In this document: one piece after another, positions 1-64,000 of the stretch | How positions within the stretch are numbered: the first letter of the stretch is position 1 | Layout of the letters: the number at the start of each line of letters is the position of its first letter | Source: Dendrobates tinctorius | Lineage: Eukaryota | DNA length: 64,000 nucleotides | Reading direction: 5' to 3' | Assembly: GCF_039654945.1 (NCBI RefSeq) | Contig: NW_027361725.1 | Span: 21,948,001-22,012,000 of the forward strand | Position numbers and translations under genes: made by a program | The notes under the pieces: generated by a model | Told to the model about the DNA's origin: nothing | Database searches by the model: none | What the model saw: the letters and a program-made list of their open reading frames with translations, nothing else

Positions 1-424
1 TAGAAGGTACTAACACTAATATGGAAGGAACTAACACTTCACACTAATATTGAAGGTACTAACACTAACATAGAAGGTACTAATACTAACATAGAAGGTA
101 CTAACACTAATATGGAAGGAACTAACACTAATATGGAAGGAACTAACACTTCACACTAATATTGAAGGTACTAACACTAACATAGAAGGTACTAACACTA
201 ATATGGAAGGAACTAACACTTCACACTAATATTGAAGGTACTAACACTAACATAGAAGGTACTAACACTAATATGGAAGGAACTAACACTTCACACTAAT
301 ATTGAAGGTACTAACACTAACATAGAAGGTACTAATACTAACATGGAAGGAACTAACACTTCACACTAATATTGAAGGTACTAACACTAGTAAAGACGGT
401 ACTCACACTAACATTGAAAGTACT
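1..424. repeat. Minisatellite of ~21/29-bp units (ACTAACACTAA[C/T]AT[A/G/T]GAAGG[T/A])
   Basis: The unit recurs about 18 times, with a higher-order ~71-bp pattern that includes a CTTCACAC variant; runs off the window start. Confidence 0.9.
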
Positions 425-539
425 ATAATAGCATTGAGGAATCTTGGGAAGCTGTAGAAGGAGTCAGAACCAAACAGATATGCAAAATATGAGTCAATGA
501 GCTACAAATAAGAATGAAGCAGAAAGAAAATGACCGAGA

Positions 540-1797
540 CAGCTTTGGGGCTGAAAATCTGAGGTCCACCGGCCGCATTGTGCCTGCCCGCTCGCTGTCT
601 CCCGCAGTCAGCATTGGTGGAGGAGGGGCCTCTGGCCACATCCTCCATCAATCAGCGTGTGAAATATCATGTCATCGTGTCAGCTGTGTACCGCTGGAGA
701 GTCAGCGCATTGGAGACAGCAACAGAAGCAGGGTGACTGGGAACGAGACCAAAGTGAGTATATGGTGTTTTTTTTTATGTGTATGAATATGGGGGAGAAC
801 ATGAGGATTCTATGGGGGTAAACATGGGTATTCTATAGGAGTGAGCATGGGGATTCTATAGGAGTGAGCATGGGGATTCTATGGGGTGAACATGGGGATT
901 CTATGGGAGTGAACATGGGGATTCTATGGGGGTGTCATGCAGCACATTGGAAGGCTATGGGGGTGACATGCAGCACATGGGGAGGCTATAGGGTGTCATG
1001 CTGCACTCGAGGAGGCAATGGGGGTGTCATGCTGCACACAGGGAGGCTATGGGGATATCATGCTGCACATGGGGAGGCTATGGGGGTATCATGCTGCACA
1101 TGGTAAGGCTATGTGTTAGCTTTATAATGTCATGCAATATATGGGGAGGCTGTGTGAGGCTCAATCAGTATATGGGGAGGCTGTGTGGGGCCTCATGCAG
1201 TATATGGGAGGCTGTGTGGGGCCTCATGCAGTATGTGGAGAGACTGTGGGGCTCATACTGTATATAAGAAGGCTGTGTGGGGCTCATGCAGTATGTGGAG
1301 AGACTGTGGGGCTCATGCTGTATATGGGGAGGCAGTGTGGGGCTCATTCCTTATATAGGGAGGCTGTGTGGGGCTCATTCCTTATATAGGGAGGCTGTGT
1401 GGGGCTCATGTCACATTTAGGGAGGCTGTGTGGGGCTCATGCCATATATAGGGAGGCTGTGTGGGGCTCATGTCGTGTATAGGGAATGTTGTGTGGGGCT
1501 CATGCTGTATATAGGGAGGCTGTGTGGGGCTCATGCCATATATAGGGAGGCTATGTGCGGCTCATGCTGCATATGTAGTAGGCTGTGTGAGGCTCATGCT
1601 GTATATAAGGGGCTGTGGTGGGGTTCAAGGATATCTAGGGGTGTGTCAGCATACTTAATTATGCTCAATATTAAGTGATACAATTAATATGAATAAATTA
1701 ATATTGAGTAGAATTAATTTCAAGCTATTAGTTTGGCCCTCCACAGCAGTCATGGTCTCTCATGTGGCCCCTCATTAAAATTTATTGCCCACCCCTG
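540..1797. mobile_element. Right part of a non-autonomous hAT (Charlie-like) element with an internal minisatellite
   Basis: Ends in ...TTGCCCACCCCTG (reverse complement of the CAGGGGTGGGCAA hAT terminus) at 1797. Left end not identified, possibly upstream of the window. Confidence 0.65.
790..1620. repeat. ~20-32-bp minisatellite (GGGGAGGCTGTGTGGGGCTCATGCxGTATA)
   Basis: Direct tandem repeats; they explain the repetitive ORFs at 864-1678. Confidence 0.9.
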
Positions 1798-3215
1798 CCC
1801 CAGAGTACTGAAGGAGATAGAAGACATTTTTGAACCACTCTCCATAATCTTTGAAAATTGTTGGAGAACAGGAGAAGTTCCAGAAGACTGGAGAAGAGCA
1901 AATGTTCCTATCTTCAAAAAGGGGAAGAAGGTGGACCCAGGGAACTATAGGCCGGTGAGTCTGATTTCTATACCAGGAAAGATCTTTGAACAATTTATTA
2001 AACAACATGTATGTAAGTACCTGGATAAGAATGAAGTGATTAACCAAGTCAGAATGGATTTGTAACTAATAAGCCACGTCATACTAACTTAATTTCCTTC
2101 TATGACAGAATCACTGACTGGGTGGATCAGGGAAATGCTGTAGAAATAGTATATCTTGATTTCAGCAAAGCATTTGACAAAATAACTCACACCATCCTTA
2201 TTGAAACTGGCTTAGTGATTGGACCCAAAGAGTGGTCGTAAATGGCTGCACATCCAGTTGGAAGAATGTCTCAAGTGGGGTACCACAGGGTTCTGTCCTG
2301 AGCCCTTTATTGTTCAACATCTTTATCAATGATTTAGATGAAGGAATTGAGTGTACACTGAATAAATTTACTGATGACACAAAGCTAGGAGGGATAGCTA
2401 ATGCTAGGGAAGAGAGAGAGAGGATTCAAGAAGATATAAATAAACTGGAGCAGTGGGCTGCAACTAACAGAATGGTTTTTAACAGGCAAAAATACAAAGT
2501 ACTACATCTGGGCAATAAGAATGAAAAAAGCATATGCAGAATGGGAGCAATAGGGCTAAGCAACAGCACATGTGAAAACGACTTGGGTATGCTAGTAGAT
2601 CATAAGCTGAACATGAGTCAACAGTGTAATGCAGCAGCAAAAAAGGCAAATGCAATTCTGGGGTGTATTAACAGAAGCATACGGTCTAAATCATGTACCA
2701 TCTACTCCTCTTTGGTCAGATCTCATCTGGAATACTGTGTCCAGTTTTGGTCACCACATTATAAAAAAGACATCAACAAACTGGAGCAAGTTCAGAGAAG
2801 AGCAACCAGAATGATGACCGGTCTGCAAACCATGTCCTGTGAGGAACAGTTACAGGATTTGGGAATGTTTAGCTTGCAGAAGAGAAGACTGAGAGAAGAC
2901 TTAATAGCTGTCTACAAATATCTTAAGGGCTGTCACATTGTAGAAGGATCATCTGTATTCTCATTTGCACAAGGAAAGACTAGAAGCAATGGGATGAAAC
3001 TGAATGGGAGAAGACAAAGATTAGATATTACAAAAAACTTTTTGACAGTTAGGGTGATCAAAGAGTGGAACAGGCTGCCACGAGAGGTGGTGAGTTCTCT
3101 CTCCATGGAAGTCTTTAAACAGAGGCTGGACAGACATCTGTCTGGGATGATTAAGTGGAGCTGATGACACAGGAGGTCTCTTCCAACTCTACCATTCTAT
3201 GATTCTAAGATTCTA
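1798..3215 (+). mobile_element. CR1 LINE 3' fragment (ORF2 reverse transcriptase, frameshifted and partly deleted)
   Basis: Motifs PRVLKE...VPEDWRRANV.PIFKKGKK.DPGNYRPVSL, YLDFSKAFD, SGVPQGSVL, KFTDDTKL and VRSHLEYCVQFWSP; CR1 3' tail ATTCTATG-ATTCTAAG-ATTCTA at 3194-3215. Confidence 0.95.
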
Positions 3216-3527
3216 GCTAAAATCTTGCCTTGCTGAGCTGTTCTAAGGACCTGTCCATGGCCACCAGTAATGTATGATTGCGCCAAGTTTGGAGCTCAGA
3301 CATATGGTTACTAGGATATACACATGAAAGGAAAGCAGGCATTTGAAATTCTGACCTGGACCCTTTCTACTTGAGACGTTGTTGGTTGTCCAACATGTCG
3401 CCTGCATTTAGAAACCTTGCTCATCACCAATTCTGTCTTTTGGTTTTGTACTGGGTAGCCCATCCTAATGACATCACCAATGATTATAGGATACAACTCG
3501 CTCAAGAGAAAGTTTTTTAGCTTAATA

Positions 3528-4308
3528 TAGTTGTATGGAAAAGTTTTTGCCCCTTCCTGATTTCCTATTCTTTTGCATGTTTGTCACACTTAAATGTTTT
3601 AGATCACCAAGCAAATTTAAATATTAGACAAAGATAACACAAGAACTCACAAAATTCAGTTTTTAAAAGAACATAAAAGGTCATCTCAATTTTGCCAGAA
3701 AACATCTTGATGATCCACAAAACTTTTGGGAGCATACTCTGTGGATTGACAAGAAAAAAGTTGAACTTTTTGAAAGGTGTATGTCCCATTACATCTGGCG
3801 TAGAAGTTACACTGCATTTCAGAAGAGGAAGATAATACCAACTGTAAAATATGGTGGTGGTAGTGTGATGGCTTAAGAAAAACAAAACTAAGACTTTGAA
3901 GTGGCCTAGTCAGAGTCCTGACCTTAGTCCAATTGAGATGAAGTGGCATGACCTTAAACAGGCAGTTCATGCTCAGAAACCCTCCAATGTGGCTGAATTA
4001 TAACAATTCTGCAATGTTGAGTATGCCAAAATTCTTACAGAGCACTGTAAAAGGCTCATTGCCAGTTATCACAAATGCTTGATTACTGTTAAGGGTGGCC
4101 CAACCAGTTATTAGATATATCGGGTAATCATCTGTAGGTTTGGATTTGATTTTTCCCTTAATAATAAATCTAAAAACTGTATTTTTTGTTTACTTGTATT
4201 ATTGTTGTCTAATATTTATTTTTTGGGGGGGATCTGAAACAATTAAATGTGAAAAAATGCAAAAAGATAGGAAATCAGAAAAGGAGCAAACACTTTTTCA
4301 CATAACTT
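3528..4308 (+). mobile_element. Internally deleted Tc1-like transposon
   Basis: TA flanks at 3526-27 and 4309-10; degenerate TIRs (…TTTGCCCCTTCCTGATTTCCTATTCTTTTGCAT / ATGCAAAAAGATAGGAAATCAGAAAAGGAGCAAA…); remnant WPSQSPDLSPIEM.WHDLKQAVH near 3900. Confidence 0.88.
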
Positions 4309-4439
4309 TATGTCATTGTTATCCAAGAAAATATCTAATAAAGAATTACATGGATGCTGGTTGATTCCAGACCAGGACAAGACATTAATTTTATTTTTAA
4401 GCATACTCGGTTTGCAATTTTTGTATGGATTTTTTTACT

Positions 4440-4736
4440 GTAGTTGTGATAAAATCAGTTTTATCAGTGGGCGATTATCACTAAAGGACTAGTAAACGTG
4501 CTGCCATGTAGTCCACCATATTCATGAGCTTTGTCTAACCCCACCCACATCACTGATTGGCTGCTTTCTGCCTATTCACAGTGTACACAGAAAGCAGCCA
4601 ATCAGTGGTGGGGCAGAGTTATACAGAACTCAGCATTCACAGAACTGCAGAACAAGCAGCCCAGTAAGTGATACATTGCTGGAATCAGAATCTCTGTTCC
4701 TACATGAGGGTGATAACCTGGTGACAGATTCCCTTT
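4440..4736. mobile_element. Partial T2/Kolobok-type MITE
   Basis: Ends GTGACAGATTCCCTTT; similar to the complete copies at 38899 and 39534. Confidence 0.55.
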
Positions 4737-4902
4737 CATGTTTATAGGTGTGGATTTATCTCTGTTCCAGCCTCCATCAGTCAAGCATGTTGCATTTTAC
4801 CGGTTTCAGAAGAAAAAAAACTAGAGTGTTACAGAGTGACTTGCAACCAAATTTCCTCATTGAAGTAACATATGTGTATGGATGCTTGATCCAGCATCCT
4901 AA

Positions 4903-5296
4903 GGCCTCTTTCACACTTCAGTTTTTTGCATCAGTCAAGATCCGCCAAAAGGACGGATGGCGGATCCGTTTTAGTACTGATGAGAGAGAGAGAGAGAATT
5001 TTTTTTTTTTCTCCGGCACCCAGAAAGAATTTCAGGTTAAATGAGTGTCTGGAGGATCCGCCACAGAAAAAAACGTTGCAAGCTCCGTTTTGAAATCTTT
5101 GAGGATGGTGACGGACAGGAACTTTTGGCGGATCCGCAAAAAAAACGGATGCAACGGACGGCAATCCGTCACAATCCGCCAATAATAAAAGTCATTGGGG
5201 AAAAAAACGGATCCTCAAAAGAAAACTGCGGATCCGTTTTTTTCAAAACCTGGCAGAGTGTGACTGATTGTAAAAAACGGAAGTGTGAAAGAGGCA
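4903..5296. mobile_element. Palindromic PIF/Harbinger-type MITE
   Basis: TAA|GGCCTCTTTCACACTTC ... GAAGTGTGAAAGAGGC; internal GGATCCG/AACGGA inverted motifs. Confidence 0.75.
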
Positions 5297-5568
5297 GAAG
5301 TGCTTCTCTTGTAGCTTTAGGCTGTAAAATAACATGATTACTTGCTCTTTTTCTCGGAGGTGGAGAGAAAAGAAAAAAAAAGTATCTCCATCTTCCACCA
5401 TTCCGTCATTCCATGACAATCTGACTGTTTGTACAGACCCATAGACATGAATGGGCGAATGCCATCTTGGAAGCAGATCTCTGACTAATAGAGGGGATTC
5501 CTCAGGTTTGGGCACCCCTCTATGCCCTAACTGGTCTTAAAGATAAGGTTTATCTTATTGAAACATTT

Positions 5569-6062
5569 CAGGGGTGGACAAATCATTGGTGTAACCTATA
5601 TACCTGTGCCACACAGGGGCCCAAGAGGTAAGGGGACCCATTTTCACCTCTAAGTTGGAATTATGCATTATGAGTAGTGATGAGCAACTATACTCGTTGC
5701 TTGTTTTCCCGAGTATGCTCAGGTGTCCTCCAAGTATTTTGGCGTGCTCGGAGATTTAGTTTTCGTCGTCTCATCTGCATGATTTGCGACTGCTAGACAG
5801 CTTGAATACATGTGTGGATTGCCTGTTTGTTAGGGAATTCCCACATGTATTCATCCTGTCTACAAGTCGCAAATCATGCAGATGAGACAGCGAAAACTAA
5901 ATCTCCAAACACGCCAAAGTACTCAGAGGACACCCAAGCATGCTCGGGAAAACCCGAGCAACGAGTATACTCACTCATCATCACTAATTATGAGTTCTTG
6001 GGCTGCCAAGGACCCATATATCATTCTTGCAAAGGGGCCTATTTTGTCTGTGTCCGCCAGTG
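5569..6062. mobile_element. hAT MITE (CAGGGGTGGACA...TGTCCGCCAGTG) hosting a second MITE
   Basis: Terminal inverted repeats; same family as 37295-37828. Confidence 0.7.
5675..5986. mobile_element. Palindromic hAT MITE (TAGTGATGAGC termini)
   Basis: Perfect 8-bp TSD ATTATGAG at 5667-74 and 5987-94; long inverted arms; sister copy at 42401-42691. Confidence 0.92.
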
Positions 6063-7617
6063 AAATTCTTTATATGGCACTGCACATACAGCAAGAAAAC
6101 TTTGCTGTTCTTTACTTGTTACTTTGATATGTTATATTTAGGTGGTAATAATAATAAATCACATCTAAATAAACCTTTCATTCTTTTAAGGAAGTACATG
6201 GAATTTTGTATCACACTAGATACAGTCAATACTTCCTTCTGTCACAGGTACATTTTGTGTACTTTTTGTATTTAATTCAGTTTCAGGCTCCCATCCAAGA
6301 GGTAATAAGTGCAGGGACCGCCTGCTGCGTGATCATTTTTAATTTTAAAAGTGAGAAAGGAAGAAGCTTCCAGGAACCATGGAACGAATATATTAGTAAT
6401 TAAGACTTGAAGTTTCCATCGCTTTGACTCAATCAAACATATTTACCTGTAAAGGGAACCGCCAGTGAAACTTTTCTAGATGAGTTTCCATCCATGTAGT
6501 GTAACAGTAGAGGGCGGCTCAGTAGGTGGCTCATTACGGAGGCACCTCTGGTCTTCATAGACATGCACATACAAGACTTGGCTTGGGGCCCCTGATAAGG
6601 TTTAACAGTGCACCATGGTTTTCATCTGACGCTTTTTAATAATAATCTAAATTGCAGGTTACCGATATCACCGTGACAAATGAAAAATTTCTAGACCTGA
6701 CAAATCCACCAACAATACTTTCTAAATCACTGCATCAATTCGATTTCCTATATGTGCTTATTACAAAGCGCTTGTTGTCAAACACACTTGATAAGTCCTT
6801 GGGGAACTGACTAAGTAAGGACAACAATTGGCCAGGTTCTCATTTCGACTCAATCACCTGAGAACCGTTCTGTAGAACGCCACCACAAGGCTTGGATTAC
6901 CTGTTCCGCTTATTGTTTACCTGCCTAACTATTTTCTCCTTCGAGTCAATTCTCTTTACAGTTAAAGTGACTTGTTGATGACAATGGCAACAAGCTGTTC
7001 TATAGGGGCGGCATTCTTGCCTATTTTACCATAGTATTCATCTATGTCTTTTTTTTTTTCCCGTGGTCTCTTTCGTTTCTGAGAATTTTCTCCCCTAGCC
7101 AGATGTTATCCGCTTTTGTTTCTCTGCTGCGAGCATAAACATTATAATCACATACAGACAACAGCACAGCTACAATATTTAGAAAACATTTTTCACACCT
7201 CCTTATTAAGAGAGATTATGACTCATAGCTATGCCATTGTCTCAGCCAGCCTCCCCGCAGCAGACAGCCCCAGACCGACATCTGAAAACACACTGGAGCT
7301 GGAGGAAAGCTTGCAGACCTGAAACCGCTACACTATTGTTTATGCTTATTAGCCTATACAACATTTAGGTCCTTTTATTTTTGTGAACACTAGGTATTAC
7401 CGACATGTAGAGCCGGACCTACCCTTCATCATGACTGGCAGAGCAAATGAAATGTCTGATTTTCACATTTTGTGTAGTAGGAACAGAGTGATTGTAAATA
7501 AAATAAAACAGTACAGGAAAAATCTTGTGGTGCTAATGGCAATCCGTGAGTTAATTACTTCCATTTTTAAATCTTTACTTTCAGCCTGACAATAGGATTC
7601 TGGTTGATTGCCATTAA

Positions 7618-8750
7618 AAGATTTGTCTGGTGTTAAGCTACAAAGTCTGAAGACAGTCAGGGAGACTGTGGACTTTTGAATCCTCACGTTGTGCACACTG
7701 CACACTCTCAGGGTTCGCCAGCACCAAGAGAGGGCCGTCATATAACCACATGTATGCGATTTTCATACTTCCGGCCACATTCTGAATAGACTTGCATATT
7801 TTCAGCCACACTACTACTAGACTTGCATACTTCCGGCCACATTACTACTAGACTTGCATACTTCCGGCCACATTACTACTAGACTTGCATACTTCCAGCC
7901 ACATTACGACTAGACTTGCATACTTCCAGACACATTACGACTAGACTTGCATACTTCCAGACACATTACGACTAGACTTGCATACTTCCAGCCACATTAC
8001 GACTAGACTTGCATACTTCCAGCCACATTACGAATAGACTTGCATACTTCCAGCCACATTACGTCTACACTTGCATACTTCCAGCCACATTACGACTAGA
8101 CTTGCATACTTCCAGCCACATTACGTCTAGACTTGCATACTTCCAGCCACATTATGACTAGACTTGCATACTTCCGGCCACATTACGACTAGACTTGCAT
8201 ACTTCCGGCCACATTACGACTAGACTTGCATACTTCCAGCCACATTACGACTAGACTTGCATACTTCCAGCCACATTACGAATAGACTTGCATACTTCCA
8301 GCCACATTATGACTAGACTTGCATACTTCCGGCCACATTACGACTAGACTTGCATACTTCCAGCCACATTACGTCTAGACTTGCATACTTCCAGCCACAT
8401 TATGACTAGACTTGCATACTTCCGGCCACATTACGACTAGACTTGCCTACTTCCAGCAACATTACGACTAGACTTGCCTACTTCCAGCAACATTACGATT
8501 AGACTTGCATACTTCCAGCCACATTTCAACTAGACATGTCCAGCCTCTCCCACTACACTTGCATTGTTCGAGACCGTGCATGTCTTGTTGGCACGTGACT
8601 GCATGAATGCAAATCGCATACTTTAGGTCGAGCACCCTCCTCCAACACTGAAGAATCCTCACTGTGTGTAGAGTGCACAATGTGAGGATTCACAAGTCTG
8701 CAGTCACATAAAGTGTCTTCAGACTTGCTCCAGAAGAGCAGAAAACCCTT
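7618..8750. mobile_element. T2/Kolobok-type MITE expanded by an internal 31-bp array
   Basis: TTAA and CTAA flanks; inverted arms (GAATCCTCACGTTGTGCAC / GTGCACAATGTGAGGATTC); homologous to 36978-37257. Confidence 0.7.
7764..8535. repeat. 31-bp minisatellite TAGACTTGCATACTTCCAGCCACATTACGAC, about 25 copies
   Basis: Near-identical head-to-tail units with no spacers. Confidence 0.95.
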
Positions 8751-9886
8751 CTAATATATAAGACACTACGTGTTATAGTAGCCACGATGATCTTTCTTCT
8801 TCCATATGGTACCTGTGTAAACTACCTAATGGTGTAACAGAGGGTGTAATCATTTACAAAAGGCAAATCACTGATATCTCTGGGAAAAGAAATAATGTAA
8901 GTCAATGAAAATGCAGAATTTTCCCTGACGAGAGCATAGTGAATAGTAGAGCAATGGTGTCTAGTCCTAACTGCAGAGCGCGATAATCATTACATCCATT
9001 GTACGGAAAAGCTTAGTTTTAACTCCAGAAAGCTCCAACAATCAGATCTGATTGTTTTCGGAGCTACAGAGGTGATGATTATCATTAGTAATTGGTAAAT
9101 AGTACAGATACTTAAGTGCAATCTTTCTAAGTACATACAAATCACCCAAAAAAAATGTTTTTAGCAAATTACCACGCATTGTTTTTTGTTTTGTTTTTTT
9201 AGTTTTTTAGGATGTGTTAAGATATTGATACAACTAATAACAATGTGATGTTTTTCACTGCAGTGACTTTTAGTAATTTTACAGGACTAATATTTATTTT
9301 TTTACAATACGTGCACTATATAGAATCATTTCATTGGTTTACATCATGCCATTGTGAAGAGACAAGAGTCTATAAAGGAGTGCAGGACGTGAACAAAGAT
9401 TAGTATATATGAAGCATTCTTTTTTTCAATCATCAACTTTTCTAAATTGGGTTTTTATTAAATATTCTGTATATTTGATAGACTGTTACCAGATGCAATT
9501 AATGTTTGATAAGTTGGTGTCTGAACAATGTGACTTGTTTGGCCTCCTAAAAAGCCAATCAAAGCTGAAAAGCTGAAGGGGCAGAAGTATTTTCTTAGTA
9601 CTCTGCCACATAAAGAGGTTGTCAAATACTTCTTAGGATAGGTCATCAATGTCTGATTGGCCAGGGTCCCTCCACCTTGACCAGCTGTTATCGGCGTTGG
9701 CAGGCTGGAAATTCTTGACAGTGGCCAAGGTATGGTACCGCACATCCATCTTCTATTCAAATCTATAGGAGGCGGATATGTAGTACGCTGCAGAGGGGAC
9801 TATCAGAAGACGGAGCAGCTTCACAAGTGAGCATTACCAGCCGCCACCATTGACAACGATAACAGTTGATTAGCCGGGGTACAAGG

Positions 9887-11188
9887 CAGGGGCGGGACTA
9901 TCGCGGTTGCAGCGGTCACAGCTGTGACGGGGCCCGGAGTCCTCAGGGGCCCGATCGCGGAGCTGCAGCCGCTCATTGGCTGTGCAGCTCAGTTCTTTGA
10001 TTGGCTGCAACTGGCTGCTCTGTGCGCACAGGACCGGTGATGAGGTCACAGGAGGGGAGGAGTCATGGGGTTCACATGATCAGGGGCCTCTGTCTTAGGC
10101 CCTTGATCATGTGACCACCTGACTCTTCCCCTCCTGTGACTTCATCACACAGCCCACAGTGTATGCAGGACTGCTGTGCTGGTTGTCATGATGCACTGCT
10201 GGATGAGGGTAAGTTTATGTGTGGGGTGAGGGGTTTACAGGGTGGATGTAGCAGAGCTGTGTGTGTATGAGGTGTGGGGAGCCGTATGTGTATGAAGTGT
10301 ATGGATGTACAGAGAGGAGCCGTGTGTACCAAGTGTATGTAGTGCAGCCGTGTGTGTATGAGGTGTATGGAGCAGAGCCGTATGTGTACGAGGTGTACGG
10401 AGCTGAGACGTGAGTGTACGAGGTGAGCGGAGCTGTGTGTGTGCGAGGTGTATGGCGCAGAACCGTTTGTGCGAAGTGTAAGGAGCGGAGCCGTGAGTGT
10501 ATGAGGTGTACGGAGCGGAGCCGTGTGTGTGTACGAAGTGTATGTAGTGCAACCATGTGTGTATGAGGTGTATGGAGCGGAGCCGTGTGTGTACGAGGTG
10601 GACGGAGCAGAGCTGTGTGTACGAGGTGTATGGAGCGGAGCCGTGAGTGTACGAGGTGTACGGAGCGGAGCCGCGTGTGTGTACGAAGTGTATGTAGTGC
10701 AGCCATGTGTGTATGAGGTGTATGGAGCGGAGCCATGTGTGTACGAGGTGGACGGAGCTGAACCGTGTGTGTGCAAGGTGAGCGGAGCCGTGTGTGTATG
10801 AGGTGTATGGAGCAGAGCCGTGTGTGTGTGAAGTGTATGGAATGAAGCCATGTGTGTATGAGGTGTACGGACCGGAGCCGTGTGTGTACGGAGCGCAGCC
10901 GTGTGTGTACGAGGTGTACGGAGCGGAGCCGTGTGTGTGTATACGAGGTGTACGGAGAGCTGTGTGTATGGAGTGCAGCCGTGTATGTACGAGGTGTACC
11001 AAGCAGAGCCGTGTGTGTTCGAGGTGAGCTGAGTATATATGAGGTGTACAGAGCAGAGTCGCGCGTGTATGAGGGGTATGGAGCCGCACGTGTACGAGGT
11101 GTACGGAGCAGAGATGTGCATGTATTTTGGCATTGGGGCCCATTTGAAAGTTCGCACCGGGGCCCATAACTTTGTAGTTACGCTACTG
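9887..11188. mobile_element. Non-autonomous hAT element with an internal minisatellite
   Basis: CAGGGGCG...CGCTACTG termini; TSD GTACAAGG / GTACCAGG (7/8 match). Confidence 0.85.
10240..11120. repeat. ~30-32-bp minisatellite (GTGTACGAGGTGTA[C/T]GGAGCGGAGCCGTGT)
   Basis: Tandem units; they generate the spurious 310-323-aa HTAP/YTHGSAP ORFs. Confidence 0.92.
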
Positions 11189-12672
11189 GTACCAGGTGTT
11201 GAACTTCGACCGATCAGACATTGATGACATCCAAAAGATAGGTCATCAATGCTAAATGTTGTGAATTCACGTTCTGGCCTACCTCTGGTTACAAGTGAAG
11301 GTAGTGGAGCTGGTTATACTGACAGAGGGGTCGCGAGTTCTCTTTCCGGGCTCCCTCTGGTGGTTACAGGAGGTAATGGCGCTGATCTAATTAACAGAGG
11401 TCTGCCACCTGATAATGAGGAGGACGATTGGACATCTGGAGTTTCTGATTGGATTTAAGACAGCTGACTCCCTCTATCCTTGCTGGTGATTTTTTCCCGC
11501 CTCCTGAGGTCTTAGTTTCCAGCTCAGTCCCTGCAGGCTCAAGCTAAGTGTTTTTCTGTCTATTTCAGTTTTGTGTGGTCAGCCAGCCCCTGCTGGGGCT
11601 GTGCTGAATTTCCATCCTTATGTTACTGTTTGTGCCAGTTAGTTTTTGTCCCTTATTAGATTGGCCTCTCTTTGCTCTGTTTTCAGAATATACCAGAGAG
11701 CTGATATAGTGGGCGAAGGCTAGTGACTTCAGTGTTTTTTCTATCAGACGTGTTGGGCATTTTTTGCAGGGTTTTTTGCGTGACTGCAGACAGTAGCTTT
11801 CCTTTCCTTTCTAGTTAGTGTGGGCCCCATCATTTGCTCAGTCTATTTTTCTGCCTGCATTTGTGTTTTCATCTTGTCTCACCTACAATATATGTTTGGG
11901 GGTCATCTATTCCTTTGGGGTCTGCTCTGGGGCAGTTTAGATTTCCACTTTCTGGCTTTAGGCTTATTTATTTCTCCGGCTGTGTCGAGGCGTCTAGGAT
12001 CATCGTAGGCACGCTCCACGGCTACTGCTAGTTGTGTGGATAGGATCAGGTGTCTGCAATCTGCTTAGTTACTGTCATGTCGGACACTGTTCGCACCAGG
12101 GTGTCCGGCAGACAGTGGTAATACCCCATCCTACCACTTGATTCTCAGCGGCGCTGGTTGATCTTCTGATCCGGCTTGGATTGGGTTAACCAGGTTGTCA
12201 GTCTGGCTGAGGGCTTAGCCATGCCCTCTGTCTTTAAATTGTCCTGCGTGACTATGGGCGACGCCGACTATAGCTCTTGCCTTGTGCTAGCGATACCGGT
12301 CTGGAGTGGTGGTCTAAGGAGCATATGGTTTCTGGTGTAGTATATTCCGTTGTTGCCATTTTGCCTCCCTGTGTTGTATTTTTTGGTTGCCCTTGCACAT
12401 TATTGTATTCTCCTGTGTGTACGCGGTGTGGTGCATTTCCTTTATCCCTGTCCATACTTATTTGTGGGGTCTGGTGTTTGGTCTCCTCACTGGGTGGAGG
12501 GTGGTGGGTTCAGCTTAGGGCTGGACAGGAGACAAGGACAGGGTGGAGGCCCAAGCAGGCACACCTTCAGTGTAAACCCTGGGTTGAGGGACAACAGGGT
12601 CTCCCCTAGTCTGAGGGACACCGCAGGGGCCCCGGGGTTTCAGCCTAAAGTAACCTAGGCTTCCCATGACAT

Positions 12673-12682
12673 TATAGTCAGC
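12673..12682 (+). promoter_or_regulatory. Self-priming PBS of family A
   Basis: TATAGTCAGC is 9/10 complementary to GCCGACTATA (12263-72), 30 bp after a TTTAAA TATA-like box. Confidence 0.75.
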
Positions 12683-12710
12683 CCAAAAAAAAAAAAAAGG
12701 ATTATTTACC

Positions 12711-13570
12711 ATGGATCCTATAGTCTCCATAACCAAGCAGCTGGAGGCTCTGTCCATACAGGTCACTGAACTGAGGGGGGCGGTCCAGCAATAAGGCCTG
12801 TCAGTTCCTGCTGTATAAACAGAGGCAGCAGTCAGGGCAGCTGAACCCAAGTTACCTCTTCCTTAACGATTTTCTGGTGATCGCTGTAAGTTCGTTGTAT
12901 TTCGTGAATCCTGCAAATTGTATTTTCATATGCGTCCACTCTCCTCAGGAAATGAGGCTCAGCGTGTGGGCTTGGTAATTTCCTTGCTGAGTGGTGATCC
13001 ACAAGCATGGGCTTTTTCACTACCTTCTGATTCACCTGTATTTGAGTCCGTAGACTTTTTTTTTTTCTGCTCTTGGTTTAATCTATGACGATCCTGACAG
13101 ACTGGCGTTAGCAGAGTCTAAAATACGCTCTCTACTCCAGGGTGAGAGACTGGCGGAGGATTATTGTATGGAATTTCATCGCTGGACTGTGTACACTCAA
13201 TGGAATGACCCTGCACTAAGGAGTCAATTTTTGCATGGGGTTTCTGGAAGGGTTAAACAAGCTCTGCTAATGTATGAGACTCCCACCTCTCTGGAGGCTG
13301 CTATGGTGCTTGTAGTACGCATTGATCGCCGCTTTCGTCAGAGTTTGCAGGAGACATTGCCTGTGGGGGGGGGCAGTCTCTGGTGAGGTTACCTCAGGTG
13401 AATCCGTGGAACTTATGCAGATCACTGGTATATCACATACACATAATAACAAGCATAAATGTCCCTTGCCCAGAAAGCAAGGGGTCTGTTTTTTTTGTGG
13501 CAAAAAAGGACATTTTATTAATGCTTGCCCCCTGGTACCTAAGAAAGACGTGCCGGCAGAAAACTGCTAG
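12711..13570 (+). pseudogene. gag: gag of family A (PEG10/RTL1-like capsid plus CCHC knuckle), with stops and frameshifts
   Basis: EPKLPLP*RFSGDR...VISLLSGDPQAWAF; QWNDPALRSQF; CFFCGKKGHFINAC. Confidence 0.9.
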
Positions 13571-16500
13571 GCTTAGAGGGATTGGAGGAGTCTAGTCTGA
13601 GCCTTTGCATATCCTCCGTGGTGGTCTCCCAGTGTATGCTCCCTGCCAAGGTAGTAATCGGGGGCCAAGAGCTGTCAATTACTGTATTTGTAGATAGTGG
13701 TTCAGCCGCTAATCTCATTGATGAAAAGTTTGCGCGTACAGCGGGATTTAAGGTGGAGACGCTGCCTAATCCTATCCCGGTGGTTACCATCAATGCCTCC
13801 CCTCTCTCACAAGGGGAGATTAAAGAGTTTGTGGCTGATGTAAAACTCCACATTGGGGTCCTACAATCTGAGCGGGTAACATGTAAGGTGCTCAGTAATT
13901 TACCTGCTCATGTAGTTCTGGGGTTTCCATGGTTGTCTATGCACAATCCGATGATTGATTGGAAAACCCAGGACATAATCCAGTGGAGCAGATATTGCCA
14001 GGAGAGTTGTCTGGCCACATGTATCTCCGCTGTGACTCCCAGCATCCCGGAGCCACTGCTGGACTTTGCTGATGTATTTTCTGAAAGAGGTTGTTCAGAG
14101 CTGCCACCGCACCGACCCTATGACTGTGCTATTAGGTTGAATCCGGGGGCCAAGTTACCGAAAGCCAGGATGTTTAATATCTCAGGTCCTGAGAGGCAAG
14201 CTCTCAAAGAATACATTGCAGAAAGTCTAAGCAAAGGGCACATCAGGCCTTCATCATCTCCATTGGCGGCGGGGTTCTTCTTTGTCAAGAAGAAAGATGG
14301 CGGATTACGCCTGTGTCTGGATTTCAGGGAACTCAACCAGATTACGGTTCGTGACCCACACCCGATGCCACTGATACCCGATTTGTTCAACCAGGTTTTC
14401 CAAGCTTGACCTCAGGGGGGCGTACAATCTCATAAGAGTCCGTCAAGGGGATGAATGGAAGACGGCATTTAATACCCCTGAGGGTCATTTTGAGAATTTG
14501 GTGATGCCATTTGGGTTGACGAGCACGCCAGCAGTATTTCAACATTTCATAAATGATATCTTTTCTCATCTCTTGGGGAAATTTGTTATTATATACCTTG
14601 AAGACATTCTTATTTACTCACGTGACCGTGATGCACACATAGAGCATGTTAGGCAGGTATTGCCAAGCTTGAGAAATGTGTATTTGTCGTGCAAGAATTA
14701 CCTTTTTTGGGTTATGTAATTTCTGCCTCAGGGTTTAAAATGGACACCGCTAAGGTGCAAGCGGTGCTGCAGTGGGATCGGCCTGATAATCTCAAGGCGC
14801 TTCAGCGATTCCTGGGCTTTTCCAACTATTATAGGAAATTTATTTAGAATTTTTCTATGATTGCTAAACCGCTCACCGACATGACTAAAAAAGGTACCAA
14901 TTTTTCTGACTGGTCTGAGGCTGCTGTGCGCACGTTTGAATTCCTAAAAAACAGTTTTGATTCAGCTCCCATCCTGGTTCAGCCTGATGTCTCTCTACCA
15001 TTTACCATGGAGGTGGATGCATCTGAGGTTGGAGTGGGGGCAGTACTGTCTCAGGGTCCATCCTTGGGTAAATTGCATCCGTGTGCCTACTTCTCCAAGA
15101 AGCTGTTGTCTGCCGAGCGTAATTACGATATTGGTAACAGGGAATTGTTGGCCATCAAGTTGGCATTTGAGGAATGGCGACACTTCTTGGAGGGGGATGT
15201 CCATCAGATTACTGTTATAACAGACCATAAAAATCTGCTTTATTTAGAGTCTGCTAAACACCTGTCCCCCAGACAGGCTCGCTGGGCGTTATTCTTCACC
15301 CGGTTCAATTTTTTTGTGACATACTGACCAGGTTCTAAGAATACTAAGGCGGACGCCTTGTCCAGATGTTTTCCGGGTGGAGAGCCACGTGAGGATCCGG
15401 TGCCTATCCTCCAAAAGGGAGTTGTGATCTCGGCTCTCACGACAGAAGTTGAGGCAGAGATTGCAGAGGCTCAGGAGGAGGTACCGCCGGATCTGCCTCC
15501 TAATAAATCATTTGTGCCACTACACCTATGCTTAAAGGTGTTAGGGGAACATCACGATACTGTCCTGGCGGGCCACCCAGGGGTTAAGGCACTCTGGAAC
15601 TTGTATCACTTCATTTTTGGTGGCCCAAAATCCGGCAGGACGTGGCCTCATATGTGTCAGCCTGTACCACGTGCGCACGGGCAAAGACACCATGCTCCCG
15701 TCCTGCTGGCACGTTGCATCCTCTCTGTGTGCCCAGTAAGCCATGGACTGAGATTTCCATGGATTTCATTACGGATTTGCCCTCCTCGGCTAGTAACACG
15801 GTCATTCTGGTAATAGTTGATCGGTTCTCTAAAATGTTGCATTTCGTTGCTTTGCCATCTTTGCCCAATGCGAAGACCCTTGCTCAGGTATTTATTTGCG
15901 AGGTGGTCAGACTTCATGGTGTCCCGTCTGACATTGTATCTGATAGAGGTACACAATTTGTGGCAAAATTTTGGAGAGCTTTTTGTTCACGCCTAGGGAT
16001 TAAATTGTCTCTTTCATCGGCTTTCCATCCGCAGTCGAATGGGCAGACTGAGCGTATGAACCAAAACCTGGAACAATACTTACGCTGTTTTGTTTCTGAC
16101 AATCAGGAAGAGTGGTCGGCGTTTCTTCCTCTGGCTGAATTCGCGATAAACAATCATTGTCAGGAATCGTCTGGGGAATCTCCTTTCTTTTGTGTTTATG
16201 GTCAACATCCCCAATTCTGTATCTTGCACCAAGGGTGCTCTGCGGGCGTCCCTGAGGAGGACCAGTTGGGAGCACAATTGTCATCCGTTTGGAGGAGAGT
16301 AAAGCAGCGCTTGCTGAATGTAGGTTCTAGGTACAAACGTGTGGCTGACGGTAGACGTGTGCCAGGTCCGGACCTGTGTGTGGGTGATTGGGTGTGGTTG
16401 TCTACAAGGAACATCAAACTCAAAATACCATCGCTTAAGTTGGGTCCCAGGTTCATTAGTCCGTTTAGGATCTCTGCAATTATCAACCCTGTGGCATTTC

Positions 16501-16900
16501 GTTTGGAGTTACCTGCCCTATACAAGATACATAATGTGTTTCACAAAGCGTTACTTAAGAAAGTCGTGGGTGCTGTTGATGCTTCTCCCATTCCACCACC
16601 TCCCGTCTTGGTGGATGGCACGTTGGAGTTTGAGGTGTCCAAGGTGGTTGACTCTCGGGTAGTGCGTCGCACTCTACAGTACCTGGTCCACTGGCGTGGC
16701 TATGGTCCTGAGGAGAGGACTTGGGTGCTGGCTTCGGGGCTTCGGACATACATGCGGACCGACTGATAACAGGGTTTCATCGCCACCATCCGGACAAGCC
16801 GGGTCCTCGACATTGTGAGGTTCCTGGGGTCTCTCGTAGAAGGCGGGGTACTGTCATGTCGGACACTGTTCGCACCAGGGTGTCCGGCAGACAGCGGTAA
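13558..16900 (+). pseudogene. pol: pol of family A: PR-RT-RNaseH-IN-chromodomain, disrupted
   Basis: FVDSGS protease; LPPHRPYDCAI, FFVKKKDG, MPFGL and YLEDILI (decayed YLDD) RT; [26 protein letters not shown] RNase H; ISMDFITDLP, SDRGTQF, HPQSNGQTER integrase; FEVSKVVDSR...QYLVHWRGYGPEERTW chromodomain. Confidence 0.95.
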
Positions 16901-19248
16901 TACCCCATCCTACCACTTGGTTTTCAGCGGCGCTGGTTGGTCTTCTGATCCAGCTTGGATTGGGTTAACCAGGTTGTCAGTCTGGCTGAGGGCTTAGCCA
17001 TGCCCTCTGTCTTTAAATTGTCCTGCGTGACTATGGGCGTCGCCGACTATAGCTCTTGCCTTGTGCTAGCGATACCGGTCTGGAGTGGTGGTCTAAGGAG
17101 CATACGGTTTCTGGTGTAGTATATTCCGTTGTTGCCATTTTGCCTCCCTGTGTTGTATTTTTTGGTTGCCCTTGCACATTATTGTATTCTCCTATGTGTA
17201 CGCGGTGTGGTGCGTTTCCTTTATCCCTGTCCATACTTATTTGTGGGGTCTGGTGTTTGGTCTCCTCACTGGGTGGAGGGTGGTGGGTTCAGCTTAGGGC
17301 TGGACAGGAGACAAGGACAGGGTGGAGGCCCAGGCAGGCACACCTTCAGTGTAAACCCTGGGTTGAGGGACAGACAGGGTCTCCCCTAGTCTGAGGGACA
17401 CCGCAGGGGCCCCGGGGTTTCAGCCTAAAGTTACCTAGGCTTCCCATGACAGTTACCAACCTCTCTGGTTTTCTGTGGCTTAGCTTGGTCTTGCTTTCCT
17501 CCTCGGTGACCCAATCATAACAGCTAAAGTAGTGGACAACCTCTTTAATTACAGCAAATGATATCACAAAAGAGTCACCAAAGTCAGAGCCCTACCAAAC
17601 TCGACACTTACGGCAAGTCCTAGCAATCCTTGTCTAGCACAATGAGTAGATAAATAAAAAAAACTCTGCGACTGAGGATCAATAGGGGTCCTAACGCTAA
17701 CCCCATGGTTAAAAAAAAAAAAATCACATCCCCTCTAATAAAATATAAAATTTCTATAAAATGTACAATATCACTATCATTGACTAGCATCTGTCAATTA
17801 ACCATTAATGGGCTGAGGATTTTTGTTTTTATAAATATGTTTATTTAAATATTTAACATTAAAAAAAACACCTCTCAAAATTGTATGTACAGAATGTTTT
17901 CCAGTTTTACACTGCTCCCATCAATGCCACCTCATCATTAACTTGTTAAAAGTTCTTTCTTTCCCAAGAAAATGAAAAAGAAAGCGCAGCTGCGTAATGT
18001 CTGTGCTTTCTGCTGGAACCTGCGTTGCCTGCGCAGTAAAAAAAAATACATTTCCAGGGAAAACAAAGAAACAATTTGATTGGTTTGAGTTGAGAGTGTG
18101 GGATATCAAGGAGTGATCAGGCATACATGGCTTTTTTTTTCTCTATCATCTATTTTTTTCTTCAGTCAAAACAATGAAGCTGAGTATTTTCTGTGCTCTT
18201 GGGAGATTTACATACAATTTATATCAGCAATGGCAGGGTAGGGAGAACAAAAGTAAAAAAAAATAAATAAATTACAGATTTCCGAGGATGCTAAGCACCT
18301 CATTGGTAAGTCTTCCTATGCATCTACTGACAGCTGATGGCTAGATTAAACAAAGAGACCAGTAACTTGGGCTATTAGCTTCAAGCAATCATGTCCCATT
18401 ATTGCAATTATGTGGGTAAATGCATAAAATCACGTTATGTATCTCACATCCCTGTTGGAGAAATCTTTTCGTTTCTGGGGTTCCTGCCTGCGGTAATGTG
18501 CAAATATTTATACAGTTTTTTTTCATATGTTCCCTACTAACACGCACATTTGTATCAGCACATTTGTAATCATTGCCGAAGAATCACCTAAATTGCATTA
18601 AGGGGTTATTCCTGGAATCAAATTAAAAACAAGAAAAATTAGGAAGATACATTAAAATGACATTTCTCGAGTGTAGGCAGGGCGCAGTGCCATACCACAA
18701 CTATCTATTTGCTCTTCCTGTACAACCCTATTAATTTTTTTAAATTGATATTTATTTGGACTCCTCATTGTGAAGGGGGCCACCAGAAACAATAGGTGAA
18801 CTCTACTGACCCTAAAAACATCCCTTTGAAAACGATAACATGGCTCTTGCATCACGGAACACGTTCACCCTGGTGATCTAGTGGTGGTGTCGGAAGAGAC
18901 GTGGAGGATGGCCTAATAAAAATCTTTTCCCAATTTAAAGGAGCGGGTCTCCTATGGTTGTAATGCCCATACACTAAGTGTATGGGCTGCCAAACATTTC
19001 CCCCTGGGGGGTACACATCAACATACCATGTAACAATTTTTTGTACGGCCATCATAAACACCCTTGAAAAAAATAACGTGGCTGTTGCATCACGGATCAT
19101 GGTCACCATGGTCATCTAGTGGTGATGGCTGATGAGGATGAGGAGAAGGAGGAGGATAACAGCAAATAGGCAAAATCAGGAAGCATTTAGCCATGTGTGA
19201 GTGTAAAGCGGTGCATGGGAATATACCTCCAAAAAAATACATTTGAGG

Positions 19249-22080
19249 TTATGTTTTGCTGTTATCATTCTGTGGTGTAGAGAAGTCTGGCCCATTCCAG
19301 CCCTTGTTCATTTTTATAAGAGCCAGCCTGTCAGCATTTTCAGTTGACAGGCGGATGTGCTTATCAGTTATAATTCCACCAGCAGCACTAAAAACCCGCT
19401 CTGACAAAACGCTAGCGGCAGGGCAGGCCAGGACCTCCAAGGCGTAGAGAGCCAGTTCATGCCACGTGTCCAGCTTGGATACCCAATAATTAAAAGGCAC
19501 AGAGGAATCATGGAGGACATTGGTATAGTCAGCAAGGCACTCTCAGTATCTTCCAAAACTTTGCACTCCTTGTGAGAGTGCCCCGTGCCTCTGGGCCAGG
19601 GCGATGGGAGGGTCTGAGAAAACTCTCCCAGAACTTTGCCAGTGTACCCCTGCCTCTGCTGGATTGGAGATGTGTCTCTCTCGTCTGCACTCCTTGGTTG
19701 TCCAACGAACTGTGACCTCTGCCGCCAGCATTTTCAGATGGGAATTTTTTAAATAATTCTGCAACAACGGCCTTCCTGTTCTGCACCATTTTAGAACACC
19801 TGTCTGCCTCTGGAAGAAGAGATTGAAAGTTCTCCTTGTGGCATGGGTCTAGAAGTGTCACCAACCAGTAATAATTGTCATCCAAAAATTGGAGAATACA
19901 AGGGTCACGGGAAAGGCAGCGCAACATAAAGTCAGCCATGCATGCCAGACTGCTAACAGGCAAGATTTCTGTGTCCTCACCAAGAGGACGACTGACCATG
20001 TTCTCCTCCTCCTCCTCCCTGTCCTCTGGCTATCCACGTTGAACATACGGTATGACAGTTGTGCTTGTAGTACCGTCTATAACGCATGAAAGTAGCTCCT
20101 GTTCTTCCTCCTCCTTCTCCTCTTCCTCATTGTCAACCAATCCTCATTGGGATGACATGAGGCTGGGCTGTGTGTAATCACCCTGTATGATTCCTTGCTC
20201 CATCTCATCGTGCTCCTCCTGAGCAGAGAGCTTTTCAGAATACAAAGAAGCAGGTTGCTGACGCTAATTATGACGTCATCGCCGCTCACCATTTTGGTAG
20301 ACTCCCCAAAATTTTGGAGGATGGTAGATATGTCTGACATCCATGTCCAGTCCTGAGGTCTTATGTGTGGAGTCTGAACTGAATACCAACGGCCTTGTTG
20401 ATGCTAGTAGTCAACAACTGCCCTCTTCTGCTCACAAATCCTTCTCAACATCAGCAGTGTAGAGTTTCAATACGTGGGGACATCACACACCAGTCGATGA
20501 GCCGGAAGCTGCAAACGCTGCTTAAGCATGGCAAATTCAGCAGAAGCTGTAACTGAGTTTCTAAAATGGGCACACAGGCGGTGTACTTTGACAAGCAGTA
20601 ACCGCTGAACCACAAGATTAAGAACATGGGCCAGGCATGGTATGTGTGTGAGCTTGCCTCGCCTCAGAGCCGCCACCAGGTTCCGGCCATAGTCACACAT
20701 GACCATGCCTGACTGTAGGTTCAGCGATGTCAGCCACACATCTGCCTGCTCTTTCAGCATTGTCTGATTTGTCACCTGAGCATATTAGCTTCAGCAGAGC
20801 CTGTTGCCACTTGGCTGAGGCAGTGCTGCAGTGCTTCTAGCTTGTGACTGATGTGGTCATTTCGGAGATGGAGGCTGAAGAGGGTGGAGGAGGAGGAGTA
20901 GGTACAGGAGCTGTAGACTGTGGGGGCAACCTTGATTGATGTAGGGCCCACAATCCTCGGCATCAGGAGGACGTGTTCCATCCCAAGGTCTGACTGGGTC
21001 CCGGCTTCCACTATGTTAACCCAGTGTGCTGTCAGCGAGATGTACCGTCCCTACCCCCAAGCACTTGTCCACGTGTCCATGGTTAGGTGGACTTTCCCAG
21101 TAACAGCATTGTTGAGGGCACGGGTAATGTTGTGGGGCATGTGCTTGTGTAATGCCGGGACAGCACACCGGGAGAAATACTGGCGGCTGGGGACCCAGTA
21201 TCTTGGGACGGCTGCCACCATCAGGTTGCAGAAAGCTTCCATCTCCACGAACCTAAAACGCAACATTTCAAGCACAAGCAGATGAGAAATGTGTGAATTT
21301 AGTACTGTGGCCTGTGAGGTGTTGGCTACGTATTTATGCTTGCGTTCCAAAGACTGGGGTATGTTCAACTGAACGCTGCGCGGGGACAAGGATGTGGACG
21401 TGCTTGATGATGGTGGTAGTTGAGTGTGTACAATGAAAGTTGCAGGACAGGAGGCATCTTTGCAGGCACCATGGACATCGGATTGGCTTCCATGCACAAC
21501 AGCGGAAGAAGCAGTGGTGTCACCCGCAGTGTTTCTGAACCCTTGGGTTCGGCTCACAACGTCGGGTGCTTTGCTGCCATGTGCCTGATCATGCTGGTGG
21601 TGGTCAGGCTGGTAGTTTTGCTACCCCTGCTGATGTAGGCATGGCAGGTGCTGCAAATGACCTGTTTGGGGTTATCGGCAGAGTCTTTAAAAAACAACCA
21701 GACTCGGGAAGACCTAACAGTTGTACTGCCAACTTCTGTCATGTTGGTGTTACGAGGAATGGTTTCTGCCTTCTGTGTGCTGCTGTCCTCGCTCTGCATG
21801 TCCTCCTGTCAGGTTTGGTCAGTTACTATATCATCCACCACCTTGTCTTCCACTTCCGCACCCTGGTCCTCCTCCTGACTTTCTGGCAATTGTGTCTCAT
21901 CATCATCCACCTCTTGTGACACGTTCCCCCTGTCACCTTCGTGTGACCATGGCTGCCCAAATATTTGGGCATCGCTACATGCGATCTCATCTTGCCCTGC
22001 TTCAAGTGGACAGGGTAAGAGGCCCGGATCTATAAATGGAACAGCTCTTCGGAGTTTCCAAGTGTAGGGTCAGTTGTCTC
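19249..22080 (-). pseudogene. Decayed hAT transposase (BED zinc finger, DDE core, hATC dimerisation domain)
   Basis: SRVWLFF...VICSTC...SMIRHMAAKHP (BED); VHLTMDTWTS; HIPCLAHVLNLVV; YWVSKLDTWHELALYALEVLACPAASVLSERVFS. Many frameshifts; TIRs not found. Confidence 0.92.
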
Positions 22081-22309
22081 AGGGCACTCGGCAGGCCTCC
22101 ACAGATAAAGGCTGGAGCAGCACAGGTGCACGCTACTGATGAGAACAACCACCCTTTCATCTAAATGAATTGGAAAGTTGCGAGTGATTGTCTCATCGGC
22201 ATTTTTGCACCTGTGTTAAATGGGTCCACTGCATGCTGTTAGTGCATTTGTTTGGAGGCCTGGGTAGGTAAACATCTCTGCCTTTTTTCTGCTGTTTTTT
22301 CAATTTTTT

Positions 22310-25046
22310 GGAAGATCTTTAAGTCCTCTTTTTGCTGCTTAGTGATAGTATTTGTATATTCAGCAGAAATTGTGGGACAAATTCTGGTGCCAATTTTACC
22401 CACTTCTTGTGTGAAAATGTTAAATCTGGGGCTAAAACAAAATTTTTATGGTAAAATGTAATTATTTTTTCTCCACTGCCCAATGGTATAAAATTCTGTG
22501 ACATACCATTGGTATCAATATGATCACTGCACCCTTAGAATAATTCATTGAGAGGTGTAGTTTGTAAAATGGGGTAACTTATCGGGCGTTCTACTGTCCT
22601 GGCACCTCAGGGGCTCTGCCAGTGGGTCATGGCACCCTCAAACCATAATAGTAAAATATGCAGTATAATATGGCACTCCTTCCCTTTTGAGCTTTGCACT
22701 GTACCTCAAAAGTTGTTTTTACCCACACATGGGTTATTGTCAAACTCAGGAGAAATTACACAACAAATTCTGGGGTCCATTTTCTCCTGTTACCCTTGAG
22801 AAAATAAAAAATTTGGGGCAAAAATACAATTTTGCAGGAAAAATATATTTTTTTAATTTTCTTTGCTCTGTTATAAACTTCTGTAAAGAACCTGGTGGTT
22901 CAACATGCACACAACACATATAGGTAAGTTCCTTGAGGGGTCTAGTTTCCAAAATGGTATCAATTGGGGGGGATTTCCACTGTTTAGGCACATCAGGGGC
23001 CCTCCAAAAGTGACATGGCATCCGTTCTTGATTCCAGCCAATTTTGTGTTCAAAAAGTCAAACCTTTCTCTTTCGGTTCCTGACGTGCACTGAAGCAGTG
23101 GTCTTCCTGTACACATGGGGTATTGACGTACTCAGGAGAAATTGAACAACAAATTTTGTGGTCCATTTTCTCCTGCTACCTTTGTTAAAATGAAAAAAAA
23201 AAAATTGGTGCTAAAAGATGATTTGGGGGAAAAAAAATTGATTTTTAATTTTCACGGCTCTACGTTATTAACTTATGTGAAGCATCTGGGGCTTCAATGC
23301 GCTCACTAAACATCTAGATAAGTCCCTTGAGCAGTCTAGTTTCCAAAATGGGGTCACTTGTGGGGGGTTTCCACTGTTTAGGCATACCAGGGGTTCTCCA
23401 AACATGACATGGCATCCGTTATCGATTCTAGCCAATTTTGCGTTCAAAACATGAAACGGTGCTCCTTCCCTTCTGAGCCCTGCCATGCGCCCAAACAGTG
23501 GTCTTTCTCCACACATGGGGTATTGGCGTACTCAGGAGAAATTTCTCAACAAATATTGTAGCTCATTTTCTTTTGATACCCTTGAGAAAATAAAAACAAA
23601 TTGTGTCCAAAGTAAAATTTTTGTGAAAAAAGTTAAATGTTAATTTTTTCCTTCCACATTGATTCAATTCTTGTGAAGCATCTGAAGGGTTAATAAACTT
23701 CTTGCATGTGGTTTTGAACACCTTGAGGGGTGCAGTTTTTAGAATGGTGTCACTTTTGGGTATTTTCTGTCATAGGCCCCTCAAAGTCACTTCAATTGTA
23801 ATATGGTCCCAAAAAAAATATGGCTTTGTGAGTTTTGTTTGAAAAGTGAGAAATCGCTGGTCAATTTGTTAGGGTTAGCGGATTGCACTGAATAAAATTA
23901 ATAAGAAAGTGCAATCGCAACCCGGGGTCCACCGTGCAGAGATGTTTTCCTGCTGCTAGTGTGAACAAATGACGGATAAGAAACTCGCGAATGCACTGCG
24001 TTAAAACCACACAGAGCAAACGGGAAGCAGAGTACCAAGCTCAGCTAACTACCGAGCGGCACTAAAAATATAAGAACCCTACTCAGCTAACCACCAAGCG
24101 GCAATGAAAAAATAAGAAATCTACAATACCCTGTAGAACCCACAGGGAGTAAGCATGCGGGTTGAGCTTGCCCCGCAACTGACCCGTGCTAACCGCACAC
24201 GTGTCCGAGACAGGTGCTAAGTCAAGCGAAAAGGCAAAATCTACACTACCTATCTGAAGCTGACCAGGGCTAACCACACAAAAGCATACAGAGAGGGCGT
24301 TAGAGTATCCACCCACACACACCACAATACCAATGACGCTAGCACACCTGCGTGCGCTGCTGGGCTCCACCCCAAACAAGCCCAGTTGGAAACGTCACCT
24401 GTGGGCCAATCCAGAGCCACATCACCAGAGCAGTAAGTGCCCAAGCACAAATGAGAAGATGCCACATCACGGACATGCTCAGTAAGATGATTTAGACTCC
24501 AGAGGGTAGGTCTGCCTCTGTAGACCACTGGTTACCATAGACTTAGCTGTAGAGGCAGCAGTAATTACATGGACACTACGAAGTAGTGCAAGATTCTGGG
24601 ACTGACGTCTGTACTGAGCAGCAATCCCAGTGGCTGGGTCTGAATGGGAGACTGCAGAGGCAGACAAGACCCATGCAACGGAAGAATCTTGGCACTTAAC
24701 GCAACTTTTAACCTTTAGAACTTCCTTATAAAAAAAAATTATGTTTCAAAAACTGATGTAAAGTAGACATGTGGTTTATGTTATTTATTAACTATTTTGT
24801 GTGACTGATAGGTATAAAAATTAAACGTTTAAAAATTGTGAAATTTTCTAAAATTTTTATCAAATTTACAAATTTTGAAGACATTTTACCACTATCATAA
24901 AGTACAATATGTCACGAAAAAACAATCTCAGAATAACCGGCATCTGTTGAAGCATTCCAGAGTTATAACCACATAAAGTGATAGTGGTCAGATTTCAAAA
25001 TTAAGGCCTGGTCATTAACCTACAAAGTGGCTTCATCCTTAAGGGG
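22310..25046 (-). mobile_element. Truncated non-autonomous piggyBac-type element with ~380-bp internal repeats
   Basis: Ends ...AAGGGG|TTAA (25047-50); reverse-complement homolog of 30960-33780; interrupted by a solo LTR. Confidence 0.75.
23867..24701 (-). mobile_element. Solo LTR (family C)
   Basis: TGTTAGG...CTTAACG; TSD CAATT / CAACT; host sequence rejoins; homologous to 43986-45411. Orientation inferred. Confidence 0.82.
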
Positions 25047-26290
25047 TTAAATGACTAACTGCCAAAGCATTCAGTGTTCAGGAGGTGCCTGTAGATAGAT
25101 CACTCCAGGATAGTTTGTGCTAATCTGAGAAGTGGACATTACTGCCTGTTATTGGGCTGATCCCTGCTAGGAAAAGAACTGTTTTACCGTTTTGCCCAGA
25201 GGGCCATGTTTACTTTCCAAAGCTTGGTTTATGCTGTCTTCAATACAATAAACCAAGCCTTCTCTTAAAGAAACATTGGTCTGGTTATACCTCTGCGTCC
25301 AGCCGAGTGAGCAACACTATACTGTATATATAGTAAAAAGGATACAAGGAGTAAAAATACACATACATTATAAACTACAGTACATCTACAGTGTTTAATT
25401 GTGCAATAGTAAATTATTACCACCCTAAGTTTCCACCAACACTGGTGCATTTTATATACATCACCGTGGCATATGTAGGCGCCATAAAAATAACAAGCTA
25501 TAAACAGCTTATGATTATGATCCACAAATCGTTGGATGCTGAAAGCCAATACATAAATACATGATATTATTATTATCGGCCTCGCTGAAAGACCCCAGCA
25601 CCGCCAGTGAATAAGCCTTGTTCTGTAGGTGCATACTTGTCTTGTTAGACAGCTGTGATTGATGAGTCAGTGACTACAAGAAAATTGCTTCCCATGAATT
25701 ATTCAGCAAGTCTTCTCTTTGTCGTTCCACAGGCTGATAGGACGCGTGGCAAGCTAAGCACAATTCACTTGCAGATCAGGAACAAGCAGGTATTAAAAAT
25801 AGCTCTGTGACAACATTGCCTCTCCGGATCATGTTTGGACTTTCTGCTGCCTGTGTTGAAAATGTAGGGGGATAAAAACTCCCCTAAATCAGAAGGGGTT
25901 TAGAAGGCAGATGTTGCACTGATAAAGCAATGTCATCATCTCGGCTGTGAAACAATATCCAGAGCTGTGTTTAATATATTCCAAAGGATGCAGCAGGGCT
26001 GGTAACATATCTGCAAGAATACATGCGCCTCTTGTGCTGTCAATAAGAGACTATTGGAAAAGTGCAGACTGCTATTCCTTCTATCACTGGCGAATTAGTT
26101 CATAATAAATTATTTAAAAGTGAATTTAAAATATGGAACTGTATTGGTAACATCCCAACCAACCTCGTATAAAAATCACGATTCAAAAGACACATGCGAC
26201 AATAAGGAAATTAGATTATTTTATGCCATCACTTTGGTTCTACTTCAATATCAAATGGTTATCCAACAAAAACACTTATAGTCTTCCCAC

Positions 26291-26863
26291 TGTGAGGCAG
26301 TGAGGGGGATCCTATGCGAGAGTTGATATGTGTCCCTCAGGATGCGGATGGAGTCTTATTAAACCCGCTGGAGTTCCTTGTGTTCACAGCAAGATCCCTG
26401 TGAGTCACAAGGCAAAATAAAAGTAATAGTGCATTGGGTCCAAGTACTGACTCAAAACAGAATTTTAGAGGGATTTACAAGTTTGTTAGTGGGGCGAATA
26501 CCTCTCTCCAGCCTGGGTTTTGCAAGTGGCTCTATGGCCATAATTCCATTTCATTCTGTCAGTTTTTGCATTGGGCGTGTCAGTTTGGAGTTTGCAGAGC
26601 CGGTGTCTCTGTGCCGCCCAGGACTGTGTGAAGCTAACAGAGTCAGAGACTTCCAGGCAGCTGACGCACCCAAAAGACACGGCGGTGCCATCGTCCACGG
26701 CAACAGATTTGGAGTTCTGGACTTTGTTTACGGAAACCTAGCTATGATCCGGAAGACATCATTCCTTTGTGTGAGTTTTGTTTTGAACATTAAAGACTTC
26801 TGCTTTGAACTTTTCTGTTGTTCCTGCCTATCTGTCGCACTGCACCAACCCCGCTGCACTACA
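26291..26863 (+). mobile_element. Solo LTR related to the Gmr1-like LTR at 52609-53011
   Basis: TGTGAGGCA...CCGCTGCACTACA termini shared with that LTR (reverse complement); TSD CCAC / CCTC. Confidence 0.78.
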
Positions 26864-26930
26864 CCTCGGGATCTCCGACATCTCAGTCAGTCCCATGAAC
26901 ATTTAATTAGCAGCATGAGCCTGACTTGTA

Positions 26931-27128
26931 GGCTGAGTCAGACAGCCGTATAAGTTGTGCGAGAATTGCATCGCACTGCATGGACTGACCCGGAACCTCT
27001 CCTGACCTGAGCAAGACAGCATGATGGATTACTATGCAGCTGTCAAGCTCAGGTCAGGAGAGCCGACAGCCAGTACGAGGTTTACGATGTGATTCTCACA
27101 CGAGAACTACGGCCGTCTGTCTCTGACC
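26931..27128. mobile_element. Harbinger-type MITE
   Basis: GTA|GGCTGAGTCAGACAGCCGTA ... TACGGCCGTCTGTCTCTGACC|GTA. Confidence 0.6.
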
Positions 27129-27555
27129 GTAGTCTTGACATTGCAGAACCTACTAATCAGAGAGGAGCCCGGTAGGAAGTAGAAAGTTCTCCGGGATCTG
27201 GTCTTGCTGCGACAGAGTACCAAATTGGCTGCTGGACCAGGGTCTTACAAAATGTTTTCCTCAACTCTAATTATTAATACACTGTTTTTACTGGAAGTAA
27301 AAAGTCACCAAAAGAAATATATTTTAGAATTAGACCAATAGCAAGTCATGATTGTAATGTCATTATTGAAGTTATCACTTTTACGCACGTCATTCTTTGA
27401 ATCGACAACTGCAGAATATTTCAAATCTGTTCCATTTTGACAATAAAATGCATTAGAATACCCCTGTTAAACTTTCCACATAACTTAATAATGGCAAATT
27501 ATTTTTCACTTCCATTGCAGAGTTACTATCTTGTAAAATTTAGATTAGAATTTCG

Positions 27556-28248
27556 CCTTCAACCAAGGAAGGGGTTAGCAGACATTTGTCTTTGTAGCAC
27601 TTACTTTTGCCCGTGTATTATGCTGTCCAATCATATTCAGGAGGTGTCATGCAAGGGAAAAAAAATGCTTCTACCAGTGAAGCTTAGTTTAGGCTTTCTC
27701 CTATGAGTCATGTTATAACACACAGCCCTGCTCTCGTCTGTGATCCCTGCAGCTACTGTGTAGAGTATAGCAGAGTTATGTGTCATTAGAAACACCTATC
27801 AGCTTTAATTTCAGGGCACTGTTGGCTCAGCTTTACACATCCTCATTACACACTGACTGCTGTGAGATGAAAGCTGCAAGATGTTTTTGTAATGACACAT
27901 AGGTCTACATTATATTGCTTTATTCCACACATTGGTTGCAGAGATCACAGAGGAGAGGAGTTCTATGTGTCATAGAATGTCTTATAAGACAAAGCCTGCT
28001 TTAAACTTCTCTAGGCCAGGGTTCCCCAACTCCAGTCCTCAAGGCCCCCCAACAGATCATGTTTTCAGGATTTCCTTAGTATTGCTCAGGTGATAATGGC
28101 ATCTGTAGGTGTACCTTGAGGACTGGAATTGGGGAACCCTGCTCTAGGCCATGTTCTTTTTTTCTCCATCATGACACTGCCTGTTTATGATTGGGCAATG
28201 TCATGCAGGGGGGGGGGGGAAGTACTCATACCCCTTTGCTGAAGGGTA
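27556..28248. mobile_element. Old fold-back element (CCTTCA...TGAAGGG ends)
   Basis: Degenerate inverted arms (CCAATCATA...GTGTCATG / CATGACAC...TATGATTGG). Confidence 0.5.
28017..28141. mobile_element. 125-bp hAT-Charlie MITE
   Basis: CAGGGTTCCCCAACTCCAGTCCTCAAG / CTTGAGGACTGGAATTGGGGAACCCTG; perfect TSD CTCTAGGC. Confidence 0.93.
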
Positions 28249-30009
28249 GATTAGAATCTAAACATTAAACATTACAAGCTGGAGTAGGAAATCAAAAATA
28301 AAAATGACCGTACATTTTATTAAGCTGTGCAGCCACTGTTCCATGATGTGGCTAGCCTAATATGCCAAAACTGGTACAAGGTCCTCCTTAAAGTGTTGGG
28401 AATGAGAAAATAAAACTGTCTGTACAAATTAACTAAATTTGTTAAATTCAGCAATGATGGGAAGATAATCTAAAGGGTAGAGGGACAGTCAGACAGTCCT
28501 AGGATCGCAGTCATGAAAAAAAGGATTTCAACAAGGGTGATTGGGAAAGGTGACAGTGAGATGAAAGAACGTTTGAAATTATATTTAATTTATTTGACCA
28601 GCGTTAAGACAATGGAGATTTTGTACAATCAAAAAGACAGATTATTCAACCAACTGTCATGATATGAACAAGTTTGACAGATCCCGAGCAATGGTTGGTA
28701 AAAAGTTGAGCAACTGTGGTGGTCGGGTGACATTGTTAGTAAATAATCTTTGATTGATTTTTTTATATGTATGTTTTTTGGACTCTTTTGACTCCCAGTC
28801 GCTTATAGGTTTCATGTTTAGTGGAGTGTCCTCTTCTTTTGCCAATTCGCCTATTTCTAGAAATACGATAAATTGCTTACCTACTTTTTTAATATGCTTT
28901 TGGTTTGGATGTTTTTGATCCTGGCTGCCTACTGTCTGTAGTCCACACCCTTAGGAGAAGTTTGTAGTCTGTTAGATTTACGTAGACAGGAACATGAAGT
29001 TGCATTGTCTGACCTGATGTATTGTGTGAATCCATCCAATTGTAATACTGTAATTCAGAAGTCCCATCGTTTCGTTAACATGGAAAAGCAAATATTTCAT
29101 TGCACAATGTGTATCAACAGGCAGGAGCTGACAAGAACACCCAAGATAGTTTGCCTTTTTCCAGTGAACATTTATATACGGGAGAAAGCAGGACATTAAA
29201 TAGGTCTATAAAACAGAGTACTAAATCTCTAAAACTACAGCTTTCCCTGCTTCGAAGCTGATCCAAACACTTATCATTAAGTGCCTGCAATGTTAGGGCA
29301 GCTTTGCTCATTTCAACAGAGATAGAGCTAAAAGCAGAAAATGATAGAGGATGCTATAAACCAGGTGAGCTTTCCATTCCCTCCAGACTTCAGACACATC
29401 TATTGCAGTTAACCCCTCCACTGCAGAAAAGATTTGTATCTTTATATCTTTATAAATCTATGGGGCTGACAACAAACTGTTTGCACGAAATATTCCCGCT
29501 GCACCTCAGCAGTTGTAGGACCAAGAGTGTCAATTTCTGTTGTTTTTCTATAAGTGTGAGTTGTATGACTTGGATCTCAAAAGCTAAGTAAAAAAAAAAA
29601 AAAAAAAAAAAATACTTTAGCGAATCCATGATTTTTATGTTAATGGCCTTCGGCCATGGCCTAAAAAAAGCTTGTTTGCTACTAGCTGGACATTATTAAT
29701 TATTATTATTCTAAAGCCGCTATTGATATCTGTTACTTTACAACATAAAAAGTTGGAATTGAATGTAAAATAAATAGCCAAACTATAAAAAAAACCTATT
29801 CCTACCTCGTATAGCAATTTATGTCAAAGGAACCTGTCCAGAAACTCCATTTACCCACAGACATAGGGAGAGTCTGCAAGTAAGTAGATTTACAATCATG
29901 TCTGGAGCAGCAGCTACAAGGAGAAAATTAAGTTTCATCCCCCCTGCAGCCGCTCACTTCCAGTCACCAGGGCTGTGCAGGGAGCGGCTACACTCACCAG
30001 TCCCTAGAT

Positions 30010-30535
30010 CAATGTTTCCCAAACTCCAGTCTTCAGGGCCCCAACATGTCATGTTTTGAGGATTTCCTCAGTATTGCACAGGTGATGGAATTACTATTAG
30101 GCTATGTGCACACGTTGCTGATTCTGCTGCGGATCCGCAGCGTTTCTGGCCCTGTGCATCTGCAGCAGATTTAGGTGCGTTGTACAGTACCATTGCTTTC
30201 AATGGTAAACTGAAAAACGCTGTGCACATGCTGCGGATTTTTCCACGCGGATTTGCTGCGGGTTCAAATCCACAGCATGTCAATTCTTTGTGCGGATTCC
30301 GCTGCGGTTTCACACCTTCTCCATTGTAGAGGTGTGAAATCGCAGGGCTAAACCGCAGGTCTTTTTGACCTGCAGATTTTCCAAAATCTGTGCGGAAAAA
30401 TACGCAGCAACAAAAATTACGTGTGCACATAGCCTTAAGGCATCAGAAATTGCCACAGATATACCTGTGCAATATAAGGAAATCCTGAAAATATGATTGG
30501 CTGGGGACTGTGGGGATTGGGTTTGGAAAACACTG
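30010..30535. mobile_element. hAT-Charlie MITE hosting a Harbinger MITE
   Basis: CAATGTTTCCCAAAC / GTTTGGAAAACACTG; TSD CCCTAGAT / CGCTAGAC. Confidence 0.8.
30100..30434. mobile_element. PIF/Harbinger MITE
   Basis: TTA|GGCTATGTGCACAC ... GTGTGCACATAGCC|TTA. Confidence 0.92.
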
Positions 30536-31559
30536 CGCTAGACTGTGTGTACATACACATGGGCCATGTACACAGCAAACAAGTCGGTAGGACAGTGTTC
30601 TCACCACCAAGAGACTGAAATACAGAGGAACAGTATAACAAACGTGAAATATACTCTGCTGTAAAAAATATCTAACAATAAACAGCAAGTGCTAGTAAAA
30701 AGATGATAACAAAACAGGATATTTAGTTGATACGTTTTTTGCCAAAAATGTATGCTAAGCCGCTCTACCAAATGTCAAGGTATACCCAACAGCACCTATA
30801 TGAGCAGGATTCAGAAAGGTAATGTCTGATGTGGACATGCTGTGTAAGATGGCTTTATATGTGCATGGCCCACAAGAGAGGGGTTGAGACCTCCCAAAAA
30901 ATTGCAAAATCAAGAAACAAATTGAATACAAACGCACGGGCCATGCACACAGCAATTAACCCCTTCACTACCAAGGGTGGTTTGCACGTTAACTACCGGG
31001 CCAATTTTTACAATTCTGACCACTGTACCTTTATGAGGTCATAACTCTGGAACGCTTTCATGGATCCCGGTGGTTCTGACATTGTTTTCTTGTGACATAT
31101 TGTACTTCATGTTAGTGGTAAAATTGCATTCAAATAACTTGCGTTTATTTGTGAAAAAAACAGAAATTTGGCGAAAATTTTGAAAATTTCGCAATTTTCC
31201 AACTTTGAATTTTTATGCCCTTAAATCACAGCGATACGGCACACAAAAAACTTAATACATAACATTTCCCACATGTTTACTTTACATCAGCACAATTTTG
31301 GAACCAACATTTTTTTTTGTTAGGAAGTTATAAGGGTTAAAAATTGACCAGCGATTTCTCATTTTTGCAACACCATTTAATTTTTAGGGACCACTTCACA
31401 TTTGAAGCCACTTTGAGGGGTCTATATGATAGAAAATACCCAAAAGTGACACCATTCTAAAAACTGCATCCCTTAAGGTGCTTAAAACCACATTCAAGAA
31501 GTTTATTAACCCTTTAGGTGCGTCACAGGAATTTTTTGAATATTAAAAAAAAATGAACA

Positions 31560-33750
31560 TTTAACTTTTTTTCACAAAAAAAATACTTCAGGTTCAATTT
31601 TCTTTATTTTACCAAGGGTAACAGGAGAAATTGGACAGCAAAAGTTATTGTGCAATTTGTCCTGAGTACGCTGATACCTGATATGTGGGGGGGAACCACT
31701 GTTTCGGCGCATGGCAGAGCTCAGAATGGAAGGAGCGCCGTTTGACTTTTTCAATGCAAAATTGGCTGGAATTCAGATCGGACGCCATGTCACGTTTGGT
31801 GAGCCCCTGATGTACCTAAACAGTGGAAACCCCCCAAGTGACCCTATTTTGGAAACTAGACCCCCCAAGGAACTTATCTAGATATGTGGTGAGAACTTTG
31901 AACCCACAAGGGCTTCACAGAAGTTTATAACGTACAGCGGTACAATTAAAAAATCATATTTTTTCCACAAAAATGATCTTTTCACCCCCAATTTTTATTT
32001 TTCCAAGGGTAACAGGACCCTAAAAGTTATTGTGCAATTTGTCCTGAGTACGCTGATACCCCATATGTGGGTGTAAATGACTATTTGGGCGCATAGCAGA
32101 GCTTGGAAGGGAAGCAGTGCCATTTGACGTTTTTGGCTAGAATTGAGATCGGACACCATGTCGCGATTGGAAAACCCCTGATGTACCAAAACAGTGGAAA
32201 CCCCCCACAAATAATACCATTTTGGAATCTAGACCCCCCAAGGAACTTATCTAGATGTGTGGTGAGAACTTTGAACCCCCAAGGGCTTCACAGAAGTTTA
32301 TAACGTACAGCAGTACAATTAAAAAATCATATTTTTTCCACAAAAATGATCTTTTCACCCTCAATTCTCATTTTTCCAAAAGTAACAGGACCCTAAAAGA
32401 TATTGTGCAATTTATCCTGAGTACGCTGATACCCCACATGTGGGTGTAAACCACTATTTGGGCGTATGGCAGAGCTCGGAAGGGAAGCAGCGCCATTTGA
32501 CGTTTTTGGCTGGAATTGAGATCGGACACCATGTCGCGTTAGGAAAGCCCCTGATGTACCAAAACAGTAGAAACCCCCCACAAATGACACCATTTTGGAA
32601 ACTAGACCCCCCAAGGAACTTATCTAGATGTGTGGTGAGCACTTTGAACCCCCCAGTGCTTCACTGAAGTTTATAACGTCCGGGCGTGAAAATAAAAAAA
32701 TCGTATTTTTTCCACAAACATGATCTTTTAGTCCCCATTTTTTATTTTCCCAAGGGTAACAGGAGAAATTGGACCCCAAAAGTTGTTGTCCAATTTGTCC
32801 TGAGTACGCTGATACCTCATATGTGGGAGAAAACTACTGTATGGGCACACGTCGGGGCTCGGAAGGGAAGTAGTGACGTTTTGGAATGCAGACTTTGATG
32901 GAATGGTCTGCGGGTGTCATGTTGCGTTTGGAGAGCCCCTGATGTACCTAAACAGTGGAAAACCCCCACAAGTGACCCCATTTTGGAAACTAGACCCCCT
33001 AATGAACTTATCTAGATGTGTGGTGAGCACTTTGAACCCCCCAGTGCTTCACAGAAGTTTATAACGACCGGGCGTGAAAATAAAAATATCGTATTTTTTC
33101 AACAAACATCATCTTTTAGTCCCCATTTTTTTTATTTTCCCAAGGGTAACAGGAGAAATTGGACCCCAAAAGTTGTTGTCCAATTTGTCCTGAGTACGCT
33201 GATACCTCATATGTGGGAGAAAACTACTGTATGGGCACACGTCGGGGCTCGGAAGGGAAGTAGTGACGTTTTGGAATGCAGACTTTGATGGATTGGTATG
33301 CGGGTGTCATGTGCGTTTGGAGAGCCCCTGATGTACCTAAACTATTGAAACTCCCCACAAGTGACCCCATTTTGGAAACTAGACCCCCCACGGAGCTTAT
33401 CTAGATGTGTGGAGAGCACTTTGAACCCCCAAGTGCTTCACAGAAGTTTATAACGCCTGGGCGTGAAAATAAAAAAAACATTTTTTTCCGCAAAATTATA
33501 TTTTTGCCCCCAATTTTTTATTTTCCTAAGGGTAACAGGAGAAATTGGACCCCAAAAGTTGTTTTGTAATTTGTCCTGAGTAGGCTGATACCCTACATGT
33601 GGGGGTAAAACACTGTTTGGGCACATGGCAGAGCTTGGAAGGGAAGGAGCACCATTTGACTTTTTCAACGCAGAATTGGCTGGAATTGAGATCAGATGCC
33701 ATGTTGCCTTTGGAGAGCACCTGATGTGCCCAAACAGTGGAAACCCCCAA
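31560..33750. repeat. ~375-390-bp tandem repeat, about 6 copies
   Basis: AACAGGA...AATTTGTCCTGAGTACGCTGATACC...TTTTGGAAACTAGACCCC recurs near 31620, 32011, 32384, 32758, 33148 and 33534. Confidence 0.9.
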
Positions 33751-33785
33751 TTATAACTCCAACCCTAACCTCAACACACCCCTAA

Positions 33786-33968
33786 NNNNNNNNNNNNNNN
33801 NNNNNNNNNNNNNNNNNNNNNNNNNNNNNNNNNNNNNNNNNNNNNNNNNNNNNNNNNNNNNNNNNNNNNNNNNNNNNNNNNNNNNNNNNNNNNNNNNNNN
33901 NNNNNNNNNNNNNNNNNNNNNNNNNNNNNNNNNNNNNNNNNNNNNNNNNNNNNNNNNNNNNNNNNNNN
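33786..33968. other. Assembly gap (N run)
   Basis: Run of N. Confidence 1.
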
Positions 33969-35819
33969 AAATACATTTTCTTTTAGTTTTATTATTTTTC
34001 CCTAACTAAGGGGGTGATAACGGGGGGGTTTGATTTACTATTTATGGTGGTTTTTATATTTGGCAGCTGTCGCACGCTAAAAGACGCTTTTTATTGTAAA
34101 AATAGTTTTTGCATCACCACATATTGTGAGCTATAATTTTTCCGTATTTTGACCCACCGAGTCATGTGAGGTCTTATTTTTTGTGGGACGAGTTGACGTT
34201 TTTATTGGTACCATATTCGGGCACGTGACTTTTTTGATCGCTTTTTATTCCGATTTTTGGGACGCAGAATGAACAAAAACCAGCGTTTCATGAATTTCTT
34301 TTGGGGGGTGCGTTTACACCGTTCCGCGTGCAGTAAAATTGATAACGTGTTTTTATTCTTCGGGTCAGTACGGTTACAGCGATACCTCATTTAGGTCGTT
34401 TTTTTATGTTTTGTCGGTTTTTTGCAATGAAAACAATTTTATATAAAAAATAATTATTTTTGTATCGCTTTATTCTGTGAGCTATAACTTTTTTATTTTT
34501 TTGCGGATGATGCTGTATGGCAGCTCGTTTTTTGAGGGACAAGATGACGTTTTCAGCGGTACCAAGCATATTTATATGCGTCTTTTTGATCGCGCGTTAT
34601 TGCACTTTTTGTTCGGTGGTATGATAATAAATCATTATTTTTTGCTTCGTTTTTTATTTTTATTTTTTAAGGGGTTCGCTAAAGGGGTTAACTAATGGGA
34701 CAGTTTTATAGGGCAGGTCATTACAGACGCGGCGATACCAAATATGTGTACTTTTATTGTTTTTGCTTTTTTTTATTTTGAAAAAATGGATTTATTGGGG
34801 AATATTTTTATTTTTTTTTACTAATTTATTTAGCGATTTTTTTTTTTAATTATTTTTAACACTTTTTTTTTTTTTTTTTACTTTATTACCTTGTCCCAGG
34901 TGGGACATCACTGTCCTGTGACAGATCGCTGATCTGTCACATCACAGATCACTGTGACAGATCAGCGATCTGTCACAGGCACTGCTGCAGACTTCCTCAT
35001 GCCTGCTCTTTGCAGGCAGTGAGGAAGTCAGCTCCCTGCAGGCCCCCGTCGCCATCTTGGATCCGGGGGCCTGTAGGGAAAGAGCCCCCCGCAGCAGCGC
35101 TGCACATTGCGCTGCCGTGGGGGGCTCAGGGAAGCACGGAGGGAGCCCCCTCCCTGCCAATGCTTCCCTTTAACCCCCGGTACACCGCGATCGCGTTTGA
35201 TCGCGGTGTGCAAGGGGTTAACGTGTCGGGGGCGGTCCGTGACCGCCCCTGACACATTGTGCCAGGTGTCAGCTATGATAATTAGCTGACACTCGGCCGT
35301 GATCAGCGGCGCTCACCACGTGGGCGCCGCTGATCGCGATGACGTAATATTCCGTCCATGGTAATTAGGTCCATGGTCACATGGACGGAATATTACGTCA
35401 ATTGTAGGTAAGGGGTTAAGTCGGTAGGACACAGATGCTACAGATGCTCTCACCTGTGCAATACTAAGGAAATCCTGACAATATGATGTGCTGGGGACTG
35501 TGGGGATGGGGGTTGGAAAAAACCCTGCACTAGACTGTGTGTGTTGAAATCTTTTTCCTACACATTGATTAACATGCTGCACCGCATACATGCTACTCCG
35601 CATACATGCTACACCCCCATTGTGAGTCAATCAATGTGCCGAGAAGTGACTAGAAGTCGCTCGCTGTATTCGGGGCAGGCATTATAACTTCTCCTTACAC
35701 CTCTCTGATGACTGGAAATGAGCAGCCACAGTGACAATATACATTCATTTTCTCCTTTAAGCCACTGCTCTGTTAAAAAACTCCTCCTCTCAAAGCTTGT
35801 GTCCTCTTTTTATATTGCA

Positions 35820-36182
35820 CTCATCATATTATATAGCACTGTGAAATTACAATTGCTCATTTTGTCTTCCTGCTCAGCTTATTCTTCTCATTTCTATGCT
35901 CTATATAGAAACAGGAAGTCTCTTGTCCTTGCATTTATCATTCCCCTTTTCAATTTCTAACCCAGTTGCTCAACCCTCCCCCCTTCCATTTACTTTTGCA
36001 CTAACTGATGACTTGTGCAGACAAAATTGACCTCATGTTTCTACATAGAGCTTAGAAGTATTCAGCTAGTCCAGTTTTAATCACGTGATGTCATAGACCT
36101 AATGAAAAAGAGAAGAATTACCTGGTAGAAAGGAAAAATGAGCAATTGTAAGTACACAATGCTATATAATATAATTGCTTCT
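35820..36182. mobile_element. Degenerate palindromic MITE ending at TTAA
   Basis: ATATTATATAGCACTGTG..TTACAATTGCTCATTTT / AAAATGAGCAATTGTAA..CACAATGCTATATAATAT. Confidence 0.55.
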
Positions 36183-36977
36183 TTAAAGTGGACAAGCATG
36201 GTTTGAACACTATTTACCTGCAGATTAACACTATAACTGCAGGTAAATTACATTTCTGGGCATGACTGGTAATGTTTATGGCTTCCAGGAACAAATTAAA
36301 GAGTTAACAGTAAACTTAATGATCTAGAGGGGGAATAAAAGCCAAAGAGAACGGCTGCATGGATCGTCCAAGCAAACTGATACTTGGTGTGACACCAGAA
36401 ATAAACAGAGCGAGTAAATGGATGCTATCAATAGATAGAATCTGTCAATACACCCACTTAACGTTTCAGAAAGACACTGCAGCTGCACAAATGCAAAGGA
36501 AGAGATCTCAGTCTGCATGCAAAAGCGCACAGGCAGACAGCTTTCCTTTAGAAGGATTTTCTCAATGGCCAATTCAAAATGGACCGGCGTAGCTTTTAGG
36601 ACACCATTATCAGAATTAGAGAGGGTTACAAGTAGCTAATTTTTCTCTGGAAAATCACTGTAGCTGATCCTGCGGAAGCGCTATGATCATAGGAGTATTC
36701 AGGAGCACCAATGGAAAAAGAGACTGCATGGCATTTACAATATTGGTCACGTGTTCATTCTTTGCATATGATATCTAAGTATTGCTGGATATAGTCTACA
36801 GGATATCCATTGTTGTTGATTTCTCTTCTAGCAAAAGTTCTTGCAGTTTCTTTTTCTTATGTAACTAGCTGTTGAATGCGTTCTTTGCAGGTAACATCTC
36901 CCCTACCACTGGATCGAGGCATGATCCTGTGATTGCATTGATTCATGTGCTCCAATCACAGTACAGGCAAAGCTTAA

Positions 36978-37257
36978 GAGGGTTGTATGGCTTTAGGCTA
37001 CTAATCTGCAGTCATTCTGTGTGACTGCAGACTTGTGAACCCTCACACTTTGCACACTGCAACCTGTGCCAATTCTCCGATGTCGGCGTTAGGAGAGAGG
37101 AATTTTTATACTTCTGGCCACATTCCAACTAGATGTGTCTGGACTCTCTCAATACACTTTCATTAAATGAGACCACACACGTTTAGTCGGCATGTGACCG
37201 CATGTATGCAAATTGTAGAGCATCTGCAAATTTGTACCTGAAGGCCGGATAACCCCT
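36978..37257. mobile_element. T2-type MITE (unexpanded relative of 7618-8750)
   Basis: TTAA|GAGGGTTGT ... GGATAACCCCT; shares CTGCAGACTTGTGAA and ATACTTCTGGCCACATT motifs. Confidence 0.65.
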
Positions 37258-37828
37258 TTATCTTCCTGACTCTGCAGTCAGTAGAGGGTGGAGTGAAGGG
37301 TGGACATATCATTGGTGCAAGCAAGGGGCCAAAGAGGTAAGGGGGCCACTACCAACTCCAAAGTAGCAAGCAACATTTGCTATAGAAACATTATTGGAAT
37401 ACAGCTTCTGCAAATTTGTACCCCAAGGCTGGATAGCCCCTTTAATCTCATGACGCTGCAGCCAGTAGAAGGTGGAGTGAAGGGCAGACATATCATTGGT
37501 GCAACCAAGGGGCCAAAGAGGTAAGGGGGCCATTACCAACTCCAGAGTAGCAAGCAACTTTTGCTATAGAAACATTATTGGAATACAGCTTCTGCAAATT
37601 TGTACCCCAAGGCTGGATAGCCCCTTTAATCTCATGACGTTGCAGCCAGTAGAAGGTGGAGTGAAGAGTGAACATATCATTGGTGCAACCAAGGGGCCAA
37701 AGAGGTAAGGGGGCCACTACCAACTCCAAACTAGCAAGCAACTTTTGCCACAGACACATTATTGTACGGCAAAGGGCCCACATACTGTTCTTGGACAGAA
37801 CTCCTCTTTTGTCTGTGTCCACTCCTGG
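37224..37828. repeat. ~185-bp unit in three tandem copies spanning a T2-MITE end and an hAT-MITE start
   Basis: CTGCAAATTTGTACC and CATATCATTGGTGCAA each recur three times; hAT end TGTCCACTCCTG near 37828. Confidence 0.85.
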
Positions 37829-38898
37829 GTGGTGCAAGTGAAATGAAAGCCATGGAAGCGAGCAGCCAAGCAGGTGCAACAGGCAATGCTGTGGATAGTA
37901 AAACTGAAAAATTCGATATGTGTTCATCTTGAATTTTTTGAATTGTAACAAGGATGCAGTGGGCAGCAAGACAATGATGACAGTGAAAGAAAGACTGATT
38001 ACAAAGAATAAGAGGGCACCACCATGATGAGATGAGTGCCGCCTATGTGTACAAAAAAGACAATGCATATAGACAACAGTGAAATAAAGGGCACACTGAA
38101 AAATTACGAGTTCAATAATTTACGTCGGGCATCAAGTTTATAGATTTGACCTTTTTGATCATTACTGTATACACATTTGAAAGTAATTGTGCACTAACAG
38201 AAGAAAGTGATGCAAGATTGCCGGCAATGTAGTTTGGAATTACAAAGGCCCATGATGACAATTTTAGCATTTTATGATAATGTCACAGGCAGCGCATTTA
38301 TACATTGTACGCAGCCAAACCCTCCAAACATTATCGGCTGCGCCTGATACAAAATGCTCCGTTCCCAAGCTTAATTCCACTTGCGGAGACGTGAAGTGAT
38401 TCATTAATCAAGACCAGTGTTTTTTTAACAACAGATAATTAATTCAGTCAGTCTGAGAACTGCAACACGGGCTGAGTAATCGTTACTGGATGAAATGGTC
38501 GGTGATAGTACAGTGTCTCGTTGTGTCCATTTCAATACAAAACAAAGGGAAGAAACAAAATAGAAATGTATATAAATATCACACAGATAAATGGAAAGGT
38601 TGTAATGTTCTTCAGTGGGATTACCCCCCAAAATCACTACTTTATCTCCCAGATATTCACAATTTGTATCAGTAAATATTGTCATACATATTGCTTAAAA
38701 TAGTAATAAAAAACTGTGGCATAGTCACCTTGCAGAGGTCAGGTGATTAGAAGTGCATGTCATAAGAGAAAAATCTGATGACAAGCTCTTCTAGCAACCT
38801 GACCGCTGCAGACAATCACAGGTTGCAGTTGTTGTCTGACTTCTGGAACAGGTCTACACCTCAGGAGTGGCCTGTGCTGGATTCGCAGGGGCGCTTAA

Positions 38899-39290
38899 AG
38901 GGAATTTGTCATCAGGGTTTTGCTACCTCATCTGAGAGCAGAATAATGTTGGGACAGAGACTATGATTCCAGCGATGTATCACTTAGTTTACTTGGTGCA
39001 GCGGTTGTGACACAATTAGAGTTCTTAGAAATAGCATGAAGCAGAGCTCAGACAGCTAACCCTGCCCACACCAGGCTCTATATGTACGTTGTCTATTGAC
39101 AGGAAGCTGGTTGGACCAGAGCTTGCATGCTCTGTAGTCCAGGCAGTGATAATATCCTGGTGATAAAACATTTATTGCATGGAAACAGGACTGCACAGCC
39201 TAATAAGTGACACATCCCTGAATTCAGTCTCTTAGCCCCTACCTACTGCTGCCCTCAGATTACATAGCAAAATCTGCTGACAGATTCCCT
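38899..39290. mobile_element. T2/Kolobok MITE
   Basis: TTAA|AGGGAATTTGTCA ... TGACAGATTCCCT|TTAA. Confidence 0.88.
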
Positions 39291-39533
39291 TTAAGGTGAG
39301 AATCCAATTTTTTTATTTTAAGCACAATCATGTACTTATCAATAAAAACAAATTAAAACACTCTCTATCGGACAACCCATTTAAGCTTAAACTTTAGGCT
39401 TTCTTCTTACATAGGTCCAATATTTTTAGCTGATTGATTTCTAAGAATATCTTTATAGGAGCAATGTATAGTGTATACTGCATATCAGTTGACTCTAGTG
39501 ACCACTGCAGTCAGGCAGATTGTGATCACTTAA

Positions 39534-39929
39534 AGGGAATCTGTCAGCAGTTTTTTGCTATGTAATCTGAGGTCAGCATGAGGTAGGGGCTGAGACACAG
39601 ATTTCAGTGATGTGTCACTTATCCTGTGTGCTGTTTTTTGTCCAGACAATTAATGTTTTATCAACAGGAGATTATCATTGCCCAGACTAGCTCCCTCATG
39701 CTAAGTGGTCCGACCACTCCCCCTCCTTTGATTAGCAGATCACTGTTAATATACAATGTACATAGAGAGCTGTGGTGGGGCGGGGCTAGCTTTCTGAGCT
39801 CTGCTACATGTAAAATCTCAAAACTCTGATTGTGTTACAACTAAGTGAAACATCGCTAGAATCAGGGTCTCTTTTTCTACATTGTGCTGCTCTCAGATGA
39901 GGTAGCAAAAACCTGCTGACAGATTCCCT
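39534..39929. mobile_element. T2/Kolobok MITE, inverted relative to 38899-39290
   Basis: TTAA|AGGGAATCTGTCAGCAG ... CTGCTGACAGATTCCCT|TTAA. Confidence 0.9.
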
Positions 39930-40211
39930 TTAAAACTATGTATATGTAGGCAACTTGAGGCTCTGTATCAGAAAAACTGAGCTCTGGACCTCAATAATAA
40001 TATTTTATGTTTAAAAATTAATAGGCATATATTTTTTATGTTACCTTAATACATCAAGAGTGTTAAAAAGTAACATTCTCATTGAGGGGATCCTGTCACT
40101 AGATAGACCCTGCACGATCCACGGGCAGCATGAAACACAGCCTGGCATGTTCTACACTGTAAACCTTTCACTCGTTTCATGGAGCAAGAACTTACTGGCA
40201 GATTCCCTTTT

Positions 40212-40493
40212 GGATACTTTCCCATGATGAGCTTTTTGTGAGTTTTTAATCTAGCAGATTTTCTGCATCCATTAAGTAAAATAGGTTACTTGCGTTCTTT
40301 TATTTGAAAATTCGTAGAGTAAAAAAATCACCAAAAAATTCACAGTGGGAACGCAGCCTTAGGATACATTCCCATGGTGAGCTTTTGGTGAGATTGTGAT
40401 TTTGTTTATTTTCTGAAACCACTAAGTAAAATCGGTTACTCTCTTTTTTCTGAAAATATGCAGTGTAGAAAAACTCATCATGGGAACATAGCC
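40212..40493. mobile_element. Head-to-tail pair of Harbinger MITEs (40212-40358 and 40362-40493)
   Basis: GGATAC.TTCCCATG.TGAG ... TGGGAAC..AGCC in both copies, joined by TTA. Confidence 0.7.
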
Positions 40494-40690
40494 TTCAGAT
40501 CCCAATTCATCAGTTTTCTCCAGTTTACTAAGGGTACGTGCACGTGGCGTCTTTTGGACACCTACGTACCCACTGAGTTTTTGAAGCAGAAGTTGCTCCA
40601 GGAAAATGCTGGCGGTGAAGCATCTTTGGTGTCCTCTTAATACTCTTTAGTGCTGGTGTCTCTGCTTTTTTAGCTTCATATACAAAGTAG

Positions 40691-41291
40691 TAGAGTTGAG
40701 CGAAACAGGTCGGTCAGATTCAAAAGTCGCCGACTTTCGCCAAAGTCGGGTTCAATGAAACGAAACCCGACCACAGTGTGAAGTCGGCCATGCGGTCGGC
40801 GACCCAAGCGCCAAAGTCGGGTTCAATGAAACGAAACCCGACCACAGTGTGAAGTCGGCCATGCGGTCAGCGACCCAAGCGCCAAAGTCGGGTTCAATGA
40901 AACGAAACCCGACCACAGTGTGAAGTCAGCCATGCGGTCGGCGACCCAAGCGCCAAAGTCGGGTTTCGCCGAATGCTTGCACGTGACTTTTTTCAGCCAA
41001 TGAGAGAAGCGGAGCATAGCGTAGCTGGAGTGGAAGTGGGAGAGGGAGAGAAAGAGGGAGAGGGAAGAGAGAGAGAGAGAAATTTCGCCGCCTCTAGGGT
41101 TAAAATTCATGCCAGGTGTGTTTACAGTCCTCCACTCACTGCCGACTTTTCTCCCCATTGACTTGCATTGGGTTTCGTGTTTCACGACTTTTCCCTATAG
41201 TCGGCCGATTTCGTTCGACTCGACTTTTTGAGAAAGTCGGGTTTCATGAAACCCGACTAGACACTAAAAAAGGCAAAGTCGCTCATCTCTA
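40691..41291. mobile_element. hAT MITE with an internal 71-bp repeat in three copies
   Basis: TAGAGTTGAGCGA / TCGCTCATCTCTA; perfect TSD CAAAGTAG; repeat at 40738-40950. Confidence 0.93.
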
Positions 41292-42400
41292 CAAAGTAGT
41301 GATCAGCAAGTCCTGCTAAATTGGGGGCCTAAAGGTTTATGCTCAGAATATACAATTTTATGCTAATACTTTCTTTATGAGGCATATAGCAATTAGTGAA
41401 AATCTAGAAGGAAATCAAGTTAACTGTCAATCTCTAGGGTTGAAATTAACTGACTGCAAGCTCTTCGGAACAGCAAATGAATAGTAATACTGTGAGGCCA
41501 CATTAAGAAGAAAAAAAAAGGAAATGAATGAATAATGAATATACTTCAGTATTGGAATTTGCATGAAAAAAGATGCATTTTATTGGCATAAAAGGGCTGT
41601 GCATTCGGTGTCCCTCTCTGAACCCCCTTGTCAGAAGACAGCTCCATACCCTCTTCCCTTATGCCATCTGCTTGGGATCTGTCCTTGGACAAGCATTCAA
41701 TGTCCTGTTAATTAGCTGCCTGGGAGGGGCTGCAATGGGACCCCATTGTGAACAACTATGAGAAAAAGGTTCCACACTTCCAGAGAGAGAAAATACTCCG
41801 CAATTACAGATAGGGTGATACAGCTCTGACCTCCTGCCAGTAATTAAGACAGATCCTATGAGGGCAGGAGTCTAGTGATCTAGTTACTGTCTGTACTACT
41901 TGCAGACAGACAAGATAATCACTATGAACATTAGATCATTTATACATCAAAAATAGAAGTATTACATTGACATATGGAGGGTAATTTCTAGCAGTGTAAT
42001 TCTAGATTTAAATTGCATGTCTTGTGTTTTTTACACATATTTGTATTGATTTTTATGCCCCGTTCCGTCCTGAATAAAGCACCCATACTGTATGATAGCA
42101 ACATGTTTCTATAAGAGCGCAGACAATATTTCAATAAAGGTCTAAAATAAATAGTAAAATAGGACATAATAACGATACAATATAAGTCCAGAGACATCAG
42201 ACAATATTGCCTCACAGTCAGCACCAGATGTGGTAATTTATCTCTTAGACCTCATTCAGACATCCGTGTTTCCAGTACATGCATACCTCCCATCTTATGA
42301 AGAAAAGAAAGGGGCACATATTGACCTTGCCCTAGCCACACCCCAATCTGAGACAGCACCAATCACAACAGTCAAAATGGATGGGGTGATCGCAACTTAA

Positions 42401-42691
42401 CAGTGATGAGCGAGTATACTCATTGCCCGGGTTTTTCCAAGCATGCTCGGGTGTCCTCCAAGTATTTTGGCGTGCTCTGAGATTTAGTTTTAGTTGTCTC
42501 AGGTGCATGATTTGCGGCTGCTAGACAGCCTGAATACATGTGGGAATTCCCTAACAAACAGGTATTCCTCACATGTATTCAGCTTGTCCAGCAGCTGCAA
42601 ACCATGCAGCTGCGTTGACACAAACTAAACCTCCGAGCAAGCCAAGATACTCGGAGAAAACCTGAGTTACGAGTATACTCGCTCATCGCTA
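42401..42691. mobile_element. Palindromic hAT MITE (same family as 5675-5986)
   Basis: CAGTGATGAGCGAGTATACTC / GAGTATACTCGCTCATCGCTA. Confidence 0.85.
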
Positions 42692-42699
42692 GTGTTTAA

Positions 42700-43215
42700 T
42701 GGGAATCAGTCACCTCATTTTGGCAGTCTATGTAAATGATTTCGGTCCGGTCCGATGGGCGGTGTTTTGAGTCCTTTCCTCCACCCCTCTTTGGCCGCTG
42801 TCCACAATATTTCTGGGAATTTCCGTAGTTGTCCTCCATATTATGCGCGTGTTCATTGCAATCTTGACTCGTGCACGCGCAGTATGCTTTGCCCAACTGC
42901 GGGCAAAGCCAAAAAGCATTAGTGCGCAAGCGCCGGTGAACTATATCCCGGAACACAGCAAAATACTTCCAGGACATAGTTTACCAGCGTAAGCGCACTA
43001 ATGGTTTTCGGCTTTGCCTGCAGTTGGGCAAAGCATACTGTGCGTGCGCGAGTCAAGATTGCAATGCGCACGCATGTAATATGGAGGACAACTACGGAAA
43101 TTCCTAGAAATATTGCAGACAGCGGCCAAAGAGGGGTGGATGGAAGAACCCAAAACACCACCCATCGGACCGGACCAAAATCATTTACATAGACCACCAA
43201 AATGACAGATTCCCT
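42700..43215. mobile_element. Fold-back T2/Kolobok MITE (~250-bp arms)
   Basis: TTAA flanks; near-complete palindrome that yields mirror-image ORFs on both strands. Confidence 0.88.
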
Positions 43216-43573
43216 TTAACCCTTTTGGCGACGATTGGCTGAACAATAGTTACTGACCAATCGGCACCAAAACGGTTGATTTAAAATAATGATCGCCGCT
43301 CTGCATGCCCTCTTTTCCTTGGAGTTGCCATGCAGTGTGGTTGTAAACCCCCTCTGTGTACCTGAGAAAAATAAAAAATCATTGGTGGCCTGGCCAGTTC
43401 AAACCTCCTGCAATCTTTTGTGCCTCCTGCAATTCTGTGTTGTGCTGCGTGCTCTCTACTGTGTAACTGATATGTGATTACAGCAGCAGCAGCAGGAGGA
43501 GTTGATAAATCACTGTTCCAGCTCCGTGGACTTTTTCCTTTTTTTGCTATAGGTAGCCAATGTTGCAATGTTA

Positions 43574-43888
43574 GGCTAGTTTCAGACTAGAGTTTCTGGG
43601 CGCAGCGCAGGGTCGCCGCTAAGCCCCGCCCCGTCCGCGCCCCCTCCTGTCATCTCCTCCTCCGATCGCATGACTGTGCATGCGATCAGCGTACCCTATA
43701 CTTAGCGTTGGGTGCGCTGATCGTGCGCTGGTCTGATTTTGCTGGCGCTGCGCCCTTTTGTATAGGGTACGCTGATCGCATGCACAGTCATGCGATCGGA
43801 GGAGGAGATGACAGGAGGGGCCGCGGCCTTGGGCAGGGATTAGCAGCGACCCTGCGCTGCGCCCAGAAACGCTAGTCTGAAACTAGCC
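43574..43888. mobile_element. Palindromic Harbinger MITE
   Basis: TTA|GGCTAGTTTCAGACTAG ... CTAGTCTGAAACTAGCC|TTA. Confidence 0.92.
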
Positions 43889-43985
43889 TTAGTGACGTCT
43901 GATTTTCTTGTAGAAAAAAAATAATAGCTGTTCGCATAGAGTAGTGTTATAGGTAGGGAGGTAGCACATTAGGGGAGTGAATGTC

Positions 43986-45411
43986 TGTTAGTAGGGATGA
44001 GTGAGTACTGTAGTATTCAGACTTGCTGTACTCGTTACGAGTACCTCCTAATACTCGGGTACTTGTAACGAGTACCGAGTCCAATGTAAGTCTATGGGAA
44101 ATGTGATTAATGGGCGGGGACTGTGATGGACTGGGCGGGGACTGTGCGAAGACTGTGCCAGGCTATGCGGGACTGTGCTGGCCTGTGCGGGGACTGTGCC
44201 GGGCTGTGCGGGACTGTGCGGGACTGTGCGCGACTGTGCTGGCCCGTACCTGGCTGTGCGGAACTGTGCTGGCCTGTGCAAAGACTGTGCAGGGCTTTGC
44301 AGGTACTGTGTTGGACTGTGCTGGGCTGTGTGGGACTGTGGTGGGCCGTGCTGGGCTGTGCCGTGCTGTGCGGGACTGTGCAAGGCTGTGTAGGGACTGT
44401 GCGGGCTGTTGCAAATATTGCGAGGCGAGTAGTGAAATACTTGCGAGGGTTCGAGTACCGAGAGTACCGCATTACTCACCGAGTACCGAATCCTCACGAG
44501 TATGCTCACTTATCCCTATCTGTTAAGACTGGCGGAACGCACCAAATAAGAATTTATAATATAGTGCGTTCGCAACCCGGGGTCCACCGTGCGGTGATGG
44601 AGAAATTGCAGCTAGCAGAATGGCGGAGCAAGGCTGTGAGAAAACATTTTAAGCACACTGAGCTAAACGTCACTCATTGTGCACAGAGCGCAAAGTAACA
44701 AGCTCTGTTACACCACTTAGCGGTACTATGAGGCAAAGCAAAAAGGACTATAATCTGTTAGACTGCACAGGCGTATAGAAAAATACTAATTGGGATCCCT
44801 ATAACTTAACCCCCCCAGGAAAGATTTATCTGGTGGTTGACCCTGCTCTGACACACAGTTGTGTTTTCTGCACACGCACCTGAGGACGCCCAATGCAGAT
44901 GCTAAGTTCAAGCAGGTGTTCCCACTCTCCACTGCCTGTCTAGACAAACACTTGCAGTGCTATTAGCGGCACACGTGCACACAGGGTGATGCAGTAGCTA
45001 CCAACACACATGATACTAGCGCACAGGCGTGCACTCCAGAGGACCTTTTATACATACAGCTCAAGTACAGACAGACAGGACCTTGCCTGTGGACCAATCA
45101 GAAGCTGCACATAACCAGAGCAGGTGATGTCCCAGCAGCAATAAGAAGGCGCCACATCCCGGACATGCTCAGTAGGATAAAATCTGTACTTAGGCTCCAG
45201 AGTACAACGCTGCATGTGTAAACCAGTAGTCATCATAGGTTTAGCTGAAGGGTCAGCAGCAACTACACATGCAGCATGAGCTTGGACAAGGTGCTGGGGT
45301 CAGAGTCTGTGCTGAGCAGTCATCCCAGTGGCTGAACCTGAATGGGAGACCACAGCACCAGACAAGGCATGGGATCTATCCCATGCAGTGGAAAAATATC
45401 GGCACCTAACA
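43986..45411 (-). mobile_element. Solo LTR (family C) with an hAT MITE inserted 6 bp inside one end
   Basis: TSD ATGTC at 43981-85 and 45412-16; homologous to 23867-24701 (CGCAACCCGGGGTCCACCGTGC; GGACATGCTCAGTA). Confidence 0.88.
43992..44518. mobile_element. hAT MITE with a 10-bp GGGACTGTGC minisatellite (~44110-44410)
   Basis: TAGGGATGAGTGAG / CTCACTTATCCCTA; TSD TCTGTTAG / TCTGTTAA. Confidence 0.88.
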
Positions 45412-45928
45412 ATGTCACTGTGTTAGTGAAGTTTCTTTTGAAAAAAAAAAAAGAATAGTTAGCGCCGAGTAACTTTATAGGTAGAGCATCACTGTAATAT
45501 TTTTAACCAAAGTTTTTTTTACTTCTACTGATTTTCTTTTCTTTTTTTTCTTCTAAGTGTTTCTTCTAAATTTTTCCTTTTCACTTTTCTACTTTTTTCT
45601 ATACATTTTATAGTAAATGTAATAGTAAATAGTACCCTTTTCACACACCGTACACAATACATGTGTATAAGCACCACTTAAATCCACATTCCCACTGGTT
45701 AGAAAAATAAAATAAAAATGGCGTATTCATCAAGAAGACATTATTCAGGAGAAGAAGCATATGTTTTCCTTGCCTCCAACACAGATTCAGGCAGTGAAGA
45801 TGATCCCACATCCCTCTTTTTTTTCTACTTCCTCTTCCTCCTCATCTAGTGGGATCTCCAGCAAGGCGCCCTAGGAATGAGGCAACCACTTCAGCAATTG
45901 ATCCCATATGGACTCTACTCCCCCCAAA

Positions 45929-46382
45929 ATTATAAAACCTACAAGAGACAAAATGAGCAAAAACCCTGCTGTAACAAAATAAGTAAAAAAGCAAAAGTGC
46001 ATTTCAATAACACAGAGTTCTTAGTAATACTGTTTTTGATCAAAAATAGCATAAAAGACATCCCTCTTCTGAGCTGAGCTGAATTGTATTTATATGATTC
46101 TCCAGACTGGTGTCCACTGGTTGGGACCCGGTCTTTTTGTCTGTCCTTATTCACACACTGAGGTCAACTCTGACACTTGGTAAGGTTTTTAATATTAGAC
46201 AGTGTAGGACCGTCCCGATCAAAGTCACCTTGTCGACGTTATGATGGCTTTTATACTATTTTTTTTTTTATCAAAAAACAGTATTACTAAGAACTCTGTG
46301 ATATTTAAATGCACTTTTGCTTTGTACTTATTTAGTTACAACAGGGTTTCTGCTCATTTAGTCTCTTGTATGTTTTGTACGT
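45929..46382. repeat. Inverted repeat with ~130-bp AT-rich arms
   Basis: TACAAGAGAC...GCAAAAGTGCATTT...CACAGAGTTCTTAGTAATACTG and its reverse complement at 46243-46380. Confidence 0.8.
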
Positions 46383-46829
46383 TTTATCGCCAATGTGAAC
46401 ATGCGTTTATGTGCTGCATGTATACCAACTTAGACCAAGCTCAATTTTTGTGTTCCCCCAAAAAAAATTATCAGCCTGTTATTCTGGACTTCATGGGCAG
46501 CTCAGGAATCCAATTTCATACCACAGGCCTCACTGAAATTGACTTTTTCAAAATATTTTTCAGCGAGGATATTTGTATGCCCATCAATTTTTTACCCAAA
46601 ACCCAATGTCAGCATATGCAGATGGACCAGGTTTTTGTGGGCCCCGGGTGAAAGAGTCCAGTGGGCCCCTTTAACATATACCACAATTCATTATGCACAG
46701 ATACGACAGAGGAATATAGGTAAGGTACAATGCCAAAGATGTCACTTACTGCTTACATTACATCAGTGATATCTATTGTAAATTCTACAATAGCCCAGAA
46801 ACTGGACAGTATAGTCCACCATACTGTAC

Positions 46830-47405
46830 AGTATTATGGGCACTACATAGTGCTCCATACAGAATAATGAGCCCAATATATTGCTCCATACAGAATAATA
46901 TACCCTATAGATTGCTCCATACAGAATAATGGACCCCACATAATGCTTCACACAGTATAATGAACCCATGTATTGTTCCATACATACAGTAATAATGAGC
47001 CCCATATATTGCTCCATACATAATGGGCCCCATATAATGCTCCACACATAATGGGCCCCATACAATGATCCATACAGTATATGAAGGGCCCCATATATTG
47101 CTCCATATATAATGGGCTCCATATAATGCTCCATACAGTATATGAAGGGCCCCACATATTGCTCCATATATAATGGGCTCCATATAATGCTCCATACAGT
47201 ATATGATGGGCCCCATATATTGCTCCACATATAATGGCACCCATAAAATGCTCCATACAGAATGGGTCACATATAATGCTCCATAGAGTATATGATGGAC
47301 ACCATAAAATGCTCCATTATATGCTGGGTCCCATATAATGTTCCAGTATATGCTGGGCTCCATATAATGCTCCAGTATATGATGAGCCCCGTTTAATGCT
47401 GCAAA
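46830..47405. repeat. ~28-33-bp minisatellite (CCATATAATGCTCCATACAGTATATGATGGGC) in a probable hAT-derived element
   Basis: Tandem units; source of the YGALYGAH ORFs. Confidence 0.85.
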
Positions 47406-47857
47406 CATTAAAAAAAAAAAATACTAACCTCTCGCCGCTGGCAGCTGCTCTGCTCCAGACTCCTCAGCATTGCAGTCTTTCGGCTCTCTGCACTGTGATT
47501 GTTCAGGCAGAGGGTGCACACTAGTCACATCAATGCTCCTTCTGACTTGAAACATCATAGAGTAAGGAGATGCCAAAGATGCCGCAGCAGAGGAACAGGG
47601 AGAGGTAAGTATTTATATAAGAAGAAAATGGTATAAAACCAAAGCCATCTCACCAACCAGACCATTAGGTGCACAGAACTCCATCCCGATACGATGTCAT
47701 CTTGTAATGATAAGGAAAAAAAAGTTTGTTCCAGCTCCTTTAAAAAATTTTATCCTTTAATGATTCCAAAAAAGTTTTCACACGATTAAAAACTCCACAG
47801 ACAGTGTGCAAATATGAGTGCAAGTGACATGTTTTGATCTATTACAGATCTTTCTCA

Positions 47858-48123
47858 AGCTAGTTTCACACTAGTGTTCGGCAGAGCTGTGGAGGGCTGC
47901 GTAGTTCCTCCATGAAGCTCCACCCACTACCACACCTCCTCTGGTCATTTCCGCTTACGTCTGCATGCGGCCTGCGTACTTATCTTTAACAATGGGTACG
48001 CAGGCTGTGCGGATGTATGTGGATACGTCCGCATGCGTCGTTTTGGCGATCCACGTCGAACGCAATATGTTGCAAATTGTTGCGGTCTCTGCAGCTCTGC
48101 CCAATGCAAATGTGAAGCCGGCC
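47858..48123. mobile_element. Harbinger MITE (related to 43574-43888)
   Basis: GCTAGTTTCACACTAG ... CAAATGTGAAGCCGGCC|TAA. Confidence 0.65.
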
Positions 48124-48144
48124 TAAGATAGAGCTTTTTAGTAA

Positions 48145-48338
<194 letters not shown>

Positions 48339-48735
48339 TTAATACAGCAAAAAAAGAGCAGGGATGTTTACCTGCCCAGGTCTCCAAACAAATGCACTTA
48401 TCAGGATGCAGAAAACCGATGTAATAAAGATGGCAGCAACACAGGTGTAAAACACTGATGAGACAACCACTCACAGCCTACCAATCCATGAAGGGGGTGA
48501 TTGCTTAGTATGTGATTGCACAAAAAAGGCTTCTATAGGACACTGCTCAAGTTTAGGTAAAGCAGAGCATCTGGTAAACCGCCTGTTAGTGACGCCCATA
48601 CTATTAGATCAGGTGGGCTGCCCAGCGCTATCTAAATGCATCCCATGTGAACAGACACCCCAGAGTACAAGACGAAAAATAATGGGCCTGGCTGCACCCT
48701 GAAAAATAAAGTGCTGAAAATACATATATAAAAAT

Positions 48736-51700
48736 GTGAGGTATTGGTCGACAATTGATAATTTGCCTTCGGACAAGATACAGACCCTTTTGGATCTGAT
48801 TGAACTCCTACAAGAGAATGAAAACCTTGGTGAGAGAAAGCATTTTTCTGGAAGACTACCTTCACAGGCTACGCCCTCCTTGTCCTTATTCCCTGCTGTG
48901 CAGATTTTCTATGACTTGGTATGTGGAGATATACAACATCTGAAGTTGTATTTTAATAAAAATAACAACATGAGCAAATCCGAATGTAACATAATACGAA
49001 AATTAAGCATGAATGTGGATGATATCATAAGGGAAGCGGACAAGGGGAGCAATGTTATTTAACCAGTTGAACAATTTATTAAGGAGGCAAAGGCTCAACT
49101 CAATGACTTGTCTTGTTACCAGATCTTACCATCTGACCCAACTTCCTGCTTCAAGACCAAACTTGACAATCTCCTGAAGTCCGCATTCGAGTGTAACATT
49201 ATAAATAAAAAAGAGAAAGATTTTTTGAAAAATCAGCATCCAAATATACCTATCTTTTATCTTTTCTCCAGGTAGGTCGATTGTCTGGGGAATTGTTGGG
49301 TTATTGGAATGACCATGCATTTAGTTAGATTCTTTTCTCCAAACATTGGTTTTGTCCCTAGGTTCTTATGTGAGAGACTTCGCCAATGTCATACAACAAC
49401 TTGATGATCTTTATATTCCCTTTAATGCAATCCTAATAAGTTTATATGTGGAATTCCTTTACACCAGAACATTCTGCACAATTTGGGCATATGGGCGGTT
49501 TCCTATTAATCTACATTCTACTGGAGATAGAAAGCACGACTCCTTCATCTTGGATCTTCTTCATTTCATCTTGGATAAAAACTATTTCATATTTGATCGG
49601 GCATACTACAGACAGGTAACTGGTACTGCGATGGGTGCACGATGTGCACCCTCATATGCAAATCTATTTCTTGGGTGGTGGGAAGTTATTGAGATTTTTC
49701 ATCTTGAGGCTTATCGCCAACATGTACTCAAGTGGAGTCGCTACAGTGACAACGTTTTGTTGTTTTGGACAGGGTCCTTTGGAGAATGTAAAACTTTTAT
49801 TGGAGAATTGAATAATAAGTCTCTCAACATTCGACTTACTGCACATTTTTCTTTCTCTATAGTTGAATTTCTGGATCTCAAATTATCCATTGAAGATTCC
49901 CACATCACCACTACCTTATATTGGAAACTGACTGCAATCAACAATCTTTTGCACTATTCCAGTTTTCATCCTCCCCATTTGAAGAATGGCATCCCCAAAG
50001 GACAATTTTGACAATGAATTTCTATTACAAGCCAAAGACCTGACTACCCGTTTCAGGAATAGAGGCTATCCAAGAAAGGTAATCTCAAAAGCATGCATAG
50101 TTGCTAAAAACAGTGATAGTGATAATTTACTACAACCACTCTGTCAGGACTAAAAAAATCTGTCATCACCTCTTATCACAATCAGTGGCAGGAGACTCGT
50201 GGAATTCTGTCCAAATATTGTGGAGTTGTGTTGAGTGAATCCAAACTGATAAACCACATTTCTCTCCAACCCAGTTTAGAGGATAGGAAGGCTAAAAATC
50301 TTAAGGATAGCCTCTGTCATAGTCATTTTAGATGACCTACCCAGAGAATAAAAAAGGGGTTACTTATTTGGGGTACCTTTCCATGCAGTGGATGCACTGT
50401 CTGTCCTCTGACTATTGGACGTGATGAGGCTCCACGGACTCATATTTGTATTTCCCAGGGAGCAATGCACCTAGGATTTCACTGATTGAGCGCCTTTGCC
50501 GGCTGCTGCAGTGTTTTCTTTGACTGGTCTCCCTGAAGTCAGTGATTGTTTCGTGATATTGGACGTGATGGGATTTCTCTCCCTATTGTTCCATTCCAGA
50601 TTCAACTGAAAACCTACTTTAACTGCAAATCGTGGAATTTGAGGTACGCCCTTGTCTGTGAATGCCCTAAGATCTATGTTGAACAAACTACCCAGGAATT
50701 AAGGAAAAGAGTTCAGTTACACGTCTCTAACATCAATATGTCAAAAAAAGACAGAAGAAGGTAAAACCTTGACATCTGTGGCCAGGCATTTTTTGAACCA
50801 ACATGACTGTCGCCTTACTGGACTCAGGATTATGGCTCTAGAATCCATTCAGACCAGCATTAGGGGTGGTAATAGCACACATGAATTATTAAGATGTGAA
50901 TTCAAATGGATTTACAATTTGCAATGTTTAACACCACAGGGTTTGAACGAGGATCTGTTGTTTACAGGATTCTACAAACAAACGTAGAGCACTTTATTTA
51001 AATTTCTCCTACATCACTATCATTTATTTTACGTTTTTCTTCTCTTCACAGGCCACACTTGTTTTATTAGATAGACCCTTACCTGGCATCACCCTTTCCA
51101 CTTGGAATACTTTATCCCCTTCATGGACTTTGTCCTCTTCATCATGGCATTTTTTTCCTTCAGTATTTATTTCTTTTTTGTCTGATATTGTGTGACTTAT
51201 TCTTGTTCCATTATGGCATATTATTTAATATGATCAGCACACTTTCCCATGGTATCATCATTTCTTTTTCACCCACTTCGTTTTGAATATTGGGATATGC
51301 AAAGTTTTGGGGTTATTCATTATTTAGCACTTATTGAATACATCTATAGGTTTATTTTTTTTTTATTTTCAAGTCTGTTTACTCCTTCTTTATACATATT
51401 TTTATATATTCCTTCAATTATTTTGTTGCCCTCACTTCGTTTTTCTTGGTGGATCATCCACTTTCAATAATCCTTTTTGAATCTGAAATAAAACACAGGT
51501 TATACGTACTATTATTTTTTTCTTTTGTTTCCTCATTTGTGCTCTTGTTTGTTGTACCCTTGAAATTTATACCTCCCTGAGCTCTATTATTCATCTAGAT
51601 ACTTACGTTGATTACTCTCTTTATATCATTAAATCTTGCAATAAAACAATATTTTTTTCTTAAATATGGGATTTTTCCTAAATATGGGATCTTGTTTTGT

Positions 51701-52608
51701 CTATTCCATTTAGTGGAAATAAATGACCTCTATTTGAGGTTCATTATATTACTATTTACATGTTTGTATTTTATCTTTCAACCATAGGAGCCTATACCAC
51801 CTCTGCACTAGCAGGCTTACATTTCCTTAGCCGATATATTCTGGCATCGCATGTTTATTAAAGTATTATTCATTGATCTGTGTTTTTTCAGACATATGCA
51901 TGCGTTGTTGCGATCTCTAGATGGACTTTAGCGCATGCACATTATTGCTCAGCAGGTTATCGACCTCAGCATTGATATGCAATTAGTTTGCGCGTGCACA
52001 TTTCCAACTGGTGTCTCTTTCCAATGGGAGTTAGTTACTATGCTGCATTTCGTACAGCATTTCTTTATCTTAGGGTCTCCATGGTTATGTTGCATTTGAT
52101 TTACTTAATTCCGTGGCGGGCAATGATGACACTCATGGTAAGCTGGACTACATTATCTGAGTGCTTCCAACCTTTGGGGTATTTAACTTTGATTTTTTTT
52201 CTTTATCCCCGGTTCTCTTAGTTGATATTTCTTGTTTGCACTATGCTATTGAGCAGGTGCTTTCGGTTTGTCACTTTTTTGATACTTGGGCATCTTTTTG
52301 GGACTACATGGTGTTTGAGTATTTGCTACTATTATGCAGTGCTCTTTGTGATCTGTAGCTTATTTGATCTTTAAAAGTGCACACTTGAGATATCAAACTT
52401 AGTCCATGAGGGTCATGTACAGGGTGTCGGCTGCACACTAGCTTGATATTTATTCTTGGAAACATCCTTTTGTTTAAATTGTTCATTTACAGTGCATCTC
52501 ACTAATACACTTTACATCATTCATTATTACATTTCATCTTTGATCATCTTTAGTGTGCTTACCATATTCTTGTCTATATTTGAATTTATATATTTATATT
52601 GTTTGTCA
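48736..52608 (+). mobile_element. Penelope-like retroelement (Neptune-type): decayed RT and GIY-YIG endonuclease plus AT-rich 3' region
   Basis: IIREADKG; NYFIFDRAYYRQVTGTAMGARCAPSYANLF; WSRYSDN; FLDLKL; CSGCTVC linker; YALVCECPKIYVEQTTQELRKR..H and KWIYNLQCLTPQGLN. Coding ends at 50987; 3' extent uncertain. Confidence 0.9.
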
Positions 52609-55600
52609 TGTAGTGCAGCGGTGTCCACACTGTGCAGTGATGAGGCATTGAACCAGGAAACGTTCAAAGCAAAAAACATGTTTAATGTCCAAACTCACAG
52701 AAAATAAACAGCCGGGAAACAAGACAGTTCACATCTGAGACTTGTTGCCATGAGTGACTGCACCGCCATGTACACTGTGGGTACCAGGCCTTTTGACTCC
52801 GCTTGCCAGTATTGCCTCACACAGGTGGAGCTCTGCAAAGCCTTCTGCTCTGCACACTTGCAAACCCAAAACTGACACTTACTTTTGTTTTGCATTGCAA
52901 TCAAAGCAATGCCTGTGACTACAATGCACTCCCGCAGCCTCAATATGCTACTGTGCGCATCCAGGGGGACACATAGCGACTCTCACATGTGACACCAGTC
53001 GTTGCCTCACATAACTCCCCTCTGTTCAAACTTATGGGGTTGAACATTTGCCACCATACAGGGGAATCGTGACAGGGCATCTGCATTTCCCTGTGACTTC
53101 CCCACCCGATGTTTGTAGGGACAGGAATCATCGGGTGACTCGAGCATTGCTCTCCTTTGCATTTCTCATCCAGACGAGGGGTGAATGGTCCGTTACTAAA
53201 CAAAACTGACGCCCAAGCAAATAGTAGCATAGGGACTCCATGGCCCACTTAATGGCCAGGCACTCCTTTCCACTACATTATAATTTTTCTCACTGGGGTG
53301 AGTTTTCTACTTAGATAGGTGACCGCATGCACCTCTCTATTCACCTCCTGCAACAGGACTGCTCCTAGGCCCACGTTACAGGCATCTGTCTGCACAATTA
53401 AAAGTTTCTAAAAGTTGGATTGATACGCTTCTGTGGTGCCCCTGAGGCTTCAGTCGCCACAGAGGTACTGCACCTCCTCCTGAGGTGTGGTGCCCCACAA
53501 TCCAGGTAAGGTGGAGACTCCTAACCACACTCCAACACCTGCACCCCCACACCACAAAGTAGTGTAGCAAAGCACCTTCAGTGACTCCCTGCTCCGAGTA
53601 TAGCAAAGCACCCATTGGTGGCTCCCTGCTTGGAACACGAAACGTGCTGGGAGGCGGGTGGAGTTAGTATATATTGAAAGAGCATGAAGTTTTAGGGGTC
53701 TTTTGGTAGTCTGAGTCGGAGAGTGAGCAGTCAGCCAGCGAGTGCAGCTGAGTGGATCCCCGGAGAGAGGGATGGATGGATGGAAGTGCTGCAGCAGATC
53801 CCAGTGACCTGGGTCTGCTGGTACAGGAGAGGAAGAGCAAGAGAGCGACAAGGACTGAAAGCCTAATTCTCCATAAGAAGGGAAGATTAGTTCGGAACGT
53901 GAGGAGAAAAGAGAACAGAGGACTTCGGTTAGAGGAGAACCCTTCCTAGAAGTTCTAAGCGCAAGGCTGGGACCCGGTCCCCGAGGTTGTATGGATACTA
54001 ATGGTCCTGCAGCAGACACCGGAGGAATAGAAGTAGTGACCACTTAATTCCCACACCAGACTTGGGGGCACAACAGCACCAGACAAGTGAGCCGGGACTT
54101 AGTAGCAAGGAGTCCCCAAAGCAGGCTACAGCTGTCTGCCGTACAAGTAGAGTTCATAGGAACATCTGACAGGAGGCACTCCAGTGTAACTCAGCACAGA
54201 GAGTACTTCATTCTTAGGCGCTATAAGAGGAGACGTTCAGAAAAGGCACATGTTGGCAGAGTGTTGGAAAGGAGTGCTCCATCGGCCCTGGAGGTTGACT
54301 GAGTCTTGGACCCGGAGGACACGGCACGGAAGCGGGCACCTGTTTGCACAACAGACTGTGAGTAAAGCTTGGAACTTCATGCCCTGGTGTCCTCCACTTA
54401 TTCCTGCACCAACACATTCAGCACGGCTACATCTCAGTACCATCCACTATCCCCTGCCTCTTAATTTACTACACTGCCCTGGGACTACAGCTCCACCTGT
54501 GGGGAGCTTCAACATCTTTGCTGCACCATACCATCAGTCCCAGAGGCTCTGCATTCAGCGTCGGCTTAACACCTCCCTTGCCGAACACCACAGGTGGCGT
54601 CACGAATCATCAATAGACTTTATTCCCCTTTTTGTCAATGGAGCCCAGGGCCACGGGTCGGGTTACAGCTGCCGTGACATATCCCATTGAGATCAACGGG
54701 CCCGGTACCGAGTACCCCATTGCCCTGGTGACTGAGGGCGCTCCACTTCCTATGCCTGGGGGTTCCACATAACCATGACAGACTTCTTTCCCTTGAGGTG
54801 ATCGATAAGGAGGGTTGTTCTTCCTGAAAAATTAGGTATAAACCTCCAGTAATACCCAACGATTCCGAGAAACTCTCTCACCTGTTTGGTGGTAACAGGT
54901 TGGGGCCAGTTCTGAATGCCCTTGATTTAATTTATTTGGGGTTTCATAACTCCACAGCCGATCATGTAATCCAAGTACCAGGCTTCCTCGAGTCCTATCA
55001 CACATTTCTTGGGATTCGCCATCAAGCCCTCGGCTCTGAGTGAATCAACTACCTCTTGTACCTGGAACAAGTGGGTATGCCAGTCAGCACTAAAGATGAT
55101 GATGTCATCTAAGTACGCTGATGCTTACTTTTGATGGGGTACCAGCACTATGTCCATCAACCTATGGAAAGTGGCAGGGGCTCCATGTAGAACAAAGGGC
55201 AAGACTATGTAGTGGAAATGACCCTTCTGTATTACAAAGACGTTTTTTTCCTTTGCCGACTCCGTAAGAGGCACCTGCCAAAAACCCTTGGTCAGATCGA
55301 GTGTGGTGAAGTACTGGGCCTGACCTAGGTGCTCAATCAGCTCGTTCACCTGGGGCATTGGGTAAAGGTCAAACTTCAACACCTCATTCAACTTACTGAA
55401 GTCATTACAGAACCATAATTATCTGTCCGGCTTTGACATTAGTGCAATGTGGCTAGCCCAGTCACTCTGGGATTCCTCAATTACTTCCAGCTGGAGCATT
55501 TGTTTTACCTCACTCGCAATGGCTTGTTCACGGGCCTCGGGCATCCGATATGGTTTCATTGGTACCTTTACATGAGGCTCAGTGACAATGTCATGCTGGA

Positions 55601-57824
55601 TGATGGAGGTACGACCCGGTAATTCCAAGAATACATCTGCATTCTCTTGGACAAATTTCCAAACCTGTCGACACTGCTGTTTCGAGAGGGTGTTTCCTAC
55701 TTTTAACTCTCTCTCTCGGCCTCGTCCTTGGCCGGTGACATAGGGTTTGCTGCTGGTACCACCGGAGTCACCTCTGCAGCCAAACATTCCCGATCCTTTC
55801 ATGCTTTCAACAGGTTGACGTGATACAGCTGTTTGGGTTTTCTTTTCCTGGGCTGTTAAATTCCATAATTTACTTCTCCCACCTTCCCCCGTATCTCATA
55901 TGGCCCTTGACACTTGGCCATGAGCATCCAGCAGTCCCCTTGGGTGCCTGCCATACAATAGCTCAAATGGGGAGGACCCCGTGGACACCTGCGGTACCTC
56001 ACAAATAACGAACATTAGATCAGGCAGTAACAAGTCCCAATCCCTCCCATCCTTGACGACCACCTTTTTAGTATGTTTTTGAGGGTCTTGTTAAATCTCT
56101 CCACCAACCCGTCAGTTTGTGGGTGGTACACCAACATAGTTAGCTGTTTAATCCGGAGCAGCTTACATAACTCCTTGGTCACCATGGACATAAAAGCAAC
56201 TACCTGATCTGTAAGGATCTCATTTGGTATCCCAAGGTGGCAAAACATGGCAAATAGCTCGCGGGCTATTAGCTTGGCCGAGGTGTGGCGGAGAGGTATC
56301 GCCTCTGGGTACCATGTTGCATAATCCACTATGACCAAAATATGCTGATGGCCATGGGCTGATTTCACTATGAGGCCTACCAGATCCATTGCTATCTGCT
56401 CAAAGGGTACCTCTGTGATGGGCAGTGATACCAATGGACTCCAGTAGTTCGCTGTTGGTGATGACAGTTGGCACTCCGGACACGTGTCACAGTATCTCTG
56501 GACCTCCGTGTAGGCCCCAGGCCAAAAAAAAAGCTGCAGTATATGCTCCTGCATCTTTTTGGCCCCAAAGTGCCCTCTTAGAACGTGGGTATGAGCCATG
56601 TTGAGCACCGCACAACGGTAGGATTGGAGCACCACCTGCTGTTCCACCACCTCATCCCAGACTTTATCTACCCAGATTAACAACTTCTGGTGGATAACCA
56701 TGCAGGGAAAAACTCTCAGCACCAGATCGCTGAGCTACTCCAGCAATTTCAATCACCCTTTCTCGTGCCTGAGCCAGTGTGGGATCCTGGAGCTAAGCTG
56801 TTCCGTATTTACCATTGGACACCTCCAGCTCGGTGGGGTCTCCTTGACCTCTCCTGCCAATACCTCTAGGGGAAGCCTATCGGGGTTATACTCTGTCCCT
56901 ATGTTGACGACCCATACGGCAGGTATCCCTGACTCGGGATCTTCGGGTTCCACGCCCAGAATAGCATTTACCTTGGAAGGGTTAACCCTGGTATCCCACA
57001 GGGATCAGAACAGGGGCAAGTCTATTCCCAACACAGTTCCATATGGTAGAGTCTTTACCACTCCCACCACATGTCTTGTTTCTCCATATGGGGTGGAAAA
57101 CATAACCTCCGCGGTTGGGTAATCTCGGATTTCCCCATGTATGCACACCAACTCCACGTTCCGACCATTGGGGTTGTCCCCGGTAATAAGGGACCCATGG
57201 ACAAGAGTCACTAAGCTCCCCGAGTCCAAGAGAGCATCCATCTGGAACCCGTTAGCAAGTACCTTGCATAGTTGGGGTTCGGTACCAGCAGTGCCTGTAT
57301 TGGCTGTGCAGACTGGCTGAGCATACATAGACACACGATGAGTATACCCGCAGTCCATGGGTTCAGCTGTCAGGGGGCAGTTGGCAGTCACATGTCTGGG
57401 GCCCTGGCACCGTCAACACTTGATAGCTGCAGCATGATTGAACCTTGGAGCCAATTTAGGGGACACGGGTCTGCTGTCACTCTCCTTGCGTGATCCCCTC
57501 AGTATGGGCTCGGTTTGGATTGGCCCCCATGGAGGGTCATGGACTTTTTCCAGACTCCTGGGCTGGCAGGGCCTTACATGACAGCCGAAGTGGAGTAGTG
57601 TCACGTATATAGTCCTGAGTGGCAGTATACCGCTCAACCAGTCCAATCACCTGGTCCAGAGTCCTCTTGCCCTACTCAATGCTGTATGGCTGCTGGCAGA
57701 GCCCTCATCAGCCGGTCTTAGGCTGTTGCCATTTTTTCACCAGCTGCAGTAAGTCATATGCCTGAGAACTGGCAGAACATGACTCCACAAAAGACCACTG
57801 GAATACTCATTGTGTGCGTACATA
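52609..57824 (-). mobile_element. Gmr1-like Gypsy retrotransposon (gag-PR-IN-RT-RH-3'LTR), 5' part cut by a Tc1 insertion
   Basis: 3' LTR at 52609-53011 preceded by PPT AGAGGGGAG; RH (VQTDAC..GLGAVL, HRVG..QGNADALS) ~53040-53430; RT ~54900-55700 (YPMPQV, TLDLTKGFWQVPL, AYLDD); IN 56015-56722; PR ALLDSGS 57005-57391. Confidence 0.92.
53432..54745. mobile_element. 1.3-kb solo LTR inserted in the Gmr1-like pol
   Basis: TGTGGTGCCC ... GGGCGCTCCA; 4-bp TSD CTTC on both sides. Confidence 0.85.
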
Positions 57825-58887
57825 CAGCTCTGGCAAAAATTAAGAGACCACTGCAAAATGTTTGAGTAAAATGTTAATTGCACTTTTATTCTATAAACTA
57901 CTGTCAACATGTCTTCGAATTTCCAAGCATTAAATTTTGTATTTATTTTCAGAAAATGAGAAATGGTCAAAATAACAAAAAAGTAGTGCTGGCAGACCTT
58001 AAATAATGCTAAGAAATCAAATTCATAATCATTTAGAAACAACAATACTAATGTTTTAACTCAAGAAGAGTTCAGAAATCAATATTTTGTGGAATAACCA
58101 TGATTTTTAATCACAGCTTTCATGCATCTTGGCATGCTTTCCAACAGTTTTTCACACTGCTTTTGGGTGACCTTATGCCACTCCTGGTACAAAAACTTAA
58201 GCAGTTCTTCTTTGTTTGATGGCTTGTGACTATTAATCTTCCTCTTGATTACATTCCAGAGGATTTCAATGGGGGTTCTAGTCTGGTGTTTGATCTGGCC
58301 ATGACAGGGATTTAATGTGATGGACCGGTCCTTCATCCACACATTGACTGACCTAGCTGTGTGGCATGGCGCATTCTCCTGCTGGTAAAAACGGTCCTCA
58401 GAGTTGGGGGAAATTCCCTGATCAGAAGGAATCAACTGTTTTTCCAGGGTAACCTTGTATGTGGCTTGACTCATACGTCCATCGCAAAGATTAACCTGCC
58501 CAATTCCTGCCTTGCTGAAGCATCCCCCAGATCATCACCAATCGTCCACCAAATTTCATAGTGGGTGCAAGACACTGTGGCTTGTATGCCTCTCCAGGTC
58601 TCCGTCTAACCATTAGAAGACCAGGTGTTGGGCAAAGCTGAAAATTAGACTCATCAGAGAAGATTACCTTACTCCAGTCCTCTATGGTCCAATCCTTATG
58701 GTCTTTGGCAAACTTCAGCCTGGCTCTCCTTTGCTTCTCATTGATGAAAGGCTTTTTTCTACCATTACATGACTTGAGCCCTGCCTCTAAGAGCCTGTTA
58801 CAAACTGTTCTTGCCATGCACTTCACCCCAGCTGCCATTTGCCATTCCATTTGTAGATCACTTGATGTCATTCTGCGGTCACTGAGT
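57825..58887 (-). mobile_element. Tc1-like transposon (3' TIR plus frameshifted transposase), interrupted by Gypsy family B
   Basis: TA|CAGCTCTGGCAAAAATTAAGAGACC TIR; RKKPFI...RLKFAKDHKDWT..WSKVIFSDESNF; FYQQENAPCHTA; PIEILWNVIKR. Confidence 0.93.
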
Positions 58888-59812
58888 TGTTGTGAATTTG
58901 CTTTCTGGCCTCCCTCTGGTTATTACTGAAGGTAGTGGAGTTGGTCTGATTGACAGAGGGGTTGCGAGTTCTCTTTCTGGGCTCCCTCTGGTGGTTACTG
59001 GAGGTAATGGAGCTGATCTGATTGACAGAGGCTTGCCACCTGATAATGAGGATGACAATTGGAGATCTGGGGTTTCAGATTGGGATTTAAGACAGCCGAC
59101 TCCCTCTATCCCTGCTGGTGATTTTCTCCCTTTTCCACCTGAGGTCTGATGTCTCCAGCTCTGTCCCTGCATGTTCAGCTAAGTGGACCATTTGCTATTC
59201 TGTTTGCATTTGATCTGGTTTTGTCTATCTCAGTTTTGTGCTGGTCAGCCAGCTCCGGCTGGGGCTGTGCTGAATCACCGCCCATATGTTACTGCTTGTG
59301 CCAGTTTGTTTTGTCCCTTGTTAGATTGGTCTCCTTTTGCTCTGCTTTCAGAATATACCAGAGTGCTGATATAGTAGGGGGCGAAGTCGTGCGACTTCAG
59401 TGTTTTTGTGCATCAGACGTGTTGGACTTTTTGCAGGGTTTTTTGCATGATTGCAGACAGTGTCTTTCCTTTCCTGTTCTGTCTAGTCAGTGTGGGCCCC
59501 ATCATTTGCTCAGTCTATTTTCCTGCCTGCATTTGTGTTTTCATCTTGTCTCACTGACAATATACTGTATGTTTGGGGGCTATCTATTCCTTTTGGGGTC
59601 TGCTCTGGGGCAGTTTAGTTTCTTGCTTTAGGCTCAGTTAGCTCTCCGGCTGTGATGAGGCGTCTAGCTAGGATCATCGTAGGTACGCTCCAGGGCTACT
59701 GCTAGTTGTGTGGATAGGATCAGGGGTCTGCAATCTGCTTAATGACCAACCTCTCTGGTTTTCTGTGGCTTAGCCTGGGCCTGCTCTCCTCCTCGGTGAC
59801 CCAATCATAAAA

Positions 59813-59823
59813 GAATCACCAGC
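59813..59823 (+). promoter_or_regulatory. Self-priming PBS of family B
   Basis: AATCACCAGC is perfectly complementary to GCTGGTGATT (59114-23), 29 bp after an ATTTAA TATA-like box. Confidence 0.8.
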
Positions 59824-62222
59824 CTAACTGTAGACTCTAGGGTACTCTAAAGAAGGAAAGAATTTTTTTTTAAAAAAAGAAAAAGTGTCAGAATTTTTTT
59901 ATATATTTTTTCCTCTTTTTTTTCTGGCTGCAGGAGATTTTTTTTCATTCTCTAAATGGAGACTAAGCAATTGTCTGATCGTGTTGAGCAGCTCGCTGCT
60001 GAAGTGCGGGGAATTTCTGCCTATCTCACTCAATCATCTGCTGTTGAACCAAAAATCCCTACTCCTGATGTGTTTTCTGGGGATCAGTCTAAATTTTTGA
60101 ATTTTAAGAATAATTGTTAACTATTTTTTGCTTTGAAACCTAACTCATCGGGGAGTTCTGTCCAGCAGGTTAACATTGTCATTTCCCTGCTGCACGGCGA
60201 TCCCCAGGATTGGGCCTTTTCTTTGACACCCGGAGATCCTATTCTGGCTAATGTGGATGTGTTTTTTCAAGCCTTGGGGTTGTTGTATGATGAACCTAAT
60301 GCTATTGATCAAGCTGAGAAAACCTTATTGGCATTGAACCAGGGTCAGGATTCTGCAGAGTTATATTGTCAAAAATTCCGAAAGTGGGCGGTCCTTACTA
60401 AATGGAATGACGATGCCCTAGCAGCTCTCTTTTGGAAGGGTTTGGCAGAAACCGTAAAAGATGTTATGGTGGGATATCCTGTTCCCTCTGGTCTAGACCA
60501 TTGGCCATTCAAATTGATCGGAGTTTACAGGAACGTAAAACTACGTGAGAGGTGTTGCCGCCTTTCGAATGAACGTCTGAACCCATGCAATGCGATAGGG
60601 TTTTGTCTAGGGCGCAACGTCAGGAGTTTAGAAGGCGTAATAAGCTGTGTTTTTTCTGTGGGGATGCCTCTCATACTATTTCTGTCTGCCCTAAAAGAGA
60701 ATAGCGTTTTGCTCACACATTTGCGGTGGGCAGTGTACAGCCTAAGTTCCTTTTGGCAATTACCCTGATCTGCTCCTTGTCCACATTTTCCGCTAAGGCA
60801 TTTGTAGATTCAGGAGCAGCTTTGAATCTGATGGACTTGGACTTTGCTAAACGTTGTGGTTTTCCCATGATACCCCTGCGGACTTCTATCCCTTTGAGGG
60901 GTATTGATGCTACTCCTTTGGCGGAGAATAAACCCCAGTTTTGGACCCAGGTGATAATGCGGATCGCCCCGGACCACCAAGAAAATTGTAAATTTTTGGT
61001 GTTGCACAATTTGCATGATACTATTGTTCTGGGTTTTCCTTGGTTGCAAACTCATAATCCTGTTTTGGATTGGAAATCTGTGTCTGTGGTGAATTGGGGT
61101 TGTCAATGTGTTCTTAGTGACACTCATGTTTTCTCCACCTCTTCCCTGTCTCATGATATTCCTGACTATTTGGCTGATTTTTCTAATGTATTTAGTGAGA
61201 GTAAGTCTGTGTCTTTGCCACCTCATAGGAGTTATGACTGTGCAATTGAGTTAATGCCTGGGTGTAAATTTCCCAAGGGTCGGCTTTTCAACTTATCGGT
61301 ACCCGAACATGATGCTATGTGATCTTATATCAAGAAGTCGTTGGAGAAGGGTCATATTAGACCATCCTCTTCACCTTTAGGTGCTGGGTTTTTTTGTGGC
61401 CAAGAAAGATGGTTCATTAAGGCCTTGTATTGACTATCGTTCCCTTAACAAAATCACTGTTAAATATCAGTACCCGTTACCCCTGATTTCTGATTTATTT
61501 TCCAGAGTTAAAAGTGCCTGTTGATTTACCAAGCTTGACCTCAGGGGGCGTATAATCTTATTCGCATCAAGCACGGGGATGAATGGAAGACGGCGTTTAA
61601 TACTCCGGAGGGACATTTTGAGTAACTGGTCATAACTTTTGGGCTCACTAATGCCTCTTCTGTCTTCCAATCTTTTATGAATTATATTTTCCGGGACTTT
61701 GTGGATAAGTTTTTGATCATTTATCTGGATGATATTTTGATCTTTTCCAGTGATTGGGATTCTCATGTGGAACATGTCCGGACTGTGTTCCGGATTTTGA
61801 GGGAAAATTTTCTGTATGTTAAGGGATCGAAGTGCTTCTTTGATGTACAGAGGATTTCATTTTTGGGATTCATTTTGTCCCCGTCTGCTATTGAAATGGA
61901 CCCGGCCAAGATACAGGCCATTTATGATTGGGCTCAGCCCACTTCTTTGAAGGCTCTCCAGAAGTTTTTGAGTTTTGCTAATTTCTACCATAAATTTATA
62001 AGTAATTTTTCTGGTATTGTTAAACCACTGACTGATTTGACCAAAAAGGGCACTGATGTGGTGAATTGGTCTTCAGAGGCAGTCTCGGCATCTCAGGAGC
62101 TGAAGCGGAGATTCACTTCTGCTCCGGTTCTACGGCAACTTGATGTCTCATTCCCATTTCAGGTGGAGGTAGATGCTTCTGAGATTGGTGCAGGAGCCGT
62201 TTTGTCCCAAAAAGATCCAGTG

Positions 62223-62597
62223 TAGGGATGGGCGAATCCTGAATTACTCGGAATCGCTAGACTGTAACGAGTCCGAGTCGGAAACTCGCTATTCGTTGCA
62301 AGTCTAGCGAGTCCAATGTTAATGAATGGGGAATGGCAATCCTAGTTTTTTCAGAGTTTAATACAAGCAATCCTAGTTTCTTAGCGATTTTGTGTCCCCT
62401 TCAGCAGGGGGACACAAAATCGCTAAGAAACTAGGATTGCTTGTATTAAACTCTGAAAAAACTAGGATTGCCATTGATTTGTATTGGACTCGTTACTGTG
62501 CGAATAATCGCTTGGAAACTCGCAGAGTACCGACTCCTGCGAGTCCCCTACTACTCGCAGAGTAACGATTCTTAACGAGTAGATTCACCCATCCCTA
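62223..62597. mobile_element. hAT MITE in the family B RNase H region, with a perfect internal hairpin
   Basis: TAGGGATGGGCGAATC / GATTCACCCATCCCTA; perfect TSD ATCCAGTG. Confidence 0.95.
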
Positions 62598-64000
62598 ATC
62601 CAGTGACTTCTAAGATGAATCCCTGTGCCTTCTTTTCTCGAAAATTCTCCCCATCTGAACGTAACTATGACGTGGGGAATCAGGAATTGTTGGCCATGAA
62701 ATGGGCATTTGAAGAGTGGAGACATTGGTTGGAGGGAGCTAGACATCAAGTTGTGGTCCTCACCGACCACAAGAATTTGATTTATCTTGAATCAGCCAAA
62801 CGCTTGAATCCTAGACAGGCTAGGTGGGCCTTGTTTTTCACGCGTTTTAATTTTGTGGTCTCTTTTCTTCCAGGCACTAAGAATGATAAGGCTGACGCCC
62901 TTTCTAGGAGTTTCTTTGCGGATTCTCTTGATGTGACCGAGCCTACTACCATTCTAAATGAGGGTGTAGTTCTTTCCACCATCTCACCCGATTTGAGACG
63001 TGCCCTGGAGGAATTTCAGGAGGATAAACCTGAACCTTGCCCTATGGGAAAATTGTATGTCCCTGACCAGTGGAGGAAAAGAGTAATGTCTGAAATTCAT
63101 TGCTCCGCGTTGGCTGGTCATCCAGGTATTTTTGGTACCAGAGATTTGGTGAGTCGGTCTTTTTGGTGGCCTGCTTTATCTCGTGATGTCAGGAATTTTG
63201 TGCAGTCCTGTGGGACTTGTTCTCGGTCCAAGCCCTGTTCTTATTCTAGTGGGTTGTTGATGCCGCTGCCGGTGCCCAGGAGGCCATGGACCCATATCTC
63301 AAAGGATTTTTTTTCCGATCTTCCTGTCTCTCAGAGAATAACTGTTATCTGGGTGATTTGTGATAGATTTTCTAAGATGGTCCATCTTGTACCACTCCCA
63401 AAGTTGCCATCTTCTTCTGAGTTGGTGCCCTTGTTTTTACAACAGGTGGTTCGGTTGCACGGGATTCCTGCCCTTGTTTTTACAACAGGTGGTTTGGTTG
63501 CACGGGATTCTTGAGAACATTGTGTCGGACAGAGGAGTCCAGTTTGTTTCCAGATTTTGGAGAGCTTTTTGTTCCAAACTGGGAATTCAGTTATCTTTCT
63601 CCTCTGCATTTCATCCTCAGATCAATGGGCAGACTGAGAGAACAAACCAGACTTTGGAGTCCTATTTGAGATGTTTCATATCAGCTGATCAGATGACTGG
63701 GTCTCATTTTTGCCCTTGGCCGAATTCGCGCTAAACAATAGAGCTAGTTCTGCCACTTTGATGTCGCCCTTTTTCTGTAACTTTGGGTTCATCCTCAATT
63801 TTCTTCAGGGCAGGTGGAATCTTCAGCCTGCCCAGGTGTGGACACTGCAGTAGAGAGAATGCAGTAGATTTGTGACCAAGTGGTGGATAAGTTGTCCCAC
63901 TCTCAGGAAAAAGCACAGCGGTTTTTCAACCGGCATAGGACCATTGGTCCCCGGTTTAAAGTGGGTGATATGGTTTGGTTGTCTTCAAAGACTATTCCTA

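What the first reader, a model, noticed from the sequence alone, without database searches (positions are those of the whole stretch)
58888..59149. Codon-constrained reading frame inside the U3 of LTR family B: a candidate C-terminal extension of Pol
Seen: the two family B LTRs (11257 and 58888) keep the same open frame from the first LTR base (VVN..SGLPLV..EGSG.G..DRGVASSLSGLPLVVTGGNGADLI.RGLPPDNE.D.W.SGVSDW), with an internal 24-aa repeat. By manual count over ~65 codons, 10 differing codons are synonymous and 11 non-synonymous; in the central ~33 codons the ratio is 7:1. In family A the post-chromodomain pol frame (HADRLI..FH..HPDKPG) reads through the PPT as G-T-V into the 3' LTR for only ~16 codons, and the family B frame has the same phase (xxT-GTT-GTG). 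Inference: family B Pol carries an ~85-aa LTR-encoded tail under selection, overlapping the promoter. The antisense frame sharing third positions has a stop in the 11257 copy. I do not know of this being described.
Basis: partly seen in the sequence, partly recalled or inferred. Interest (0 to 1): 0.72.

Follow-up and report, generated by a model that had tools for sequence, protein, structure and literature searches.

The report
Pol reading frame runs into U3
A frog retrotransposon seems to have no stop codon at the end of its pol gene, so translation would run on into the promoter part (U3) of its own long terminal repeat; this is known in plant relatives, and the extra tail is only weakly constrained as a protein.

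Summary
The sequence facts hold. Both family B LTRs (58888 and 11257) are open in the same frame from LTR base 2. They differ at 25 of 196 bases: 10 synonymous and 11 non-synonymous codons, 7:1 in the centre. A 72-nt (24-codon) tandem duplication is present.

Overall the synonymous excess is not significant (P=0.09). A scan over all sub-windows gives P about 0.02, and only in this frame.

The 3' end of the family B element lies beyond the window. I therefore used a related family in Ranitomeya imitator (75% Pol identity, same LTR start).
- There, pol has no stop before the polypurine tract.
- With the usual 8-G tract it enters the LTR in exactly the proposed phase.
- Tails run 17 to 55 codons, most ending at or just after the TATA box.
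- The tails evolve almost neutrally (dN/dS about 0.5-0.7, against 0.13 for the adjacent chromodomain).
- They nevertheless lack frameshifting indels (2 seen, about 12 expected).

The 85-aa length belongs to one copy only. The other copy stops after 66 codons, at a TAA inside the TATA-like box.

LTR-encoded integrase ends are already described in plant chromoviruses (CRM, Bingo). Five first-reader notes record the same idea elsewhere in this genome. Verdict: real, partly supported, a new member of a known kind.

The parts
58888..59812 (+). Family B LTR, copy 1: the 5' LTR of a degraded Ty3/gypsy element that runs off the window. Starts TGTTGTG; its end reads CATAAAA where copy 2 has CATAACA.
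   Evidence: Self-BLAST against 11257-12067 at 83% identity. The match continues at 17457-17522. Terminal inverted repeat read directly.
58889..59149 (+). Open frame of the finding in copy 1: 86 codons plus a stop. Codons 1-65 (58889-59083) align gap-free with copy 2. The rest follows a 1-nt length difference at 59082-59084.
58881..59024 (+). 72-nt tandem duplication (two units, 81% identical), which gives the 24-aa repeat. Unit 2 starts with a PPT-like AGAGGGG followed by a look-alike of the LTR start.
   Evidence: The alignment to the related family places their single unit on unit 2.
59085..59091 (+). TATA-like ATTTAAG. Its TAA (59088-59090) is the in-frame stop in copy 2, and is out of frame in copy 1.
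   Evidence: It lies 28 nt upstream of the inferred transcript start.
59114..59123 (+). Inferred start of R: 10 nt complementary to the primer-binding site at 59814-59823. This sets U3 at 58888-59113.
   Evidence: The same pairing, with different letters, lies 29-30 nt after the TATA box in three related subfamilies.
59814..59823 (+). Primer-binding site just after the 5' LTR, complementary to 59114-59123 (Tf1-type self-priming).
59956..64000 (+). Degraded gag-pol of the family B element: gag-like, protease, RT, RNase H, and integrase zinc finger and core. It has several frameshifts, and the integrase C-terminus and 3' LTR are not in the window.
   Evidence: ORFs. Pfam RT_RNaseH and Integrase_H2C2. 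Three-frame reading.
11257..12072 (+). Family B LTR copy 2, first part. It is a solo LTR with target duplication GCTAAA (11251-11256 and 17523-17528), split by a family A element.
11258..11458 (+). The same frame in copy 2: 66 codons, then TAA inside the TATA-like box.
17457..17522 (+). Family B LTR copy 2, last part, ending CATAACA.
12073..17451 (+). Family A chromovirus nested in LTR B. LTRs are 12073-12674 and 16852-17451 (97.9% identical). Target duplication GTTAC.
   Evidence: Pfam rve, SH3_Tf2-1 and Chromo.
16721..16900 (+). Family A post-chromodomain pol frame. It runs through the PPT (16838-16848, then TAC) and 15 codons into the 3' LTR, in the same phase as the family B frame.

Best explanation
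The open frame is the last stretch of the pol reading frame. In this clade of amphibian, self-priming (Tf1/sushi-type) chromoviruses, pol has no stop codon between the chromodomain and the polypurine tract. Ribosomes on the genomic RNA therefore read through the tract (..GGG-GGT-ACT) and on into the 3' copy of U3, in the frame xxT-GTT-GTG. They stop at the first in-frame stop.

In family B that stop is the TAA of the TATA-like box, 66 codons in. The same DNA thus serves as promoter in the 5' LTR and as coding sequence in the 3' LTR.

The tail is a fast-changing extension of integrase. Its frame is kept (no stops, no frameshifts), but its residues are only weakly constrained. In family B a central stretch and the acidic, Trp-containing end may be under some protein-level selection.

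Shown:
- the frame, its phase and the lack of a pre-PPT stop in the related family and in family A;
- the substitution and indel statistics;
- the positions of the TATA box and the transcript start.

Inferred:
- that family B pol joins its U3 in this phase;
- that the tail is actually translated;
- any function of the tail.
For: **Phase and absence of a stop**
- The related R. imitator element R1 reads ...PPQGGG-T-VVNS... and 39 codons into its 3' LTR.
- Ten gene models read GGG-TVVNS through the PPT, and one whose PPT is deleted still reads VVNS.
- Among 3' junctions fetched without regard to the tail, 5 of 9 have the 8-G tract and are in phase. The other four have G runs of 7, 10, 10 or 13.
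- Only one copy has a stop before the PPT (CAA changed to TAA).
- Family A in the window has the same phase.

**Open frame**
- This frame has no stop before the TATA region in B, Ra and Rb.
- Over the same stretches the other two phases hold 4 to 12 stops; (2/3)^n is 0.008 for B2 and 0.03-0.09 for Rb.

**Frame maintenance**
- Substitution divergence in the tail equals that of the rest of the LTR.
- Non-homopolymer frameshifting indels: 2 seen against 11.8 expected (Poisson P about 6e-4). Both lie in the last 7 codons.
- The other indels are in frame: 15, 48 and 72 nt.

**Family B**
- dN/dS is 0.31 overall. The local scan gives corrected P=0.017-0.019 in this frame only.

**U3 boundary**
- The PBS pairs with LTR positions 227 (B), 135 (Ra), 182 (Rb) and 184 (Rb''). 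Each is 28-30 nt after the TATA box, with compensating changes.
Against: - The 3' junction of family B is not in the window and could not be fetched, so the phase for B rests on homology.
- The tails are not conserved as proteins. Rb has dN/dS about 0.6-0.7 with variable sites at codon positions 17/18/19. The adjacent pol C-terminus in these elements has dN/dS 0.13 and 25/17/73. Pooled synonymous count is 24 against 20.4 expected, P=0.21.
- Tail length varies from 15 to 66 codons. Rd stops after 17 codons in two copies, and Rc stops 42 nt before its TATA box.
- The copy with the longest intact pol ORF (R2, 1014 aa) has 10 G and stops at the TGA of TGTTGTGA.
- The tail has no relatives: word search, exhaustive search, Pfam and Atlas all found nothing.
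- Several of the fetched copies were chosen through gene models that read into the tail. That favours open frames.
Confidence: 0.6

Rival explanations
1. The U3-encoded tail is a selected, functional protein module of integrase, for example a second tether next to the chromodomain. Purifying selection would act on its residues while the same DNA works as promoter.
For: - Local synonymous excess in family B: 7:1 over 33 codons, corrected P about 0.02, in this frame only.
- Frame maintenance in all related subfamilies.
- The acidic, Trp-containing end and the stop position (W-I-stop) are shared by B and Rc.
- One Rb pair shows a synonymous excess, P=0.019.
- Precedent: the CR motif of plant CRM elements is LTR-encoded (PMC3059260).
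Against: - dN/dS is 0.5-0.7 with an even spread over codon positions in the related tails. The neighbouring chromodomain has 0.13.
- Tail sequences differ between subfamilies, and the tail is cut to 15-17 codons in A and Rd.
- No domain or relative was found.
- Only two family B copies were available.
Confidence: 0.25
2. Family B pol ends at or before the LTR edge, for example in the frame xTG-TTG-TGA as in copy R2. The U3 frame would then be a chance open frame, made longer by duplication of a stop-free 72-nt unit.
For: - The overall test on the two copies is not significant, P=0.09.
- Duplicating a stop-free unit doubles an open frame at no cost.
- Indels of 24, 48 and 72 nt could reflect a repeat period rather than coding.
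- R2 and three other junctions are out of phase.
Against: - The modal 8-G junction is in phase, and no copy but one has an earlier stop.
- The same frame is open in independently diverged U3 sequences, while the other frames carry 4-12 stops.
- There is a deficit of 1-2-nt indels.
- The local codon signal is seen in this frame only.
Confidence: 0.12
3. The pattern reflects DNA-level constraint on U3, such as factor-binding sites and their spacing to the TATA box, or the integrase-binding LTR end. It would not reflect translation.
For: - The first 5-6 codons are invariant in all families. This fits the LTR-end att site.
- The last codons overlap the conserved TATA region.
- A deficit of indels could come from spacing constraints.
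Against: - The substitution rate in the tail equals that of the rest of the LTR, so the bases themselves are not conserved.
- U3 length differs freely between subfamilies (134, 181 and 226 nt), always by in-frame steps.
- The third-position pattern in family B has no DNA-level reason.
Confidence: 0.05

Closest known systems
Plant centromeric retrotransposons, CRM clade group A (Neumann et al. 2011, PMC3059260)
   Same: [quoted passage not shown]
   Different: In CRM the LTR encodes the CR motif, a fairly conserved putative targeting domain that takes the place of the chromodomain. Here the chromodomain lies upstream of the PPT. The LTR-encoded part is an extra, poorly conserved tail without a recognisable domain.
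Beta vulgaris chromoviruses Bingo1-4 and Bingo7 (Weber et al. 2013, PMC3605345)
   Same: The chromodomain lies upstream of the PPT and the gag-pol ORF extends into the flanking 3' LTR. Sister families (Bingo5, Bingo6) stop before the LTR. This matches the variable tail lengths seen here.
   Different: These are plant elements. No analysis of frame maintenance or of overlap with the TATA box was reported in the passages I read.
Tf1/sushi group of chromoviruses (fungi and vertebrates), self-priming
   Same: Pol ends in a chromodomain (seen in family A and the R family; family B's Pol end is outside the window). The PBS pairs with the 5' end of the element's own transcript (group described in bioRxiv 10.1101/2022.12.06.519325).
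   Different: I found no statement that Tf1 or sushi Pol runs into U3. Whether that is described for vertebrate members I could not check.
Yeast Ty1 (POL ends inside the 3' LTR) and retroviral genes that overlap U3 (MMTV sag, HIV nef). These come from my own knowledge and were not checked here.
   Same: LTR U3 sequence that is also protein-coding.
   Different: Ty1 belongs to a different superfamily (copia). sag and nef are separate accessory genes, not a run-on of pol.

Membership tests
Ty3/gypsy chromovirus, Tf1/sushi group | Pol domains in the order PR-RT-RNase H-IN | tested here: met
   Family B: ORFs in that order; Pfam RT_RNaseH 8e-24 and Integrase_H2C2 1.4e-19. Family A: rve, SH3_Tf2-1.
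Ty3/gypsy chromovirus, Tf1/sushi group | Chromodomain at the integrase C-terminus | not testable with these tools
   The C-terminus of family B Pol lies beyond base 64000. It is met in family A (Pfam Chromo 1.6e-9) and in the related R. imitator family.
Ty3/gypsy chromovirus, Tf1/sushi group | Self-priming: the PBS is complementary to the first bases of the transcript | tested here: met
   59814-59823 pairs with 59114-59123. The same arrangement with compensating changes is seen in Ra, Rb and Rb''. RNA ends were not measured.
Ty3/gypsy chromovirus, Tf1/sushi group | LTRs TG...CA with a short target-site duplication | tested here: met
   The solo LTR B is flanked by GCTAAA. Family A is flanked by GTTAC.
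Chromoviruses with an LTR-encoded end of Pol (CRM group A / Bingo type) | No stop between the integrase C-terminus and the PPT; the ORF passes the PPT into the 3' LTR | tested here: inconclusive
   Met in the related family and in family A of the window. The 3' junction of family B itself is outside the window and could not be fetched.
Chromoviruses with an LTR-encoded end of Pol (CRM group A / Bingo type) | The LTR-encoded part is conserved as a protein motif (as the CR motif is) | tested here: inconclusive
   Family B shows a local signal, P about 0.02. Related tails have dN/dS 0.5-0.7 with no position bias. No relatives were found.

The most novel reading that the evidence does not exclude
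In the family B lineage, U3 would be a true dual-use sequence. The duplicated central repeat and the acidic, Trp-containing end would form a selected integrase module, for example a second chromatin or host-factor tether after the chromodomain. It would be written in promoter DNA, with its stop codon built into the TATA box. Coding and promoter constraints would then shape the same 200 bases.
Probability: 0.2. Interest if true: 0.6.

Novelty: new member of a known kind. Interest (0 to 1): 0.38.

Why it matters
**For annotation.** Pol models of these very abundant frog elements should not be ended at the PPT. U3 of these LTRs should not be treated as purely non-coding. The R. imitator gene models show how such tails get spliced into chimeric host 'genes'.

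**For biology.** This is an animal example of promoter DNA that is also read as protein. Its signature is unusual: the frame is kept while the residues drift. If the family B tail proves functional, it would be a candidate for an integration-targeting or regulatory add-on to a chromodomain integrase.

Tried and rejected
**Searches for relatives of the 66-aa tail**
- Word-based protein search: nothing.
- Exhaustive search of 1.84 billion representatives: four weak hits, all unrelated repeat proteins.
- Pfam: nothing.
- ESM Atlas: best score 0.80, and recognition in the range of shuffled sequences.

**Attempts to fetch more family B copies**
- An exact 20-mer from the LTR gave one hit each in viral contigs and in metagenome contigs. 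Both were chance matches with no other similarity.
- Reads of four runs laid on 58700-61300 show that the family is extremely abundant in two coded organisms and present in two more. Contigs are about 150 nt and only the 40 best-supported differences were listed. No per-site periodicity test and no 3' junction could be obtained.
- The findings search by sequence was blank.

**Other attempts**
- AlphaFold2 on the chromodomain plus tail, with a 10-row alignment, gave mean pLDDT 37. Even the chromodomain was not modelled, so the result says nothing about disorder.
- I did not build any consensus or ancestral sequence. All tests are pairwise on natural copies.
- I considered the in-frame sizes of the large indels (24, 48, 72 nt) as evidence and then down-weighted them, because a 24-nt repeat period would give the same result.

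Full report
**Anatomy of the window**

Self-comparison shows two LTR families.

Family B has two copies, 83% alike over about 810-850 nt.
- Copy 1 (58888-59812) is the 5' LTR of a degraded Ty3/gypsy element. Its gag, protease, RT, RNase H and integrase follow up to base 64000. The integrase C-terminus and the 3' LTR are outside the window.
- Copy 2 is a solo LTR (11257-12072 plus 17457-17522), flanked by the duplication GCTAAA.
- Copy 2 is split by a family A chromovirus (12073-17451, LTRs 97.9% alike, duplication GTTAC).
- Copy 1 sits inside a Tc1/mariner transposase remnant.

**Check of the observation**

From LTR base 2, 65 codons align without a gap and are open in both copies.
- The copies differ at 25 of 196 bases, at codon positions 1/2/3 = 4/8/13.
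- That is 10 synonymous and 11 non-synonymous codons, with NG86 dN/dS 0.31.
- The other frames give 4:16, 6:15, 3:18 and 2:19. The antisense frame that shares third positions gives 9:11 and has a stop in copy 2.
- The 24-aa repeat is a 72-nt tandem duplication.

Statistics on the two copies:
- Placing the same 25 changes at random gives 10 or more synonymous codons in 9% of trials. The overall excess is therefore not significant.
- The central 7:1 run is rarer. A fixed 33-codon window gives P=0.0013.
- After correction for all window positions and widths, P=0.017-0.019 in this frame. The two other sense frames give 0.72 and 0.35.

Copy 2 stops after 66 codons at a TAA inside ATTTAAG. Copy 1 has GGG where copy 2 has GG (59082-59084), so it runs on to 59149. 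The 85 aa are therefore a feature of one copy.

**Family A**

The post-chromodomain frame (16721-16900) passes the PPT as G-T-V and continues 15 codons into the 3' LTR. In this copy a frameshift near 16720-16766 separates that frame from the chromodomain ORF.

**Related elements from elsewhere**

The family B RNase H-integrase ORF finds mostly fish elements at about 50% identity. One frog relative stands out at 75%, a gene model of Ranitomeya imitator.

Its locus L002 holds two young elements of a related family, which I call R (LTR pairs 99.6% and 99.1% alike). Their LTRs start with the same TGTTGTGAATTC.
- In R1 the pol ORF reads ...PPQGGG-T-VVNS... and goes 39 codons into the 3' LTR. This is the phase proposed for family B.
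- R2 has 10 G instead of 8 in the PPT. It stops at the TGA of TGTTGTGA.

A search with the chromodomain end of R2 gave many R. imitator gene models.
- Ten of these models read GGG-TVVNS through the PPT.
- One model whose PPT is deleted still reads VVNS.
- One diverges after TV.

I fetched ten more loci.
- Six were chosen through models that read into the tail. This favours open frames.
- Four were chosen through models that splice out before the PPT, and so do not.
- Among junctions not chosen for the tail, 5 of 9 carry the 8-G tract and are in phase. The others have G runs of 7, 10, 10 or 13.
- Only one copy has a stop before the PPT.

**Tail lengths and the U3 boundary**

In the pol phase the frame is open for:

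| Family | Codons open | Where the stop lies |
|---|---|---|
| A | 15 | inside the LTR (its TATA box not located) |
| Rd | 17 (two copies) | before the TATA box |
| Rc | 37 | 42 nt before the TATA box |
| Ra | 39 | just after the TATA box |
| Rb | 47-55 | in or just after the TATA box |
| B | 66 | in the TATA-like box |

The other two phases carry 4 to 12 stops over the same stretches.

The primer-binding site after the 5' LTR is complementary to a stretch 28-30 nt downstream of the TATA box. This holds in B, Ra, Rb and Rb'', with different letters each time. It supports Tf1-type self-priming. It places the transcript start at LTR position 227 in B (59114), 135 in Ra and 182-184 in Rb. In these four families the frame therefore covers roughly 90% of U3, whatever its length.

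**Selection**

The last 123 codons of pol before the PPT serve as a positive control. In nine of these R elements they give dN/dS 0.05-0.33 (mean about 0.13), with changes at codon positions 25/17/73.

The tails behave differently:
- Rb has dN/dS about 0.6-0.7 (ratio of means), with changes at 17/18/19.
- Ra and Rc have about 0.5.
- Pooled over five pairs, there are 24 synonymous codons against 20.4 expected, P=0.21.
- One of five R pairs reaches P=0.019 in the scan.

Substitution divergence in the tail equals that of the rest of the LTR. Frameshifting indels outside homopolymer runs are nevertheless rare. The density in the rest of the LTR predicts 11.8, and 2 are seen, both in the last seven codons (Poisson P about 6e-4). 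Larger differences are in frame (15, 48, 72 nt). A 24-nt repeat period could explain some of these.

The pattern is a frame that is kept open while most residues drift. The possible exception is the central part of the family B tail.

**Comparison with what is known**

- Plant CRM group A elements are described with a coding region that extends into the 3' LTR and encodes the CR motif (PMC3059260).
- Beta vulgaris Bingo1-4 and Bingo7 have the chromodomain upstream of the PPT and an ORF that extends into the LTR, while Bingo5 and Bingo6 stop before it (PMC3605345).
- The Tf1/sushi group, to which these frog elements belong by chromodomain and self-priming, is described in bioRxiv 10.1101/2022.12.06.519325.

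The kind is therefore known. The frog case, with its near-complete overlap of U3 and its stop in the TATA box, is a new member.

Five first-reader notes record the same idea on other pieces of this genome (s1-382895, s1-377174, s1-381563, s1-377232, s1-364603). I could not read those stretches.

**Limits**

- The family B 3' junction was not seen.
- Only two family B copies were available.
- Part of the R sample was chosen through open tails.
- Lengths of G runs in assemblies are error-prone.
- The N run at 33786-33968 was left alone.

Noticed in passing
window 59814-59823 and 59114-59123; L010, L011, L005, L008, L012, L003: The primer-binding site after the 5' LTR pairs with a stretch 28-30 nt downstream of the TATA box. 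The letters differ in B, Ra, Rb and Rb'' but the pairing is kept. This is covariation in favour of Tf1-type self-priming.
   Followed up: partly
window 11251-17528: Clean nesting. A solo LTR B with duplication GCTAAA is split by a 5.4-kb family A chromovirus with its own duplication GTTAC.
   Followed up: yes
window 58491-58871 (-): A Tc1/mariner-type transposase remnant (126-aa ORF). The family B element inserted into it.
   Followed up: no
window 58953-58965: The second unit of the 72-nt U3 duplication begins with a PPT-like AGAGGGG, followed by a look-alike of the LTR start. The duplication may have arisen at the PPT-LTR junction during plus-strand priming.
   Followed up: no
L002 21555-21575, L006 near 32544 (-), L013 near 12690, L005 near 39565 (-): The length of the G run in the PPT varies (7, 8, 10, 13) between copies of the R family. 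This decides whether pol enters U3 in phase. It may be real instability or assembly error.
   Followed up: partly
L002 999-1108: Element R1 carries a 110-nt exact repeat of its LTR start directly after the 5' LTR, and it lacks gag.
   Followed up: no
R. imitator gene models P0126-P0236: Many annotated 'genes' of this assembly are chimeras. A chromovirus pol fragment is spliced to host exons, often at a GT within the codons GGS-GEG just before the PPT.
   Followed up: no
window 7746-8535, 10186-11170, 31381-33749 and 22536-23816: Tandem arrays: a 31-nt period array, a minisatellite next to the solo LTR, and a satellite of about 375 nt present in both orientations.
   Followed up: no
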